A DNA stretch of 61,575 nt, filler included, from Hausera hauseri (taxonomy: Eukaryota), in assembly GCA_046269625.1 (NCBI GenBank). It is 12 parts of 12 records of this genome, joined end to end, with 100 filler letters (N's around TTAATTAATTAA, not from the genome) between each part and the next. Parts side by side here need not be neighbours in the genome. Positions count along the whole stretch, not along the records: positions 4,342 to 8,855 come from JBJURY010546231.1; 11 more parts are not named here. The stretch is one strand, 5' to 3'. The translations under genes were made by a program, and so were the position numbers. Each line of letters starts with the position of its first letter. Within the stretch, counting starts at the first letter, position 1. Of the stretch, positions 1-61,575 are shown one piece after another. Below the pieces are notes generated by a model. The model did no database searches and was not told where the DNA came from. It was given only the letters and a program-made list of their open reading frames with translations.

Positions 1-3000
1 CCAATTTCGCTTGTCATCGTTGCATGGCAAAGCAACCTTTTTATTTGTGATGGTATACAGCTGGTACTCAATCGATCGTATGGTCGTTTGAGACATAACA
101 GCCCTTCCTTCTTCGTCTTCTTCTTGTCCATCATAGACACGGCGATAATCACCGTAATTTATTTCCGCCTGTTTTAGCTGGATGCCTTTTGCCCACATTT
201 TCGGTTCACAGTCCATCAGAAGACTGTAATATTTTTGGCGCAAAAATATCCATTCCCTGTATTGAACCCGGCCTTCACTTTTGTCCTTGAAGCAACCGAT
301 TCTGTTTGTTATCGCTCTGCTCTACAGTGGATGGCCCGGTGGGTAGTTGGACGTGTCCAGTAGTCCATCTGACATCATTTTTCGAAGCAGCTGGTCTCGA
401 TTGATGTTTTTCAGCTCAAGAAAAAAGCTGTCTGTGTCACCGGCAACAATACTGGTCTCACAGCCATCGAACATTTGCTGGTAACATGCCAAGTCACGAT
501 ACTGGAGCTCGTACAATCGCAACTTGCTCAGGCTCAATACCACTTGACCGATGTAGCTTGGCCAGTCCAGTACGACTTCTTCTTTGTTTAGAAGCACGGC
601 GACCAATCCATCGGCAATGTGCATTGAGCTCCTGAACTGAGCCTTGCTGGTGTACATAGCCAGTCGTTTTTCGTTGTTGTTGCACAGGCGCACATTGAGC
701 CGCTTCTTTAAATCTTGTTTTTGAGCTTATAATAGTCCTTTTCGAACTTTGTACAAGCTGTGGCTCGTTTCGTGGAATTTTTATCAATGTACGCCTTGAA
801 TATCGGCGCCTGATTGAAGCGGTTTGCACAATTGCAGCTGTGTGACGCGTACACCGAGCTGTATGTAAAACTGCAGTAGACGCCAATGAACCACGTAATT
901 TAATTTGGGTTTATGTGCCGTGAGCAGCTTCTTTACTTTTGAGCCGCCGGGTGGATATTGGCTAATTGGTGCGACGGGCAGTTCATCCAGAAAGTCATGC
1001 AGCTCATCTGGTACCACGAGATCGACCTCCATCAGTACCCGATTGAGCTGTTTTCTGCTGTTATCATGTCTGCCACTCTCGACAGATTTTCCAGTATTTT
1101 GTCCACGTCCTGTTTCTCGACTATCCATTCGGATGAACCGTACCGTAAGGGTTGTGAAAGCGCCCAGCCGTACAGGTTATTAACATCAATGTACAACATT
1201 AACGTTTTATCATCACTGGTTACGTGATGTTTGTTGACAAATGTCATGCTGCCACAAATACCAACATCAAATAGTCGGTACATTTCGCGGTTCTTGCAAC
1301 AGCTCAATTTCCCTGTCCAGCGACATTAGTGCCTATGCCCAACTCATCCCCGGTATGAAGTAAAAGTTTAAAGGCTCCAATCTATCTTCCACCAACGCCT
1401 TAGAACGAAATGTCTGAAACACATCGGCTAACAAGTACACGTCCACTTGCAGGTACTGGAGCATGTACTCCAACATGTTTCGGCAGCCGAGCTCTGTCCA
1501 CGCTTCCTGTGCTCTGTAGTAGTCGTCCTCTGTAATTCCGGCCAACTGTGGCGGCAATTCATCTGTTGTCTCAAGCCGCTGGTACGACACAGCAAAGTAA
1601 TACAGGAATATGCCTTTGCTGCGTGCAATATGCTCGGGGAACTGCGTCAGTGTTAGCGGCACATCTGGCAAGGCATTTACGAGCTTTGCTAGAGACTCAT
1701 TGAGGAACTGCAGTGAGTCAAGAAATCGTACCTGAAACAGCTTTATGCGTTCCGATAAGGACAGGTACTTCTCCATCCTTGTTGGGATTATGGATAGCTC
1801 CCAGTGTGAAAATCCGTTGATGGCCCATTTCAGAATATGGTGACAGTCATAACCTGTGACGTTATGAAATATCACCGACAGTAATGACCGCACCCGTCTT
1901 GCCAAATTGCATTAATTGCATGCTGCTCCCAAGTGTCGAGCAGTGAAATGATCGTGATCCGGTAAAAGCCGTTCCTGTGCATCGAACGGCAATATTTTGT
2001 GGCACATGTAACATTCGTCAGTGGCAGGGAAAAGCAGTGGTTCATATTCGTCTGCCCATACCTAGGGTTTAGTGCTATTATTCCAATACCACGGCGCGAT
2101 TTCCGTTTCCACTATTGTCTCCAACTGATGCAGAAAATCGTGGACACAGTTCCATCCGTGAAAAGCGTAGTACTGTGGTTGTCCGTCGGCTTTAATTGGC
2201 ACAACCACCATGCCGAAGGCGATTGGGACATACTTTTGGTCGTAGACGTTGTGCCGTGGTAAAATTGCTTCGATATCGGCGTGTACCACATATGCCGGAC
2301 TGTCGACTTTTCACCAGTCACAGAATCCCAGTTACCTTTTGACTGGCATGACATACATTGTTGTTCCTGTTGCATTTTTCCTGCACAGCGCCAAATGCTT
2401 TTTCCATGTCGCTTCTGACCTAAAGCCATGTAGACATATGGGACCCCATTTGCAGTGTATGCGTTTTTGGATAAACTGATCATGGTCCATGTTTAGTAGT
2501 CAATCCAAATTTGTTACTTCCACATAATGAAACTTTTCTGCATTCTCGAACAGCAACAAATTTACTGGGCGTCCATTTGGGTTCCGACTGCGGTAAATTA
2601 TGTGTACATGGGGATTTTTGTATATTTCTTTATCTGTCGGCATCGCTATGATTGTGTCGTACCGGAACACATTGATTGCTAGTGTCAGATTACGCCTTTA
2701 AAAAGGTAGAAATGGATTTCAGTTTCATCGGCATCCAACATTCATCGTAGTCCAATTCTGAGAAATACTTACTGTACTGCTTTGGGCAATTTGCATAATT
2801 TCTGGACACTTTATCATATTTCAATATGGCCAAAATGCTGTAAATAAAGCAGTATTCTTCGTTAGTATTTTGTACATTCACTACTGCCAGAGACTGCTTC
2901 AAGAATGCAGGTATCGTTATGAATGAATGTCCGGACAGGTAAATCATGTCACTCGTCTTGGTCAGAATAAAGCTGAGAGTGACAATCCTTACAGTTCGCC

Positions 3001-3918
3001 ATCCGCTGCCTTTTTTCTGTATACTTGGCGATTTTCTCATTGAGTTTTACGCCAATGTCCTCAACAACGAAATCTTCTACATATGGCCTAGCTTGATGTG
3101 ACAGGTACCATTGTTTCCTGTCACCTTGCACGTTTTCGAATTCTGCAAGTGTATAATACTGCACTTTGCAGTTGTTGCGTTTGAATTTCAGCACTTCAAC
3201 GTCCAGGCGGTTTCGCACACTGGCCGGGACATGTCTCAATTGCATTGTTGTTGTCGTTGCCGCTGACATGTCCACCTTCATGTCCAGGTACGATCTCTTT
3301 AGATCGTACTTGACGGTAGTGGATGGTTTCTACTGGTCATGTTGCTGCTGCTTTAGCATACTGCTGCTGCTGCTTTGCGCGCATTCGTCAAGGCTTGTGG
3401 ATGCTTGACATTTCCTACTGGTTGTTGTTTTCGTTGTTGCGGGGATGCTTATTTTTGTTGAGTCCATGACTAGTTGCTTTTTGGACCGCTTAAACTGGTT
3501 TAAGTAGTCCTTGTGTTGACTATAGAATTGTTCATAGTTGATTTGATCATCATGAACTATAGAACAACAACAACAACAACCGGGATAAACATAGGCCCGT
3601 TTACTGTGCAGCGTTGTGGTGATGCCATAGTACTGCTCCATTTCAGTATGGCAACCATCAACTTTATGCATTCTACTAGTACAGTATTGTGGATATGTGG
3701 GGCATTGCGCAAGCATCATCTTATTGGACCGCGTAAACGGCCAGAGATGATGCTTTTTCATCTCGTAAAATTCGGCGTACGGACTCTAGCTTGAAGAATT
3801 GCACGTGAGACATAGATATGTATCCGTCCGCAAAGCACAATACTTCGCGATCTGCTGATGGCACTGCTCCAGATCTACGTGTATGCGAGATACGCAATAC
3901 ATGGGGTAATGTTTGCAT
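1..3918 (-). pseudogene. Polinton/Maverick (adintovirus-type) protein-primed DNA polymerase B, frameshifted, 3' end cut by contig edge (copy 1)
   Basis: Ordered motifs across broken ORFs: KGSGW..FITIP..VVNVQN..CFIYSILA (N-term), VHADIEA (ExoI), DHDHFT..GAAC (endonuclease VII-like insert), FHNVTGYD (ExoII), FLDSLQFL, YLQVDVYLLADVF (ExoIII), LYIDVNNLYGWALSQ (motif A), AGDTDSFF (motif C), EWIFLRQK, DDKRNW. Confidence 0.93.
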
Positions 3919-4241
3919 TTCTGAATGAGAAACAAATTAAAGTAAGCGTAAAATGCAATATGTATATTAACTTATTAATACTTTGAAATAAAATAAAACA
4001 CTTCTTCTATGGTGATGTGGGGTGGTGATGGTAGTGATCTAACGGCGACTATAAATATTTGTCACTCAATATCACAAGAGATGGAAGAGAACATAGAAAG
4101 TGAAATTCATAAATTGACCGGTGTCATTTTGACAGGACATGTGTTTGATGTTCAGTACCTATGTGAGCTGTCAGAAACGAGAATAATGAGCAGGCAAGAA
4201 TAGACTGAATTGATAATCAGATCTCTATTCGTAAAACGCAT

Positions 4242-4341
4242 NNNNNNNNNNNNNNNNNNNNNNNNNNNNNNNNNNNNNNNNNNNNTTAATTAATTAANNN
4301 NNNNNNNNNNNNNNNNNNNNNNNNNNNNNNNNNNNNNNNNN
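4242..4341. other. Artificial contig-joining spacer (44 N + TTAATTAATTAA + 44 N); identical spacers at 8856-8955, 14029-14128, 19457-19556, 24869-24968, 31983-32082, 38073-38172, 42374-42473, 47208-47307, 51303-51402, 57474-57573
   Basis: Eleven identical 100-bp blocks carrying a six-frame stop linker; sequence either side is unrelated. Confidence 0.98.
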
Positions 4342-4960
4342 GCGTTCGAAGGAGATAATCATTGGATCACGTATCAGAATGTCATTGATTGTTAGGTTTC
4401 TATAATTGGGAGTCTCTGGTTGAATATCTGGTCGTCGCATCAGTATGGAGACTGCCCCATAGGTTAGAGTTAAAGGCGCAGTTATAAGGGGAGTCTCCTC
4501 ATATGAACCATGAGCGTAGTTTACGTCAAATAGGTAAGTTCCGTTGTCGAATTTCTTATTCAGGAAGGTTTCCAATAAGAGGAATCGTTTGAATACTATT
4601 GCATGATGTAATTGGGTACTACGTAATTGTGGTTGGAAAATGGCTTGAAATACTTTGTTGTCGTAGGCATAATCGAATATTAGAATTGCAAGATTGTGTC
4701 GACCATGGCGTATAGCGAGAAGTAAGGGAATTTCTCCGTCTATATTGGGTATGTGTAAGGGTGCTTGTGATTGAATAAGCATGAGTATGAAGAAATCATG
4801 ACATTCACTCATAATGGCTAAATGGATGATGGTATTGCCATTTATATCTTGAATTTCAGCTTTCCGCTGCCTCATCGCATAAATGACAAATAGCTTCTCT
4901 AGCTCTTTCTTCGTTTCCTGATGCTACAGCTAACATTAGCGGGGTCGTTGAAGCGTTATT
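4342..4960 (-). pseudogene. Ankyrin-repeat domain (about 5 repeats), cytoplasmic part of a predicted single-pass membrane protein; runs off contig
   Basis: TTPLMLAVASG (upstream frame), DINGNTIIHLAI, NIDGEIPLLLAIRHG, STQLHHAIV, EETPLITA match the ankyrin G-x-T-P-L-H-x-A consensus. Confidence 0.85.
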
Positions 4961-5189
4961 TACTGTTGTATAGTTTATTGGGTCAGCTGGTTCATCAGTA
5001 ATTCCCAACATGTAACGTTCCGCTTTTGGTAGAATTTGTTCCTCATGGGTTTCGACATAAGGTAATATTCTTCCTTTTTAATAATTGATAACCATTTCGC
5101 ATCACCGTAGATTTCTGGGTCATATTCTATGTTAGCTAAAGGAATTTCGAATGGTCTGCTGTAATCGAGTGTTGGTTTATGTCGAGATA

Positions 5190-7811
5190 TATCCCTTCTC
5201 CCGTGTTTATGTTTATATACACATATAGCTATAATTGTTGCTATGATAAGTATGACGCCAATGGGTATTACTGTTACTATTAGGAGAACTATATTATAAT
5301 CTATTTGAAATTGCTCTACTGGTTCACTGACGTTGATATAATACTCAAAGTTTCATTATCTTTAGGAGAATTGGTAGATATTCTAAAAATAAATTTCCCT
5401 CTTTTCATTATTTCATTTAGTGTGGGAAATTTGAACAATGAATTTACTCCCTTTTTGAGTGTAGTGTCTTCCAACAACGCAACCGTTTTTGGTTTTCGTA
5501 ATGGAACATAGTATGGTAATTAAATATAAGCTAAGTAAGGATAGCCTGATATCAGTTGTGTACATTCAACATAAGTACTAGTAACTAGAAAACAAGCGTC
5601 GTTAGCATTATTTAAGGTGAGTGTAAAGTCAGGGTTGGGTAAGCTGAACATTACGCGGTCAGATCTCACTTGAAGGCAAATATCCATTGGTCTAAGTGGA
5701 ACTGCTTTGATTCGTTCTGAAATCTGTCGTACTCCTGCTATCAGGTAAGGAATTTTGTTTTGTACGGAATAGCGAAAACTACTCAACAAAAATGTGTTTG
5801 GACGAGAAGATTGTAACTGCAATGTTAGGAGTATTTGTCGAATGTCGTGTTTTGTGCATGATATCTGGGGTCGTGGGCTTGTGACCTCTAGGGTATAAAC
5901 TTCTTCGCTATAACGTTTCGTAGCGCAGGACAGAGCGTAGTATGCTCTACTAGTTTAAGGTGCTGTACTAAAATATCATTTTCGTAAAATATTTTTGCAT
6001 TAATTTGTTGATTGTCTATAACTGTGGGAGTGCATGGAATTGTTGGCGCTTTTCTTTCACTTCCTTTTACAGAACTTCTCAATATACCATTTACGAGACG
6101 AAACATGGCTAGTATTATTGAGTATTCCTGATCTGGATGTGCATATATGCAGGTTGATTGGTTGTGTTCCCTGGAGTAGTGGATGTTATTATTGATAATG
6201 GATGTATCGGCGTATCGGGTGGTTCTTTGCGTTACTCTTCCTTTTGGTATTTTTCTATCCCATTCAACTGGTAGGTACTGCTTCTTATAATTTGGTTGGC
6301 CTATGAATATTCTTTCTTGTAAGAATAATCTATCAGTATTGTTTTGTTCTTTTTGTTCCTATGAATTGTCTGTTAAGGACAGTGTAACTGTCTTCTATTC
6401 TGTGGGTATCATTGTTTCAGTCGTCCGGTTTCCGGTGAGAGGTAGATCCTTGCTTCTTGATGTATGTATTTCTACCGAACAGATAGATCCCTGGGTAATT
6501 TAACAACAGTTTTCTTTACGTGTGGAAGTAGAAGTACACACTATCTTTGATCGCCTGTAAAGCGTTAATGTTCCCATTCTTCCTTCATAAGTTTGTCATT
6601 TTCCGTTTTATTCCGCTGAGGGGAAACTTTTATAAGTAGGCACTTTCTCTTATGGTTATATTGGATGAAAAGATTTCCTGGTGCAGCTTCTTGGTTATCC
6701 CAGGATTCTGTTTTCGGTTTCTTTCTAAAAATTTCATAAAATCTAAAAATGCATCCGGTAATGTCTGATTGGACGGGCTTGTCGTTATTTTCTCAGGGCT
6801 TGGTGTTGGTTGTGTTGAAGAGTTGGGTATACAAAAAACTAATATACTTAATGGTAGAACCATCCGACGAGAATTTTCGCCAATTTTGGGCCTTGTGCCA
6901 TCATAATTGAGAGGTTTATTTGTCAATCTATTACTAAATCGGGTAGTGGTATGTTTTTTAGTGGACCGGCGTCCTCTGATGCATAGAATTAGTATGGGTG
7001 TTAAGATAATTTTGACGGCGCGAAAGGGCATCATAGTTACCAGTAGTAATGATTTGTGGTTTAGATTTGCTATTGTATTTGGTGACTTAATTTTCGTTAA
7101 TATTTCGCTTTTCCTGGTTGTTATCTGAGGTTTTGTAAGTAAAGCATGTTGTTCTTCATTTGTAGTTATGTGACATAAAACTATTGTTTTTTGTTTGAGA
7201 GACAGTTCATAAGGTTGGCCTATTATCTGTACCCAATAGAGATAGTGAGGTTTAAATTGATCGCATTTGGTGGATGTATTTTTGAGTAGAAAACAGGTGG
7301 CGGTAGCATTGTCGAATGAAACCGTATAATTTTGATCAGGCAAATTGAATATGACACGGTTGTTATTCATGTAGAATGAAATATGCAATGGATTGAATTG
7401 AATTTTTTTAATACGTTCGGGGAGTTGTACACCATCACCGGATGCGCGTAGTGGTGCATAGAAAGCGTCAAAATAGGTAACGCTAACTCGAAATGTATTG
7501 GGACAGGTGGATGGTAGATGCAAGGTCAACAATATCTGTCGATAATCACCTGGTGTACAAGTTATTGGCGGCGTTAGACTGGAGTATTTTATGTTATAGT
7601 CTTCTTCGTTTGTTAGTTTTGCCGTGCAAGTTAAGATATAAGGGGTATTTTTTATTCGAGGTGTTATTCCCATGAGTCCTGCGGAATTTTCTACATCTGC
7701 ACTTATCGACTGATTGCGTTCAGATATGGGGCGGCATGGAGTGTCAGGTAGTCTTTTCTTTGTTATATTTTCTGCTTTCGATTTTATTTTTATTGGCGTA
7801 TTGATTGTCAT
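5190..7811 (-). pseudogene. Ectodomain with an internally duplicated ~140-aa FN3-like unit plus TM helix (5215-5292), upstream of and collinear with the ankyrin domain
   Basis: Unit A (about 7165-7575): CTPGDYRQILLTLHL..ERIKKIQFNPLHI..RVIFNLPDQNYT..CFLL..KCDQFKPHYLYWVQI. Unit B (about 5465-5880): CTKHDIRQILLTLQL..ERIKAVPLRPMDI..RVMFSLPNPDFT..CFLV..ECTQLISGYPYLAYI. TM IVLLIVTVIPIGVILIIATIIAICVY is followed by KHKHGRR. The FN3 assignment is inference. Confidence 0.6.
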
Positions 7812-8687
7812 TTCTACAGTTATCGTAATAAGGATAGTTCGTCACAGGGTAATGTTGTAACTTAACCCACTTATGAGTTCTGATACTTGGAATATTAAGG
7901 AATAGGTGTATCCTTGAGAAACGCGACGGCATTTGTTTTCTTTTAATTCTGAACGTGCAACACAAATGGGTCTATACAATTCAAACAACGTTGCTGCTTC
8001 TTATTTCTGTCATACTGATTTGTTTACATATGCTATTATTAAACATTTCTTCTCAATGTTATAGTAGATGGAGAAGATTTTAATCGTGAATTGTTGGTTG
8101 TCCGTTAATACAAATCTTGTATTTTCTGGTAGTTTCGAATATTCTCGAAATATTGTGTGTGATTCTCGTTCACCAAAGGAGGTTGAAACTAGATTTAACT
8201 TCGATTGAGGTGTTGGGGTTATTTGCGACAATAAACCTGTCATATACGTCGTTAATATACATCGGGGTTTACACTTACAGAAGGTTGTACCCACAATAAC
8301 TGTGAGAATATTGAGAGTGACCGTAATTATCAATAGAGCTGCCTCATGGCTTATTGGAGTCTACTTTTTAGTCCTCATTGATAGGATATTTCTTGACCAC
8401 ACTGAATCTATTTGAATCTTTGAGTAGTTCAGTTGTATAAAGGAATGCCTACTGTGATTAATTGTCAATTGTCTTATAGTTCCTGGGGATTTTGCTGTTG
8501 ATTGTGCTAATACGTTTATCATACATAGTTCCAATATAAATGAAAATAGTACTGCTTGACTGAATTTGGGTTTATGACTTTGGTGGTTTGTTGAGATGAT
8601 TTCGGTACTTCGCTGATTATCAAGTTCATCGGGAGTTTTATGTGTAACTAGTAGGGTGAAACTGCCGATTCTGCAACAGACCCCCAT

Positions 8688-8812
8688 CCCGGGAAATTGC
8701 GCAACTTCCGGTGTCAATTTGCGTCACTTCCGGTAAAATTTGCCCAATGTTACGCAATTTTCACCGGAAGTTGTGCAATTACCGGGCAGGAAATGATGCA
8801 AAAGTTGCGCAA
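8688..8812. promoter_or_regulatory. GC-rich inverted repeat with clustered ACTTCCGG (ETS-like) and TTGCGCAA (C/EBP-like) motifs
   Basis: 8688-8713 CCCGGGAAATTGCGCAACTTCCGGTG pairs with 8762-8786 CACCGGAAGTTGTGCAATTACCGGG; three ACTTCCGG/CCGGAAGT and two perfect TTGCGCAA within 125 bp. Confidence 0.5.
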
Positions 8813-10189
8813 CAGCGGTGTCCTCGTGTGTTCGGCTTTGAAAAATTGCGAAAATNNNNNNNNNNNNNNNNNNNNNNNNNNNNNNNNNNNNNNNNNNNNT
8901 TAATTAATTAANNNNNNNNNNNNNNNNNNNNNNNNNNNNNNNNNNNNNNNNNNNNCGTATTTTCATTACCATTCATGTCGAAAAAATATATGCTCCGAAA
9001 TGTGTCGTCCGCTGTTCCGTTTAATTACAAATTACTCGTCTGTTAAAAATGAGCAAGTGCATCGATAAAGTAATAAAACTTTTAATAGAATCACACAATT
9101 CAGAGTAGACAATACAAGTTTAGGAAATTCACAAAACCACAAGAATGTTAATTAGATATTCTTTAAAGTAAAAAATACAATATCAGAAAATAACTAAGAA
9201 CGAGAAGATTATGTGCTTTTGTTTCACGGGAAAATGACAGCCGTTTATGTGAAGTACATGCACAAATCAATAAACTTAACGCCATACGACTGGTTTCCAG
9301 ATCCATACGGTTAAATTCACACAAGTTACATTCGTTCTAATTAAGTTTATTTTAAATAAGTTTCGTAGTAAAGGAACAAACGTCAATAAATATTATGAAC
9401 GTAAAATGTCACATGAATTAAATCTCCAACATGTCGGATAAATACCAAACGGCAGTCAAACAATGAATAATATCAATGGTGAGTGTCAAAGCCTCAAGTG
9501 AATTGCCGGCCTACACACCCCATCTGTATTAGTTGGTAAACAAATCTTGTTCAGTCAACAGCAACTCCGGTCATGAACTGTGTACCAGCAACCTACGAAA
9601 CAAATTAACTGGAACCATGAACTGTCCTTATCGCGTTTCATTCTGTTATCATTCATCATTTGCAGGCATGAGTACGCATATTTACACAAGGCGGAACGGT
9701 ACAAAGAAATCATTAACTTGATATCAAAATATACGGCCAGTACTCTTTGTCTGACACTGCGATGGTAACAGACAAACAACTCATGGGCACTATTATCGAT
9801 GTAGAAATTTCAAATAATGATGTAAATTGTTTGGCACGTGCTGGGCAATGTTAAGAAATGCAAATGATGAGATAACATCAATCTATATTCAAGACAACAT
9901 GATATATTGATTTGTAAATAAATCAATAATTATTACTTAGTATTTGAATTATTTAACAGTTAAATAAGATATTCAGTTTTATTTTTCCTGAAAACTTTCA
10001 TAGAATAAAACTAACGATTAATTAATGACGCAGTCGTTGTAGCATGAAATGAGGGTTTTACGATTATGGATTATATTCTAATAATTACTTTCAAAGGAGT
10101 GAAATATTACTGTTTATCATGGTTATTTATGGCAAATAATCAGAGACGTACGCAATTCAATGTTGAATGATAATATGAAAGAATATTTT

Positions 10190-10801
10190 CCAACGAGGCC
10201 AAAATAACGAAATTAAGGTAATTGTATTAAATTTCACCGCAATGGTCTTTTAATATTTGACCTACTGTGCTTTGTCATTATGAACTGAACTTCTGAAACT
10301 GAAATGAAATAAAATAAGACGACTGCTTTTCTTTACATAAGATATTATGTGTTTATATATTTTACTCATGAATGCTATTTTTGGGGACGTTAGATCTTGA
10401 AAATGTAAAAACCTTTGTCTTTGGCACTGCTGCCCTTTGATCATAAAATTTTTCCTTATAACTCACTTATTGGTGTCTAGTTGTTCTATACGATTTTCGA
10501 ATTTTACTATTACGATGCTCCGATTTACATTAGTCGGTTTATCTCTGCAAATAATAACGCGTACGACTCTGAATGAAATAAAAATATTGGTGCAATATTC
10601 GCCTAAAATCTGTTATCCTCCATGTGCATATAAAATATTATACACATTTTTCATAAGAACTTGAAGGAAACACCATAAATTATATTATTGGAACATTAGT
10701 TCAAAGAAAGGAACGAAGATTTGGGAGGGGAAGAGAAATTGAACAAGTGCAAAATTCGGTTACAATTCAAAACTCTAATAGCGTTATTTTGGCTTTGTTG
10801 G
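10190..10801. mobile_element. MITE-like element bounded by inverted repeats
   Basis: GCCAAAATAACG (10198-10209) is the perfect reverse complement of CGTTATTTTGGC (10782-10793); the right end is related to 60208-60275 and 60460-60495. Confidence 0.45.
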
Positions 10802-10957
10802 TAGCATGGAATTTTATGCGTCTCTGACAAGGAACAGCAGCTTACTACCGTTCTACAGCAACTTACAAGTGCTACAGGTTCAAAAAGTACAAATTTTTAT
10901 GCTGATTAACAATATGAACAATTTTTTTTTGTCAAACAAAACTACGATTATGCAATA

Positions 10958-12779
10958 CCGTGTGGGTCCAAAAAACATGGACTTTTTGCTTTGTCGAACA
11001 AACAAACGATTAGAATTGTCAAAACATTTTTGCATATAATCAAAGAACTAAACCTTTTAGTAAAAAGTGGGTAAAATGCACAAAAAATATCCCATTTGCC
11101 TTTGAAATGACTCATACAAACGTATACATTTTATTATTCCGCAAATGTATTTCAATTTTCTGCATATTCACATCGTAAATACTTTCACAGAAACACGTTA
11201 TGAACAAATGAGTTATCTGTATTTAAGAATTATATCACAATCTTGGGCGATTATTGATTGCAATGGTTTTGCATATCCAGCAATGTGACTTTTTGGGATA
11301 ATTTTATATTTATCAGATTTTAATATTTGTGGAACAATTTTATTCATATGAATCGAAATTGTATCAAAATTCATTAAATATGTAGCGCTTGCAATTTCAT
11401 CAGCAATTTGAGATTGAAAAGTTCCAATATAGAACAGTCTTGAAAATACGGTGGGTATCCACCTTTTACCTGATCATGATATCCAGCGCTTCTATACAAT
11501 TCTATTCTACTTTCAGTCAAAAATTATTGAATTTGTAGTGTGTGGGTCACAATCTAGGTCACATAATCTGACATTAAAATTGTGGAATTTGTTGCTTACA
11601 TAAATGGTACAACACAGATTTGCAAACCGCATAAGTGAAATTGTTCGTTTACATTTTCATCCACCCGTGTTTCAACTTGTTTACTTGGACGCAGTTTAGT
11701 TTTTCAATGCAAATAAACATAGCAACCATTTTCATCTGCTACAAAGATACCATGAATAGATGGACGAGACTTTTGTCTATTAAAAACCTTAATGGTATTG
11801 CTGGACCTTTTCTTCGACACTTACGTTGGTGTGTCCAATTTGGACCATATGCATGCGTTTTTTATGATCAAGAAATATAATGTTCTGAAATGAGTATTTC
11901 AAATGGTCCCGTCTATTCAACAAGCCTCGAGCAAATTGCAGCCTTTTAGCACAGACAAAATAATTGTTTTTTTTCTTTTTTTGGTGGTTTTCCCCATGTA
12001 ACTTTGTTTTTCAAATGCCTTTTTAAGGTACTTTTTCCACATTTTAATTCTTTCTGAAGATCTTTTGAATGTTGTCCACGTTAAAATTTTCACCTGTAGC
12101 AATTGCATGATCGATGTCTTGTTTGTTTCAAAATGACTGATGAACTGGACGGCCTGATCTTCCTTTTATATTCCTGTTTTCAACAATAAATCCTTTCGAT
12201 CCTAACAAAGTTTCCAAGTTTTTTATTGAAACTTGTCTTCTTTGTCCTGAGTTTTTAATGTGCATAACGGTTGTGATTATTTCCATTCGTTGGTCCGGCT
12301 TTAAATTTGTAGAGTCCAACATTTTCATAAAAATAACAAACTAACTGATTAATGAATTGCAGGTCCTCAGTTTAGAATTAGGAATACCGGATACCGCACG
12401 TTAGGTAGATAAAACAACAACGTGTGTACTTAGATAGGCTCCCATAAAAATGTATACAATTTCCATTATTTGTGTAAATGTGCCACAAATTTTCAATTTA
12501 AATCTGTTTATTGTAGGTCATTTAAGTGATCTTTCTCATGATTTGTAATATGTAGGTAAGTGCATTTTTACATACATCGTTCTTTTACCCAATTTTACTA
12601 CAATGTTTAGTTTTTTGATGAAATCTTTGTCATTACTCATTGAAAATAAAAATTTGTTTTAACAAACTGATAAGCGAATAGAGCTCTACAAAAATAGATA
12701 TAAGAAAAAATCTTTTGTCAATTCTAATGGTTTGTTTCTGTCAAAACGAAAAGGTCCTTGCTTTCTTAGGCCCACACGA
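10958..12779 (-). mobile_element. Degenerate Tc1/mariner DNA transposon with long TIRs and TA target site
   Basis: TA|CCGTGTGGGTCC...AAACAAACGATTAGAATTGTCAAAA at left vs reverse complement TA|TCGTGTGGGCCT...AAACAAACCATTAGAATTGACAAAA at right; a second IR block at about 11039-11077 vs 12583-12620. Confidence 0.75.
11370..12328 (-). pseudogene. Tc1/mariner transposase relic
   Basis: N-terminal HTH-like region ending KGRSGRP (GRPR-type motif); IFLDHK (first D), DCDPHTT (DNAPxH-like), GYPPYFQDCSILE (WPPxSPDLxPIE-like), in shifted frames inside the TIRs. Confidence 0.6.
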
Positions 12780-12938
12780 TATCAGTTTTAGTTTTATACT
12801 AGAGTGTATGCGGCATTTAAAAAGTTTTTCTGATTATTTTTTATTATATTTTATTACCTTTCGCCTGTTTACATGTTCTAATAAAATGAATTGACTAATG
12901 AGATTTTGAAAACTGACCTTACAGTTTTGTTCAATCTT

Positions 12939-13161
12939 CACGTCATCGGGGGAAGGAAAAGAAGCCAATCAGAAGGGGACACGTCATCGGGGGAAGGAAA
13001 ACTGGCGAATTAGAGGAGAACACGTTATCGGGGGTAAGGAAAAAAAATTGCTTAAATTTTGCTAGTGAACAAAGGAATTTCTGGCGCAGTCGTGGTTTCA
13101 CTATTCCCACCTCTAGAACAAAGATGTTGTGGTGCAGATTGGGTTTTACTATTCCCACCTC
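12939..13161. repeat. Short direct repeats just beyond the PolB stop codon (possible Polinton subterminal region)
   Basis: CACGT(C/T)ATCGGGGG(T)AAGGAAAA x3 at about 12939, 12979, 13021; GGTTT(C/T)ACTATTCCCACCTC x2 at about 13094 and 13142. Confidence 0.7.
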
Positions 13162-13233
13162 ACTCCTTAGTAATAAAACAAAGACGGTAAAGACTGAAAT
13201 ATTTATTAAATATATGTACATAATGGACAGTAA

Positions 13234-14028
13234 TCATATAGAGTAATATCCGTAAGCTATACTTCGGTTTTTATCAACCCAGTGACGTTTGTCGTCGAAG
13301 GGATCTAGTGCTTTCTTTTCTGAGCTGATTGTTATGAGCTGGTGGTTTTTAGTACCAATTCGATCCTTGTCTACCATAGTGCTACAACCAGTTTCATAAG
13401 CATGTAGGTAGTTACTAAACTGCAAGTCTCTCTGCTTGAGATTGATACATTTGCATTTGAGGACTGGTTTAGTTAGGGTTTTGAGGGCATAAGATTTCTG
13501 CCGTAGGAAAACCGCCTCTTCATACTGAACACAGCCCTTGCTCTCATCATTAAATTTGCCAATTACAGAAGCAAAACAAGTAGTGTACAGCGGATCAGTC
13601 TTATCATAGTTTGATGTATCTAACTGTTCATTTGCTATCATTGCTGGTAAAAGTTGGGATTTTAAGTCCACACCACGGCATTCAATGAAGAAATTGTTAG
13701 TGTCACCAGCAACAATATTTAACTAACAATTAAACTGATGCTTGTATGTCTCCAACTCGATATAATTCAGCTCATACATCCGTAACTTAGGCAGACCAAG
13801 TGTGGCCTGACCGATGTATGAGGGCCTATCTAAGATGACTATGTCTGTATCGAGGAGAACTGCAACTAGATCATCGGCTATTATAATGCTCTCTTTAAAC
13901 TGGGCCTTAATAGCATATGTAACTAGTTTTTTAGGATTATTACACAGTCTAATGTTTGATCTATTTAGAAAATTCTCTACTGTTTTGCCATATAAGCTAT
14001 TGTTCTTAAGCTTAAAGAAGTCTTTTTC
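13234..14028 (-). pseudogene. Polinton pPolB C-terminal third (more divergent third lineage)
   Basis: KDFFKLKNNSLYGKTVEN (motif B), AGDTNNFF (decayed motif C), DTSNY, IGKFNDE, FLRQKSY, DDKRHW..IAYGY; one in-frame stop. Confidence 0.92.
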
Positions 14029-14128
14029 NNNNNNNNNNNNNNNNNNNNNNNNNNNNNNNNNNNNNNNNNNNNTTAATTAATTAANNNNNNNNNNNNNNNN
14101 NNNNNNNNNNNNNNNNNNNNNNNNNNNN

Positions 14129-14999
14129 CTCGTCCATACCGTGCTGCCGGTGTAAATAATGTATGGCAAATGGATCTGATGGAAATGATTCCGTACATTA
14201 GCATCAACGATGGGTATCTGTGCATGCTGATATGTATTGATGTGTTTAGTCGTTTTGCACGTGCAATTGCTGTGAAATCTAAATCCGGTAAAAAAATTGC
14301 CGACGCTGTTCAGACAATGATACAACAAGAACAGCCGAAGCATTTACAAATGGATCTGGGTAAGGAATTCTACAACGCCCACGTTGCAGAGGTCTTGAAA
14401 CGGTTCGGCGTAAACCATTACTCGGTGTTTTTCCCATACAAGGCGGCATTCTTTGAACGATTTAATCGAACATTGAGCGGTCGCCTAAAGAAATTCTTTA
14501 CAAAGCAAGGCAACATACGCAGGGTAGATATACTGCCGAATATTATTCATACGTACAATCATTTGACACATTGTGGCATCAGTAGATTACGGCCGGTTGA
14601 CGTAATTGACGATTTGAACATGTGGCTTTATCAAAACCGAACCCAACTAGGATGACAGGCAATTAAACTCCCAAAATATAAAATCGGGGATTATGTACGT
14701 ATTTCAAAGCTGAGTAAGACACCATTTATTAAGAATTTCAATCAGAACTGGAGGTTTTCCGAATTTTAGCAATCAACACAAAACAAAGTCCGGTTATGTA
14801 CGTTTTAGAAGACGAAAATGGTGACGAAATACGTGGCTAATTTTACAAACAGGAACTGCAAGTACTACCGGAAAAACCTGATGTGTGTCGTATTCAGGAA
14901 ATTCTACGTTCACATGGCAAAGATTCGAATAAACAATATCTCGTCAAGTGGCACGGATACACTACACCAAGTTGGATTTTTGCATCGCAGATTGAGTGA
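14129..14999 (+). pseudogene. Polinton rve (c-)integrase with C-terminal chromodomain
   Basis: WQMDL, CIDVFSRFA, LQMDLGKEFYN, ERFNRTL (D,D-35-E core); KYKIGDYVRISK; FYKQELQ; QYLVKWHGY..SWI (chromodomain). Confidence 0.92.
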
Positions 15000-15910
15000 T
15001 GAGCACTTATTTGATACTTAATAGTAACAGATTGTTACAACATGACAACAACAATAACAATACCGCTGAACGGTTTACCATGGCGTTGTACTAGCCGCTC
15101 GACTTACGCCAGGGAGCCTGGGAAGTGGTTTTGGTGGAATTCACGTTTACATTTTCACCAATAACAATACGTGGGAACAGTGGAATATACTATACCCTAG
15201 TAAGACAATCTCCTGCATCTAGTCGTTTGCAGTTAGTCCGAGGCTCTAATGGAACATTTCACGTTCGCAATTACCAACGGCAATATTTCCCGGTTTCTAT
15301 TTTTCATTTAAACAATCGATTTGTGCTAAAACACAAACATCCGATTGAATTGCAATTCAAATCACTAGCCGACGCTCAGGCATGGGGTTTTCAATCATCT
15401 GCCAATGTGCGCTCGAAAGGTCTACAGCTCGGTGGACAGAGTATAATTAGTGAAAAATTGAACTTCTCCACTGCGAAAACCACCGATATTACAGTGAACT
15501 GGAAAAAGACTGAATCATTCTTTCACTCTCATACAAAAAGAACTGGTTTTCTTACGGAAACGGAAACAGAATTGTGCGCAACCATCAAGGTTGTAACTAA
15601 ATTGCTTCTCCAGACATTTGAATTAAACTGTGATGGTTGTATTTCGTTTACACTACATGATATTGTTATATATTTTGCCTTTGATGAACAATTGGAACGG
15701 AATCTGGGTTTCAAGAAACAAGAATTCGGACGAACCGGTGGCGGATGGCCCATTGTTGCTAAACACAAACCCCGTCTTTACGAAGCATTTCACTTAATCA
15801 ATATTTTAACAGATTGAACCGAACCCGTATATATTGGCGGAAACCGTAAACAACTATTGGCTTCTATTGGACTGGATTTGGACACGTACAAAGCACCGGG
15901 CGAAACTGCT
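14999..15910 (+). pseudogene. Polinton minor capsid protein (penton/PX)-like, 3' truncated
   Basis: ATG overlaps the integrase stop (TGATG); MSTYLILNSN..NNTAERFT..PLDL..WEVVLVEFTF N-terminal motif and INILTD.TEPVYIGG..QLLASI C-terminal motif. Confidence 0.75.
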
Positions 15911-16478
15911 TGTGGTGCCCACAGCGGTCGGTGCCCTTTGGCCCATTTGGTCGGGTACGGCCGGGCGTCCGTTGCCGCCACGTCAGGCCCATAGTCAGGC
16001 CCGATCTCCCACCTCATGAATCTATTTATAAAACACCTCTACCACTTTATAATACTGGAAATAGAAGTATATGACGATGATCACGGCACCGATATTGTAC
16101 CGGAAACAGAATCTGACTGTGATGATTCCATAACGAGTAGCATATGTGTGACAGATTACAATAACGATGTTTCCAACATTACCGGTTCAATGACAACAGT
16201 CAAACGACATCAAACCAGTTTACATCACATCCAGCAAACAGTTGGCAGGGCGATAATTTCGCTACTTTTTCTGTTAGTTATGATCCGAATAATTCATCAC
16301 AAAATCTGCGACCTGCCACGCGAATATTTTCTAACCCTCAGTCAGTTCAGTCGTCACAGCCGAATATGACGAGTTCCAGGTCAAATATTTGTCGAGATTT
16401 GTTGACGCATTCAAGCACTGTACAACGTCTCATATCGACTACTGCTATATTCGCATTACCAGTATCAACAACACCAAA
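15911..16478 (+). mobile_element. Probable Gypsy solo LTR separating the penton from the TBK1 fragment
   Basis: Starts TGTGGTGCC (same 9-mer as the LTR start at 44225) exactly where penton homology stops; ends CACCAAA (6/7 inverse match) exactly where kinase homology starts. Confidence 0.45.
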
Positions 16479-17700
16479 CACGTGGAAGATTCGCAAACAT
16501 TTCACACCCTATTCGGAACAGAAGAGTATCTGCATCCTGATATGTATATACAATATTTTGAGGGTATACCAAAAAATCACTGCCAATATGGATCTGTGGT
16601 CCATCGGAGTGACTCTGTACCATGCGGCAGTTGACCAACTACCATTCCTTCCCTTTAACTATTCCAGATCATCTGATAGATCAAAAGAATTCTTTGAAAT
16701 ATATGTATATAGTTAAAAAGCCTGGAGTTACTTGTGGTCGACAAATGTCTGATACTAAAAGTGATATACAATGAAGTACACAATTACCCGATTGTAAACT
16801 ATCACCAATGCTTAAAGAAATGACATCGTTGCTTCTTGGAAAGCACATGGAATACCTTAGCGCATATAATACATACGACAAATTTTTTGAAGAATCCAAC
16901 AAAATTTTGCAGAAAAAACATTGTTTGATGTTTAGTAGTCTTGACGGTCAATTACAAATGATGTATCTTGACTGTGTAACATTCAGCAATATTACCAATT
17001 AAGTTTCATGTCTAATTGGTTTAAACCGAGAAGATTTTATAATTCTCACAAGGAACAAACGCTTGGAACCTTTGGCTGACATTCACGCTGAGTGTATTAG
17101 ATCATATCCTGTGAAAGGTCTTTTGAAACATAAGCTAACGGATGATTCGATAATTGTCGTTCCGTGTAAACAGGTTGAACAGACGAAACCATTATTTATT
17201 CAACAAGCCAATAACAACTCTGAAGTACCGCCAACTTCCTTCCGAAATTTCAAAGTATCCAAAAAACATACTGAAGACGTAATGAAAGCCATTTACCAAG
17301 TGACAGGTGCTGCAGGTTACATCAATTGATAGATTGAGTGTCACAGAGAAACAGTAGTTTTTTTAATGAAAACGTCAAGATTGGATCACTTAAGACAATG
17401 AATACTTTGTTGACCTTTCAGATGAAAGACATCAAGGACTGCTGTCTTATGACAGATGCTTTAGTGAAAATAGCAAATCCTGCTCTGTGCAATTCTTATT
17501 GTAATCAAAACAGTCAAGAAAGTCTTTCAAAGTGTATGGACGAATTTGAACAACTGAGAAATGAGGCTAATAAAGGCGAAAAATATGGGGAACAATATTT
17601 TTGCAAAATTGTTGAAAGGCACGAAAATCGAGATTCGAAAATTGAAAATTCTGGAGATAAAAACTATTACCGAGTTAGCGAAGAATACATTGCTCCATGA
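16479..17700 (+). pseudogene. TBK1: TBK1/IKK-epsilon family kinase fragment (activation loop through ubiquitin-like and helical regions), intron-free, broken
   Basis: [16 protein letters not shown] and [19 protein letters not shown] are diagnostic of TBK1/IKKe ([33 protein letters not shown]); N-lobe and DFG absent. Confidence 0.85.
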
Positions 17701-18044
17701 TCAAATCAGCTGTCGATATCATTTGCTCTTGTTTTCTGATTCCATTTTTATTCGTATTGTTGTCACTGTTTATCTGATAACTTTTTGGGACACAATAGAT
17801 TTGTGCCATTTTAAATATATAAGAAATTTTGTTGTGTTGTAATTTTAATAAACAATATTTTTGGAAAAAAAAAGAAAAAAAAATTAAATTCTTCTTTAAC
17901 GTTGCACTGCTGGTAATGACGTATGTGACCCGCAACGTCACCAGGTGTACGCACCGTCTCTTTTGGCATTCTGATGACGTTATTCGCCTCATAATCACAA
18001 ATGAACTCTACTTTTATATCAATTCCGTGCTTGTTGAACATTTG

Positions 18045-19320
18045 GTCAGCAACCTTTTCTCCATGAACTTCATATTCACCATATTGTTTTACAATGCTTT
18101 GTGGCTTGTGCATGAACTGTTCATTAGTATCGAGTATTTTCAATTTCACACTTTTATCTTTGTTCTTGAATGCAAGTAAAATATCTTTCATTACATCTTC
18201 AATTGCATGGGTAAGTTCATGAGCCATTATCATTTCAAAAGATCCATATTTAAAAGACAAAGAACACTCGGTTCATAAATGGGAAATCGAATTATGGCTA
18301 CGGGAAAGAACAATTCATTCGATTCAGGAGCGTAAAACGCGTTTACCACATGTGGAATGAAAGTGGTGTCTAAAGTTGAATCCGAATTTAAGACCAATTT
18401 CATTTTTTTCTTGTAAAAGAATTCTTTGAATGTACTGTAGTTTTTGATAATGTTTCCTTGATAGATATCTTTTTAACTAGTTATCGATCACTTTTTGATT
18501 TAGAATATTTTCATCGTACCCAATTTTCTGATTGACTCTACTAATCATTTTGACTGTCATGTCTTTAATTTTCTCGTCAATCCACTTACTGACATTTATC
18601 TCGTGTCTCACATGGTCTTTGATATTCTTCAACATCAACTGAATCTGATTTATCAGCGAACTATTAAAAAATTTTTAACATAAATACTTCCAACTGGAAA
18701 AGAAGAACTCTTGATGTCAGATCAATGCAACCTTTCCAATTATCTTCAAAATTATTGAATCCGTGAATCATTTTTGCATCTTTATTCAGAAAGGTTATTC
18801 ATTTTTCAAAGGTTACTGCCGGAGAATCGATTAGACCCCATATTAAATCCAGATGAAGAATTCTTTTCCGTCCTTGTAAAAAATACTGATTGAGAATGTA
18901 GCATGTTCCATTTAGATGCGTTTAAGGCTGAACAATAGCAGTACTGCTATCTGAGAGTTGAGATCCACAATCTTTCAAAATATGATTAATGAGAGAAATC
19001 CTATTAATCTGAGGAAACAACTGCTGAACTCTTTATAAACTCATTTTCTTGTTCATCTGATATTGCAGATTGAGTGAAATGGAATTTTTTTCATAGTAAT
19101 ATGCCAAATTCATTTCCAATTCTATAATCTTGTTCAAAGTGGGCAGAATTGGCAAGTCAAACATGACAGATTTTGCGGTTTCTTTATTTGGTCTTTTGTA
19201 TTCAGTAACTCTGGCCATTGAATGCTTTTGTGAAATGCCTGTTTCAAAATTTTTGATTCAAGAATAAATTCACTTGGATCAATCTAAATCTTCAAATTGA
19301 AAAGATCTACATTCGACATA
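18045..19320 (-). pseudogene. Neprilysin/ECE (peptidase M13) fragment
   Basis: VVNAFYAPESNELFFPVAII..P..YGSFEMIMAHELTHA (VNAFY + HExxH) and IVKQYGEY; truncated before the ENIAD ligand motif. Confidence 0.85.
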
Positions 19321-20039
19321 AAATTGTTGACTGTAAAATTTCAAAAAATGGTTGAAATGCCAAAATGGTCGAAAAGGTAAATTCAAAAATCAAACTTAAA
19401 TCGCCAAAAAATTTTTTTATTAAAACTACAACACAACATTTTTTTGCATATTTAAANNNNNNNNNNNNNNNNNNNNNNNNNNNNNNNNNNNNNNNNNNNN
19501 TTAATTAATTAANNNNNNNNNNNNNNNNNNNNNNNNNNNNNNNNNNNNNNNNNNNNAAAGTATGGTAGTAATGAATGGGAGAAGAATAGTAATGTAAGAA
19601 GAATCCCCGAGTCGATTGTGATAAAGGGTGAAAGGACAGGAAGGTCAAGAAGTGCAAATACTCTTTGGTTGTTGAGAAACATGGAGGTGGAATAAATATT
19701 GGTCTGCCTTGCATGCGTGCAGCTAGTTCCAGTCTTGTTTGTTTCGTGGCTCCCCTTGAAACATAAGACGTCAATGAATGTTTTCCAACTGCATCGGTCC
19801 TGGGCAGGCCAGTTTAGTTCATTCTGGTCCTTACCTGTCTATATAAGGAGAGGGAATGCGGTAAGACCGGAAACAAGTCAACATGAGTTTGAAAAGAAAA
19901 ACAAAAAAGGGTTATAGAGTTTTACAAGTGGACAAGGTTACGACCAGGAGGTCTTCATCGGGTACAAGAGCATACAGGATGCGACGAACAGCTACAAGCA
20001 CAACTACACTGAGTAAGAAAAAAGAGAAAGAAAAGGTTG

Positions 20040-20420
20040 CATGGTGCAAGAGGAACTGGGTAGAAAAGATAAACGTTAGTGAGACGGAGACACTAGGGAG
20101 AAAAGAAATACGTAGAGCTAAAGATACAAATTAAAACAAGATGGAAATAATTGTACTTACGAAACATCAGTTTTAGCACGCAATTGTTGCGCACTGTGGT
20201 CCTGGGTTTGAAAAAGTCATGGAATTTGTAATCAACATGTAAGTAGAAAACCTGTTTTATACTGGTTCAGAACAGACTCGGTAAACAATTAAGGTAATAC
20301 AATAGATGCTAAGAGTGATCATGCATCTGGGGTAGGGAAAATCAGTTTAAAAAAGCTAAGAAACATTAGAAGAACAGCAAGACATATTAAATGGGGTATG
20401 CAGTGTTTGAAAACAAATAA
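20040..20420 (+). pseudogene. Possible highly decayed retropepsin (LTR element protease)
   Basis: LFYTGSEQT resembles LLDTGS and a later WGMQCL resembles ILGMD; many stops. Confidence 0.25.
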
Positions 20421-21410
20421 GGAAATGAAAGATAACTACTGCATCACAATGAAGAACAGATACAGTGCCATAACAAAGAGAGAAAGCATAGATAAGTAAG
20501 TAAAGTAAAGTCCATTTCATGCCTAAAGGCAGGCGTATAGGGAAGTGTGGCCTTTGTGTCCACATTTTTCCTTGACACCGGCACATGATTGGGTTATGTT
20601 GTCAGCATAACGCCAGGCCGCCTTTACTTTCCCAGATAATTTCTCCGGTACCCATTTGTGAGACTGGGTGGGCCCTTGGAGCCGTTTTGGTCGAAAAAAA
20701 AATCCAATGCCCACGGCTGGGATTGAACGCACGACCACACGATCAGCAGACGAGTGCAGTAACCACCACGGTTCCTAAAACTGTGTTTGCTTTGTTCTTT
20801 TCCGTCTTCGCATCTTCTCTTTCCAATGATTCCCAGTCTGCTCGTTTTCTTCTTCATTCTAATCCATGTCTTTCTGTCTTCGTCTCCTTTCTTTGATATC
20901 TCGTTATTGTTGCCTAATGCAGTAATGTAAAAAGGAGAATTGCCTATTTCATTACCCTGGTTAAATAGATTTAATTCATTCCATGATTTATTACTTCTGC
21001 CCTTCTCTTTACCTTTTCTCTTGCTCCTCACTCGTCATCTCTCCTTCCTCCTTCTAAGCGAATTCATTTCTCCATCCACATCTTCCTTATTCTTGTTCTC
21101 TCTTTTTTTTCGTCGACTTATTCTTTTTCTTCTTCTGTGTTATTTCTTTCTTGTTTATTCCGCCTTTTAAATGTATTTCATCTGCTAATATTCCTTCTCA
21201 GCCTTTTCCATCCACTCCATCTCCTTCTTCTATGTTCTCTTTGCTCGTTACCATCTATTTCACCTCCTTCTTCCATTTCTTCTTCACAATTGTGATTTTT
21301 AATCTCGTTCTTATATTTCTTTCTTGCATTACCACTTTCCCCATCCACGTTTTCCATTTTTTTTTGTTCATTCTCCCTTCTCCTCGTATTTCTTTGCTTA
21401 TGCCGCCATA

Positions 21411-21556
21411 GCTGTCTACACCCCACCATTACTTTCTAGTCCCCACTGAAGCTTTCTTCTTCCCACCATGGCTTTCTAATCCCCACCTTTCTACCCCCAC
21501 CACACCTTTCTAATCCCCACCACAGCTTTCTACTCGCCATCACAACTTTCTGCCAC
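21411..21556. repeat. Minisatellite, ~20-bp unit CTTTCTAATCCCCACCACAG, about 7 degenerate copies
   Basis: Recurring CTTTCT..CCCCAC at about 20-bp spacing. Confidence 0.8.
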
Positions 21557-21659
21557 TTTAGCTTCTTCGTGCTATTATTTTCTTCTTCCCTTTCAACTTC
21601 TTTGTTGTCATCTATTTTACCTCGCCAAGGACAACAAAGACAACGATAGATTCATTCGA

Positions 21660-21986
21660 AAGAAGGTGTTAAAGAAAAGTCCTAAGAATATCATTGACCA
21701 AAAATGAAAGAAATACAGACGTATTTCAGGAACTGAACGTCACGGGCAACTGGCTCATGAACAGATATCATGTCTCAAAAACTGAAACTTGGCCATGATG
21801 ACATGGAAAGAACAGCAATGGAAGGTACTGCTCATGGCACATGAGGCAAGGGACGACCTGGACGAGACACAACACAGGACATCAAGGAGAATTTGAACAT
21901 AAAATTGAAGGAGGCAAGGAAGCTGACGAGAGACAGAGAGTGTATTAGGCAGGTTTTTATAAGAGCAAGGTTCGACATGATGATGA
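21660..21986 (+). mobile_element. RTE-clade LINE 3' end with (TGA)n tail
   Basis: AMEGTAHGT*GKGRPG..QDIKE..LKEARKLTRDRECIR matches the RTE ORF C-terminus (EG.V.G.R.RGRP..DDIK..EA..DR..WR); ATGATGATGA tail at 21977-21986. Confidence 0.7.
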
Positions 21987-21990
21987 ACCG

Positions 21991-22210
21991 TTCTTGTTCT
22001 TGTTTGATCTCCACGTCATCGAGCGTCACCTCTTCTAGATGAGCAATGATAAAGGTTGTAGTCCTAAAAAGGACTATGGAGTACTGACATTGAGCTTGCC
22101 TGTTGTCCCGCTGGTGCCTAGGAGGGTGGACTGAGGTCCTCCAGGCATTAGTGCAATGTTGGCCTCCTAGAAATGATCGATCTCTCAACTGAGGACCATA
22201 TAGATGCTTC
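21991..22210 (-). repeat. Dispersed repeat copy 1, probable retroposon 3' end with CAA-rich tail
   Basis: Collinear with 22953-23190 (AAGGACTATGGAG..CTAGGAGG.TGGAC..AGGTCCTCCAGGC.TTAGTGCAATG.TTGGCCTCCTAGAA). Confidence 0.7.
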
Positions 22211-22952
22211 TAACATTGGCCAGGATGATACATTTTTTCCTCGAACACATTTCAAAACAAAGTGACCCACCGCCCCCCTCCGCCGACAGTCACATTGATA
22301 TCAAACAACTTACCCATCCCTAGGACGCTGTACATAAATCATTATTATTTTTTTTTTTTCCTCAACGAGAGATGGGGATCCATGACGGCATAAGCTGCAC
22401 ATCTTGAACCTGACAATGAATTCTTTTTTTTTTTCCCGCCTCTAAACAGATTAGATTCACAATTAGATCCATTGCCACCATCACGAAAGCGTCAGTTGAG
22501 CCTCTGTTGTTAATTTACCGAGACTACCAGATCTGCGATTCGGCTCCTCCAACTGTCGAGAATACATTCCACAATAAAGCTGCAGCTGCAATGGGCATGT
22601 GCCCACAAATGAAGTTTGTTTGTTTGTTTTCCGCTCCCCAGTATGTTGATAACCTTACTGTCAAATTCTATTCTGGCGCCTACAGTCTTATTTTTATAAA
22701 TATTTTTGTCCTTTTTAAAAAAAAAATGTTTGGCTACCTATTGATACACGCAAATTCAACGATGTAACTATTTTTAATGTGTAACTATTTTTTTAATGTG
22801 TAAATGAATGCAAGATGTATGAATGATGTGCGAAAAGAAGGGCAGAATGTAAGACGGGCATGTGTGCCCAATTCTTATCCCGTTGAAAATAAAGTTGATT
22901 TGATTTGATTTGTGCTTTTGTCCGAAAGACAATGTCACATTCTTTTTTTCTA

Positions 22953-23190
22953 TGTTGTTGGTGTTGTTGTTGTTGGTCGATCGTCACATCACCCAGCGTC
23001 GGCTCTTGTGGGCGAGCCCTGAGAAGGGCTGTTGCAGTCATAAGAAGGACTATGGAGGAGGGTAGGAGAGCTTTCCTGCTGTCCCGGTAGTGTCTAGGAG
23101 GTGGACCAAGGTCCTCCAGGCTTTAGTGCAATGCTTGGCCTCCTAGAAGTGATGTACCACTCAACTTGGGATCATATCGAGCCTCTACCC
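22953..23190 (-). repeat. Dispersed repeat copy 2 with (CAA)n tail
   Basis: Homologous to 21991-22210; (TTG)n run at 22953-22975 on the plus strand. Confidence 0.7.
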
Positions 23191-24229
23191 GTTAGACCGC
23201 AGATTTCGCTACCTTCGCATGAGGACGACGACGAAGATGTGGACAGAGGATCTTGGCTGAGTATGATTCGTCAGCCCTGTGCATCAAGGCCCCCACACAG
23301 CACCACTATCCCCAGAGTCTTTTTCTAAATCCGGTTTTGATTTTAATTTTGCGGATCGGCATTTAGTTTTGCTTCCTCTGCATAAAATTGGATGTTTTAA
23401 ACATAGGGAAACATTGTCACTATCAGCAACACAGAATGATAATGTAGAGCCAATATGAAACAGGTGAGGCGCAGTCCCAGATAATTACGTCTGAATATCA
23501 GTTAATTGACTGATTGATTTCATTGGCTGATTGATTATTGCAGTTTTGTGTTGATTTAAATAAGTCATAAATATTTTATTAACGGTGTTTATCTTTATTT
23601 TCCCGCGCACGTTTGTTACGGGTTTAAAGTACGGACCCGACGTCTGTTTACAGTAACGAGCAATGAACCATCTTTCAATGGCTAGCTGTTCGCCAGTTTT
23701 TATTTAACAATGTGTTCCAACAACGTTAATTATTAGAATGCATTAATCAATGATGTGGATTCCCTGGAGTACATTACACCACAAAATAACGTAACTGTAT
23801 TCCGTTTACTTTGTGTTATTTCCGTCTAGACCAGCGGTTCTAAATCTTGTAAATCCTTCCTTCATTTTTTTTTTATTTTCAAGGATAACATTTTTTCTTC
23901 GTTTTGCGAAGGTTCCTTTTTCCACAGTTCGATATTTTGATTTGTTTTAGTTAAAATCGATTCATTTTAGTTCTTTCCGGGGCGTTCTTTTTTTTTCCTG
24001 TTTCGTAACGTTTCCACATCATTCCGTTCTTTGTTTTTTAACCTCTGTCTTTGTCTTACCGTATCGTATATAATTAACTCTTCACTATAGCAATACAACA
24101 CTTGTAGACTTATTGTTGCAGCTATGCGTCTCCTCTGTCGCTGGGCTTTTCCTTATATTTTTTGGTCTTTAGATTTTACAAGTTTTCTTCCACCATGTCT
24201 TTCTATCTACAATGTTTGGTTCTTACGCA

Positions 24230-24690
24230 GGTTATAGAAATTAAAAGTAGAATTGCACAGAAAAAAACCGCATACAAAGTATGAAAAATCTATTGTGTAC
24301 GACAAACCTGTCATTGCAGCTAAGACAGAGAGTCCTATAGTTTTATATTGAATCCATACTCCTGTATGGTTGAGAATCGTGGACGTTGAGTAAACATTTG
24401 AAAATTATTTGAAACCAACAGAAATGTTGTTTCTCAGAAAAATGTTGTTTGAATCATGTGGACGGCAAGAATAAATGAAGATATTTTCCACGAAGCAGAT
24501 ACAGAAATATCATTTATCAGAAAGATCAGAACTTGGTCACCACAGGCAAACAGAAGTAGTGGACGCCAGAGAATGAAGTGTTGTTTTATATGAATGTCTT
24601 TGAAGACAGTCAACGGCAGAGACTACTAGGACACCAGGTATTGAGAGATGAAGATCAATGACGATTTACACTTCACGGAGTGACAACTAA
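24230..24690 (+). mobile_element. RTE-type LINE ORF fragment downstream of the RT core
   Basis: EIKSRIAQ, SILLYG*ESWTL, MLFLRKML..SCG..NE match EIKRRIA..LLYG.ESWT..EMWFLRRML.ISW. Confidence 0.7.
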
Positions 24691-24968
24691 ACATAATGAT
24701 TTAATTTATAAAATCCCACGTATTTTTTTTTGCTTTTCTGTTGGACATTGTTCTATTTTGTTTTTGGAATACAATGCGCAGACCAAGCAAGTCTGTACGC
24801 AATAAGTGAAGGGCACAATACCAAGAAGAATAAGACGGATATAAGACCTTCAAGATTTAAAGGCCAAGNNNNNNNNNNNNNNNNNNNNNNNNNNNNNNNN
24901 NNNNNNNNNNNNTTAATTAATTAANNNNNNNNNNNNNNNNNNNNNNNNNNNNNNNNNNNNNNNNNNNN

Positions 24969-26043
24969 ATACGATGTAACAACAAAAGAGGCGAAAAACT
25001 GCGATTTTGAACCCGGAGACTATACACAGTGTTGCGACATATACTATGGACACATTTACATCCTTACTTATCGACTATACTCACCACACTCATCGGAAGT
25101 CTATATCGAAGTAAACCCACAACTTCAGTTAGTTATTCCCGCTTGGATCACACGATTCGAAGTGAAATTCGACGAAATACTACAATCTACCGACCCACAT
25201 ATAAGGCTATTAGTTGAAAATATCAAATGGATCTCAATAAACTAGAAAAAACAATGCATCCAAGTAGATGCTCGAACATGATTAACTCTTAGTCAAAAAA
25301 TTAGCGTTGTTTTCGAAACAGTAAATGGAAAAACCCCGAAAGTAAAATACTGTTCTGTTCGTGATGGTGTAAAACACCTATGTTGTAAGCTACCAAATAA
25401 ACCAAGACTTCAAAATAAAATTTGACTTACATGAAGTACGACCGAATAAACCGAGCAAACAATTGCGAGCTTATTACCCAAAGAATAGAATATGGAGGAT
25501 TCCAATAGAAACGACAACCGAAAATCCGACTACTCGAGTTGGTGTCATTACGAAAACCGTTACATCAGGCAGTGTGCCTAAAAGGGAGTTCTAAAGTGTT
25601 CCCATTAAATATTCGACGCACCGATTTAGAATTATGTTCTTTGTGAAAGAAAAACTAATCAAATTGTAACATTACTTAAAAATACATACCAGACAGAATG
25701 CAATTTGTTAAAATCACAATCCGATTATATAATACAAGTATATGCAGAGGATAAAGAAAACCAAACGAGTACATTGCTCACATTAGATGAAGTTTGTACA
25801 GAATCGCACATATACAAAAGCATAGATAACAAAATTACAACTCCAGTCACCAAACAAGCACCAATGGGATTAACCACTTTACCGATCGTATCAATAGTCG
25901 TACTATAAACGCTTGTTCTCATCATATTAATTGCGATTTTTCGGTTAGTTACCAGAAATTATTATTCTAAGCGTCTTAAAACTACAGAATGGAAACTAAC
26001 GGAATTGGAAACCCCTCTTGATCTATATGATAAAATAACCTGA
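24969..26043 (+). pseudogene. Type I membrane protein with juxtamembrane FN3-like domain, T-rich stalk, TM helix and short tail
   Basis: TECNLLKSQSDYIIQVYAE (FN3-like L.P.T.Y.V.V.A), then LPIVSIVVL*TLVLIILIAIFRLV + RNYYSKRLK; stop at 26041-26043 followed by AATAAA at 26073. Confidence 0.55.
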
Positions 26044-26736
26044 CAACTACAGAGCAGATTATTCTATCATCAAATAAAGAATTGGTTCTATTTCAAGAGC
26101 ATTCTTTATTGTAAGAGTAATCTTTATTGTTTATTCTTCAGGTTTAAAAACAACTATATGGACGGACGACAGTATCGACGAACCGAGTAGGGAAAACGTT
26201 TCAAGACGCCGACGTACTATCGACGAATTCCTACAAAAATACACCGCCATACTTCTCCGAAATTCTAACTCCATTTTCCGGGAGATCCATAATGAATTAC
26301 ATGGAAAAGGTGCTGTAAAATACGACCAGGTCTACACAATTCCCAATAATCTAAAGGGTGTCACAGAAGAGAATAGGACTATCTATCTCTGTGCCATGAG
26401 GGAAGACAAGGACGCCAGGGCATACTCGCTCAGACAGTTGATAGACTATGATTTCGGTCGAAACATTTACATTTACCTAGCCGATGGTGAGATATACTAC
26501 CGATTCCTAGATCAAGAATGGGACATACATAACGGAAGGCAGTATAGATGTAGCATCCTCAGTTTACGAAGTGAAGATCTGCAGTCTTACGAATTGAAAT
26601 TTCGGGTAGTCGCTCTTCGTGTCAAGATAATGCTCGAAGTAACCTATGAGGAACAGTCCCATTTTCCATTACCGCCTTGAAGTTCCGGCAACAATCATCG
26701 GAGAACGAACTGGAAGGATCCATATACACGTATAGA

Positions 26737-27260
26737 ATGATGCCAAACACCCAGAATGTGAGGATCATAGCCATAAATTCTGGAGAGGGAAAGGACGCGG
26801 AGAAAATTCCGATGGAGATCTCAGTTCGAGAAACCAGTTGAGTAGAGACGTATCATACAATTATTAGTCCTAGGAAACGGATTAGAGAAACATACTACGA
26901 TTTAACTGGAATCCGTAAGGAAAACCTCCGAAGCGGAAAGAATATAAAACGTGTGCAAGTAGAATTGGAACATTGCCTATATGGACACATTCTTGTTGGG
27001 CATAGTATAGAGGAGACTATAACATTATAGGAAATACCCCACTCAAACCTCGCAGGGATAAGAGAACTCAGAACGCACCCAATTATCGCCGAACAAACAA
27101 AAAAATTGCTGCGAGAAAGGGACTACCCGATGCCAAAACTTATGGACGCCTACTTCAAACTAGTAATTGACACTATGAGTAATGGCTGCATCAAAGTCAG
27201 TAAGATGATAACGGCGAGCTAACGCACTTAATACCTTCGAGACATTTACGCAGGTTTAAA
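26737..27260 (+). pseudogene. ISG20/REX4-like DEDDh 3'-5' exonuclease domain (not in ORF track), C-terminal to an unknown domain starting about 26158
   Basis: IIAINSGE..EISV..YHTIISPRKRIRETYYDLTGIRKENL..KRVQVELEHCLYGHILVGHSIE..L*EIPH..IREL follows the REX4 pattern AIDCE..V.P..V.DY..SGI..L..VQ.E..GRILVGH.L; ExoI and ExoII Asp appear substituted. Confidence 0.75.
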
Positions 27261-28126
27261 ATGGGACCACGAATGGACTCCTAATAACCCGGAACACAAC
27301 CTACGTAGTCTTCCAAACCCAGAAGGAGTAGATCGCAAATATCGGAAACAATACTGTTTGGCTTATTGAGCCAAATAACTCCGAATTAACTATATTGAAG
27401 ACCATTCAGAAGCCAATCACAGATGGATTACCAGACACCAGCTGTAGAAGGGCTGAAACAATGGCCAAATAAGAAACCGGAACTGAAACATTCAAAATTT
27501 CCTTGATTCCAAAGAAAAAGCAAAAAGTTAAAATCCTGGCCCAAGTGTCGAAGAAGAAAACCTCCCTTTATGACTATCTATTCAAAGGGACCTACAAAGC
27601 AACAATCTCAGTTCAAATAGACCAAAACAAAAAATGGATAATGCAGAAAACTATGAAAGAAGGAAGAAGATCAACCAAAAATAGCCAATCAACTTACAAT
27701 CCGAACTATAGAAAAATCAAGGAATGCAATATTCTGAGCCCAGAACCCAGAGGATGAACTCAAGCAAATTACTGAAATGAATATATTAAGGAATAGGCAT
27801 ACACAGGGAGATACACATTTCATAACGACTAAAGACCAACCGAAAATGTTGGTAACCACTGAACATTCTAGCCGCGAAAAAATCAAGGAGGCAGTGTTTT
27901 ACCTTAGAACCACATCGCCTAGAGAAGTGTACGAAAACACATACATCTGGGAGAATCCCAAACTACGGAAATATGTTGCGCCAGTTTTCCAATATAAAAG
28001 AAATGGTAAGATGACAGTACCCGTGGACAAACAGATAAAAACAGTACTAAAAAAGCAATGCCATCAATATCTAAAACAAGGAAAAATTCCTGATCTGGAT
28101 CACGAAAGTTTGCAGACTGGACCATA

Positions 28127-28444
28127 GTGACAATAAGTTGTGACCCCAGAAGAATCTCCGTAGACCCCAAGCAAAAGAGGATTTATGAATATTTGTACCA
28201 GGATAAGGATGATTTGGTATTCGAGCAAATCGAGCTCGTAATAAGAGGAGATCTAGACGACGAGAAATGGGAGAAGGAAGAATATGAATGTCCCATGTGT
28301 GAGGCAGACCTTCATCAAGGATTCGTCATTGTAGATAATTGCGATTGCAGACACAAATACTGTCGAGACTGTTTGGAAAAGTGGACCGTAGAAAACGGCA
28401 AAAACTACAGACCCAGTATGTTAGGTAGAGGCAACCGACCTTAA
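28127..28444 (+). pseudogene. C3HC4 RING finger protein, end of a broken ORF starting about 27500
   Basis: CPMC-x13-CDCRHKYCRDCLEKW, with a final PVC in a shifted frame near 28413-28421. Confidence 0.75.
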
Positions 28445-28641
28445 GTATTTTTCAAACGGAAGCTATACCCGTGTAGTCCGAATAAGACCGCACCATAGTT
28501 ACGAATTAGAGACAAATTTCCGGGCGAACCAGCCAAATACCGACCCAGGAGCGGGTTTTCGACGACGCATCAATTTATTGAGATAACCACAAAGTGGCGT
28601 CACCTCTCCTGACGCAATAGGCACATCCGAGGATGCCGCTT

Positions 28642-29153
28642 AGGGAGGAGAAATGTTGTGAGAAAGGGACTAGTGCGACAGCTGAGTTGCAAATAATTGT
28701 ACAAGAAGTGGATTTAATGCAACCACTGCAGTATCAAATATATTGAGGCGATTAATTAAAAGCGTATAGAAGAAATTGAATGTATATATATGTTGGTTAA
28801 AACGAGGAAATAAAATTGTAAATAAATGGTGGATACTCTGGAAAATAATAGTAAAGAGACAAATAAAAGAATAATAAAAGGGCTGACTGTAGAAGTAGAA
28901 ACATATATACGGAGACGTTGGAGAAGGGATAGATAAATTTTTCAGAGAAGAAGCTGATCTTATTTTCGAACTGACTAACATTCTGAATCGTGATTATTGA
29001 CTCTACTGCATTGAACCTCTATAGCGTTAGTGTTGTAATTTGTTTATTATTAAAGTTTCTCGTTGTATTGTTAAATTTTCTATATAGTTTTCCGCCGCTC
29101 CTTAAGAGTAGTTTAAGCATACCCTAAGGGTTAAACTTCTGTGTAAAATCACA
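28642..29153 (+). mobile_element. Polypurine tract and probable 3' LTR
   Basis: AGGGAGGAGAAA (28642-28653) immediately followed by TGTTGTG (28654); AATAAA signals inside; candidate end ATCACA at 29153 is uncertain. Confidence 0.55.
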
Positions 29154-29344
29154 TAGATAAGGCGAGAATATTGTTAAACGTTTTGCACAGGACCACAATC
29201 GAGTACCAGTATTACTGATTAAACTATCTGTTATAAGGTAAAATTTGTCTATTCGATAACGATAGACCTTACATGCATTAAGTTACTCAAATCCCAAGTG
29301 TAATTATTGTTATATAGCGGGAGATTGCATAAGGGTAACCCCAA

Positions 29345-29645
29345 TATGTAACATTTCTTTTGGTGCTCCGGATTTGAGGATCCATTTCTTTTCTATCGCT
29401 GCTTTGATGGTGACTTTGTCTTGCCTCGGTATAGTAGTTAGTGTTACGTATCTGCTATACTGATCTATCATTGCTAAAATATATCCTTTTTTCTCCAAGC
29501 TTCCTTCATTGGCCCACAGATATCTATGTATACTTTTCGAATGGCTCGTTTGCTGATAGGTTCACTGTTTCTTCCTTCGTGCTCGTCGTCAAGGTTTTGC
29601 TTCGCTGACAAGCTTCGCATTGTCGAACTACTTCCTGGACTGTGT
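29345..29645 (-). pseudogene. Gypsy integrase fragment
   Basis: VVRQCEACQRSK..EPFEKVYIDICGP..YILAMIDQYSRY..WILKSGAPKEM. Confidence 0.85.
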
Positions 29646-30284
29646 CAGAAATCAAAAATTTTAGAGCTTTCAAAAATCATTTAAGTACGAAATTTACCAA
29701 GTTTAGTTTGAATGTAATTTCTAAAGAAAGAATAAACAGCTGCCACATGTAGGAAGATTAGTTAACAATATTGCTTTGATCAGAAATTTAATTAAAACTC
29801 CCATACATTTGTACTTGAATGCTCAAATCGCTAGAATTCTTGAACAAAAATCTTGGAATTCTAAATTCCTCTGACTTCACTACAAAAAATCGATCAACTT
29901 GTTTTTCAAACCTATTCTCAAAACTTTATTCAATAACTTTCAAACTAAATTGTTCGAAAAACTGATTTATAATCAGCAATTTGTACCAATCTGCATTGTT
30001 GATGTAACTTGCATTAACAATGTAAATGATTAATAATACGTACATGATTAATATTATGATATTTAGAAATTATTATCAATTTAAGGTATTTCTCATGGGT
30101 GTTTATTTGTGATACACATCTTATTTTCAAATAGACATTAATTAATTAATGTGAAATAAAATATTAATATTCACTTCTAAATTTCTTTCTTAATATGTGA
30201 TTGTTTTTGTCATTGCAATTTTTGTACAGATTATTTATACGCTATTTCCAGTGGTCAGTGCCATAACATTTTGACCATTTCATA

Positions 30285-31290
30285 ACAGAATGACAACCAT
30301 ACAGCTGAACGGTTTACCACGGACTTGAACTAACCACTCGAACTACGCACGGGAACCTTGGAAGTGACTCTGACGGACTTCACATTTACATTTTCACCAA
30401 AATCAATACGTGAGAAAATCGGTATTTATTTACCCGACTAGAAAATACCCTGTTTCAATCCGTTTAAAGTTAATCCGAGACTCAAACAAATATATTATCC
30501 GAAATTATTTGCAATACAATTTCTCGGTTTATGCTTATTTTCCAAACTGCAGTATGAAACTAAAGCATCGCATCCCATGGAATTGCAGTTTAAAACCATG
30601 GATGATGCTCAGGCATGGGGTATTCAATCAGTCAATGTACGCTCGAAAGTCTACGCCTAGGTGAACATGTTATAATTAGTGAAAAATTGAACCTATCGTT
30701 TAATGTGACAACCACTGTTGTAGTGAACTGGATTAGGTCAGATCAGTCTTTCGATTGTACATTGTGCCATATGACTTATTTATGGAAAGGGAACCGGAAT
30801 TGTGCGAATACGTCAAGAAAACGGCTACATTAGCCGTAAAGACATGCGAAATAAACGCAGATGGTCATATTTCGATTATACTACATAACAATGTTACATA
30901 TTTTGCCTTTGATGAATTATTGGCTCAGAATCTGGGGTTTAAGAAACGAGAATTCTATCAAACCATTGTTGGACAATCTATTGTTTCCAAATACAAATCA
31001 CCACTCTGGAGAATTTCATAGAATCAATATTTTAACGGACTTAACCGAATCCGTACTCGTGGTTGGATAACGTAAACAACTACTGGCTTCTATCGAACTG
31101 CATTCTGGCAAGTACAAAACATCGGGTGAAACTGTTCGCGTTAATATGCTCATACCCATGCACTTATAATTTTCTCGCATTATTGTACAGTATTTCCGTG
31201 TATATGCTTGATGAATTTTGGGAGCCAATTAAATTTCTATTTGGGTCAACGACACATTTGACGTTACATTTTTGACGTCGTCGTCGATAA
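30285..31290 (+). pseudogene. Polinton minor capsid-like gene, homolog of 14999-15910
   Basis: DNA collinear with 15060-15910 (WEVTLTDFTFTFSP; YFAFDE.L..NLGFKK.EF; INILTDLTE..RKQLLASI); retains the C-terminus MLDEFWEPIKF..THLTLHF. Confidence 0.75.
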
Positions 31291-31335
31291 TAAACAAACT
31301 GCTTCATCACTATCATCATCATCATCATCGAGATC

Positions 31336-31982
31336 ATGAGTATTTACATGATGTTACTGAGCAACAGTTGTCCGACAACTCGTCTAAACAATTCAGCCAG
31401 TGAATATGTTGTAGATTGGAACAATCCTTTGGATTTATCTGGAAAATGGGAAGTTGCACTAACGGAATGTAACTTCCCCTACGTACCGGGGATATTGAAA
31501 GGTAGTATGAAAATAGTGTACAACAAGACTGTTACTGAAACCAAAACATATTCTTATCCTCTGACACTTACTGACAATAAAATAACATTTGGATAATCGG
31601 CCATTTGCACGACCAGTACAAATTACGGTTTATACGGCAAGATCGGTGTTTTTATTTTAGGGGGAAACTTACATTTTATAGCAGATTTTGAATTTACTGT
31701 TAACTTTGCGTCATCTGAGATGGCGCAAAAATTTAGAATCAAAAATGCAGAGTACAAAGGTAAATATATTAGAAGCGAATATGCAGTTGCTCCAAGATTA
31801 AGTCTCGTATATTACTAGACAACGGTGAAATTTACCTATACAGCATAAATGGTGTCAACGTCATACGTATCGATTGGGGACAATGTCTATTGCGAGTCTG
31901 TAGCATATCTCTGTTAACACTTCTTCAAATCAAAAGTACAAGGAGATATTTAAAGTTTTCGAGTCATCAAACCGATTTTGAT
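31336..31982 (+). pseudogene. Second, tandem minor capsid-like gene
   Basis: MSIYMMLLSNSCPTTRLNNSASEYVVDWNNPLDLSGKWEVALTECNFP, the penton N-terminal motif (SN..N..S.F..P..L.G.WEVAL.E). Confidence 0.8.
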
Positions 31983-32082
31983 NNNNNNNNNNNNNNNNNN
32001 NNNNNNNNNNNNNNNNNNNNNNNNNNTTAATTAATTAANNNNNNNNNNNNNNNNNNNNNNNNNNNNNNNNNNNNNNNNNNNN

Positions 32083-32545
32083 GCTACAACGTGAAATAAC
32101 AACTTTTTCAACTTGATCTCCATTAATAGATTTTAAATAGCGGATATTAACCTTTTCGAATGGTTGCAGGACTATAATACAGTAACATCTCTCATTGATA
32201 CTTGCCACTCTCCACGAAGATCAATATTATTCTCAGTCTACGATATATTTGCTAGCATTATTATTCGGTGAGTATCTGGACAACTATTGCTTGGTAACAC
32301 CATATAAAATGAATGCATGATTGCCATCACATTACCTGGACTGTTTATATTCTGTATTGCTTAATAAGTAGAGTCAATATAGTCTGCTCCAAATCTAGAT
32401 TCTGGGTTTTCCACTATCATCACCAATATTAACTCCTGTTTTGCTTATGCATGTTGATGAAACAGGCAAATCCATTGGATTTATCGGTGCAACATATATT
32501 GGATCACCATAATTTAATTGTGAACCATCTACACAAACATCTTAA
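32083..32545 (-). pseudogene. Junction of two tandem minor capsid-like genes (C-terminus of one, N-terminus of the next); not in ORF track
   Basis: VAPINPMDLPVSSTCISKTGVNIGDDSGKP (C-terminal motif), then PNNNASKYIVD*E..IDLRGEWQVSMRD (N-terminal motif). Confidence 0.6.
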
Positions 32546-33303
32546 CAGAGGAACTCGATCTGATCCGACCATTATTGGCTGAACTATTCTCGAATAGATT
32601 TAAATTTGATTAAATGCATTTGTCAATCTAATTGGAAAGACACCTTTGTGGTGCCGCTGACTCGGGCGCCACCAGTCCAACAACCCCGAATAACTGCGTA
32701 CATCCAACAAACGGAATGCTGAATGTGAAATCTCATTTTTGTTAAAGAAAATCGAAATCAGTTATATTCCACGCTTGATAAATACTACCAGTTCACAGAA
32801 ATATGTTGATGCTAAAAAAGGTATCAGAAGTCAGTCAGCGAAACCTGCAAATTTTGTTCAGGTAACGATGATGGTGTTTTGGCTGACAAAACGCGATTTG
32901 ACCGATATCACCGACACAGTTACACGAAGGAATAATAATGTTCTGTTTGAGTACACAATTATGTCCGATGAGTATAGTGGTAATGATGAACTAATTCGGC
33001 AAATATTAGTTAATTGACTTTCTATGAGGATATTTTTGGAGATATTGTGTGTATTAATGTTGTAGATTTCTATGGTTTGTAGTTATCAATAATTAATTGA
33101 TCGGTTTGTTTAAAAAAGGGAATTAAAGCTTTCCTGTTTTTTTGCTACTTGGATTAAACCATATCTGTGTAACAGTCATTTAATCTCGTTTAATCACGAT
33201 TTAATGCCAAATTCGTGTTGGATTTATCTCGTCTATATCAATTGGTGTCAGAAGTGGGATTTTGAAATCATATCCACTGAACAAGAAATAAAGGTTCAAA
33301 AAT

Positions 33304-34400
33304 GTGCTAGATGGAAAAGAAGATGACCCGAATAGTTTTATATTGACAACCCAATTAACACCGTTATATGACTTCTATTATGGTCGAATTGAAGGTTGTT
33401 ACATGACCCAACAAAACAAAGGCGAATATCGATTTAGTTTTGCCGTATGTCAAACGATTTGCTACTCTAATGTGTCGACAATTGAACACATTTTACAGCA
33501 CACCGACGATAAAGCCACGAAAATGTTCAAAATCTGCGACATCATCCAGTATCAAACGTGCGGCAAAATGTTGGATAAGGCATTCGAATTGCGCAATCAC
33601 ATGGAAGCTGAACATATGTCCGTTATGGGTCCCGATGGGGAACAGCGTGTGTGTATCGACATAAACAACGGCAATATGATCTGTACGATTTCATGTCGAA
33701 TTTGTGAGAAAGTGTGACAGTAATTTTTCGCTGGCGCAGCATTTGCAGAATTCTCATCGAGTACATGAAATTCCGTACCGTTGTGTAGTATGCAATTTCC
33801 ACACGTCACTTTACCAGAATGTCATGGGATATTTCAAAAAATCCATAATGACACGAACGAACTAATTTGTCCGTATTGTTTACGGCTCTATACGATCATC
33901 GATCCTCTACCAATGAAGGTTCTCGATGCACCGGGTTCCATCTCGAATGCCAGTCAGACCGTATTGTTTCTCCAGCATTTGAAGACTCGCAAAGAACTCG
34001 TGTTCAAACATTGTACCGGCTGTATATTGCAATTTATCAGTAAAACGGATTTTGAACTCCATCGAAAATTAGATCATAAAACTCAGGTCATTGAACATGA
34101 CTCCTATCCAGGATTTAAGTCGTCGTCACATGTTTCCCATTTGGGTTCGAGAAATGATGGTCAGGATGAGCCTTTGGTAAATGCTGGTCCACAAGCTAAA
34201 CGAATGAATGCACCGGAACCGGCTCGAGTACAAGATCTATTTAATCTTGTATTGCCGGAAGAAATTAAATATTTTGTGTTTAGAGTGCGGTAAACAGTTG
34301 AGCAGTAAAAATTTAGACCAAGTTCGCATAATGCGTGAACGAATTCGTAGTTGTATGCCAATTTTTATCGTAAATAACCTTGTTATTCACGGCTACATAA
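33304..34400 (+). pseudogene. POGZ/ZNF280 (Row-like) C2H2 zinc-finger cluster fragment
   Basis: DFYYG, CGKMLDKAFELRNHMEAEH, CRICEK, FQKIHNDTNELICPYCLRLY correspond to POGZ [43 protein letters not shown]. Confidence 0.75.
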
Positions 34401-35228
34401 GTAGTTTGATCGTTTTGGTTGCTACCGTTACGGAGGAAAACAGACAGAACTTGAAAACTTGGAACAAATTACTGATTTTACGTCCTCCTACTATTATGAA
34501 ATATTGAGTTACATTTAGGAAAAATGAACTGTTTTTTCTTTGAATTTGCCAACGAAATTAAGATTTTGTCATTAGTTCGATCTTTAAGTCGAAAGTCGCC
34601 AATTAGTGAGACTGAAAAAAAGCAGTTTGGTCAGTTTTTCAACTCGGGAGAAAATGCATTTGATAAGTGCTGTTTAGTTTCAAAGCGTTTGCCGTTTCAA
34701 TCTCTATCAATCGACGATTCAATCCACATTTTAATCCAAGAAATGACTCCGTCGAGTGTCTTAACATGGTTCAATATATACAACTTACTGAATAAGCTGA
34801 AATACGTTCAAAAGAACGTACTTAATAAGGATATAATTAGAGAAAAAACAGTCAAAATCTAATTTCCAACTATTCCTATGACTGTGACTTCCCAAATAAG
34901 TCCAGACAATTGATTTTCTATGGGGATATGTACAATTATTGTTCAACGTGGTTTAACAGTACTGTACAGTCTGTCATGACTATTCTTGATCAGATCGTCG
35001 TAATAAATATGTTCATTGATATTATGAAAGCATTCCTCAGAGATATTGTAATAGCTGAACAGAAGATTTACACAATCCAGGTGATAAAGCAATGGATTGC
35101 GAAGGTTACAGCCAATGAGCACCGCAATTCTCGAGCGAAGTTAATCGCATGGCAAGATGAATTGGACATGTATTTACAGCGATTGTGGGTATTGGAAGTG
35201 TCGTACAAGAACAATTTTTTAGAAGAAT

Positions 35229-36044
35229 ATGATGACATGCATGACTAGTCACCCTCCATTGTTTCTGAAAATGATTGTCGAACAGTCGAATGGGTTACCT
35301 AGCGATAGATTTGGTAATGTATTCAATACAGTATTTCAAATCATGGACATAACCAGCATCAGTCAAATCGTATTCTGCACAAGCTTTATTAAGGCTATCC
35401 TTAAATTAGACAATACCCATAACGGAGATTTATCCATGTCCATGGACCAAGACTCGATACTCGGCAACAGTATCTTAGACTCATCTGCAGAAGATGTTAA
35501 GAGTTCATCTAACGAAGAAATCAGTTTGACGTGTTCGCTGTTACTCATGTCCGACACCGATGTCAAACAGGTCGCCAGCAAATTATTTCAATTCGCTAGT
35601 GAAAATTGCCTAACAATGAGTCAGCTAAATACTTTATTCCAACTGTTATTTCAGAGTTTCGTACCATGCGAGAACAGTACGGCGGACACAGTTTGCAACA
35701 GTCACTATTACACGAGATTCCTCATTTATGAACAATTAGCCTCATTGAACATTTTGAACACGCAATTATTTTGTGATCTATTCTCATTTTTACATCCATA
35801 TCTCGAGAATGTACACCTAACAAAACCTGTTCAAATAGTCTACAAAAGTACAAGCAATTTGACATTTCTAGTGTGGCATGATTTCCCAGAATTGCTCATC
35901 ATTTACCATGCGTTATTATGTCAAATTTTACTTTGTCAGTTATCGACGACAGCAATCATTGAAACGAAAGAAATCATCAGAGATTTAAAGAATGGCATCA
36001 AAAAGGTCAGTCAATCTGTCATACTTATGTTATGCATATATTAA
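35229..36044 (+). pseudogene. CNOT1: ORF containing a CNOT1 C-terminal (NOT module) segment at about 35750-35935
   Basis: FLHPYLENVHLTKPVQIVYKST..LVWHDFPELL..YH..C vs CNOT1 [36 protein letters not shown]..C; the rest of the ORF is unassigned. Confidence 0.65.
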
Positions 36045-36479
36045 TGAATCTATTAAATTGTTAACATAAAATTTTACCCGAAGAATTGGTTACCTCATAT
36101 TTTAACAATAGTCCGAAATTTCTCCAGCTTTGCCGCAATGTCAGTAATAAACCATTGCAATACAAATTTGATCTCCCCGCTCAGAAAGATCAGCCATTAC
36201 AACTAGAGTATTTTGGGCGCGCCCATGCCTACGCACCGCATTATACAACCAACATAGCTGAATACTTTATTTTCCTTACTCTTGCTTGAAAACAGACACA
36301 AACCTACATACTACATACATCAAACTGCAACTATCGCAAATTTGTCTGGCGTGCTACAACGACAAACAACTCTTGCTAGTTTTCGCTTTAGTTTTAATAA
36401 ATTTCTTCTCAAACAATCCGACATCATAACACGTTACACCAACTCATCGTCAACATCTATACTCACCGTACACTACAGT

Positions 36480-38072
36480 TTGCTAGGTGGATCTTATCCA
36501 AAAACTTCCTTTAATGACCAATAAGATTTTGTCGACATCCCTACTATAAGTGTACCCTTAAATTCACCTCTACCTCCGTCGTCTACTGTAAATCTACCTT
36601 GCATAGAATACTTCGTCGACAATCAACACTCCAGCAGGACGTGGTTGGACTTTCATGCGGCTTGGCTGAAGTCAAATAATATTGTCGGCTCGTTTCTTAA
36701 AGCAAACAGCTTGCTGATACTTCTGCCTTGCAACATTAAGTCGCAGCTTCCCAACTTGTCGGAAAAGTTTCAAAGCAGTGACCCATATAAAACACGTTTT
36801 AGCTCAACTTTGAAAATCACGGAACCATCTCTGGATAACATCATCCATAAATATTTAACGACAACACCATAGACACGTTGAAACCCTCCTAATTTCTCCA
36901 AACCTCATTAACTCAATTGAGTACTCTTGGCGTTAATCAAGCAAATAACGCCGATTTACTACGCAGGTATTTTCTGCAGTCTTTCCACAATGACATACGT
37001 GCGCTGCTGACCATAGTAGAGGACACATTACTACTACAAAAACTAGCACAACTGGCTGATAAAAGCTACGAGATACTACATGCACATACGGCCGCATTAG
37101 TAGTCGCTACACTACAAGCACCAACAACTCAACAAGCTAGCGATATAGCTAATTTGAACTCACAGATAAATTCTTTACGGGCTGAAAACACGGCAATACA
37201 CCAAGCCCTTTCTGCTTTAACTTCTAAATTGGACAATTTATCCATGCCGCGACGATATTGATTCACACCCGGTCATAGCCGTGCTTCATCGCAAAATTCG
37301 AGGTCCGCTATGTCCCTACTCGACATATGGTGTGCTATTATCACACTAAATTCAAGGACCAATCCAACAAATGTTGCTTGGGATGTACATTCTTTACACC
37401 AGCTTTTCAAAAATCCGACATCGTTTGTATTTACCATAATAGGTTCAGCAATAAAGCCCGAAACTGCATCAACGGTTGCATTTTTTCTAGTCGACAACCA
37501 ATTCCATCGTAATTCTCCAGACTCCCCAAATCCGACTATCCAAAAAAACTGACAAAGCCGCCAAATATTTCGGCACATGCTGGCAGAGGCATACGTCTTC
37601 AATCTAACTGCCGTACCTACGCTGTTTTTACATTAAAGGGCTCCTTAACATCCAAACCCAATCAACCAATCCACTTCCTCATTGACTCAGGGGCTGCTGT
37701 TTCTTTGTTACCACCATCCATCAAAACAACATCAATCTCACCATCTAACATTAAATTATACACAGCTAACGGCCAAGCTTTACGCATTTTCGGCACGTCT
37801 AAAGTTTCATTTACTTTACTACCATTTTCCGACATTTTCAATTGGGCATTCAATCTCCAATACTTGGATCTGATTTCTTATCTTTCTACAACCTCCTTGT
37901 AGATTGTAGATAACGTCGGATCATCAAAAGCAGTTCAACGAAACCGACCTCTACAAATAACCAACCGATCATGCAACCTATATCGCCCATAAAATCGATA
38001 TTAAAAGAACCATCAGCCAACGCAAATAAGAACGTCATTAATACCAATATAAATAATCCAACGTTTTTGTTG
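36480..38072 (+). mobile_element. Ty3/Gypsy gag-protease region
   Basis: Gag LLRRYFLQSF..IRALL..LAQLADK; two CxYHxxF..C..GCxF motifs; AAAAAAAC-TGA at the gag end (37542-37552); protease FLIDSGAAVSLLP; collinear with 51403-52700. Confidence 0.85.
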
Positions 38073-38423
38073 NNNNNNNNNNNNNNNNNNNNNNNNNNNN
38101 NNNNNNNNNNNNNNNNTTAATTAATTAANNNNNNNNNNNNNNNNNNNNNNNNNNNNNNNNNNNNNNNNNNNNCTAAGATCAATAAATAAATAAATATTTT
38201 GTTTTCTATAACAAGGTTAGTGTTTTACTTTTACTTCTATCTTACTTAATAATAATAGGTTAAGTAACAAATCGAAAAGAAAACTCAAAAGACACTGAAC
38301 AAAATACGTTATTGAAATATACATCAAAACAATATACAACAGACAATTGTCAATGATTGTCACAGTAACTGAACTGAACTGATTTATCTAAACCGACAGA
38401 GTACCGATTGCTTGGACGTACGT

Positions 38424-41400
38424 TTATTTCAGCCGCCAATGTTCATACGACTAACTCTTATTTCGCCTCACCCACTTTCGCTTATCATTGTTACATGATA
38501 AAGCGACTTTTGCACTGGTAATTGTGTACATCTCATGTTCAATTGATCGGATGATCGGTTGAGACACAACAGCCACTGTTTGTCATCCTTCTGCCGCTTC
38601 TTCATATATACGGCGATAATCACCGTGGTCTATTTCCGTCTGTCTCAGCTGGACTCCTTTTTCCCGCATTTTCGGTCCACAGTCTGTCAGGAAACTGTAG
38701 CATTTTGGGCGTAAGAATATCCATTCTCGATATTGAACCCTGCCTTCACTTTTATCCTTAAAGCAGCCGATTTTGTTTGTGATCGCGCTGTTGTACAACG
38801 GATGATCTGGTGCGTAGTTGGACGTATCCAGTAATCTATATGACTGCATTTGCTGCAGTAGCTGTTGGCAATTGACTTTTTTCACCCGCAGAAAAAAACT
38901 GTCTGTGTCACCGCCAATTATACTTATGTCACAGCCGTCAAACATTTTCCGGTAACGTGCCAAATCGCGATACTGTTGCTCATAAATCCGAAACTTGTTC
39001 AGGTTCAATACCACTTGTCCGATGTAACTTGGCCGGTCCAGAACGACTTCTTTTCTGTTTAACAGCACCGCAACCAATTCATGGGCAATGTTCATTGACC
39101 GCCGAAACTGTGTTTTGTTGGTACACGTAACCAGCTGCTTTTCACTGTTGCATAGGCGAACATTAAATCGCTTTTTCAGATTTTTCACTGTTTTTCCGTA
39201 CAGGAAATTGTTTTGCAGCTTGTAATATTCTTTTTCGAACTTTATGCTAGTTGCGGCTCGTTTCTCCGAATTTCCATCTGTGTGCGCCTTGAATATGGGA
39301 GCCTGAGCAAATCAGATTACACGATGTAGCTGTGATGCGTACACCGAGTTGCATGTAGAACTGTAGCAGACGACAACGGACAACGTAATTCAACTTCGGT
39401 TGATGCATCATAAGCAGTTTCTACACTTTTGAGCCTGGCGGACATTGGTTAAATGGTGCGACCGGTAAATCATCCAAAACGTCATGCAGCTCATCTGGTT
39501 CCACGAAATCGACCTCTATCGGGTATCCGACTGAGCCTGCCATGTCTGCTCGTGGTTGGATGACAATTATGCCGTCCAAATCTTGTCTGTCGACTACCCA
39601 TTTAAATGAATTGTACGCAAGGATTGCGAAAGCGCCCAGCCATACAGGTTATTAATATCAATATACAGCAGTGATGCAGTATCGGTATCACTGACCTGGT
39701 GCTTGTTGACAAATGTCATGCCGCCGCGAATACCAGCATCAAACATTCGGTACATTTCCGGATCTTGCAGCAGCTCAATGTCTCGATCCAGCGACATTAG
39801 AGCTGATGCCCAAGTCATTCCCGGTATGGAATAAAAATTGAGTGGCTCCAACCTATCTTCCGCCAGCGCTTTAGTTCGAAGTGCTTCGAATACGTCGGTT
39901 AATAAATACACGTCCAGTTTAAGATACTGGAGCATGTAATTCAACATGTTTCTACATCCCAGTTCAATCCAAGATACTTGTGCTCTGATATTCATCTTAT
40001 GCGATACCTGTTTATCACGGCGGTAATTTCTCTGCTATCCGGAGTCGCCCATATGATGTTGCAAAGTCATATGGAAATATTCCGTTGCTGCGTGCAATAT
40101 GCGTGGGGAACTGCGTTGAGGTTATCGGCACATCTGGCAAGGAATTTACCACCTTCGCCAGTGATTCATTGAGAAATTGCAATGAATCAAGGAAGCGTAC
40201 CTGGAATCGGTTTACTCGTGCACGACAGCGATAGATATTTTTCCATTGTCGTTGGGATTATGGACAGTTCCCAGTGCGGAAAGCCGTTAATGGCCAATTT
40301 GAGAATATGTGACAGTCATAATCTCGGAAATTATGAAAGATCACCGGCAGGAATGGTTGCACGCGCCTTGCTAAATTATATGAATTGCATGCTGCTCCCA
40401 CGTATCGACCGGTGAAATGACCTTGATCCGGTAGGAGTCGTTCTTGTGCATCAAACAGTATTATTTTGTGCACAGATAGCATTCATCGGTGATAGCGAAA
40501 ATCAATGGTTGATATTCGTCTGCCCATAATGAATGGCTTATTGCAATTGTTGCGATATCACGGCGCGATTTCCGTTTACTATGGTTTCCAACTGCTGCAG
40601 GAAATCATGTACACAGTTCCAACCATGGAAAACGTAATACTGCGGTTGTCAGGCGGCTTTTATTGGTACTAGCAACATACCGACGGCAATTGGAGAGTGC
40701 TTTTGATCGTATACATTGTGCCGTGGTAGAATTGCTTCGATATCAGCATACACCACATATGCCAGACTATCCGTTTTTTACCAGTCACTGAATCTCAACT
40801 CCTTTTTGACTGGCATAACATACATTGTGGTTCCTGACAAAGTTTACCTGCACAGCGCCACATGCTTTTCCCATGTCTCATTTGATCAGAATCCATGCAG
40901 ACACACGGTGCACCATTTGCACCGTATACGCTTTTTGATGGACTGGTCATGATCCATTTTCAATAATCTGTCCAAATTGGTCAAGGCCGTGTAATAAAAC
41001 TTTTCTTCATTCTCCAACAGCAACAAATTTATTGGGCGTCCAATTAGATTTCGATGCGGTAAATTATGTCCACGTGAGGATTCTTGTAAATTTACTCATC
41101 CACCGGTATCTCTACGATTGTGTTGAACCGGAACACGTTGATTGCCAGTGTCTGATTACGCCGTTCAAAAGCCAGAATAGTTTTGAGTTTCATCGACATC
41201 TAACACTCGTTGTAGTCTAATTCTGAGAAATACTTACTGTACTGCTTTGGACAATTTGCATTATGTCGGGACACTTGATTATATTTCAATATGGCCAGAA
41301 TGCTGTAAATAATGCAGTATTCGTCGTTAGTATTTTGTAAATTCACTACCTCCAGAGACTGCATCAAGGATGCAGGTGTCAGTATGAATGAACGTCCAGA

Positions 41401-42321
41401 CAGGTAAATCATGTCACTCGTCTTGGTCAGAATAAAGCCGAGAGTGACAATCTTTAGAATTCGCCAACCACTTCTCTTTTCTGTGTAGTTGACGATTTTT
41501 GCGTCAAGCTTTTCGCCTACATTTGCAATAAAATCCTCAGAGTATGGTACGGCTCTATGTGATAGGTACCATTATTTCCTCTCACCCTGCAGATTTTCAA
41601 ATTCTGCAAATGCATAATATTGCACTTTGCAGTGGTGTTGTTGGAATTTGGCCACCTCTGATTCAAACCGGTTACGCACATTAGCTGGTACATCCTTCAA
41701 TTGAGTTGCTGTTTTCGCCGACATGTCCAACTTTATGTCCACGTACGATCTGTTCAAGTCATACTTGACAGTAATGGGCGGTTCACGTTCCTGCATCTGC
41801 TGCTGTTTCTGACTTCTGGTATTTTGAAAGTATTCGTCAAAACTTGCTGATGCTTGGCGTTTCCTGCTGCTGCTGCGGCTTCTTGCCGCGTTTATTAATA
41901 TTTCCTTTTTGGACATCTGAAACGGGTTCATATGGTTCTTGTGAATGTTGAAGAATTGTTCATAGTTGGTTTCATCAATTATAGAACAATTGGGACAAAC
42001 GTAGGCTCGTTTACCATGCACCGTTGTGGCGCCATAGGACTGCTCCATTACACTATGACAACCATCAACGTCATGCACTCTACTACTACTACAGTATCGC
42101 GGTATGTGGGGCAATGCACAGCCATCATCTTCTTCGACCGCGTAAACGGACCGAGATAATAAAGGTGCATCTCATAAAAGTCGGGGTATGGGCATGTGTT
42201 TTGAATAAAGCACACGGACGCAGATACGTGTCTTTGGCCACTGAATAATATTTGGTCATTTCCTTGTGGCATTTTCCACACTCATGTACGGGAGAAGCAA
42301 TACACGGGATATTATGAACAT
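38424..42321 (-). pseudogene. Polinton pPolB, near-complete frameshifted copy 2, collinear with 1-3918
   Basis: Same motif order: RSGW, VYADIEA, FHNFRDYD, YLKLDVYLLTDVF, LYIDINNLYGWALSQ, YYKLQNNFLYGKTV, GGDTDSFF, FLRPKCYS, NDKRKW; stop at 38424. Confidence 0.94.
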
Positions 42322-42473
42322 TTCTGAATGATAAACAAATTAAAGTAAATGTTAAACTAGAAACAAATGAAAANNNNNNNNNNNNNNNNNNNNNNNNNNN
42401 NNNNNNNNNNNNNNNNNTTAATTAATTAANNNNNNNNNNNNNNNNNNNNNNNNNNNNNNNNNNNNNNNNNNNN

Positions 42474-44128
42474 CAATGGCGTGGATAAACCATTAGAATT
42501 CTATTCCCGAAAGCTCACGCAACCCGAAAGACGTTATTCGACATTTGACCGTGAGTTACGCGCCATAGTTCTGGCAGTAAAACATTTCAAACATCTACTC
42601 TCGTCCATTTGTCATTCAAACTGATCACAAGCCTCTCCTGCACATCATGTAGTTAAAACAGCCATCACCGAGACAAGAGACATATATCATACCTGTATAC
42701 GTTCAGCTTTGTGTTGAAATATATTTCAGGCACAGACAATTTGGTACTAGACTTTCTATCGAGGTCGGTTGAATCCATCACTGTTGAGCCGATTTTGTCA
42801 TCCGAAGTCTTAAAGGCCAATCAACCGTCTGCTGACTTCCTTAGTTCTTTTAAATCCTTCAAAACCATTGATGGCATTGCTTTTGATACGTCGAATTCCG
42901 TTAATAAAAAGATAAATCTAACTCCACCTTTACAAAAGACAGCTTTCCTTCATACGCACTCACTTCATCATTCGGGTTCGAAAGCAACCTTTCGCCTGCT
43001 TCAACGTCATGTAGTATGGCCATCAATGCGCAAAGATGCACAGGGCTGGGTTAAACAATGCGCAGCCTGTCATAAATACAAAATCAACAAACACCTTAAA
43101 CCGCCGCTGTATCATTTTCCCTGTACATCACGTTTCCATGCGGCTCATCTTGATCTAATTGGTCCTTTACCTTCAGACAACGGATATCAACATATACTTA
43201 CCATGATGGATCGTTCTTCTCGCCGGCCTGAAGTCGTTCCTTTTCGTTCAACGAACACTGATTCAGTTGCCGACGCCTTTATTAAAATCTGGATCAGTCG
43301 TTTTGGTTCCCAACGTTACATAATAACGGATCAAAATCGACAATTTGAGTAGGAACTTGGTAATATCCCATCTCCATACTACACTATATCACCCTCAAGC
43401 AAATGGCCTCCTTGAAAGGTTCAATTGCACAATGAAAATTTCTCTAAAAATCTTGGCTGACACTCATCGTAATTGGACGTCCATTCTACTATTGGTTCTA
43501 CTAGGTTGGCGCAACACACCTTCTACCACAACCGGTTGTGCACTCTTTGGGACTCCAAGTCGGGCCCTATTTGAGCTTTTTGATCTCGACGACAACCCTA
43601 CAGATGAAAACATTCGTGCGGTACAATCTCACTTCGTCGAGGTCGGCTCAGATTCATTCTGTCGCCTCATTAACAACAAATCCTATATTCCAAAGGATTT
43701 ATACTCCGCCAAGTTTGTCTGGCTGAAGGATCAATCTCCTTCTGGTTTTAGACCTCAATATGTTTGTCCATACAAACTGCTGAATCTATCATCTCACACA
43801 GCCACCATCTTACGCCAAGATAAACCTTACAACATCCATATTTCGAACTTGAAGCCCGCTTTCTTCATTGACGACATTCCAGATGCAAATACTACCTCCA
43901 ACTCAAACTCTGCTAGCACTTCTACTGATTTTCTAAATGACTTTACATCACCTCAAATTGCATCGCCTTTTTTATTTGGCTCTTCTTCACTATCATCTCC
44001 ATCACAAAATCATTCAACATCGCACCAAAAATCCATCGAGTAAGGTACGCAGAGTGACATTCAATACGTACAGCAGAGAAAAGTTCTCTGATGGCACACA
44101 ACGACTGATCCCAACTAAAACCGAATAG
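42474..44128 (+). mobile_element. Gypsy pol 3' half: RNase H, HHCC zinc finger, integrase core, GPY/F region, S/T-rich tail
   Basis: PLEFYSRKL..RYSTFDREL, TDHKPL, HSLHHSG..CAAC, HLDLIGPL, IITDQ, YHPQANGLLERFN. Confidence 0.92.
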
Positions 44129-44211
44129 GCACTGAACATTATTCCTTTTTCGACTCATCATTTTCATTCATTTTCATCATTTTTTTTCGTTTTCAGTTTC
44201 TTTTCTGCCAC

Positions 44212-44403
44212 GGAGGGAGAGTGATGTGGTGCCGTGGTTGCGGACGCAGCTCGTGTCCTATCACCACCCAACTCTGTGCAAAACGCTCAGATAAATCACA
44301 TACAAGTAATCATTTCATATTGTATATAACGATAGCTGTGTGCCCGATTTTAAGAACTTTTCAAAGTAAATACGCAGTTCATCTCAATTGTCAATACACT
44401 ACA
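44212..44403 (+). mobile_element. PPT (GGAGGGAGAG) and short 3' LTR TGTGGTG...CACTACA (44225-44403)
   Basis: Purine tract about 85 bp after the pol stop, TGT...ACA ends with a 6/7 inverted match; the same TACACTACA precedes gag at 36469-36477. Confidence 0.65.
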
Positions 44404-44869
44404 TATCACCTCTCCGCTGATTAAAGTGCATTGGCCATAAAATGCTGCTCATAGAATATTTTAAAAAAATTGTGTACATACATTACTATAAAGAAACTAA
44501 CTCAATCTTTAGCACAATTATAACAGCCGTCTACTAAATTGTCAGCAAAAGGTTGTTAACAAATTTTCTTGACCTTACGAAATCATGGTAAACCTTCTGA
44601 CTCGTGAAAACTTCGTGGAGTGTACCCAGCTTATATCAACAGGAGAATGACATTTGTGACATCATGTTGTGATATTGTAATTTTTATTTGTAAATATGAT
44701 GTAAAAAATTGATTAATTGAATTGATAATTTTTTTTAATTTTAAAACTTAAAAATAAAGCTTATCCGAAGCTACTTGTTGGATTTATTGTTTCGTCACAT
44801 TACTTATCGTTATTTTGGATATATTTTAAGTCAGTTCTACCAAATTGGTGTCAGAATATTCGAAACCAT

Positions 44870-45790
44870 CATCATAATTTTATCATCAGTTTCTGGAATA
44901 TTACAAATGTTCAATGATCCTTCTGATAAAGTCAAAGCATTCGCACTGAAACAACTGTGCAATTGTTCCGATGTTGCCTGGTCCGAAATATCAGAACATC
45001 TCGAATCCATTGAAGAATTGTCAGAGAATGTGAATTTCCATCATCACAAATTGGCTGCATTATTAGCATCAAAGGTTTATTATCATTCGTCAGAATTCAA
45101 TGAATCTATCAATTATTCATTGATTGCCGAAGAATTGTTTGATGCAACTGTACAAAATTATTTCACTGAAACCATTTGTATAAAATCAATCGATGATTAT
45201 GTGGCTATCAAGAATGATGCTGATACGAATAAAGAAAACTCGGAGTATTTCGAAAAATTGGAACGATTCGTTTATAAATTGCTTGCAAGTCATTTGGAAA
45301 ATCAACAAGTTTTAGAAGCCCTCAGTTTGAGTATTGATTGTCAACGTTTAGATACATTCGAAAGTTGCGTTGAACGTTGTGAAGAAAAAGAAGGAATTTT
45401 ACAACATTCATTCAATTTCGTGTCAACTGGATGTAAAAACAAAGAATTTGGTCGACATGTTGTGGAAAGAATTTAACAGATTTATTCGACATCAGAATCA
45501 CCGAATTACGAAATGATTTCTCGATGTCTCGTAATTTTAGAAGATGCCGAAATCAATGCTCAGTTGCTGGAAAATCTACTCAAATCATCACAATATTATA
45601 TTGCCTATCAAATGTTTTGATTTATTCAAAAATACGTCGAGATCATTTGTACAAAATGTTTTACTGTTGCTACGAAAATTGCCGGAAAATCGGGAAATAA
45701 AATTTCGAAACCAGTCGATTGGTTTCTATTTTGCGTGGCGATAAAACTAGAGAAGTTTATCGGAAATTTCTGACAGAAAATAACAAGTGC
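44870..45790 (+). pseudogene. PSMD1: 26S proteasome subunit RPN2 N-terminal fragment, intron-free
   Basis: LSSVSGILQM..KAFALKQL..WSEISE..IEELSE..LAALLASKVYYH..SINYSL.A..LFD..YFTETI..IDDY; stop at 45476, homology continues in broken frames. Confidence 0.9.
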
Positions 45791-45849
45791 TACAAAATAT
45801 GGCACTTTACTACGATACTCATCTTTACCATTTTATTTACAGTCGAATC

Positions 45850-46402
45850 TATTTATAAAATCAGGTTACCGTGTTTCTTACACGTATGCAGAATGTATTA
45901 AAAGTTTATTTCAGTTGTCAAATAAAACCGTCAATATTTGGAGTCATTTAATTGGTTTATTTGTATTCTTAATTTTGTTGCTCAACGATAATTTCGTTAC
46001 GTTACCAAAAGCTAATACCAATTTCATGGACAGATTTGTTACATTCGGCCTTATCATTTATTATTTGCATGTCATCATCCGTTTGTTATCATTTATTTAT
46101 ATGCCACAGTGAACCGAGTAATCGGTTTTGGTTGTCGGTCAATTTGTTTGGGATCTCGTTTGGGTTGACTAGATGTTTTATTCCCTGAATTCATTTGGCG
46201 TTTCGTTGTTACACGAACTGGCGAATCATTTATTTGTTATTAGTATTGTTTATAATTGGAATTGTCCTTTGGATGCAGTTGCATCCTCGATACAAGTCAC
46301 ATGAAAAATTTAGAATTCGTATACTGTTCTTTGTTTTTCTGGCAACGTTTGGAGTGATTCCGACTTGCCATTGGATTTATCTAAATCATGGATTTTACAG
46401 TG
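45850..46402 (+). pseudogene. PAQR3: Progestin and adipoQ receptor (PAQR3-like) fragment
   Basis: SGYR..CIKSLFQLSNKTVNIWSHLIG, YHLFICHSE, AFRCYTNWRIIY, QLHPRY, FGVIPTCHWIYLNHGF. Confidence 0.85.
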
Positions 46403-46484
46403 AGCGGTTGCTGCAGCTACTGGTTGTTGACTATTAGATTGCAAAATGTCAAAGCTTTTGTCTGCCAATAGGGCGAGCTTTTCA

Positions 46485-47207
46485 AAAGCCGTTAAATCAG
46501 AGTTCAATGAACTAAAAAAGGCTGGCATTATTCGTAGATCCAAATCACCATGGGCTTCAACATTGCATGTTGTGACAAAGAAAGACGGAACTTACAGACC
46601 ATGTGGTGACTATCGTCAGTTAAATAATCTAACAGTCCTGGATGCTTACCCTTTACCTCTCAAATGACATCCTGCACAGCCTTACCAACACTAACACGTA
46701 CTCCAAAACTGACTTGCATAAAGCACATCATCAAATTCCTGTTGCACTTGATATTCCAAAAACTGCTATTATTACTCCATTTGGCCTCTACGAATACATC
46801 TTTATGCCATTTGGTTTACGTAGTGCTTCTCAAACTTTCCAACGGCACATTGACACTGTACTCTCAGGCCTTGATTTCGCTCATCCATACATTGATGACA
46901 TTTTAGTCGCTTCTACGTCGATCAAACAGCATCATGAACATCTTCGCATTATCTTTCATAGATTACATCACAGCAACTTGCAAGTCAACTTCTCAAAGTG
47001 TCACTTCTTTCAAAATCGTGTAAACTTCCTGGGTCACGTCATCACTCCTCATGGCCACTCTCCACAACCGGATAGACTACAACAACTAAAGAATATAACT
47101 TTGCCAACTACTACCACGGACATGAGAAGTTTCTTAGGCACCCTCCACTTCATTCACAAATATGTGCCGCATTGTTCTGAGCTTACAGCTCCTTTTGCGC
47201 ATCTTTC
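46485..47207 (+). mobile_element. Gypsy reverse transcriptase fragment, preceded by an inverted gag piece (about 46403-46490, minus strand)
   Basis: [55 protein letters not shown]; minus strand [14 protein letters not shown] matches gag at 37040-37080. Confidence 0.93.
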
Positions 47208-48694
47208 NNNNNNNNNNNNNNNNNNNNNNNNNNNNNNNNNNNNNNNNNNNNTTAATTAATTAANNNNNNNNNNNNNNNNNNNNNNNNNNNNNNNNNNNNN
47301 NNNNNNNCACTTATATTGCATAATGGTATCATTGCATATTCAAGGTAGCGATTCAAATTTATTTTCAGCATATGGATGAAAAATGTTTCAATACATTTTA
47401 CAAACAGAGTTTACTTTTTATATAATAAAACTAATATAAAGCGAAGTCCATTTTTCAACTATATTTTGGCAGAACGTTAATCATCGTCAGGTTTTTCAAA
47501 AATATACTTTGCCAAACGAATTTTCACTGTAATTTGCTGGGTGTAGCTAGGCTTACGTATTCAGTGATTAATATGGGTTAAGTACTGTTTTGTTCGGTCA
47601 ATAAATTTAATATTACAAAATCTGAATAAGGAGATTTATTTTTTAATATTTGTAAACAATGTCTCTTGTGAATAATGTCTCATAAATAAAAGACCTATAG
47701 AAGGAAATTTGTGATGCCCAACGAAGAAGAGGTTTGTAAAAGAAGCCTGATGAGAATACGAACGAGATTTGCAAAGAGAAACTTGGTCGACGTACAAAGA
47801 AGGAGTTATTCGTGCAAAACGGGACTAATTCAGGTGCAGGCAACCGATGACTGCCGGACCTCCACCGAACTTACTAACGGATTCTATGTTGCAGAAGAGC
47901 AACACGTCGCGTAATTTCACGCATTGGGAATGTTTCGGTTCGATCGAAAGTGTTGGAGTAGTGTTTGTTACGCTGACACCCTCGTAATTGCATGCAGTTA
48001 TGGAATATTATCATGCATACACAGACAAATGTCATACACATTCGATTTTTGGAGCTATGATTGAGATACTTAATTGTTAATGAAAATTTAGGATATATTT
48101 TGTATTTTCAACCATTTTTTACTTTGAAATTCTGTCAAATTTGACTGTAAATAAAAAAGAGAATTCAAGTTGATCACAAAATAATCGTCGAATCTCGTCT
48201 GAAAATGATTGAAAATGCACAAAAATTATTTGGAGTAAAAGTTATTTGCGAAATTTCGATGAAAACTTTGAGATTTTCAGTATTTACAATTTCGCTCGTA
48301 TTTGGTAGTTACACGAAAATACTGAATGTTTATGCCGGCCATTTCATCCTATCTATAAAGGCTCTCAAAATGTTAAAAAAAGAATTATTAAAATCTAAAC
48401 CATAGCCAAAATCTGGAAAAGTATATTAGAACTAAACAAAATATCTAAAAGCCCTAAATAGCTTACATTTTTCACAAAAATAATTCCGTGGAATTGCTGA
48501 ATATGGAATCAAAAAATTATTATCAAAAAACCGCTTCAAAAAATTGACAAAAAACCAAAAACCTAGAAAATATAGATATGCAATTCATACATATTTAAAC
48601 GTGAAAAATATGAAATAAATTGAAAAAATTCAAATACGGTAGAAAAATAAATTGTATATTTCAATACAAAAGAAATAAAATAATTTTTTAAATA

Positions 48695-50007
48695 TTACAC
48701 ACCACCTTTAACTCTTCTTTCTTCTTCATCATAAATACGTCTATAATGGTTCAAAATATATTTATCATATATGTCATCTTCACTGATATACTTGTAGGCA
48801 AGTCCCTGATGAATAATATTCATGAAAAACGAATTAAAATGATACAAAATCCCCATTCCGCAAAGCCCTTTATAATGTCTACTGTAAACATGGGTAAAAA
48901 AAGGTATCATGTTTTTGTAAGTATTAGCAAGAAGACAGTCAAAATTATCTGCAAATTCTTGTTCAATATCGGGCATAATTGACCTTTCATTTCTAAGCAT
49001 GCCTATCCCCACCAGGTGGATCAAAACTGGTCATGATCCATTCTCGATCAAATCTACAATGATTTCTCGGGTCCTGTATTTGATCTACGATATCTGACGG
49101 TAATGGACCAGCTAATGGGACGCCATAGTACTTTACAGATCGAGCTTTATTCAATCGTTCTTCGGAGAACTCATCAAAACAGAAATACATCAACAAATTC
49201 CAATAATTCATAAGTCGATCATAGCAATGGTAAAGAGTATAAGCGATCCATTCCTTTTTACACACATTGTTTGGTGCAACGGCAAAATAACGCATTCTTA
49301 TTCCAATTCGAAGAGTGTCTGGCATTGGACCTTCATAGTCTTCCACGAGGTACGTAAGTAGTAGTCCGGCAGTTTTGCTCATTCCCTGGCCGTAGCCTTT
49401 CTCTGTATTGTACATTGAGTATGCAGCTAGAACATTTAACAGAGCCCTCTGCCGATCATTATAACGTTCTCTAAAGTAGGTAGTATTTCTAAATGTTCTA
49501 TTTACCTCCAAATCAATCTGATGAATATCGGGTGATCTGTCAAACGCTCTTTTCAACAGAGCCTGATATACTTTAGGTTTTCCACTTTTCACTGTGTCGA
49601 TCTCAAGAAACACTTGCCAGGTCGATGACTTAAACTGTTATGGAATGCCTTTGTAGATTCGCTTTGTCATTTCTTCTCTAAAACCCGTTCCTTGCATGTG
49701 AAACAAGATCCCCGAGAAAGGAATACTACCCACCACTCTGCTAGTCCGACTTCCCTTAGATTTCTTTTCCAATAATTCTCGCCATTTGGTTTCTCTCATC
49801 ATCCAACGATTTAATCTTGATTTCCTTGTCCAGGAATTGTTGTGTCATTCCATTATCATGAATAAATTCGTAGTAATCTGTAATTGCATATATAGAGTAC
49901 TGGGGTTTTTCTAATCATCGGCTTTGTTTTCAATAGGACCTTTTTAATACTTTTCTACAATTTCATTTCTTGTTTATTTAAATCTCTACATCTAATGCTT
50001 CTAACAT
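48695..50007 (-). pseudogene. USP6NL/RN-tre-like TBC Rab-GAP N-half fused in frame to an unrelated ~215-aa region
   Basis: KRIYKGIP, SPDIHQIDLEVNRTFRN..FRERY..RQRALLNVLAAYSMYNTEKGYGQGMS..AGLLL.YL; TBC homology stops about 49340 while the ORF continues. Confidence 0.8.
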
Positions 50008-50018
50008 GCGGACATATA

Positions 50019-50381
50019 TGTAATCTATTGTTTCGGTATAATGGATTATGATCTTCATGCAATTATAGCAGAAAAGTTTGTATAAAACCGTTTAACATCT
50101 TTCAACCGTGGTTATTCCCGTTCCCCCAGTTTTCCGAACCCTGCCAGGGATCATTCATTCACTATTTTACATACACATTCAACCACTTTAACTTTTAACA
50201 ACCCTTATTTTTAACAACCATAGTGCACAGTACAACCGACACAAACACATACATTTATACGCATACATACACACATATATACAGTATATATAGTTTTATT
50301 ATATACAATTTATATACAACCCCTACGCGTCTCCCGTTGAAGTTCGACCGGATTCCCCAACCAGTCAATCTGGTTCCAACA
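50019..50381 (-). mobile_element. Probable solo LTR (TGTTGG...TTACA on minus strand)
   Basis: TGT/ACA ends, internal TG/TA microsatellite, shares GTTGGGGAATCCGG with 50782-50795. Confidence 0.45.
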
Positions 50382-50765
50382 ACGCATGAACCGAAACTAA
50401 ATTACATGGTCCATTGGCGTTTGCTACAGTTCTATATGCAGCTCGGCGTACGCGTCACAGCTTCATCATGCAATCCGATTTTTTCAGGCTCCAATATTAG
50501 AGGCGTACATAGATGGAAATTCGGAGAAGCGAGCCGCAGTTTGTACAAAGTTCAAAAGGGAATACTACAAGCTGAAAGACAATTCTCTATACGGAAAAAC
50601 AGTGGAAAATCTGAAAAAGCGGCTCAGTGTACGCCTATGCAATACGAAAAGCGGTTGGTCATGTACACGAGTAAGGTGCAGTTTCAGCGGTCAATGCACA
50701 TTGCCGATGGATTGGTTGCGGCGCTGTTAAACAGAGAAGAAGTCATTCTGGACCGGCCAATTTAC
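50382..50765 (+). pseudogene. Internal pPolB fragment (fourth copy, motif B region)
   Basis: HEPKLNYMVHWRLLQFYMQLGVRVT, YYKLKDNSLYGKTVENLKKR, QRSMHIADGLVA; closely matches 560-915 on the minus strand. Confidence 0.9.
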
Positions 50766-51044
50766 TAGGACCCGACTGTTAGTTGGGGAATCCGGCAAAA
50801 GTCCGATCAAAAATTAAAATAATGGTAAATAAGAGGGTATGTGTGCGTGTATATGTACGTATATGTGTATGTATTTTTATGTATGTGTATGTGTGTGCAA
50901 AATTAATTTATGTACAAGAATTGAGTTAGGGAGGGCAGAGTCTGTTTGAGGGAGACATAAAGTCTGAATGTAAAAATATGTATAGAAAATGTGGTATGTT
51001 GTGATTGCCGACATCCGAGAAACCCAATAATTAGTTCACCAACA
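50766..51044 (+). mobile_element. Probable LTR related to 50019-50381, opposite orientation
   Basis: TAGGACCCGACTGTTAGTTGGGGAATCCGG start, TG-rich microsatellite, CACCAACA end. Confidence 0.4.
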
Positions 51045-51402
51045 CATTATGTACTTTAAGCCCATGTATCGATTTAATCATCTACCACCTCTCTGTGTTT
51101 CTCACCCAGGGCTGGAGACCTGGCGACGGCCCATTATCATTATAAATGATAATAATGATAATTGAAATCAATTATCAATAAATTTAAAAATTAAAAAATT
51201 TTGAAAGTTAAGCTCAGTTATAATGAAGAAGTTAGATATTGAAAAATCTGTGTTGGAGGTGATAACCAGAATAAATCCGAGAAATCCGTGTTCTCCACAT
51301 AGNNNNNNNNNNNNNNNNNNNNNNNNNNNNNNNNNNNNNNNNNNNNTTAATTAATTAANNNNNNNNNNNNNNNNNNNNNNNNNNNNNNNNNNNNNNNNNN
51401 NN

Positions 51403-54400
51403 TTATAGACCACGAAAAATCCAGCAAAACCTGGCTTAGTTTTCATAAATTTTGGTTGCAGTCTAACAACATCACTGATCCGCTAACCAAAGCTCATAAC
51501 CTACTTTGTCTTTTTCTGACAACTGTAAAAACGTCCATTTATGATTTGCTAGACATCTTCCAGCAACCAAATCCATATATCCATCTTTACAATGCCGTTT
51601 CAAAGCTTACCGAATTATCTACAAACTCCATAATTCATCAGTTCTTAAACGACAATGCTATGGGGACGCAAAACCCATCAGATTTCCTTAAAATTTCACT
51701 CCTTAAACTTCAGACACTTGGCGTGACTAAATAACATAACGCTAATCTTTTGTGACGCTACTTTCTGAACGCAATGTCCATAAAAATTAGGGCCTTACTT
51801 ACTATTGTCGAAGAATCCAAGACATTTGATAAATTGGCCGAACTGGCAGAAAAAAACATGAGGTTTTGAACGCACATCCAACCAGTCATTTCTGCAGCCC
51901 ATACTACCAACAACGTTACATTCGAACAGCAGTTAAATCAACTATGAGCCGAAAATGCGGCCCTACAAACAACAATGAATAATATTCACAATAAACTGAA
52001 CGAGATTTCATTGACTCGTCGGGGGGAGGATGTTTCATACGTGACCGTAACCCTTCAATATCTCGTGGTCGTTCACTTTCACCTGGACGATCATTGATCT
52101 GCTATTACCACGGCAACTTTCATAATAATGCGCAAAAATGACACCTAGGGTGCAAATTTTACAACCAAAAATATCACACAAATAACGTAATTTGCATATA
52201 TCATGCAAAATTCCGACATAATGCACGCAGATGCATTCCTGGTTGTACTTTTGAAAACAAATCTCATCATGCAAATGAAGAACACACAAACCTCTCTTCT
52301 AACAACAGCCCTGTTTCTCCTTTTTCAAAAAACTAATTTCGCCGGCAGTACTCAAGGCAGAGTCTGGCAAAGGCAACTTCTATAATACTACCTATCGACA
52401 CACTTCTTTTGCAGTTTTTACACTAAAGGCTTCGATAACCACAAAAACAACTCAATCCATAGATTTTCTTATCGACAAAGGCTCTGCGGTTTCTTTGCTT
52501 CCACTCACTTTTCCTGTACAAAATTCATCATTCAAAGCTAAATAGTTATTTAGGGCTTCAGGCGAACCGCTAGATATTTCCAGTACATCGAAATTTTCGT
52601 TCGTTGGACGTTTACCGTCACTAACGTCCGCACACCAATCCTAGGTTGGGATTTCTTATCACACTATAATCTTTTAGTTGACTTCAAACAACAATGTCTG
52701 AAACGTAACACTACTGGATATCTTACCGAGCGAATAAATAGTATATCCGCTGAGGCACAAGCGATCTTCCCGCAAAAGCCTATACTCAAAATCCTGTAAG
52801 TCATCCAAATCTCTGCAACAAGCATTTATGATTTCGTAAATTTTTTAATAATAATGTCGATATTCAGTCGAGATGTGGTCACGACAACTACGATTGTGTT
52901 TGTTCAGTACACTCGCTAGAGAAAATTACTTCTTCGAACACCGTTTTTAATACCACTATCCTACACCAAATTCCTCTTGATTTCAATAACTCGTAAACAT
53001 CAATTGTCACAGCACATATTGACGCAACACCACAACCAACACACAATCTCTCGCAATTGTCTGAAAGTCTTCGGCAATACATACACAATTTATGGCCCAG
53101 CTTAATTCATGAAGATCGAACCTTCACACCTTCAAACAGCACTTTTCATCACATCATAAAGCAACACCAAAGACCTGTCCGCCAAAAGGTACGTCCTTTG
53201 TCACCTCTTTGTACGCAAGCTGTCGAAGCGGAATTTCTAGACCTTGAACGCTCCGGAATTGTACGCATATCTAAATCGCCGTGGTCTTCGCCTTTACACG
53301 TTGTCCAAAAAAGATGGATCCTTCTGACCATGCGGTAATTACCGTCAGCTAAACACTTTAACTGTTATGGACGCATATCCTTTACCGTTAATTAAGAATA
53401 TCCTGTACCACTTGAGAACATTGAGAAAACTGCCGTTACGACATCTTTCGGTCTGTACGAATACATTTATATACCATTTGGTTTACGCAACGCTGCACAG
53501 ACTTTCCAACGTCACATCGATTCCATACTCTCGGATTTGACTTTCGCGCACCCATATATCAACGATATCTTGATTGTTTTATCGTCAACCAAACAACATG
53601 AGGAACACCTTTGTTCTATTTTCCAATGGCTTAACAACTATAACTTACAAATTAATTCTACGAAGTGTCATTTTAATTAACTTTGTCGGACACATCATTT
53701 TAGCAAATGGCCACTCTCCTCAGCCAGAACGTGTTGAAGCCCTCAAATGTATACAACTACCCCGAACAACATCAGAAATGAGGAGCTTTCTGGGAACCTT
53801 GCACTTTGATCAGAAGTATGTGCCGTACTGCTCTGAACTTACCGCACCATTCCCCCACTTAAGCGGTGGAAAAAAACATCAACCATTACAGTGGACACCT
53901 GATCTGGTTGATACGTTTGACAAGCTTTGTGAAAGAATTAAGACCGTCGACATTCTCCCTTTTCCTAAGCCTGAAGCGGTACTCATTCTTACTACAGACG
54001 CTTCAACCACCGTGTTAGGTGCTGTGCTTCATCAAATATACAAAGGAGAAAATCAACCACTAGAATTTTTCTCTCGTAAGCTGACATCCTCTGAAACTCG
54101 ATATTCAACGTTCGATCGAGAATTATTGGCCATTGTACTCGCTTTGAAGAATTTCACTCACCTATTTATCGCTCGCCGTTTTACCATACAGACCGATCAC
54201 AAGCCCTTACTCGTAACTATGCTCGTAAACATGCTTATTCATATCAAGAACGACAAATATCATATCTGTCGACATTCAACTTCGACACAAGACATATTAA
54301 CAGCGTCAATAATTTGGTTGCCGATTTTTTATTAAGGACGGTTGGTTCGATTAATTTTTCACCCATCTTCACTCAGGCACAAGTGCAACAGAACCAACCA

Positions 54401-55904
54401 CCTCAGGACATGCTAAAATCTTTTAAGTCTTGTACAATTGTTGACGGCATGGCTTTAGACACTTCCAAACCGGGTCATTCCGTAATAATTCTCGCATTAC
54501 CTTTACAACGGCAAGCGTTTAACAGTGTACATTCCTTGCATCATCCTGGTGTTAAGGCGACTTTTCGCTTGCTCCACCGACAGGAAATATGGCAACCTAT
54601 GCGTTCGGATGTGCAAGCATGGGTAAAGGAGTGTGTGGCTTGATAGAAATTTAAAATCACCAAACATTTGAAGCCACCACTTTATCATTTTCCTTGAACA
54701 TCACGTTTTGAGTCTGTTCACATTGATCTCGTTGGCCCTCTTCCTTCTGACAATAACCATCAGTTCATTTTGACCATGACGGATTGTTCCTCACGTTGGT
54801 CATAAGCTGTTTCACTACGAAGCACTAACACGGACACTATAGCTCATATTTTCGTAAGTACTTGGATCAGCAGACTTGGATCCCCTAGATTCATTATTAC
54901 AGACCAAGGTACTCAATTTGAGTCCAATTTGTTTAAATCGCTCGTTAACCTATTAGAAATCAGTTATGTTCACACATCACCATATCACCCTCAATCGAAC
55001 GGTATTCTAGAGAGATTCCACGGAACACTAAAAACGGCATTGTAAATCCTCGCAGAATCAAATAGCAGTTGGACTAATCTCCTTCCGCCAGTTCTTCTGG
55101 GTTGGCGTAACACCCATTCTACTTCTGCAGGTTGTTCACCTACAGAAGCCCTTTTAGGAACACATGTACGTTCATTGTTTCAGTTAACTACCTTGGAAGA
55201 TACACCGACATACGAAGCTATCCGATTAGCAAAAGACCATTTTGTTGCAGTCAGCAAAGATTCCTTCTGTAGGATCTTGAATAACAATAAAACATACTTA
55301 CCGGAGGATCTATATTCGGCAAAATCCGTCTGGTTGAGGAACCAGATACCGTGCGGTTTCCAACCACGGTATTTGGGACCTTACAAACTCGTTCTATTGC
55401 ACTCCCATAATGCCATTATTTTTAAAGACGGCAAGGAACTAGCAATACACATCAACAACGTAAAGCCCGCCTTTTTCGTCGATGATACACCTGAAGTTGA
55501 ACTTTCTACACCTTTTCTGACTCCATCGCCTTTTCATATTTCTATTCCTCCAAACTCTACACCTACCCCGTTACCAGAACTTACTCCAAATCTCATTCCA
55601 CTAATCTTTCCACTTTTCTTCCAATTTCCCCTACATTTTCCCCTCCAGTTCATTCCTCATTTGTGAACGATATACCGCCTTCAACGACGACGTCCGGCAT
55701 AGTTTTATCTCCATCAACTTGTCAACTAGATTCAATTACACTGAAAAAGAGAAAAGTCGTGTCATTCAGTACCTACAGTAAGGAGATTAACTTTACAGGG
55801 GAACAACGTCTTATTCACACAAAAACCTCCTAAATGGCCTGCACTGTTCAACCACATTTTCTTTTTTCTTATCCTCTAGTCTCATCTTTGCCGCGGGGGG
55901 ATGA
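51403..55904 (+). mobile_element. Near-complete degenerate Ty3/Gypsy element: gag - PR - RT - RNase H - IN - PPT
   Basis: Gag with two CxYH..C..GCxF motifs, AAAAAAC-TAA (52327-52336), FLIDKGSAVS, SKSPWSSPLHVV, PFGLRNAAQTFQR, YINDIL, TTDAS, FFSRKL..STFDRELL, TDHKPL, HSLHHPG, HIDLVGPL, TDQGTQFES, YHPQSNGILERFH, GPY; GCGGGGGGATGA PPT at 55893-55904. Confidence 0.94.
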
Positions 55905-57070
55905 TTTTGTGCCCAACAAGGAAGTTTAAATATTTTTTATTTGTTGTTAATTGTTTTGCCGGCGAATTGGCGCACTTTTGTCGTTTTGCCTCGTTGTGCC
56001 GTGCTGTCTTATCAAGACTATAACAATTTGAATTTTTGGATTCCTGTTTGTGATTGAGAGATCCTCTGACAATATAACGACAAGGGATAATTGAAACAAA
56101 GTTTAAACGCAGGTTAATCAATACCTCAACAAAATTTTTGCTCAGGTGTTTTCTTGTTGTTCTGCCAAGGCAAAAATATTCATTTTATGTTCAAAGCTCA
56201 TCATTGCAAGGTTCTCAAACTGTAATATGAACTGTATATAAAAATATATTTGTGTGTTTGTATGTTTTTGAAGCTGTATATAAATATCGACATGATAATT
56301 AATAATTGAATTTTGGAATTTAAAAAGATATATTTTGTGGATATTTTAAGGCTGTTCTTTAATTATGGATTTAATTAAACTTTCAAACCCACACATGGGT
56401 ATTTATATCAACTTTGCAAAATTTAAACAAAGTGGGCGTGGGAATAGTGAAACCATAATAAGGACACAAAACATAGCAATATTTCACTACCCAAAATTTA
56501 AACAAAATACACCAAAATTTAAACAAAATTTTTTTACGCGCCAAATTCAAATTTTCACACTACCTAAAAACCATGCAGTACGGAAGATTGTGTGTATCAC
56601 TTTCATAACTGTGTCTCCCATCTCCGCATTATTAAGCGTGTGTGTAAATCGTTTTTTCTACCCCATGACTCATATTCAAACCACATCAATTTTTTCTACG
56701 CGGGGTGGGAGCCTGATCCAGTGTCCTCCTTTCCTTCTACTTATTTACAAAATTAAATTATTTTCCATTGTTTTCATCATATGCATACTTATTATTTATG
56801 CATTTGAAGTACTGTACTACTCCGTTAATCCTATGTGGCGCAAAAGTTTGTCTTGTAACCAAATAATTTATATGTACCGTTTACCATAAATATCATCACA
56901 TTCACTAGTCGAGCTTCTCTCAAACATGTAAGTGACCATCGATTACAAACTTATTTCCTTTTAGGCAGATTTTTTCGAAATTTCATAACAAATTCAACTT
57001 TACCCACTATTATAAAGCGAGTAGGGGGAAAAAGCCGGTTCTGGCACTAGGGGGGGGGTTCTCCCACTCA

Positions 57071-57157
57071 TCACGTGATTGGTAACGTGATCCGCCCACG
57101 CAACACGTGATTGGTCACGTGACACGTCACGTGATGCATGCGGACCGTCACGTGACA
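57071..57157. promoter_or_regulatory. Dense cluster of CACGTG E-boxes (including GTCACGTGAC) and ATTGG (CCAAT) boxes
   Basis: Five CACGTG and two GTGATTGGT within 87 bp. Confidence 0.5.
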
Positions 57158-57240
57158 TTTTTCTGTTTTATATATAACATTTATACCAAATAATCTTTCT
57201 TCTTTGCGCTTAAAACAACATGAACTTTTGCGCGCCATAA

Positions 57241-57428
57241 TTTTTGACATAGTTTCCGGACAACCACATTTCCCCACCTATCTGACTATAACAAGCTTTC
57301 GAAAAAATATTTTTGACCTAGTTTCCGGACAACTACATTTTCCCACTTATCTGACTATAACAAACTTGTTTTTTGTGACCCAGTGTTCGAACAACCACAG
57401 TTCACCATCTATTTGATTATAACGAACA
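57241..57428. repeat. Tandem repeat, ~65-69-bp unit, 3 copies
   Basis: TTTTGAC.TAGTTTCCGGACAAC.ACATTT.CCCAC.TATCTGACTATAACAA at 57241 and 57310; diverged third copy from about 57370. Confidence 0.85.
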
Positions 57429-60207
57429 TTTGATAACAAGTAGTAGTAATAGTATTGTTGTCTGCGTGCGCATNNNNNNNNNNNNNNNNNNNNNNNNNNN
57501 NNNNNNNNNNNNNNNNNTTAATTAATTAANNNNNNNNNNNNNNNNNNNNNNNNNNNNNNNNNNNNNNNNNNNNCCGCTATTAACTTTTGCTCACCTCGTC
57601 ACGGGCTATCGATATCACTCGGTCCGAACCTCTTCACTCGACCTCTTTTCTGCGGTGGGGGGGGGTCTCCGACTATTTTTAGTAAAATGTTCAGAATAGC
57701 CAATCAGGTGGGGAAAACTGGTCGCCGGACCAATCACAGAAGTGCGGTAGAGCCCACACTTCTACCTACTACCGCGCTTTCTCTGACGATTTGGTGACAA
57801 AACTTTCTCGTTAATGCTCACAGATTTATCAAGTCAATGTAATTTATTACGGAGCTATATGTTAATGTATGTTAATGCCAATAACAAATATCTGTACATT
57901 AGTTTATGTATGTTTATGAAAATTTTAAGAAATGAAAATTTGTAAAAGAACTAAAATGAACGCATCCAAAAACCAGCTGATGTTTGGTACTCGTTACAAT
58001 TTCCCAAATATGGAACACTGTTTAAGATATGAAAATTTTCCGTCATATTTTCAAGCAATTTTGTCTTAATGATTAATGTGCCACGGTTCTATGAAACAAG
58101 TATTTATTTACCAAATGGATAAATATTAGTGATGAATATTGTTTAGTTATACAGAAATTGGAAATCGTATAGTAGTTGAATATTATGATGAAATTTTATC
58201 AAAATTTAAAATTTGGTTGCATATTGGTGGAAATTGAACAAGTGCTCACATACATAGCCATATATCTACATTTCACATCTACGAAATGTGCTATTTTGAA
58301 TTGCTGTACAAGGTCATTTTTCATATCCTTACCTGCTTCTGTATCGGATGGTTTTAATCGACGTCATGTAAAGAAAATTTGTGTCCGGTCTCGTTAGAAC
58401 TCCATCTGTGAAAAAAGCAACGCAATTTCACGAATTTAACATTAGTTGCTTTCCAACTTTTGTACGCTCAAATTGAAATATTTAAACAAACGAAACACTT
58501 TGTTTTTATTTTTACAAATTCTTAGCTGAATCCTTGAAATTGTGTGGCCTTTATCCGTAAGTATCACCAATTTATGCAGAGTAATTAATTCTATTAAAAT
58601 GCTAAGTTTTGTAGGATCCCTCTCAAATGGGCCAATACTATTTACAATTTACATTCTTGTCTCTGTGTATATAATAACGAAAACTTCATTATTAAAATGG
58701 GTATAAAGGACTCTCAATAGTTCAGCAAATCTGATTGGACGTCCATTAGATAATATGTATAAAAATACAGCCAATATTTTCATAAATAACAAATTTTACA
58801 GAAGGTTTGTTTATCATCAAAACCGTAAAATCAAATTGCACTAGATTTGAATTAAACTTACTGAAACTGACGTGTCCAAAATGTCGAAGTAATGATGCTA
58901 AGTAAAATGTTACAATATAATCAACAATCTAAGATATCTCAAAGGAATTTGTAGGTCTTCTATGATCAATATACACAAATATGTACAGAGTTATACATGA
59001 GAACAACTAATAAATGTTAAAATGAAAATGATTATAAAATACTGGTGTAGTTTCCATGGTAAAGTATTTAACATTCCGCTTCGTATTGGATAGAAATAAG
59101 ATTTCAAACGAAATATCCCGAATTTTATAATCCCCAAATTTACAAGTAATATTGGAACAAATTGTTCCACAACTATATAGTAAATGGTTGAATATAAAAA
59201 ATTGATTTTTATTTATCTCTATGGTTTAGACTTCGGTTTGAAGTATGTCGAAACATTTGTAAAGAGACGAGAAACGAAAGAAATGGAAATCAGAGCGGCG
59301 CAAAATATTGGTAGTCAAAATCTTGTCAATTAAGAAAATTCTTCTGCATGTTAGGGATAAAATAGAAGAAGTGCGAAATGATGTAACATTTAGAAGTCCA
59401 TATTGCATAATCTTAATTTTGGTTAAACATATTTTTCATATTATTAATTAGCATAAAATTTTGTACTTGTAGAACTTGTAAAACTCGCAGAACCCTGACT
59501 AACGGTAAGGTGCTATTCCTTGTTAGGTTTTTGACATTATATTCAATTGGCCTCATTATTCACTTAACAGTCAGTATACGCTAAACTGTACAGTCGGAAT
59601 AAAGGCAAACCATATAAATTACATTTATTCTATGAGGCCACGTCCATTACTATAAAGAAATAATTCTGTCAAACAATGTTATGGGCATTTGCATGAATAT
59701 GCTTAGAAATGGGAAGAATCTGTGCCTCAATAACGTGCTGCAGCCAAAGCAATGGAGTTAACTTCTGTCTTGAGATAACCACATGAGTAATCAGAAAGGT
59801 TAATGTTTCTTTACAAAAATCATACAAGGATATTCAATAAGGTCATTTTGTTCAGAGGAGGCAATTGACGATGCACCTGAAATTTACAAAATGATGTTCC
59901 AGACCTAGTTTTCAATATTTTCATTACACAGGAGTTTTTAACCATAGCAATTTACCGTTTGACAAATTACGAGGCAGAATTTCGATTATCGAATGTTAAC
60001 TTTGATAAAACTACATTATAGTTTGAATAAACAGGTTGTAATTAATTATCTTATTATCGGGTTTATCAGATTATCAACTGTTTATTTCTAAGTGAAGTCT
60101 TAAAAAACTCGAACTAAAACAGAACTATATTAATCTAACAAGGAAACGAATTCTCCTGTAATTCGGGGTTTTTATAACAAATAGTCAGAGAGGCGTGGAA
60201 TATATAA

Positions 60208-60495
60208 TACCAATATAGCCAAAATAACATAATTGGAGCTTTTAAATGTAACAGCATTTCGCACTTGCTCAATTCGAATTTTCTGTCCATCTAAAATGTG
60301 TTAGTTTAATTCATAAGATCATATTCCATCGTGTATAAATTTGGTTATGCACATGACTGATGGATATTTTTTATTACGTCAGAACATAAACATTATAAAT
60401 TGGATATTAAAAGAATATTAGCTCGAGAATAGTAATGAAATTTCTAAGCGCAGTGGGGGAGATTTGAACAAGTGCGAAACGCAGTCACATTTAAA
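60208..60495. repeat. MITE-like inverted repeat pair, same family as 10735-10801
   Basis: 60241-60275 vs reverse complement of about 60460-60496 match at about 30 of 35 positions (TTTAAATGT.AC.GC.TTTCGCACTTG.TCAA.TC). Confidence 0.6.
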
Positions 60496-60857
60496 GGCTG
60501 AAGATTTACCCAGTAAATTCAGATTTGCAGTAAAATTTGTTTTCGTGTAAGTGACATTTCAACAAAACCACGGCAGTTAGTTGTAACAGTATTAAGCAAG
60601 GAATGAGTAATGAAAAAGGCTGTAAAAAGGTTTCGATCGTTCTTTAAGAAATGGAATCATAGTTTGGAATATTGGTCTATCCTGACCACCCAGATATGAC
60701 AAAATATTGTTGCAAAACTTCATATTCGCATTTACATAACCCAGAAATTTATTCCCAAAATTCCAAATTCAATTCTTTTAGTTGACCATTATTAGTTTAA
60801 AGTACAGATGTTTAAGAATTGTAAGGAGTTATGGATAAATACAATCACAATAACGTG

Positions 60858-61157
60858 TCAAATTATATAAAAGGGAAATATAAAAGTTTTAGAGAGCTGG
60901 GAATCAGGTTCTTCGTTATTGCTGTTGACAAGTTGCAAGTGTCCTGCAATGATTCTCGATTCCTTGTTATCGTGCGCAGCGTTTCCAACCAATTCCAAAA
61001 CTGCATCGGACAAGTATTCAAGAACTGTAGCCCAGTAAACTGGTGCACCGGAACAAACTCGTTCAACGTACTTTCCTTTTCTCAGAAGTCCGAGGATTCT
61101 TCTGACTGGGGATTGAAGGCCAATTCTCGAATTTCTAGTTTTGCTTTGAGTTCTTGT
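60858..61157 (-). pseudogene. H2A: Divergent histone H2A (histone fold intact, no in-frame ATG; missed by ORF track)
   Basis: [83 protein letters not shown] vs canonical [83 protein letters not shown]. Confidence 0.92.
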
Positions 61158-61575
61158 TTAACTCAGTTTTATTTAACGATTTCGTCTCTAATTAGCGTTG
61201 TTCCGATATTCTTCGGATAATGATCACCAATATGAACTGGATTGTTCATTAGAACCAGCTGTTTAACTTGCTTGTCTTTGATATTTAGAATTTTAAAAAT
61301 ATCTTCACACGCACAATTGTATCGGCATTTTCAATCAAAGTATCGTTCGCATAGTCAAATAATCCATCCTGAAAGTTCGGATAGGATGTCTGAATAAGAG
61401 TGGACAATTGTTCTTTCTTACTCCTGATCTGCATTCCTAGTAACTGATTTTCTTTTCGCGTAAACAAAAGGTAATTATTAAACAAATTTTAATAAAAAAC
61501 ACTCGCTTAAAAAACGCAAAATTAAATTGCCAGTTGGTCTGGTGAATCCAACCAACTCGTAAAATTTCATTTCTA

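Follow-up and report, generated by a model that had tools for sequence, protein, structure and literature searches.

A broken repeat copy of Hausera hauseri with tandem membrane-protein units and a predicted IkB-like ankyrin tail

The contig at positions 4342 to 8855 is one broken member of a repeat that exists in many diverged copies. The explanation preferred here, with a confidence slightly short of even, is that the repeat carried a tandem run of membrane proteins (units A and B, probably with a third) and that the ankyrin tail of unit B is a predicted membrane-tethered IkB-like inhibitor acting for a mobile element. The ankyrin domain would bind a host NF-kB/Rel dimer (a predicted binding) and keep the dimer at the membrane. 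Lacking both a PEST tail and a degradation signal ahead of the repeats, the inhibitor would be expected to persist through immune signalling, by analogy with polydnavirus vankyrins. More tentatively, the repeat may be an invertebrate virus-like element with an orphan surface-glycoprotein array, one member of which would be a receptor-shaped, anchored IkB mimic coupling its ectodomain to NF-kB capture. These functions would have belonged to the ankyrin-tailed membrane protein; the focal copy itself is dead.

The focal contig and its copies

The window, that is the whole stretch of 61,575 nucleotides that was analysed (assembly GCA_046269625.1), consists of 12 unrelated contigs and spacers. The focal contig (JBJURY010546231.1, 4514 bases) is bounded by assembly spacers at 4242-4341 and 8856-8955, and no relatives of it were found among the other contigs of the window. 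Its flanks, which the earlier note had proposed to examine for LTR or Polinton genes, belong to unrelated contigs and so say nothing about the focal gene. That note had also placed a single gene across 4342..8333; the first of these positions is a mere contig end, and the codon at the second is TTG, not ATG. The AT skew of the focal contig was the strongest among the 12 contigs.

For the proposed copy count, contigs matching the focal contig at an identity of at least 80% numbered 9353 in run X1 and 516 in run X2. The X1 contigs fell into classes of 492 at 99% or above, 1716 at 95-99%, 3638 at 90-95% and 3507 under 90%, most of them lying at 80-95%, and 99 departed from the focal sequence at a single place. 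Individual long contigs matching the focal contig had a depth of 4-8. Depth on the focal contig is summed contig depth and no measure of copy number.

The coding path on the minus strand, described earlier and recovered here, contained 9 stops over its 1448 codons where composition predicts 93, a contrast that is overstated since the path was picked by homology and openness. In other copies, length differences were located at each of the six frame switches used for unit B or no more than a few bases away, and an intact relative, P0001, reads through the switch near 4860; the focal copy is thus decayed. Features are collected in Table 1.

Table 1. Features of the focal contig, with positions counted along the window
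Feature	Position	Strand	Remarks
Focal contig	4342..8855	.	One decayed repeat copy; limits formed by spacers, not element ends
Palindromic repeat	8689..8855	.	31-nt arms, 84% complementary
Upstream open frame	8361..8688 (ORF about 8690-8346)	-	Same frame as unit A
Hydrophobic stretch, earlier read as N-terminus	8285..8342	-	More likely a TM anchor belonging to a third paralogue upstream
Unit A ectodomain	7050..8280	-	About 410 codons, three in-frame stops
Unit A TM helix	6977..7049	-	Hydropathy 1.93, basic stretch; homologous to unit B TM
Unit A short basic tail and junction to unit B	6864..6976	-	Open in-frame; length varies among copies
Unit B ATG and hydrophobic stretch	6831..6863	-	Likely signal peptide; ATG at 6863
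Unit B ectodomain	5287..6830	-	About 510 codons; Cys, N-glycosylation sequons; five in-frame stops
Unit B TM helix	5217..5286	-	Hydropathy 3.07 over 19 residues
Unit B cytoplasmic linker	4958..5216	-	About 85 codons; basic stop-transfer stretch first
Ankyrin domain, six repeats	4342..4957	-	Frame switch near 4860; contig ends about 12 residues before stop

Tandem membrane-protein units

Two homologous Cys-containing units of about 140 residues had been reported. Their homology was confirmed (38% identity over 162 aa, E 6e-30), but the duplicated stretch is larger and is a whole membrane-protein unit of about 430-550 codons including its own TM helix. Five collinear blocks match 8153 to 6977 of unit A with 6750 to 5217 of unit B, the ectodomain of the latter being followed through frame switches near 6717, 6572, 5965 and 5325. 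The score of the TM helix of A against that of B was reached by 0 of 2000 shuffles. The single TM helix and basic stop-transfer described earlier are present in unit B, and the linker of about 80 residues follows as stated; a second helix lies between the units.

The start of unit A was aligned with that of unit B at about 8275-8280 (DNA alignment; 3 of 1000 codon shuffles), and near the unit A start, around 8267, depth climbs from 100 to 806. Across 6831..6863, at the start of unit B, summed depth climbs from 44 to 231-471, and no difference fell at 6861-6863 among the 40 of 49 difference rows listed. Only about 110 bases separate the TM helix of A from the start of B; one frame is open through this junction, the other two hit stops at 6960 and 6925, and other copies show length differences, joints and loose ends there. 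A synonymous-change test on the first 50 codons of unit B used the 40 listed differences out of 49; it scored the ATG frame at 4 of 17 and another frame at 7 of 17 and did not separate the two.

Because the duplicated unit holds its own TM helix and start, A and B are expected to have given two membrane-protein products. We lean slightly toward two separate genes; otherwise cleavage of one precursor at an internal signal peptide would have yielded the same pair of products. Each unit would have made a type I surface glycoprotein, A with a short tail and B with the ankyrin tail.

Upstream of unit A, the hydrophobic stretch at 8285..8342 had been taken as an N-terminus starting at the TTG codon. 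It resembles the TM helix of unit B (score reached by 24 of 2000 protein shuffles and 4 of 1000 DNA shuffles) and is unlike the start of that unit (1594 of 2000 shuffles); by this likeness it is probably the TM anchor of a third paralogue. The open frame farther upstream is possibly a remnant of that paralogue, its homology with A or B not being significant (scores reached by 121 of 2000 and 249 of 2000 shuffles). The palindrome beyond it (folding z -4.8) has a depth of 8544 vs 110 beside it, and 37 contigs diverge from the focal sequence at 8693; it is probably a separate, more abundant repeat or an element end. Rfam matches at 8692-8782 were far under their gathering scores and were set aside as reflecting the hairpin.

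The ectodomain

The ectodomain found no relatives in any of 1192 candidate proteins of 472-2000 aa, among 1.84 billion representatives, or in viral contigs and metagenomes, and it had no family match in Pfam and NCBIfam. By sequence it appears to be an orphan family with at least two paralogues. The FN3-like character claimed for it was not borne out: none of 10 pieces matched FN3 in Pfam at E<=1, and the proposed AlphaFold modelling returned strands only, with a pLDDT of 31. Atlas feature matches to haemagglutinin and two fusion families reached 0.81 (recognition 1097), below the bar of the tool.

Probable linkage of the ankyrin domain to the membrane

The relative P0001 is a protein of 236 aa, 79% identical, which spans both pieces of the broken ankyrin domain (AlphaFold pLDDT 38). 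It is encoded on a contig of 1695 bases and stops about 30 residues past the start of repeat 6, hence has no PEST tail. In the search for relatives of the ankyrin part 1 of 36 candidates matched, and further searches gave none; no relative combining TM helix and ankyrin domain was found among 2030 candidates of 591-2000 aa, a range that full-length Notch exceeds.

The TM frame and the ankyrin frame of unit B meet at a switch near 5060 in the linker, where 26 X1 contigs vary in length, and neither frame is interrupted by a stop within their overlap at 5077-4978. These observations argue for fusion of the helix to the ankyrin tail in one protein, which is considered quite probable, and against a free, soluble vankyrin-like ORF placed after envelope-like glycoprotein genes, with the fusion a product of reading across two adjacent genes. 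The latter reading, judged improbable, draws on the called start of P0001, which falls after the linker beside a Met codon of the focal sequence, but a gene caller's start on so short a contig is no mark of the true start. It also draws on the faint resemblance to viral glycoproteins that Atlas gave for the ectodomain, and on the ankyrin part being far commoner than the TM part, some contigs skipping the linker or TM helix altogether. Summed depth over the ankyrin part was about 8-25 times that over the TM helix and linker, and the length difference at 5060 made up only 25% of local depth. Since P0001 as called also starts past the linker, an unattached ankyrin protein may be the product of many copies. 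The membrane-fused form is retained as the preferred reading of unit B.

IkB and Notch likeness

The ankyrin identity of the tail was upheld (Pfam Ank_4, E 3e-8), with six repeats, visible in the intact P0001, in place of the five or so counted previously. Their motif spacing is 38, 34, 38, 41 and 33, repeats 1, 3 and 4 being long. IkB-alpha is described in the text available of PMC4477481 as having six repeats, of which 1, 3 and 4 are longer than 33 residues and the sixth is divergent. The same arrangement of repeat number and long repeats is present in the focal domain; the chance of three long repeats among five intervals landing on 1, 3 and 4 is 1 in 10. In an Atlas structure search with the predicted structure of P0001 (model pLDDT 0.81) the top three TM scores were those of Bcl-3 (0.81), NF-kB p110 (0.80) and IkB-alpha (0.78), and the remaining 7 of 10 rows scored 0.71-0.77. 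The margin of the IkB family over generic ankyrins is small (0.78-0.81 vs up to 0.77) and rests on the same insertion pattern, and Atlas gives one row per family set, so that Notch could be hidden. The number and lengths of the repeats, taken with the predicted fold, suggest the IkB family.

Sequence comparison leans weakly, and not specifically, to Notch1. No IkB-family chain was present at E<=0.001 in the best 60 of 66 PDB matches or in any of the 57 profile matches, unlike Notch1, which reached E 1e-7; Notch ranked 19 of 66, 7 of 66 and, with the profile, 2 of 57. This bears on the possibility of a Notch-derived decoy, in which unit B would combine Notch ankyrin repeats 2-7 with an ectodomain of foreign origin and disturb CSL/Mastermind signalling once freed from the membrane. 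Such a decoy, held to be as improbable as the free ankyrin protein, would account for Notch1 chains standing at ranks 2, 4, 5, 6, 8 and 10 of 57 with a three-row profile, for the gap-free fall of repeats 2-3 on Notch1 repeats 3-4, including the 34-residue repeat, and for the match by eye of 9 of 21 residues between the start of repeat 5 and Notch1 repeat 6. The Notch-like repeat motifs reported earlier were to that extent recovered. As a single stretch, however, Notch1 (18.6 bits) was outscored by MIB1 (22.7 bits, with a shorter query), a spider toxin ankyrin array (21.9) and NompC (19.4), and the C-terminal half of the domain had no Notch match at E<=10 (0 of 23 matches in one search, no matches in another). 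With a repeat pattern and a predicted fold that lean to IkB, descent of the ankyrin domain from Notch is not demonstrated.

The linker and the remaining domains were also searched. WxP is the motif of the Notch RAM region, and DSGxxS is the type of the IkB N-terminal regulatory-serine motif; both were absent from the linker pieces. In none of the 10 pieces did EGF or LNR give a Pfam match at E<=1, in keeping with the earlier note, to which neither these repeats nor a WxP motif were visible. The decoy is further opposed by a count of six repeats, three of them long, rather than seven, and by the want of RAM, EGF, LNR and PEST. The TM-linker-ankyrin order is that of Notch as described in PMC8229355 and speaks for the decoy. 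Of the Notch-style receptor first proposed, a single-pass protein with a cytoplasmic ankyrin domain is supported; a single receptor with one TM helix and a duplicated FN3-like ectodomain is not.

The carrier

Carriage by a mobile element, as suggested earlier, is in keeping with the many copies found, but the contig holds no element hallmark: no gag, pol, transposase, polymerase, capsid, LTR or terminal repeat was tied to its 4514 bases. Polinton-type and Gypsy-type pieces abound in the genome, and the carrier is likely a virus-like element, either a Polinton or an LTR retroelement that carries additional genes. On other contigs of the window, Gypsy or Polinton pieces adjoin intronless host-type genes in a decayed state, namely Rpn2 (Pfam E 1e-43), Not1, a histone, a RabGAP-TBC fragment and a kinase-like stretch. 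As these pseudogenes are also intronless, the lack of introns in the focal contig is weak evidence for viral origin.

The same neighbours, and the missing hallmark, favour passive cargo. Units A and B would then be surface-receptor genes of a host animal poor in introns, which a transposon captured and amplified or which form a large tandem family with many pseudogenes, and the ankyrin tail would be a host signalling or adaptor domain useless to the carrier. This is rather unlikely, if less so than either the decoy or the free ankyrin protein. The absence of ectodomain relatives from 1.84 billion representatives would be unusual for a conserved host receptor, and the very short A/B junction and the AT skew also count against it. 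A virus-like carrier with an IkB-like inhibitor remains the preferred reading.

Comparison with known systems

Viral IkB mimics known so far have been described as plain ankyrin proteins. If the preferred reading is true, a mimic anchored in the membrane and preceded by a large ectodomain would represent another route to silencing NF-kB and a possible switch responding to an outside signal, and a many-copy transposon or endogenous virus would have borne immune-suppressing cargo. No such membrane-anchored IkB-like architecture was found in a literature search that had subscription journals mostly outside its scope.

Unit B alone shares with Notch/LIN-12 a single pass, a basic stop-transfer, a linker and cytoplasmic ankyrin repeats, with weak collinear similarity across two to three repeats. 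In Notch, the order of TM helix, linker and ankyrin repeats includes RAM, and seven ankyrin repeats are followed by an NLS and PEST, as far as described in PMC8229355. The focal protein differs in its lack of EGF, LNR, RAM and PEST, in an unrelated ectodomain, in six repeats with insertions vs seven and in its many copies within a repeat; the focal contig as a whole has two or three such TM helices.

With IkB-alpha, Bcl-3 and p105/p110 it shares six repeats, long repeats 1, 3 and 4, a divergent sixth and the best three Atlas scores, but it is membrane-anchored, has a much longer repeat 4 and has no PDB match to this family at E<=0.001 among the matches listed.

Polydnavirus vankyrins and the ASFV IkB-like protein, in the portion of PMC5603617 available, are without regulatory serines and PEST and keep NF-kB cytoplasmic. 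The linker without a DSGxxS-type motif and the end of the protein without a tail past repeat 6 are features of such mimics, giving a predicted IkB-type ankyrin domain that has neither PEST nor an evident signal-response motif, and the mimics reside on virus-like mobile DNA, as the focal domain probably does. Here the domain is likely preceded by a 500-residue ectodomain and a TM helix, and neither of these mimics was among the sequence matches obtained.

The giant Burro LTR retrotransposons of planarians, according to the available text of PMC6431247, carry ankyrin and env-like cargo in thousands of copies, as the focal repeat may. Their motifs lie inside one gag-pol polyprotein, whereas here the cargo is a run of tandem membrane proteins.

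Repeat character and coding content

The window is discontinuous (12 contigs, 4–7 kb each, with N spacers between them), and the finding occupies one contig, 4342–8855. This contig represents one degraded copy of a repeat that is abundant, and carries two tandem units on its minus strand, a membrane-protein unit (A) and a paralogue that probably bears an ankyrin tail (B). The repeat was present in two public runs, X1 and X2, with 9353 matching contigs in X1 (7145 of them below 95% identity) and 516 in X2. Since the window could itself derive from X1, that run is not independent support. Summed depth of the matching contigs, which by the tool's own caveat is not a copy number, was ~31,000–35,000 across the ankyrin end (4342–4643) and mostly 66–806 over unit A, with single long contigs at 4–8. 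Ninety-nine contigs deviated from the window at just one place, so at least about a hundred variants exist at the ankyrin end. Differences from the window in X1 were transitions at 835 of 1141 places. The reading of unit B changes frame at six places, and in every case other copies varied in length there or a few bases away (12–69% of local depth). The palindromic repeat at the contig end, whose palindrome lies at 8689–8786, was far commoner in X1 than the adjoining DNA; this is the behaviour of a distinct repeat of higher abundance, which might be a MITE or an element end.

Eight minus-strand pieces, picked by homology and openness, held 9 stops over 1448 codons, where 93 were expected, and the coding signal is genuine. 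What had been observed earlier was confirmed in part: the ankyrin repeats were matched by Pfam and the two Cys-containing units are homologous (38% identity across 162 residues), while the codon at 8333, taken for a Met start, is TTG.

Features of the focal contig and of other contigs in the window
Feature	Position (unit A for blocks)	Unit B equivalent	Strand	Remark
Collinear block	8153–8033	6750–6630	-	
Collinear block	7991–7880	6565–6457	-	
Collinear block	7760–7643	6231–6120	-	
Collinear block	7661–7160	5960–5459	-	
Collinear block, transmembrane helices	7049–6977	5286–5217	-	
Palindromic repeat	8689–8855		.	15–19 base unit; folding z -4.8
Kinase-like, intronless, decayed	16165–17300		+	
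Second decayed run of intronless frames	24969–28441		+	
Zinc-finger-like frames (decayed) and Not1 piece	33292–36044		+	Not1, Pfam E 5e-9
Rpn2, intronless, decayed, and PAQR-like stretch	44745–46400		+	Pfam E 1e-43
RabGAP-TBC piece, isolated, apparently decayed	48996–49637		-	Pfam E 2e-15
Histone piece, isolated, apparently decayed	60861–61157		-	Pfam E 0.002

Duplication of the membrane protein

The duplicated stretch is the entire membrane protein. The collinear blocks were scored with 60 shuffles each (z 3.0 to 19.9); because many windows were tried, the weak blocks count through their order alone. The score between the two transmembrane helices was reached by 0 of 2000 shuffles. Whether A and B are one gene or two, the sequence does not bear out the earlier picture of one receptor having two ectodomain units and a lone transmembrane helix; the earlier interpretation as a whole is supported in part. 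DNA at the start of unit B aligned with 8270–8050 (3/1000 shuffles); the corresponding start of A would then fall at ~8275–8280. The hydrophobic stretch 8342–8285 resembled the transmembrane helix of B (24/2000 shuffles; DNA, 4/1000) and showed no likeness to the start of B (score reached by 1594/2000), and on this moderate evidence it more likely anchored a third paralogue; the frame upstream of it had no significant homology.

Units A and B are somewhat more likely two genes than one. In this copy the tail of A continues in frame to ATG 6863, while each of the remaining frames meets a stop, at 6960 and at 6925; with this base composition, 37 codons would stay open by chance in ~9% of cases. 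In 120 contigs from other copies, depth drops from 231–471 to 44 just upstream of ATG 6863, and the junction differs in length. Relative to the window, offsets that were not multiples of three occurred in three contigs by their indel rows, in one joint, in one long contig, and in eight contigs by their majority loose end; offsets that were multiples of three occurred in four contigs by their majority loose end and in one contig of 178 bases. Synonymous changes favoured no frame clearly (4/17 for the ATG frame, 7/17 for another), which counts against placing the start of B at ATG 6863. Should A and B be made as a single precursor, two membrane proteins would result all the same, through an internal signal peptide.

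Ankyrin tail and ectodomain

The ankyrin domain is quite probably fused to the transmembrane helix in this lineage. The transmembrane frame is open as far as 4978, the ankyrin frame is open from 5077 on, and 26 contigs vary in length at 5060, where the frame switch has to lie; all this favours fusion. This reading is tempered by the share of those contigs (25% of local depth), by the ankyrin part being far commoner than the transmembrane part in other copies, and by P0001, an intact relative of the domain, which as called begins past the linker.

P0001 was the one relative among 36 candidates (236 aa, 79% identity, on a 1695-base contig); it crosses the break near 4860 and extends ~12 residues past the contig end. 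Its six repeat motifs are spaced 38, 34, 38, 41 and 33. IkB-alpha is described as having six repeats, of which 1, 3 and 4 exceed 33 and the sixth is divergent (PMC4477481), and Notch as having seven plus RAM and PEST (PMC8229355). The Atlas model (pLDDT 0.81) had Bcl-3 (0.81), NF-kB p110 (0.80) and IkB-alpha (0.78) as top TM scores among 10 rows, the remainder being 0.71–0.77. Geometry thus favours IkB. Sequence leans to Notch, weakly and unspecifically: Notch1 ranked 19/66, 7/66 and 2/57, with no IkB chain among the matches listed. Repeats 2–3 matched Notch1 repeats 3–4 gap-free (18.6 bits), but higher scores came from individual segments of NompC and of a toxin ankyrin array in the same search, and from one of MIB1 with a shorter query, and no Notch chain matched the C-terminal half. 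The domain is assigned to neither family.

By sequence the ectodomain is an orphan, with no relatives in the searches run and no Pfam or NCBIfam match. An Atlas feature search gave viral glycoproteins at 0.81, under the tool's bar, and this kinship is a lead only. The FN3-like fold proposed earlier was neither supported nor excluded (no Pfam family; AlphaFold pLDDT 31).

Neighbouring contigs

None of the other 11 contigs was related in sequence to the focal one. They carry pieces of Polinton-type polB and integrase and of Gypsy-type RT, RNase H and integrase, as well as decayed host-type genes (Rpn2, TBC domain, Not1, histone). The source is taken to be an animal and probably an invertebrate. 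A polB-bearing element occurs in two copies, 1–3953 and 38472–42356 (75% identity across 3993 bases), with additional polB pieces at 13234–14028 and 50385–50765. Close behind Rpn2 lies a stretch resembling a PAQR/adiponectin-receptor gene; the pair is flanked by a Gypsy integrase on one side and a reverse transcriptase on the other, and an LTR element may have captured genes here. The kinase-like stretch resembles TBK1/IKK in its motifs and had no Pfam match in the one frame examined; its contig also bears a Polinton-type integrase and an M13 peptidase piece. Gag/protease-like frames lie downstream of the zinc-finger-like/Not1 stretch. The second decayed run holds a possible ectodomain with a transmembrane-like stretch (~25870–25960), an unknown frame of 200 aa, and also a RING finger (Pfam E 7e-5); an antisense integrase piece (29313–29561) and frames resembling a Polinton minor capsid follow. 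It has no sequence relation to the focal contig, yet its cargo is of similar kind.

Carrier and comparison with known systems

No carrier-identifying feature was found on the focal contig. Its coding strand has an excess of A and C; for C this excess is nearer that of the two Gypsy contigs (GC skew 0.14–0.20) than of the polB contigs (<0.04). Depth also climbs toward the 3' end, and each of these two features hints weakly at a retroelement. Introns are likewise missing from host-type pseudogenes in the window, so intron absence is no proof of viral origin.

The units would be surface glycoproteins carried as cargo, and the ankyrin tail might, by analogy with vankyrins, bind NF-kB/Rel and retain it at the membrane. 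Vankyrins are described as without regulatory serines and PEST (PMC5603617). The likeness to IkB-alpha lies in six repeats with 1, 3 and 4 long, as in P0001. Among the papers listed in literature searches, none showed an IkB-like protein that is both membrane-anchored and carried by a transposon. Burro, as described in PMC6431247, is a known element with ankyrin and env-like cargo and offers a precedent for an element bearing both.

Follow-up and report, generated by a model that had tools for sequence, protein, structure and literature searches.

A probable LTR-retroelement 3' end in Hausera hauseri with a membrane-protein gene and a gene for a predicted exonuclease-fold/RING fusion protein

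The question that this locus raises is what kind of element places a membrane-protein gene together with nuclease- and RING-like coding sequence directly in front of a polypurine tract, and whether the encoded proteins are active enzymes. The window, i.e. the whole stretch of 61,575 nucleotides that was analysed, consists of 12 short contigs with N spacers between them, and the contig carrying the cassette begins at 24969, inside the membrane-protein gene (ORF-A). As an earlier note had described, the coding sequence lies on a single strand and is free of introns up to the purine tract; it occupies the plus strand from 24970 to 28661 and is A-rich there (A about 0.33-0.46). The three coding units of that note are real as coding sequence, but units 2 and 3 form one reading frame that frameshifts and stops have interrupted (ORF-B), and two genes instead of three lie ahead of the tract. 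We consider the cassette to be probably the decayed 3' accessory region of an LTR retroelement; the host of the element is likely an animal and the element likely retrovirus-like. The full reading that we prefer, with a probability of roughly 0.55, is a multi-copy, decayed LTR-retroelement 3' end with a membrane gene and a gene for a predicted non-catalytic RNA-binding adaptor and RING ubiquitin ligase. The features are as follows.

24970..26043 (+): ORF-A, single-pass membrane-protein gene, from translations; 5' end cut by the contig start
25550..25812 (+): FN3-like segment of ORF-A, weak and split by a frame change (PF10179 Fn(III), E 0.052)
25885..25950 (+): transmembrane helix of ORF-A (Kyte-Doolittle 3.27 over 19 residues)
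26115..26141 (+): predicted splice acceptor ahead of ORF-B, T-rich tract plus CAG, by sequence ranking
26142..28661 (+): ORF-B, accessory gene of about 840 codons, broken here, from tblastn with P0010; ends across the PPT/LTR junction
26219..26677 (+): N-domain of ORF-B, beta-rich, without a metal-binding His motif, from a model of P0010
26750..27240 (+): ISG20/REX4-like DEDDh fold without catalytic carboxylates (putative pseudo-exonuclease), from sequence, profile and model
27800..28285 (+): conserved pre-RING domain of unknown fold (30-49% identity to P0010 aa 600-745)
28289..28421 (+): C3HC4 RING finger by Pfam, frameshifted near its end in the window copy
28642..28653 (+): polypurine tract, read within the last codons of ORF-B, from the tract plus TGT and the C-terminal end of P0010
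28654..29353 (+): probable 3' LTR of 700 bp, TGTT...AACA, from its termini and the junction with an integrase
29354..29660 (-): fragment of a different, very high-copy Gypsy-type integrase (rve E 2e-4, Integrase_H2C2 E 0.004, in separate frames)

The single-gene structure of ORF-B was deduced from its intact relative P0010 (870 aa, E 1.5e-35), which carries in one reading frame all the domains of ORF-B, in the order N-domain, pseudo-exonuclease (ISG20/REX4-like), basic linker, unknown domain, C3HC4 RING and tail. P0010 is colinear with 26219-28658; in tblastn its residues 58-870 aligned in five colinear blocks with 30-49% identity (E 3e-77 and 2e-57), and this colinearity across units 2 and 3 rules out the three-gene reading. 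The junction of N-domain and exonuclease in P0010 and the window recurs in another homologue, P0011. The search for relatives gave 11 matches, and P0010 and P0011, both included in these, were the only ORF-B homologues among 1.84 billion representatives; P0014 and P0019 (without an RNase_T match) and P0012 (a four-repeat protein) were left out of the alignments. In word-index protein searches P0010 matched only itself among 5902, and the exonuclease piece matched none of 243 candidates among longer proteins, whereby these blanks are weak because the exonuclease-piece search also missed P0010. Locus scans of viral, metagenome and prokaryote-genome sequences yielded no relatives with flanking sequence, and Rfam gave 0 matches.

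The RING finger named in the earlier note was recovered with PF00097, at 21.1 bits in the window and at 30.8 bits in P0010 (cut-off 21), where aa 747-790 present a complete eight-ligand C3HC4 pattern. The best PDB sequence matches of the P0010 RING are E3 ligases, and besides all eight ligands it carries a Trp that is typical of E2-binding RINGs. Judged from these sequence features, the product of ORF-B is likely a RING ubiquitin ligase that marks host proteins for destruction. The exonuclease and RING ligase cargo that had been proposed is present with both domains, yet in one protein and not in two. For the pre-RING domain there is no Pfam family, and its model has a pLDDT below 50. The linker of P0010 contains the basic cluster KKRRK, and the linker of the window copy the clusters KKKQK and KKKT. 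Scored by its pyrimidines and Ts, the predicted splice acceptor between ORF-A and ORF-B is the best of 255 AG sites (24991-28653), and it sits in the most T-rich 60 nt of that segment. This acceptor would also suit another reading of the same LTR element, namely that ORF-B is an export or packaging scaffold like Rev or like CERV of the C. elegans element Cer1, with a RING that is structural (oligomerisation or zinc) and no ligase directed at host defence; an env-position, probably spliced and nuclear-looking protein with dead enzyme folds would resemble CERV as it is described (PMC10309623). Since the P0010 RING retains its eight ligands and the Trp, and since its best PDB sequence matches are E3 ligases, we regard this reading as unlikely.

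ORF-A comprises a Cys-containing ectodomain, the FN3-like segment, the transmembrane helix and a short tail, and its frame is interrupted both by frameshifts and by stops, with 4 of the latter among 355 in-frame codons. The one strong transmembrane segment agrees with the single-pass membrane protein proposed earlier, while its FN3-like character is weak: the Fn(III) match, located on the C-terminal half and below the cut-off, was the only Pfam family listed at E<=10, no FN3 match was obtained among PDB sequences, and the FN3 strand pattern is one that we presume by eye. None of 1156 candidates of 196-625 aa was a homologue of ORF-A in the word-index protein search, and no fusion-glycoprotein Pfam family was found on the ORF-A pieces, whose 5' part is missing from the contig. 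Copies of ORF-A are present on 25-60 distinct X1 contigs at each listed site.

At 28642-28653 the sequence reads AGGGAGGAGAAA and continues with TGTTG, in line with the purine tract and TGT of the earlier note. When the 3.7-kb segment was shuffled 1000 times, a tract of at least 12 purines, at least 6 of them G, followed by TGT arose in 2.1% of cases; such a tract occurs twice in the whole window and is expected about 8e-5 times per given 30-nt slot. ORF-B and P0010 share the C-terminal residues GGEML, encoded in the window by the purine tract and LTR start; these last five residues are identical, although the P0010 tail is otherwise only about 41% identical, and both frames stop there. The probable LTR has a CA end and a short terminal inverted repeat. 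The region of the earlier note stops at 29153, where an alternative terminus (TCACA) is found, but 29353 is more probable as the LTR end: there the sequence ends in AACA, the position coincides with a sharp break in a Gypsy integrase, and 41 X1 records that match the integrase side cease matching. The integrase fragment is probably the insertion target and lies outside the element.

No second LTR copy was found in the other 11 contigs of the window. In run X1, which may be the source of the window itself, the copies that had been sought were found as pieces 83-91% identical over ORF-B, the RING-to-PPT stretch and the LTR, among them a 301-bp copy (about 90% identical) over 28753-29055; the element is dispersed as diverged copies. 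The multi-copy state, the five residues shared with P0010 and the stop of the TGTT...AACA segment at the integrase junction together support the LTR-element 3' end that had been proposed. On the contig, which begins inside ORF-A, no PBS, gag, pol, second LTR or target-site duplication was seen. Gag-pol and the 5' LTR are not visible because the contig begins inside the membrane gene, and as the window is made of joined short contigs, the lack of gag and pol upstream is uninformative.

On the same contig, 900 bp downstream, there are Polinton-type genes, and others occur on further contigs of the window. The cassette might therefore belong to other mobile or viral DNA, be it Polinton/adintovirus cargo, an endogenised DNA virus or a non-autonomous repeat, with the tract and TGT as a coding coincidence; besides the Polinton-type genes, the contig without gag-pol and the purine tract that doubles as coding sequence would fit this. 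However, between the cassette and these Polinton-type genes lie the fragment of a Gypsy integrase and 550 bp of DNA with low depth. The last five residues, identical in two frames that end at the same place, and the low expectation for tract and TGT also speak against it. We therefore hold such an origin to be rather improbable and retain the LTR element.

The middle domain of ORF-B shows a DEDDh-type fold by sequence (PDB 2p1j, E 7e-5) and a profile match to REX4/ISG20-like proteins (prob 97.6, E 4e-12). The structural model compares with ISG20 (Z 12.5, rmsd 5.3, 124 aligned) and with the PolC exonuclease (Z 10.7, rmsd 2.6, 102 aligned), and Foldseek returned ISG20L2 (E 5e-7); this fold match is partly circular, because the alignment behind the model contained REX4-like rows, but the fold is also backed by the 2p1j and profile matches from sequence alone. 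The Atlas gave RNase_T clusters at 0.87-0.89 for P0010 55-445, to be taken as leads only, and the sole match in PHROGs was a DNA-polymerase exonuclease family. The catalytic positions present a different picture. ExoI reads AINTG, AVNLA and AINSG in the three homologues, compared to A[LM]DCE in REX4-like proteins, so that the D-x-E carboxylates are missing in 3 of 3 (N-T-G, N-L-A, N-S-G) with the first Asp changed to Asn. The ExoII Asp is replaced by Met or Thr in both sequences that cover the site, and at ExoIII, where the alignment is not unequivocal and the pLDDT of the model drops below 50 after aa 366, no HxxxxD is evident. P0004, P0010 and P0011 have no Pfam match to RNase_T, in contrast to 6 of the 9 other search matches. 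From its sequence the exonuclease of ORF-B looks dead, and an active nuclease was rejected on the missing ExoI carboxylates and ExoII Asp. The DEDDh exonuclease of the earlier note is thereby correct as a fold and not as a catalytic site, and its nuclease as a possible counter-defence enzyme is unsupported because the catalytic residues are missing in all checkable homologues. An active 3'-5' exonuclease with a rearranged active site would be in keeping with the clearly ISG20/REX4-like fold, with one Asn and a nearby Glu that are invariant across the three homologues, and with the DEDDy ORF3s of rotifer LTR elements, whose residues are described as intact (PMC5408684); against the losses at ExoI and ExoII and the missing RNase_T matches we judge it very unlikely. 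Because the catalytic residues are missing from the fold of an RNA-trimming enzyme, ORF-B likely grips RNA instead of cutting it.

That the units are processed pseudogenes of ordinary host genes, adjacent by chance, is most improbable and already largely refuted: the window does hold several host-gene retrocopies (RPN2, CNOT1, TBC, HlyIII family), but no named or clustered cellular orthologue of ORF-B was found, its two homologues being unnamed singletons, there are many diverged copies, and two lineages have a frame that terminates at the PPT/TG junction.

The N-domain is possibly derived from an AlkB/2OG-Fe(II) oxygenase, as suggested by the P0010 model, for which 18 of the 19 non-exonuclease rows within the top 50 were 2OG oxygenases (Z 6.1-7.0, rmsd 4.0-5.5, 133-147 aligned); viral capsid jelly-roll rows were set aside due to very high rmsd. 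A low-confidence model of the window's own N-domain (mean pLDDT 38.9, best Z 3.2) did not reproduce the match to the double-stranded beta-helix fold of AlkB, and a profile comparison with 7 bacterial AlkB proteins gave a probability of 0.07, with 168 of 200 shuffles equally good. Having failed these two checks, the model-based AlkB assignment is a lead. The H-x-D...H iron ligands and R-x5-R were not found, with the E. coli AlkB ligand positions placed by eye on the strands of the model, and the three-sequence alignment of the N-domain contains no invariant His. The Atlas gave no usable match for the domain.

Retroviral accessory proteins such as Vif, Vpu and Rev serve host antagonism and RNA export, and to our knowledge very few accessory proteins of invertebrate LTR elements have been characterised. 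We infer an RNA-binding role, E3 activity and host targets for ORF-B in the following way. ORF-B would be translated from a spliced subgenomic RNA with the acceptor at 26141, and the basic linker would bring it into the nucleus. There the element's RNA may be held by the dead nuclease fold, perhaps together with an AlkB-like fold that is dead too, while the RING would ubiquitylate host RNA-silencing, decay or retention factors assembled on it, so that full-length element RNA survives and is exported. The env position would be taken by ORF-A, as a surface or adhesion protein that is not fusogenic. A precedent is CERV, which occupies the env position without being an Env protein; it is described as large, nuclear and made by splicing, contains a pseudo-GTPase as its dead enzyme fold, and is needed for genomic RNA export (PMC10309623). 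A further-reaching version, which we consider doubtful, would be an undescribed lineage of large animal LTR elements with an FN3-type surface protein for env and two dead RNA enzymes of host origin (AlkB-like and ISG20-like) fused to a RING, forming an RNA-guided, possibly modification-reading E3 that destroys host silencing factors on the RNA of the element.

Extra 3' genes as such are already known from LTR elements (rotifer DEDDy ORF3, Cer1 CERV, orchid AlkB). For the domain fusion predicted in ORF-B we found no report in open-access main texts; within this scope, the combination is as unfamiliar among described families as the earlier note had stated. Errantiviruses, animal Ty3/Gypsy elements with an F-type or gB-type env, likewise have a membrane-protein gene 3' of pol, but ORF-A, as far as its 5'-truncated sequence goes, has no match to a fusion-glycoprotein family, and the words fibronectin, exonuclease, AlkB and RING do not occur in the main text of the errantivirus survey (PMC13524379). 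The giant Gypsy elements Burro/GYPSM1 of planarians resemble the present case as animal LTR elements with ubiquitin-system and host-interaction domains (RING-type AIR1, MATH, BIR, ankyrin); they differ in that these are described inside a gag-env-pol polyprotein and not in a 3' gene, and no exonuclease is listed for Burro (PMC6431247). Ty3/Gypsy elements of Phalaenopsis carry an ALKBH5-like ORF, which is reported to keep HxD...H and to demethylate m6A in vitro; if the N-domain assignment holds, both would be LTR elements with an AlkB-type domain, whereas in ORF-B the fold assignment is a lead, there is no invariant His, and the domain forms one protein with an exonuclease fold and a RING (PMC9289625). 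By structure and by profile, the middle domain is matched best by human ISG20 and ISG20L2 and by REX4-like RNase_T (PF00929) exonucleases; unlike them it is without the catalytic DEDDh residues and is embedded in an 870-aa RING protein (P0010). The bdelloid rotifer elements Juno and Vesta encode as ORF3 an RNase D-like DEDDy exonuclease whose invariant residues (DEED) are reported to be intact and which has no TM; here the fold is ISG20/REX4-like, without the carboxylates, and fused to a RING, a word absent from the main text on Juno and Vesta, and two further domains (PMC5408684). The closest functional model for ORF-B is CERV, compared by description and not by sequence, which has H, M and G domains, no RING finger described and no adjacent membrane gene (PMC10309623). 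The fusion of a putatively dead nuclease and a RING, retained between lineages only about 40% identical and ending exactly on the PPT/LTR junction, provides a concrete candidate for a ubiquitin ligase that is encoded by an element and directed against RNA defence. With P0010 there is an intact natural homologue whose domains can be tested singly for nuclease, ligase and RNA-binding activity. The fusion would add another case to the pattern of LTR elements retaining catalytically dead enzyme folds.

The accessory region sits on the contig at 24969-31982, one of 12 contigs of 4-7 kb that are joined by N spacers in the window and do not represent one locus. Since the region starts at the first base of its contig, the lack of gag and pol upstream, to which the earlier note had drawn attention, is uninformative and says nothing either way. 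The plus strand of 24970-28661 is A-rich and shows one stop-poor frame in nearly every 300-nt stretch, whereby the frames are interrupted by stops and frameshifts. We regard it as a real, decayed accessory region of a probable animal LTR retroelement, and the LTR-element reading alone is given a probability of about 0.83. The following features are referred to:

24970-26043, plus strand: ORF-A, membrane-protein gene with one strong hydrophobic helix
25885-25950, plus strand: hydrophobic helix of ORF-A, located by hydropathy
28642-28653, plus strand: purine tract, followed by TGTTG

ORF-A had been described as an FN3-like membrane protein. The strong helix agrees with the membrane part, whereas the FN3 signal consists of a single Pfam Fn(III) match below threshold (E 0.052) and a pattern judged by eye, and no FN3 match was found for ORF-A in a PDB sequence search.

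An exhaustive protein search with the exonuclease piece yielded 11 matches at E<=0.001 among 1.84 billion entries. Two of these are true family members, namely the intact P0010 (870 aa, E 1.5e-35) and P0011 (333 aa, E 1e-19), unnamed singletons on ENA contigs of 16,242 and 12,445 bp, respectively; the remaining nine comprise seven RNase_T proteins and two without an RNase_T match. P0010 is colinear with 26219-28658 in five blocks of 30-49% identity, with about 100 linker codons aligning poorly. Thus, the exonuclease and RING units, previously taken as separate, are one gene, ORF-B, with the order N-domain, exonuclease fold, basic linker, unknown domain, RING and tail. The RING of P0010 is a complete C3HC4, and the nearest PDB sequences are E3 ligases. 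P0010 and ORF-B both end in GGEML, the codons of which are made up in the window by the purine tract and the first LTR bases, with the stop at 28659-28661. Apart from the identical terminal residues the tails are ~41% identical, and the best explanation of this terminal identity, judging from the sequences, is that the PPT/LTR junction has been conserved in the P0010 relative. Among 255 AG sites, the T-rich CAG at 26141 is the top-ranked one and would be the predicted acceptor for a subgenomic RNA of ORF-B.

In the full mechanism, to which we give slightly better than even odds, ORF-B would be spliced and nuclear, would hold the RNA of the element via dead nucleic-acid-enzyme folds and would ubiquitylate host silencing, decay or retention factors, and ORF-A would be the surface protein in the env slot. 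Its established parts are the architecture, the catalytic-residue loss, the RING, the repeat nature and the junctions. The main rival is that ORF-B is an export scaffold like CERV, the env-position protein of the C. elegans Cer1 element, which is described as containing a pseudo-GTPase (PMC10309623).

The middle domain of ORF-B has an ISG20/REX4-like fold, both from sequence and from the P0010 model (pLDDT 77-93 over aa 241-340), for which Foldseek gave ISG20L2 and ISG20 as top matches and the VIA structure comparison gave ISG20 at Z 12.5. As the alignment of the model included REX4-like rows, the sequence tests are the independent evidence for the fold. That ORF-B is an active nuclease, as the earlier label of a DEDDh exonuclease implies, is a less likely alternative: the fold stands, but the ExoI DxE is substituted in all three homologues and the ExoII Asp in both of two, and ExoIII has no confident placement. 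The losses also occur in the intact P0010 and are therefore not decay of the window copy; the nuclease of ORF-B looks dead. P0012, on a Logan contig of 4990 bp, is an 804-aa protein consisting of four RNase_T exonuclease domains in tandem, in some of which the ExoI motif is altered, and giant-virus exonucleases of similar length were among the structure matches.

For the N-domain, aa 52-213 of the P0010 model were covered by 19 of the VIA top 50 rows, and 18 of the 19 were 2OG-Fe(II) oxygenases, a few of whose family labels are our assumption. They comprised P4H (Z 7.0), ALKBH5 (6.9), ALKBH6 and ALKBH1 (6.8 each), as well as ALKBH3 and FTO, with 133-147 residues aligned, whereby Z < 8 can reflect a common arrangement. 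The alignment of the model was without any AlkB sequence, and on visual inspection the order of the strands corresponds to that of E. coli AlkB. However, pLDDT reaches only 45-74 between aa 110 and 200, the model of the window's own N-domain is poor (38.9; no match above Z 3.2), an N-domain profile scored against 7 bacterial AlkB proteins no better than shuffles (168/200 as good), and the N-domain of the homologues has no invariant His. The odds that it is an AlkB-derived dead domain are about even.

The reported purine tract followed by TGT was confirmed; when the segment was shuffled 1000 times, a tract of this kind plus TGT came up in 2.1% of cases. That the cassette is non-LTR cargo is less likely. 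The probable LTR following the tract starts with TGTT. At 29353, 41 records of the public run X1 matching the downstream side cease to match; the upstream side terminates in TGTAACA, and downstream lies a Gypsy integrase fragment on the minus strand. It therefore seems moderately probable that a 700-bp TGTT...AACA LTR ending at 29353 was inserted in another element. The end proposed earlier, 29153 (TCACA), is somewhat less probable; in that case, 29154-29353 would be a repeat of its own. The stretch is present in two public runs, and X1 may be the source of the window DNA. Contigs of both runs were matched to it at 80% likeness; summed depth does not equal copy number. ORF-A is matched by 25-60 distinct X1 contigs at the sites listed, and pieces of 300-570 bp with 83-91% identity cover ORF-B, the RING-to-PPT stretch and the LTR. 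The region is thus repeated rather than single-copy, and host pseudogenes are a less likely explanation. X1 depth spikes at 28479-28712 (21231), a bin including the PPT and the LTR start, and at 25905-26138 (9211), compared to 15-840 in neighbouring bins, which suggests short motifs common to far more abundant repeats.

Gypsy gag-pol pieces are found on the remaining contigs, together with Polinton-type genes for polymerase and integrase and with eukaryotic host-gene retrocopies. Fragments of ordinary Gypsy gag, protease, RT, RNase H and integrase lie on four of these contigs (36525-37900, 42657-44040, 46633-47205, 51405-55663), from which no connection to the 24969-31982 contig could be drawn. 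Intron-less host-gene fragments, several adjoining mobile-element sequence, occur at 16165-17700, 35223-36041, 44745-45473, 45774-46109, 48996-49637 and 60861-61157 (kinase, CNOT1, proteasome RPN2, HlyIII/PAQR protein, TBC domain and a histone H2A-like piece). The H2A label is our assumption, as is the TBK1 label of the kinase fragment, which presumably resembles animal TBK1/IKKe by motif (Pkinase only E 0.015); judging from this resemblance, the host is probably an animal. Decayed family-B DNA polymerase copies, which we take from motifs to be of Polinton type, were found at 1-4241, 38173-42373, 13237-14028 and 50199-50765, the first two, large ones sharing ~75-88% identity. Two tandem genes with very high X1 depth (30290-31134, 31327-31900) presumably resemble, by motif and without Pfam match, the Polinton/adintovirus minor capsid (penton) protein; the former has 71% identity to the gene behind an rve integrase (14131-15908, contig 14129-19456). 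A short ~130-bp repeat in two diverged copies (22070-22200, 23040-23170) resembles a SINE or LINE tail. A second strand-biased, intron-free cassette lies on the minus strand of 4342-8855. Three or more membrane proteins are predicted in it, of which two are paralogues (39% identity across 140 aa, E 5e-27), and an ankyrin-repeat gene comes next. One membrane protein has a short motif in common with the FN3-like half of ORF-A (11/1000 shuffles as good), and the other three comparisons were not significant. This cassette is possibly carried by a large, related element.

That LTR elements can carry additional 3' genes is established. Rotifer LTR elements carry DEDDy exonucleases (PMC5408684), orchid LTR elements an active ALKBH5-like ORF (PMC9289625), the C. 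elegans element the above CERV (PMC10309623), and Burro elements RING, BIR and ankyrin motifs (PMC6431247). In the main text of a metazoan errantivirus survey, the words fibronectin, exonuclease, AlkB and RING are absent (PMC13524379). No report of a pseudo-exonuclease/RING fusion was found in the main texts of the open-access literature. The fusion beside an FN3-like membrane gene is a combination not found in print within that scope; the slot and each of the parts have precedents.
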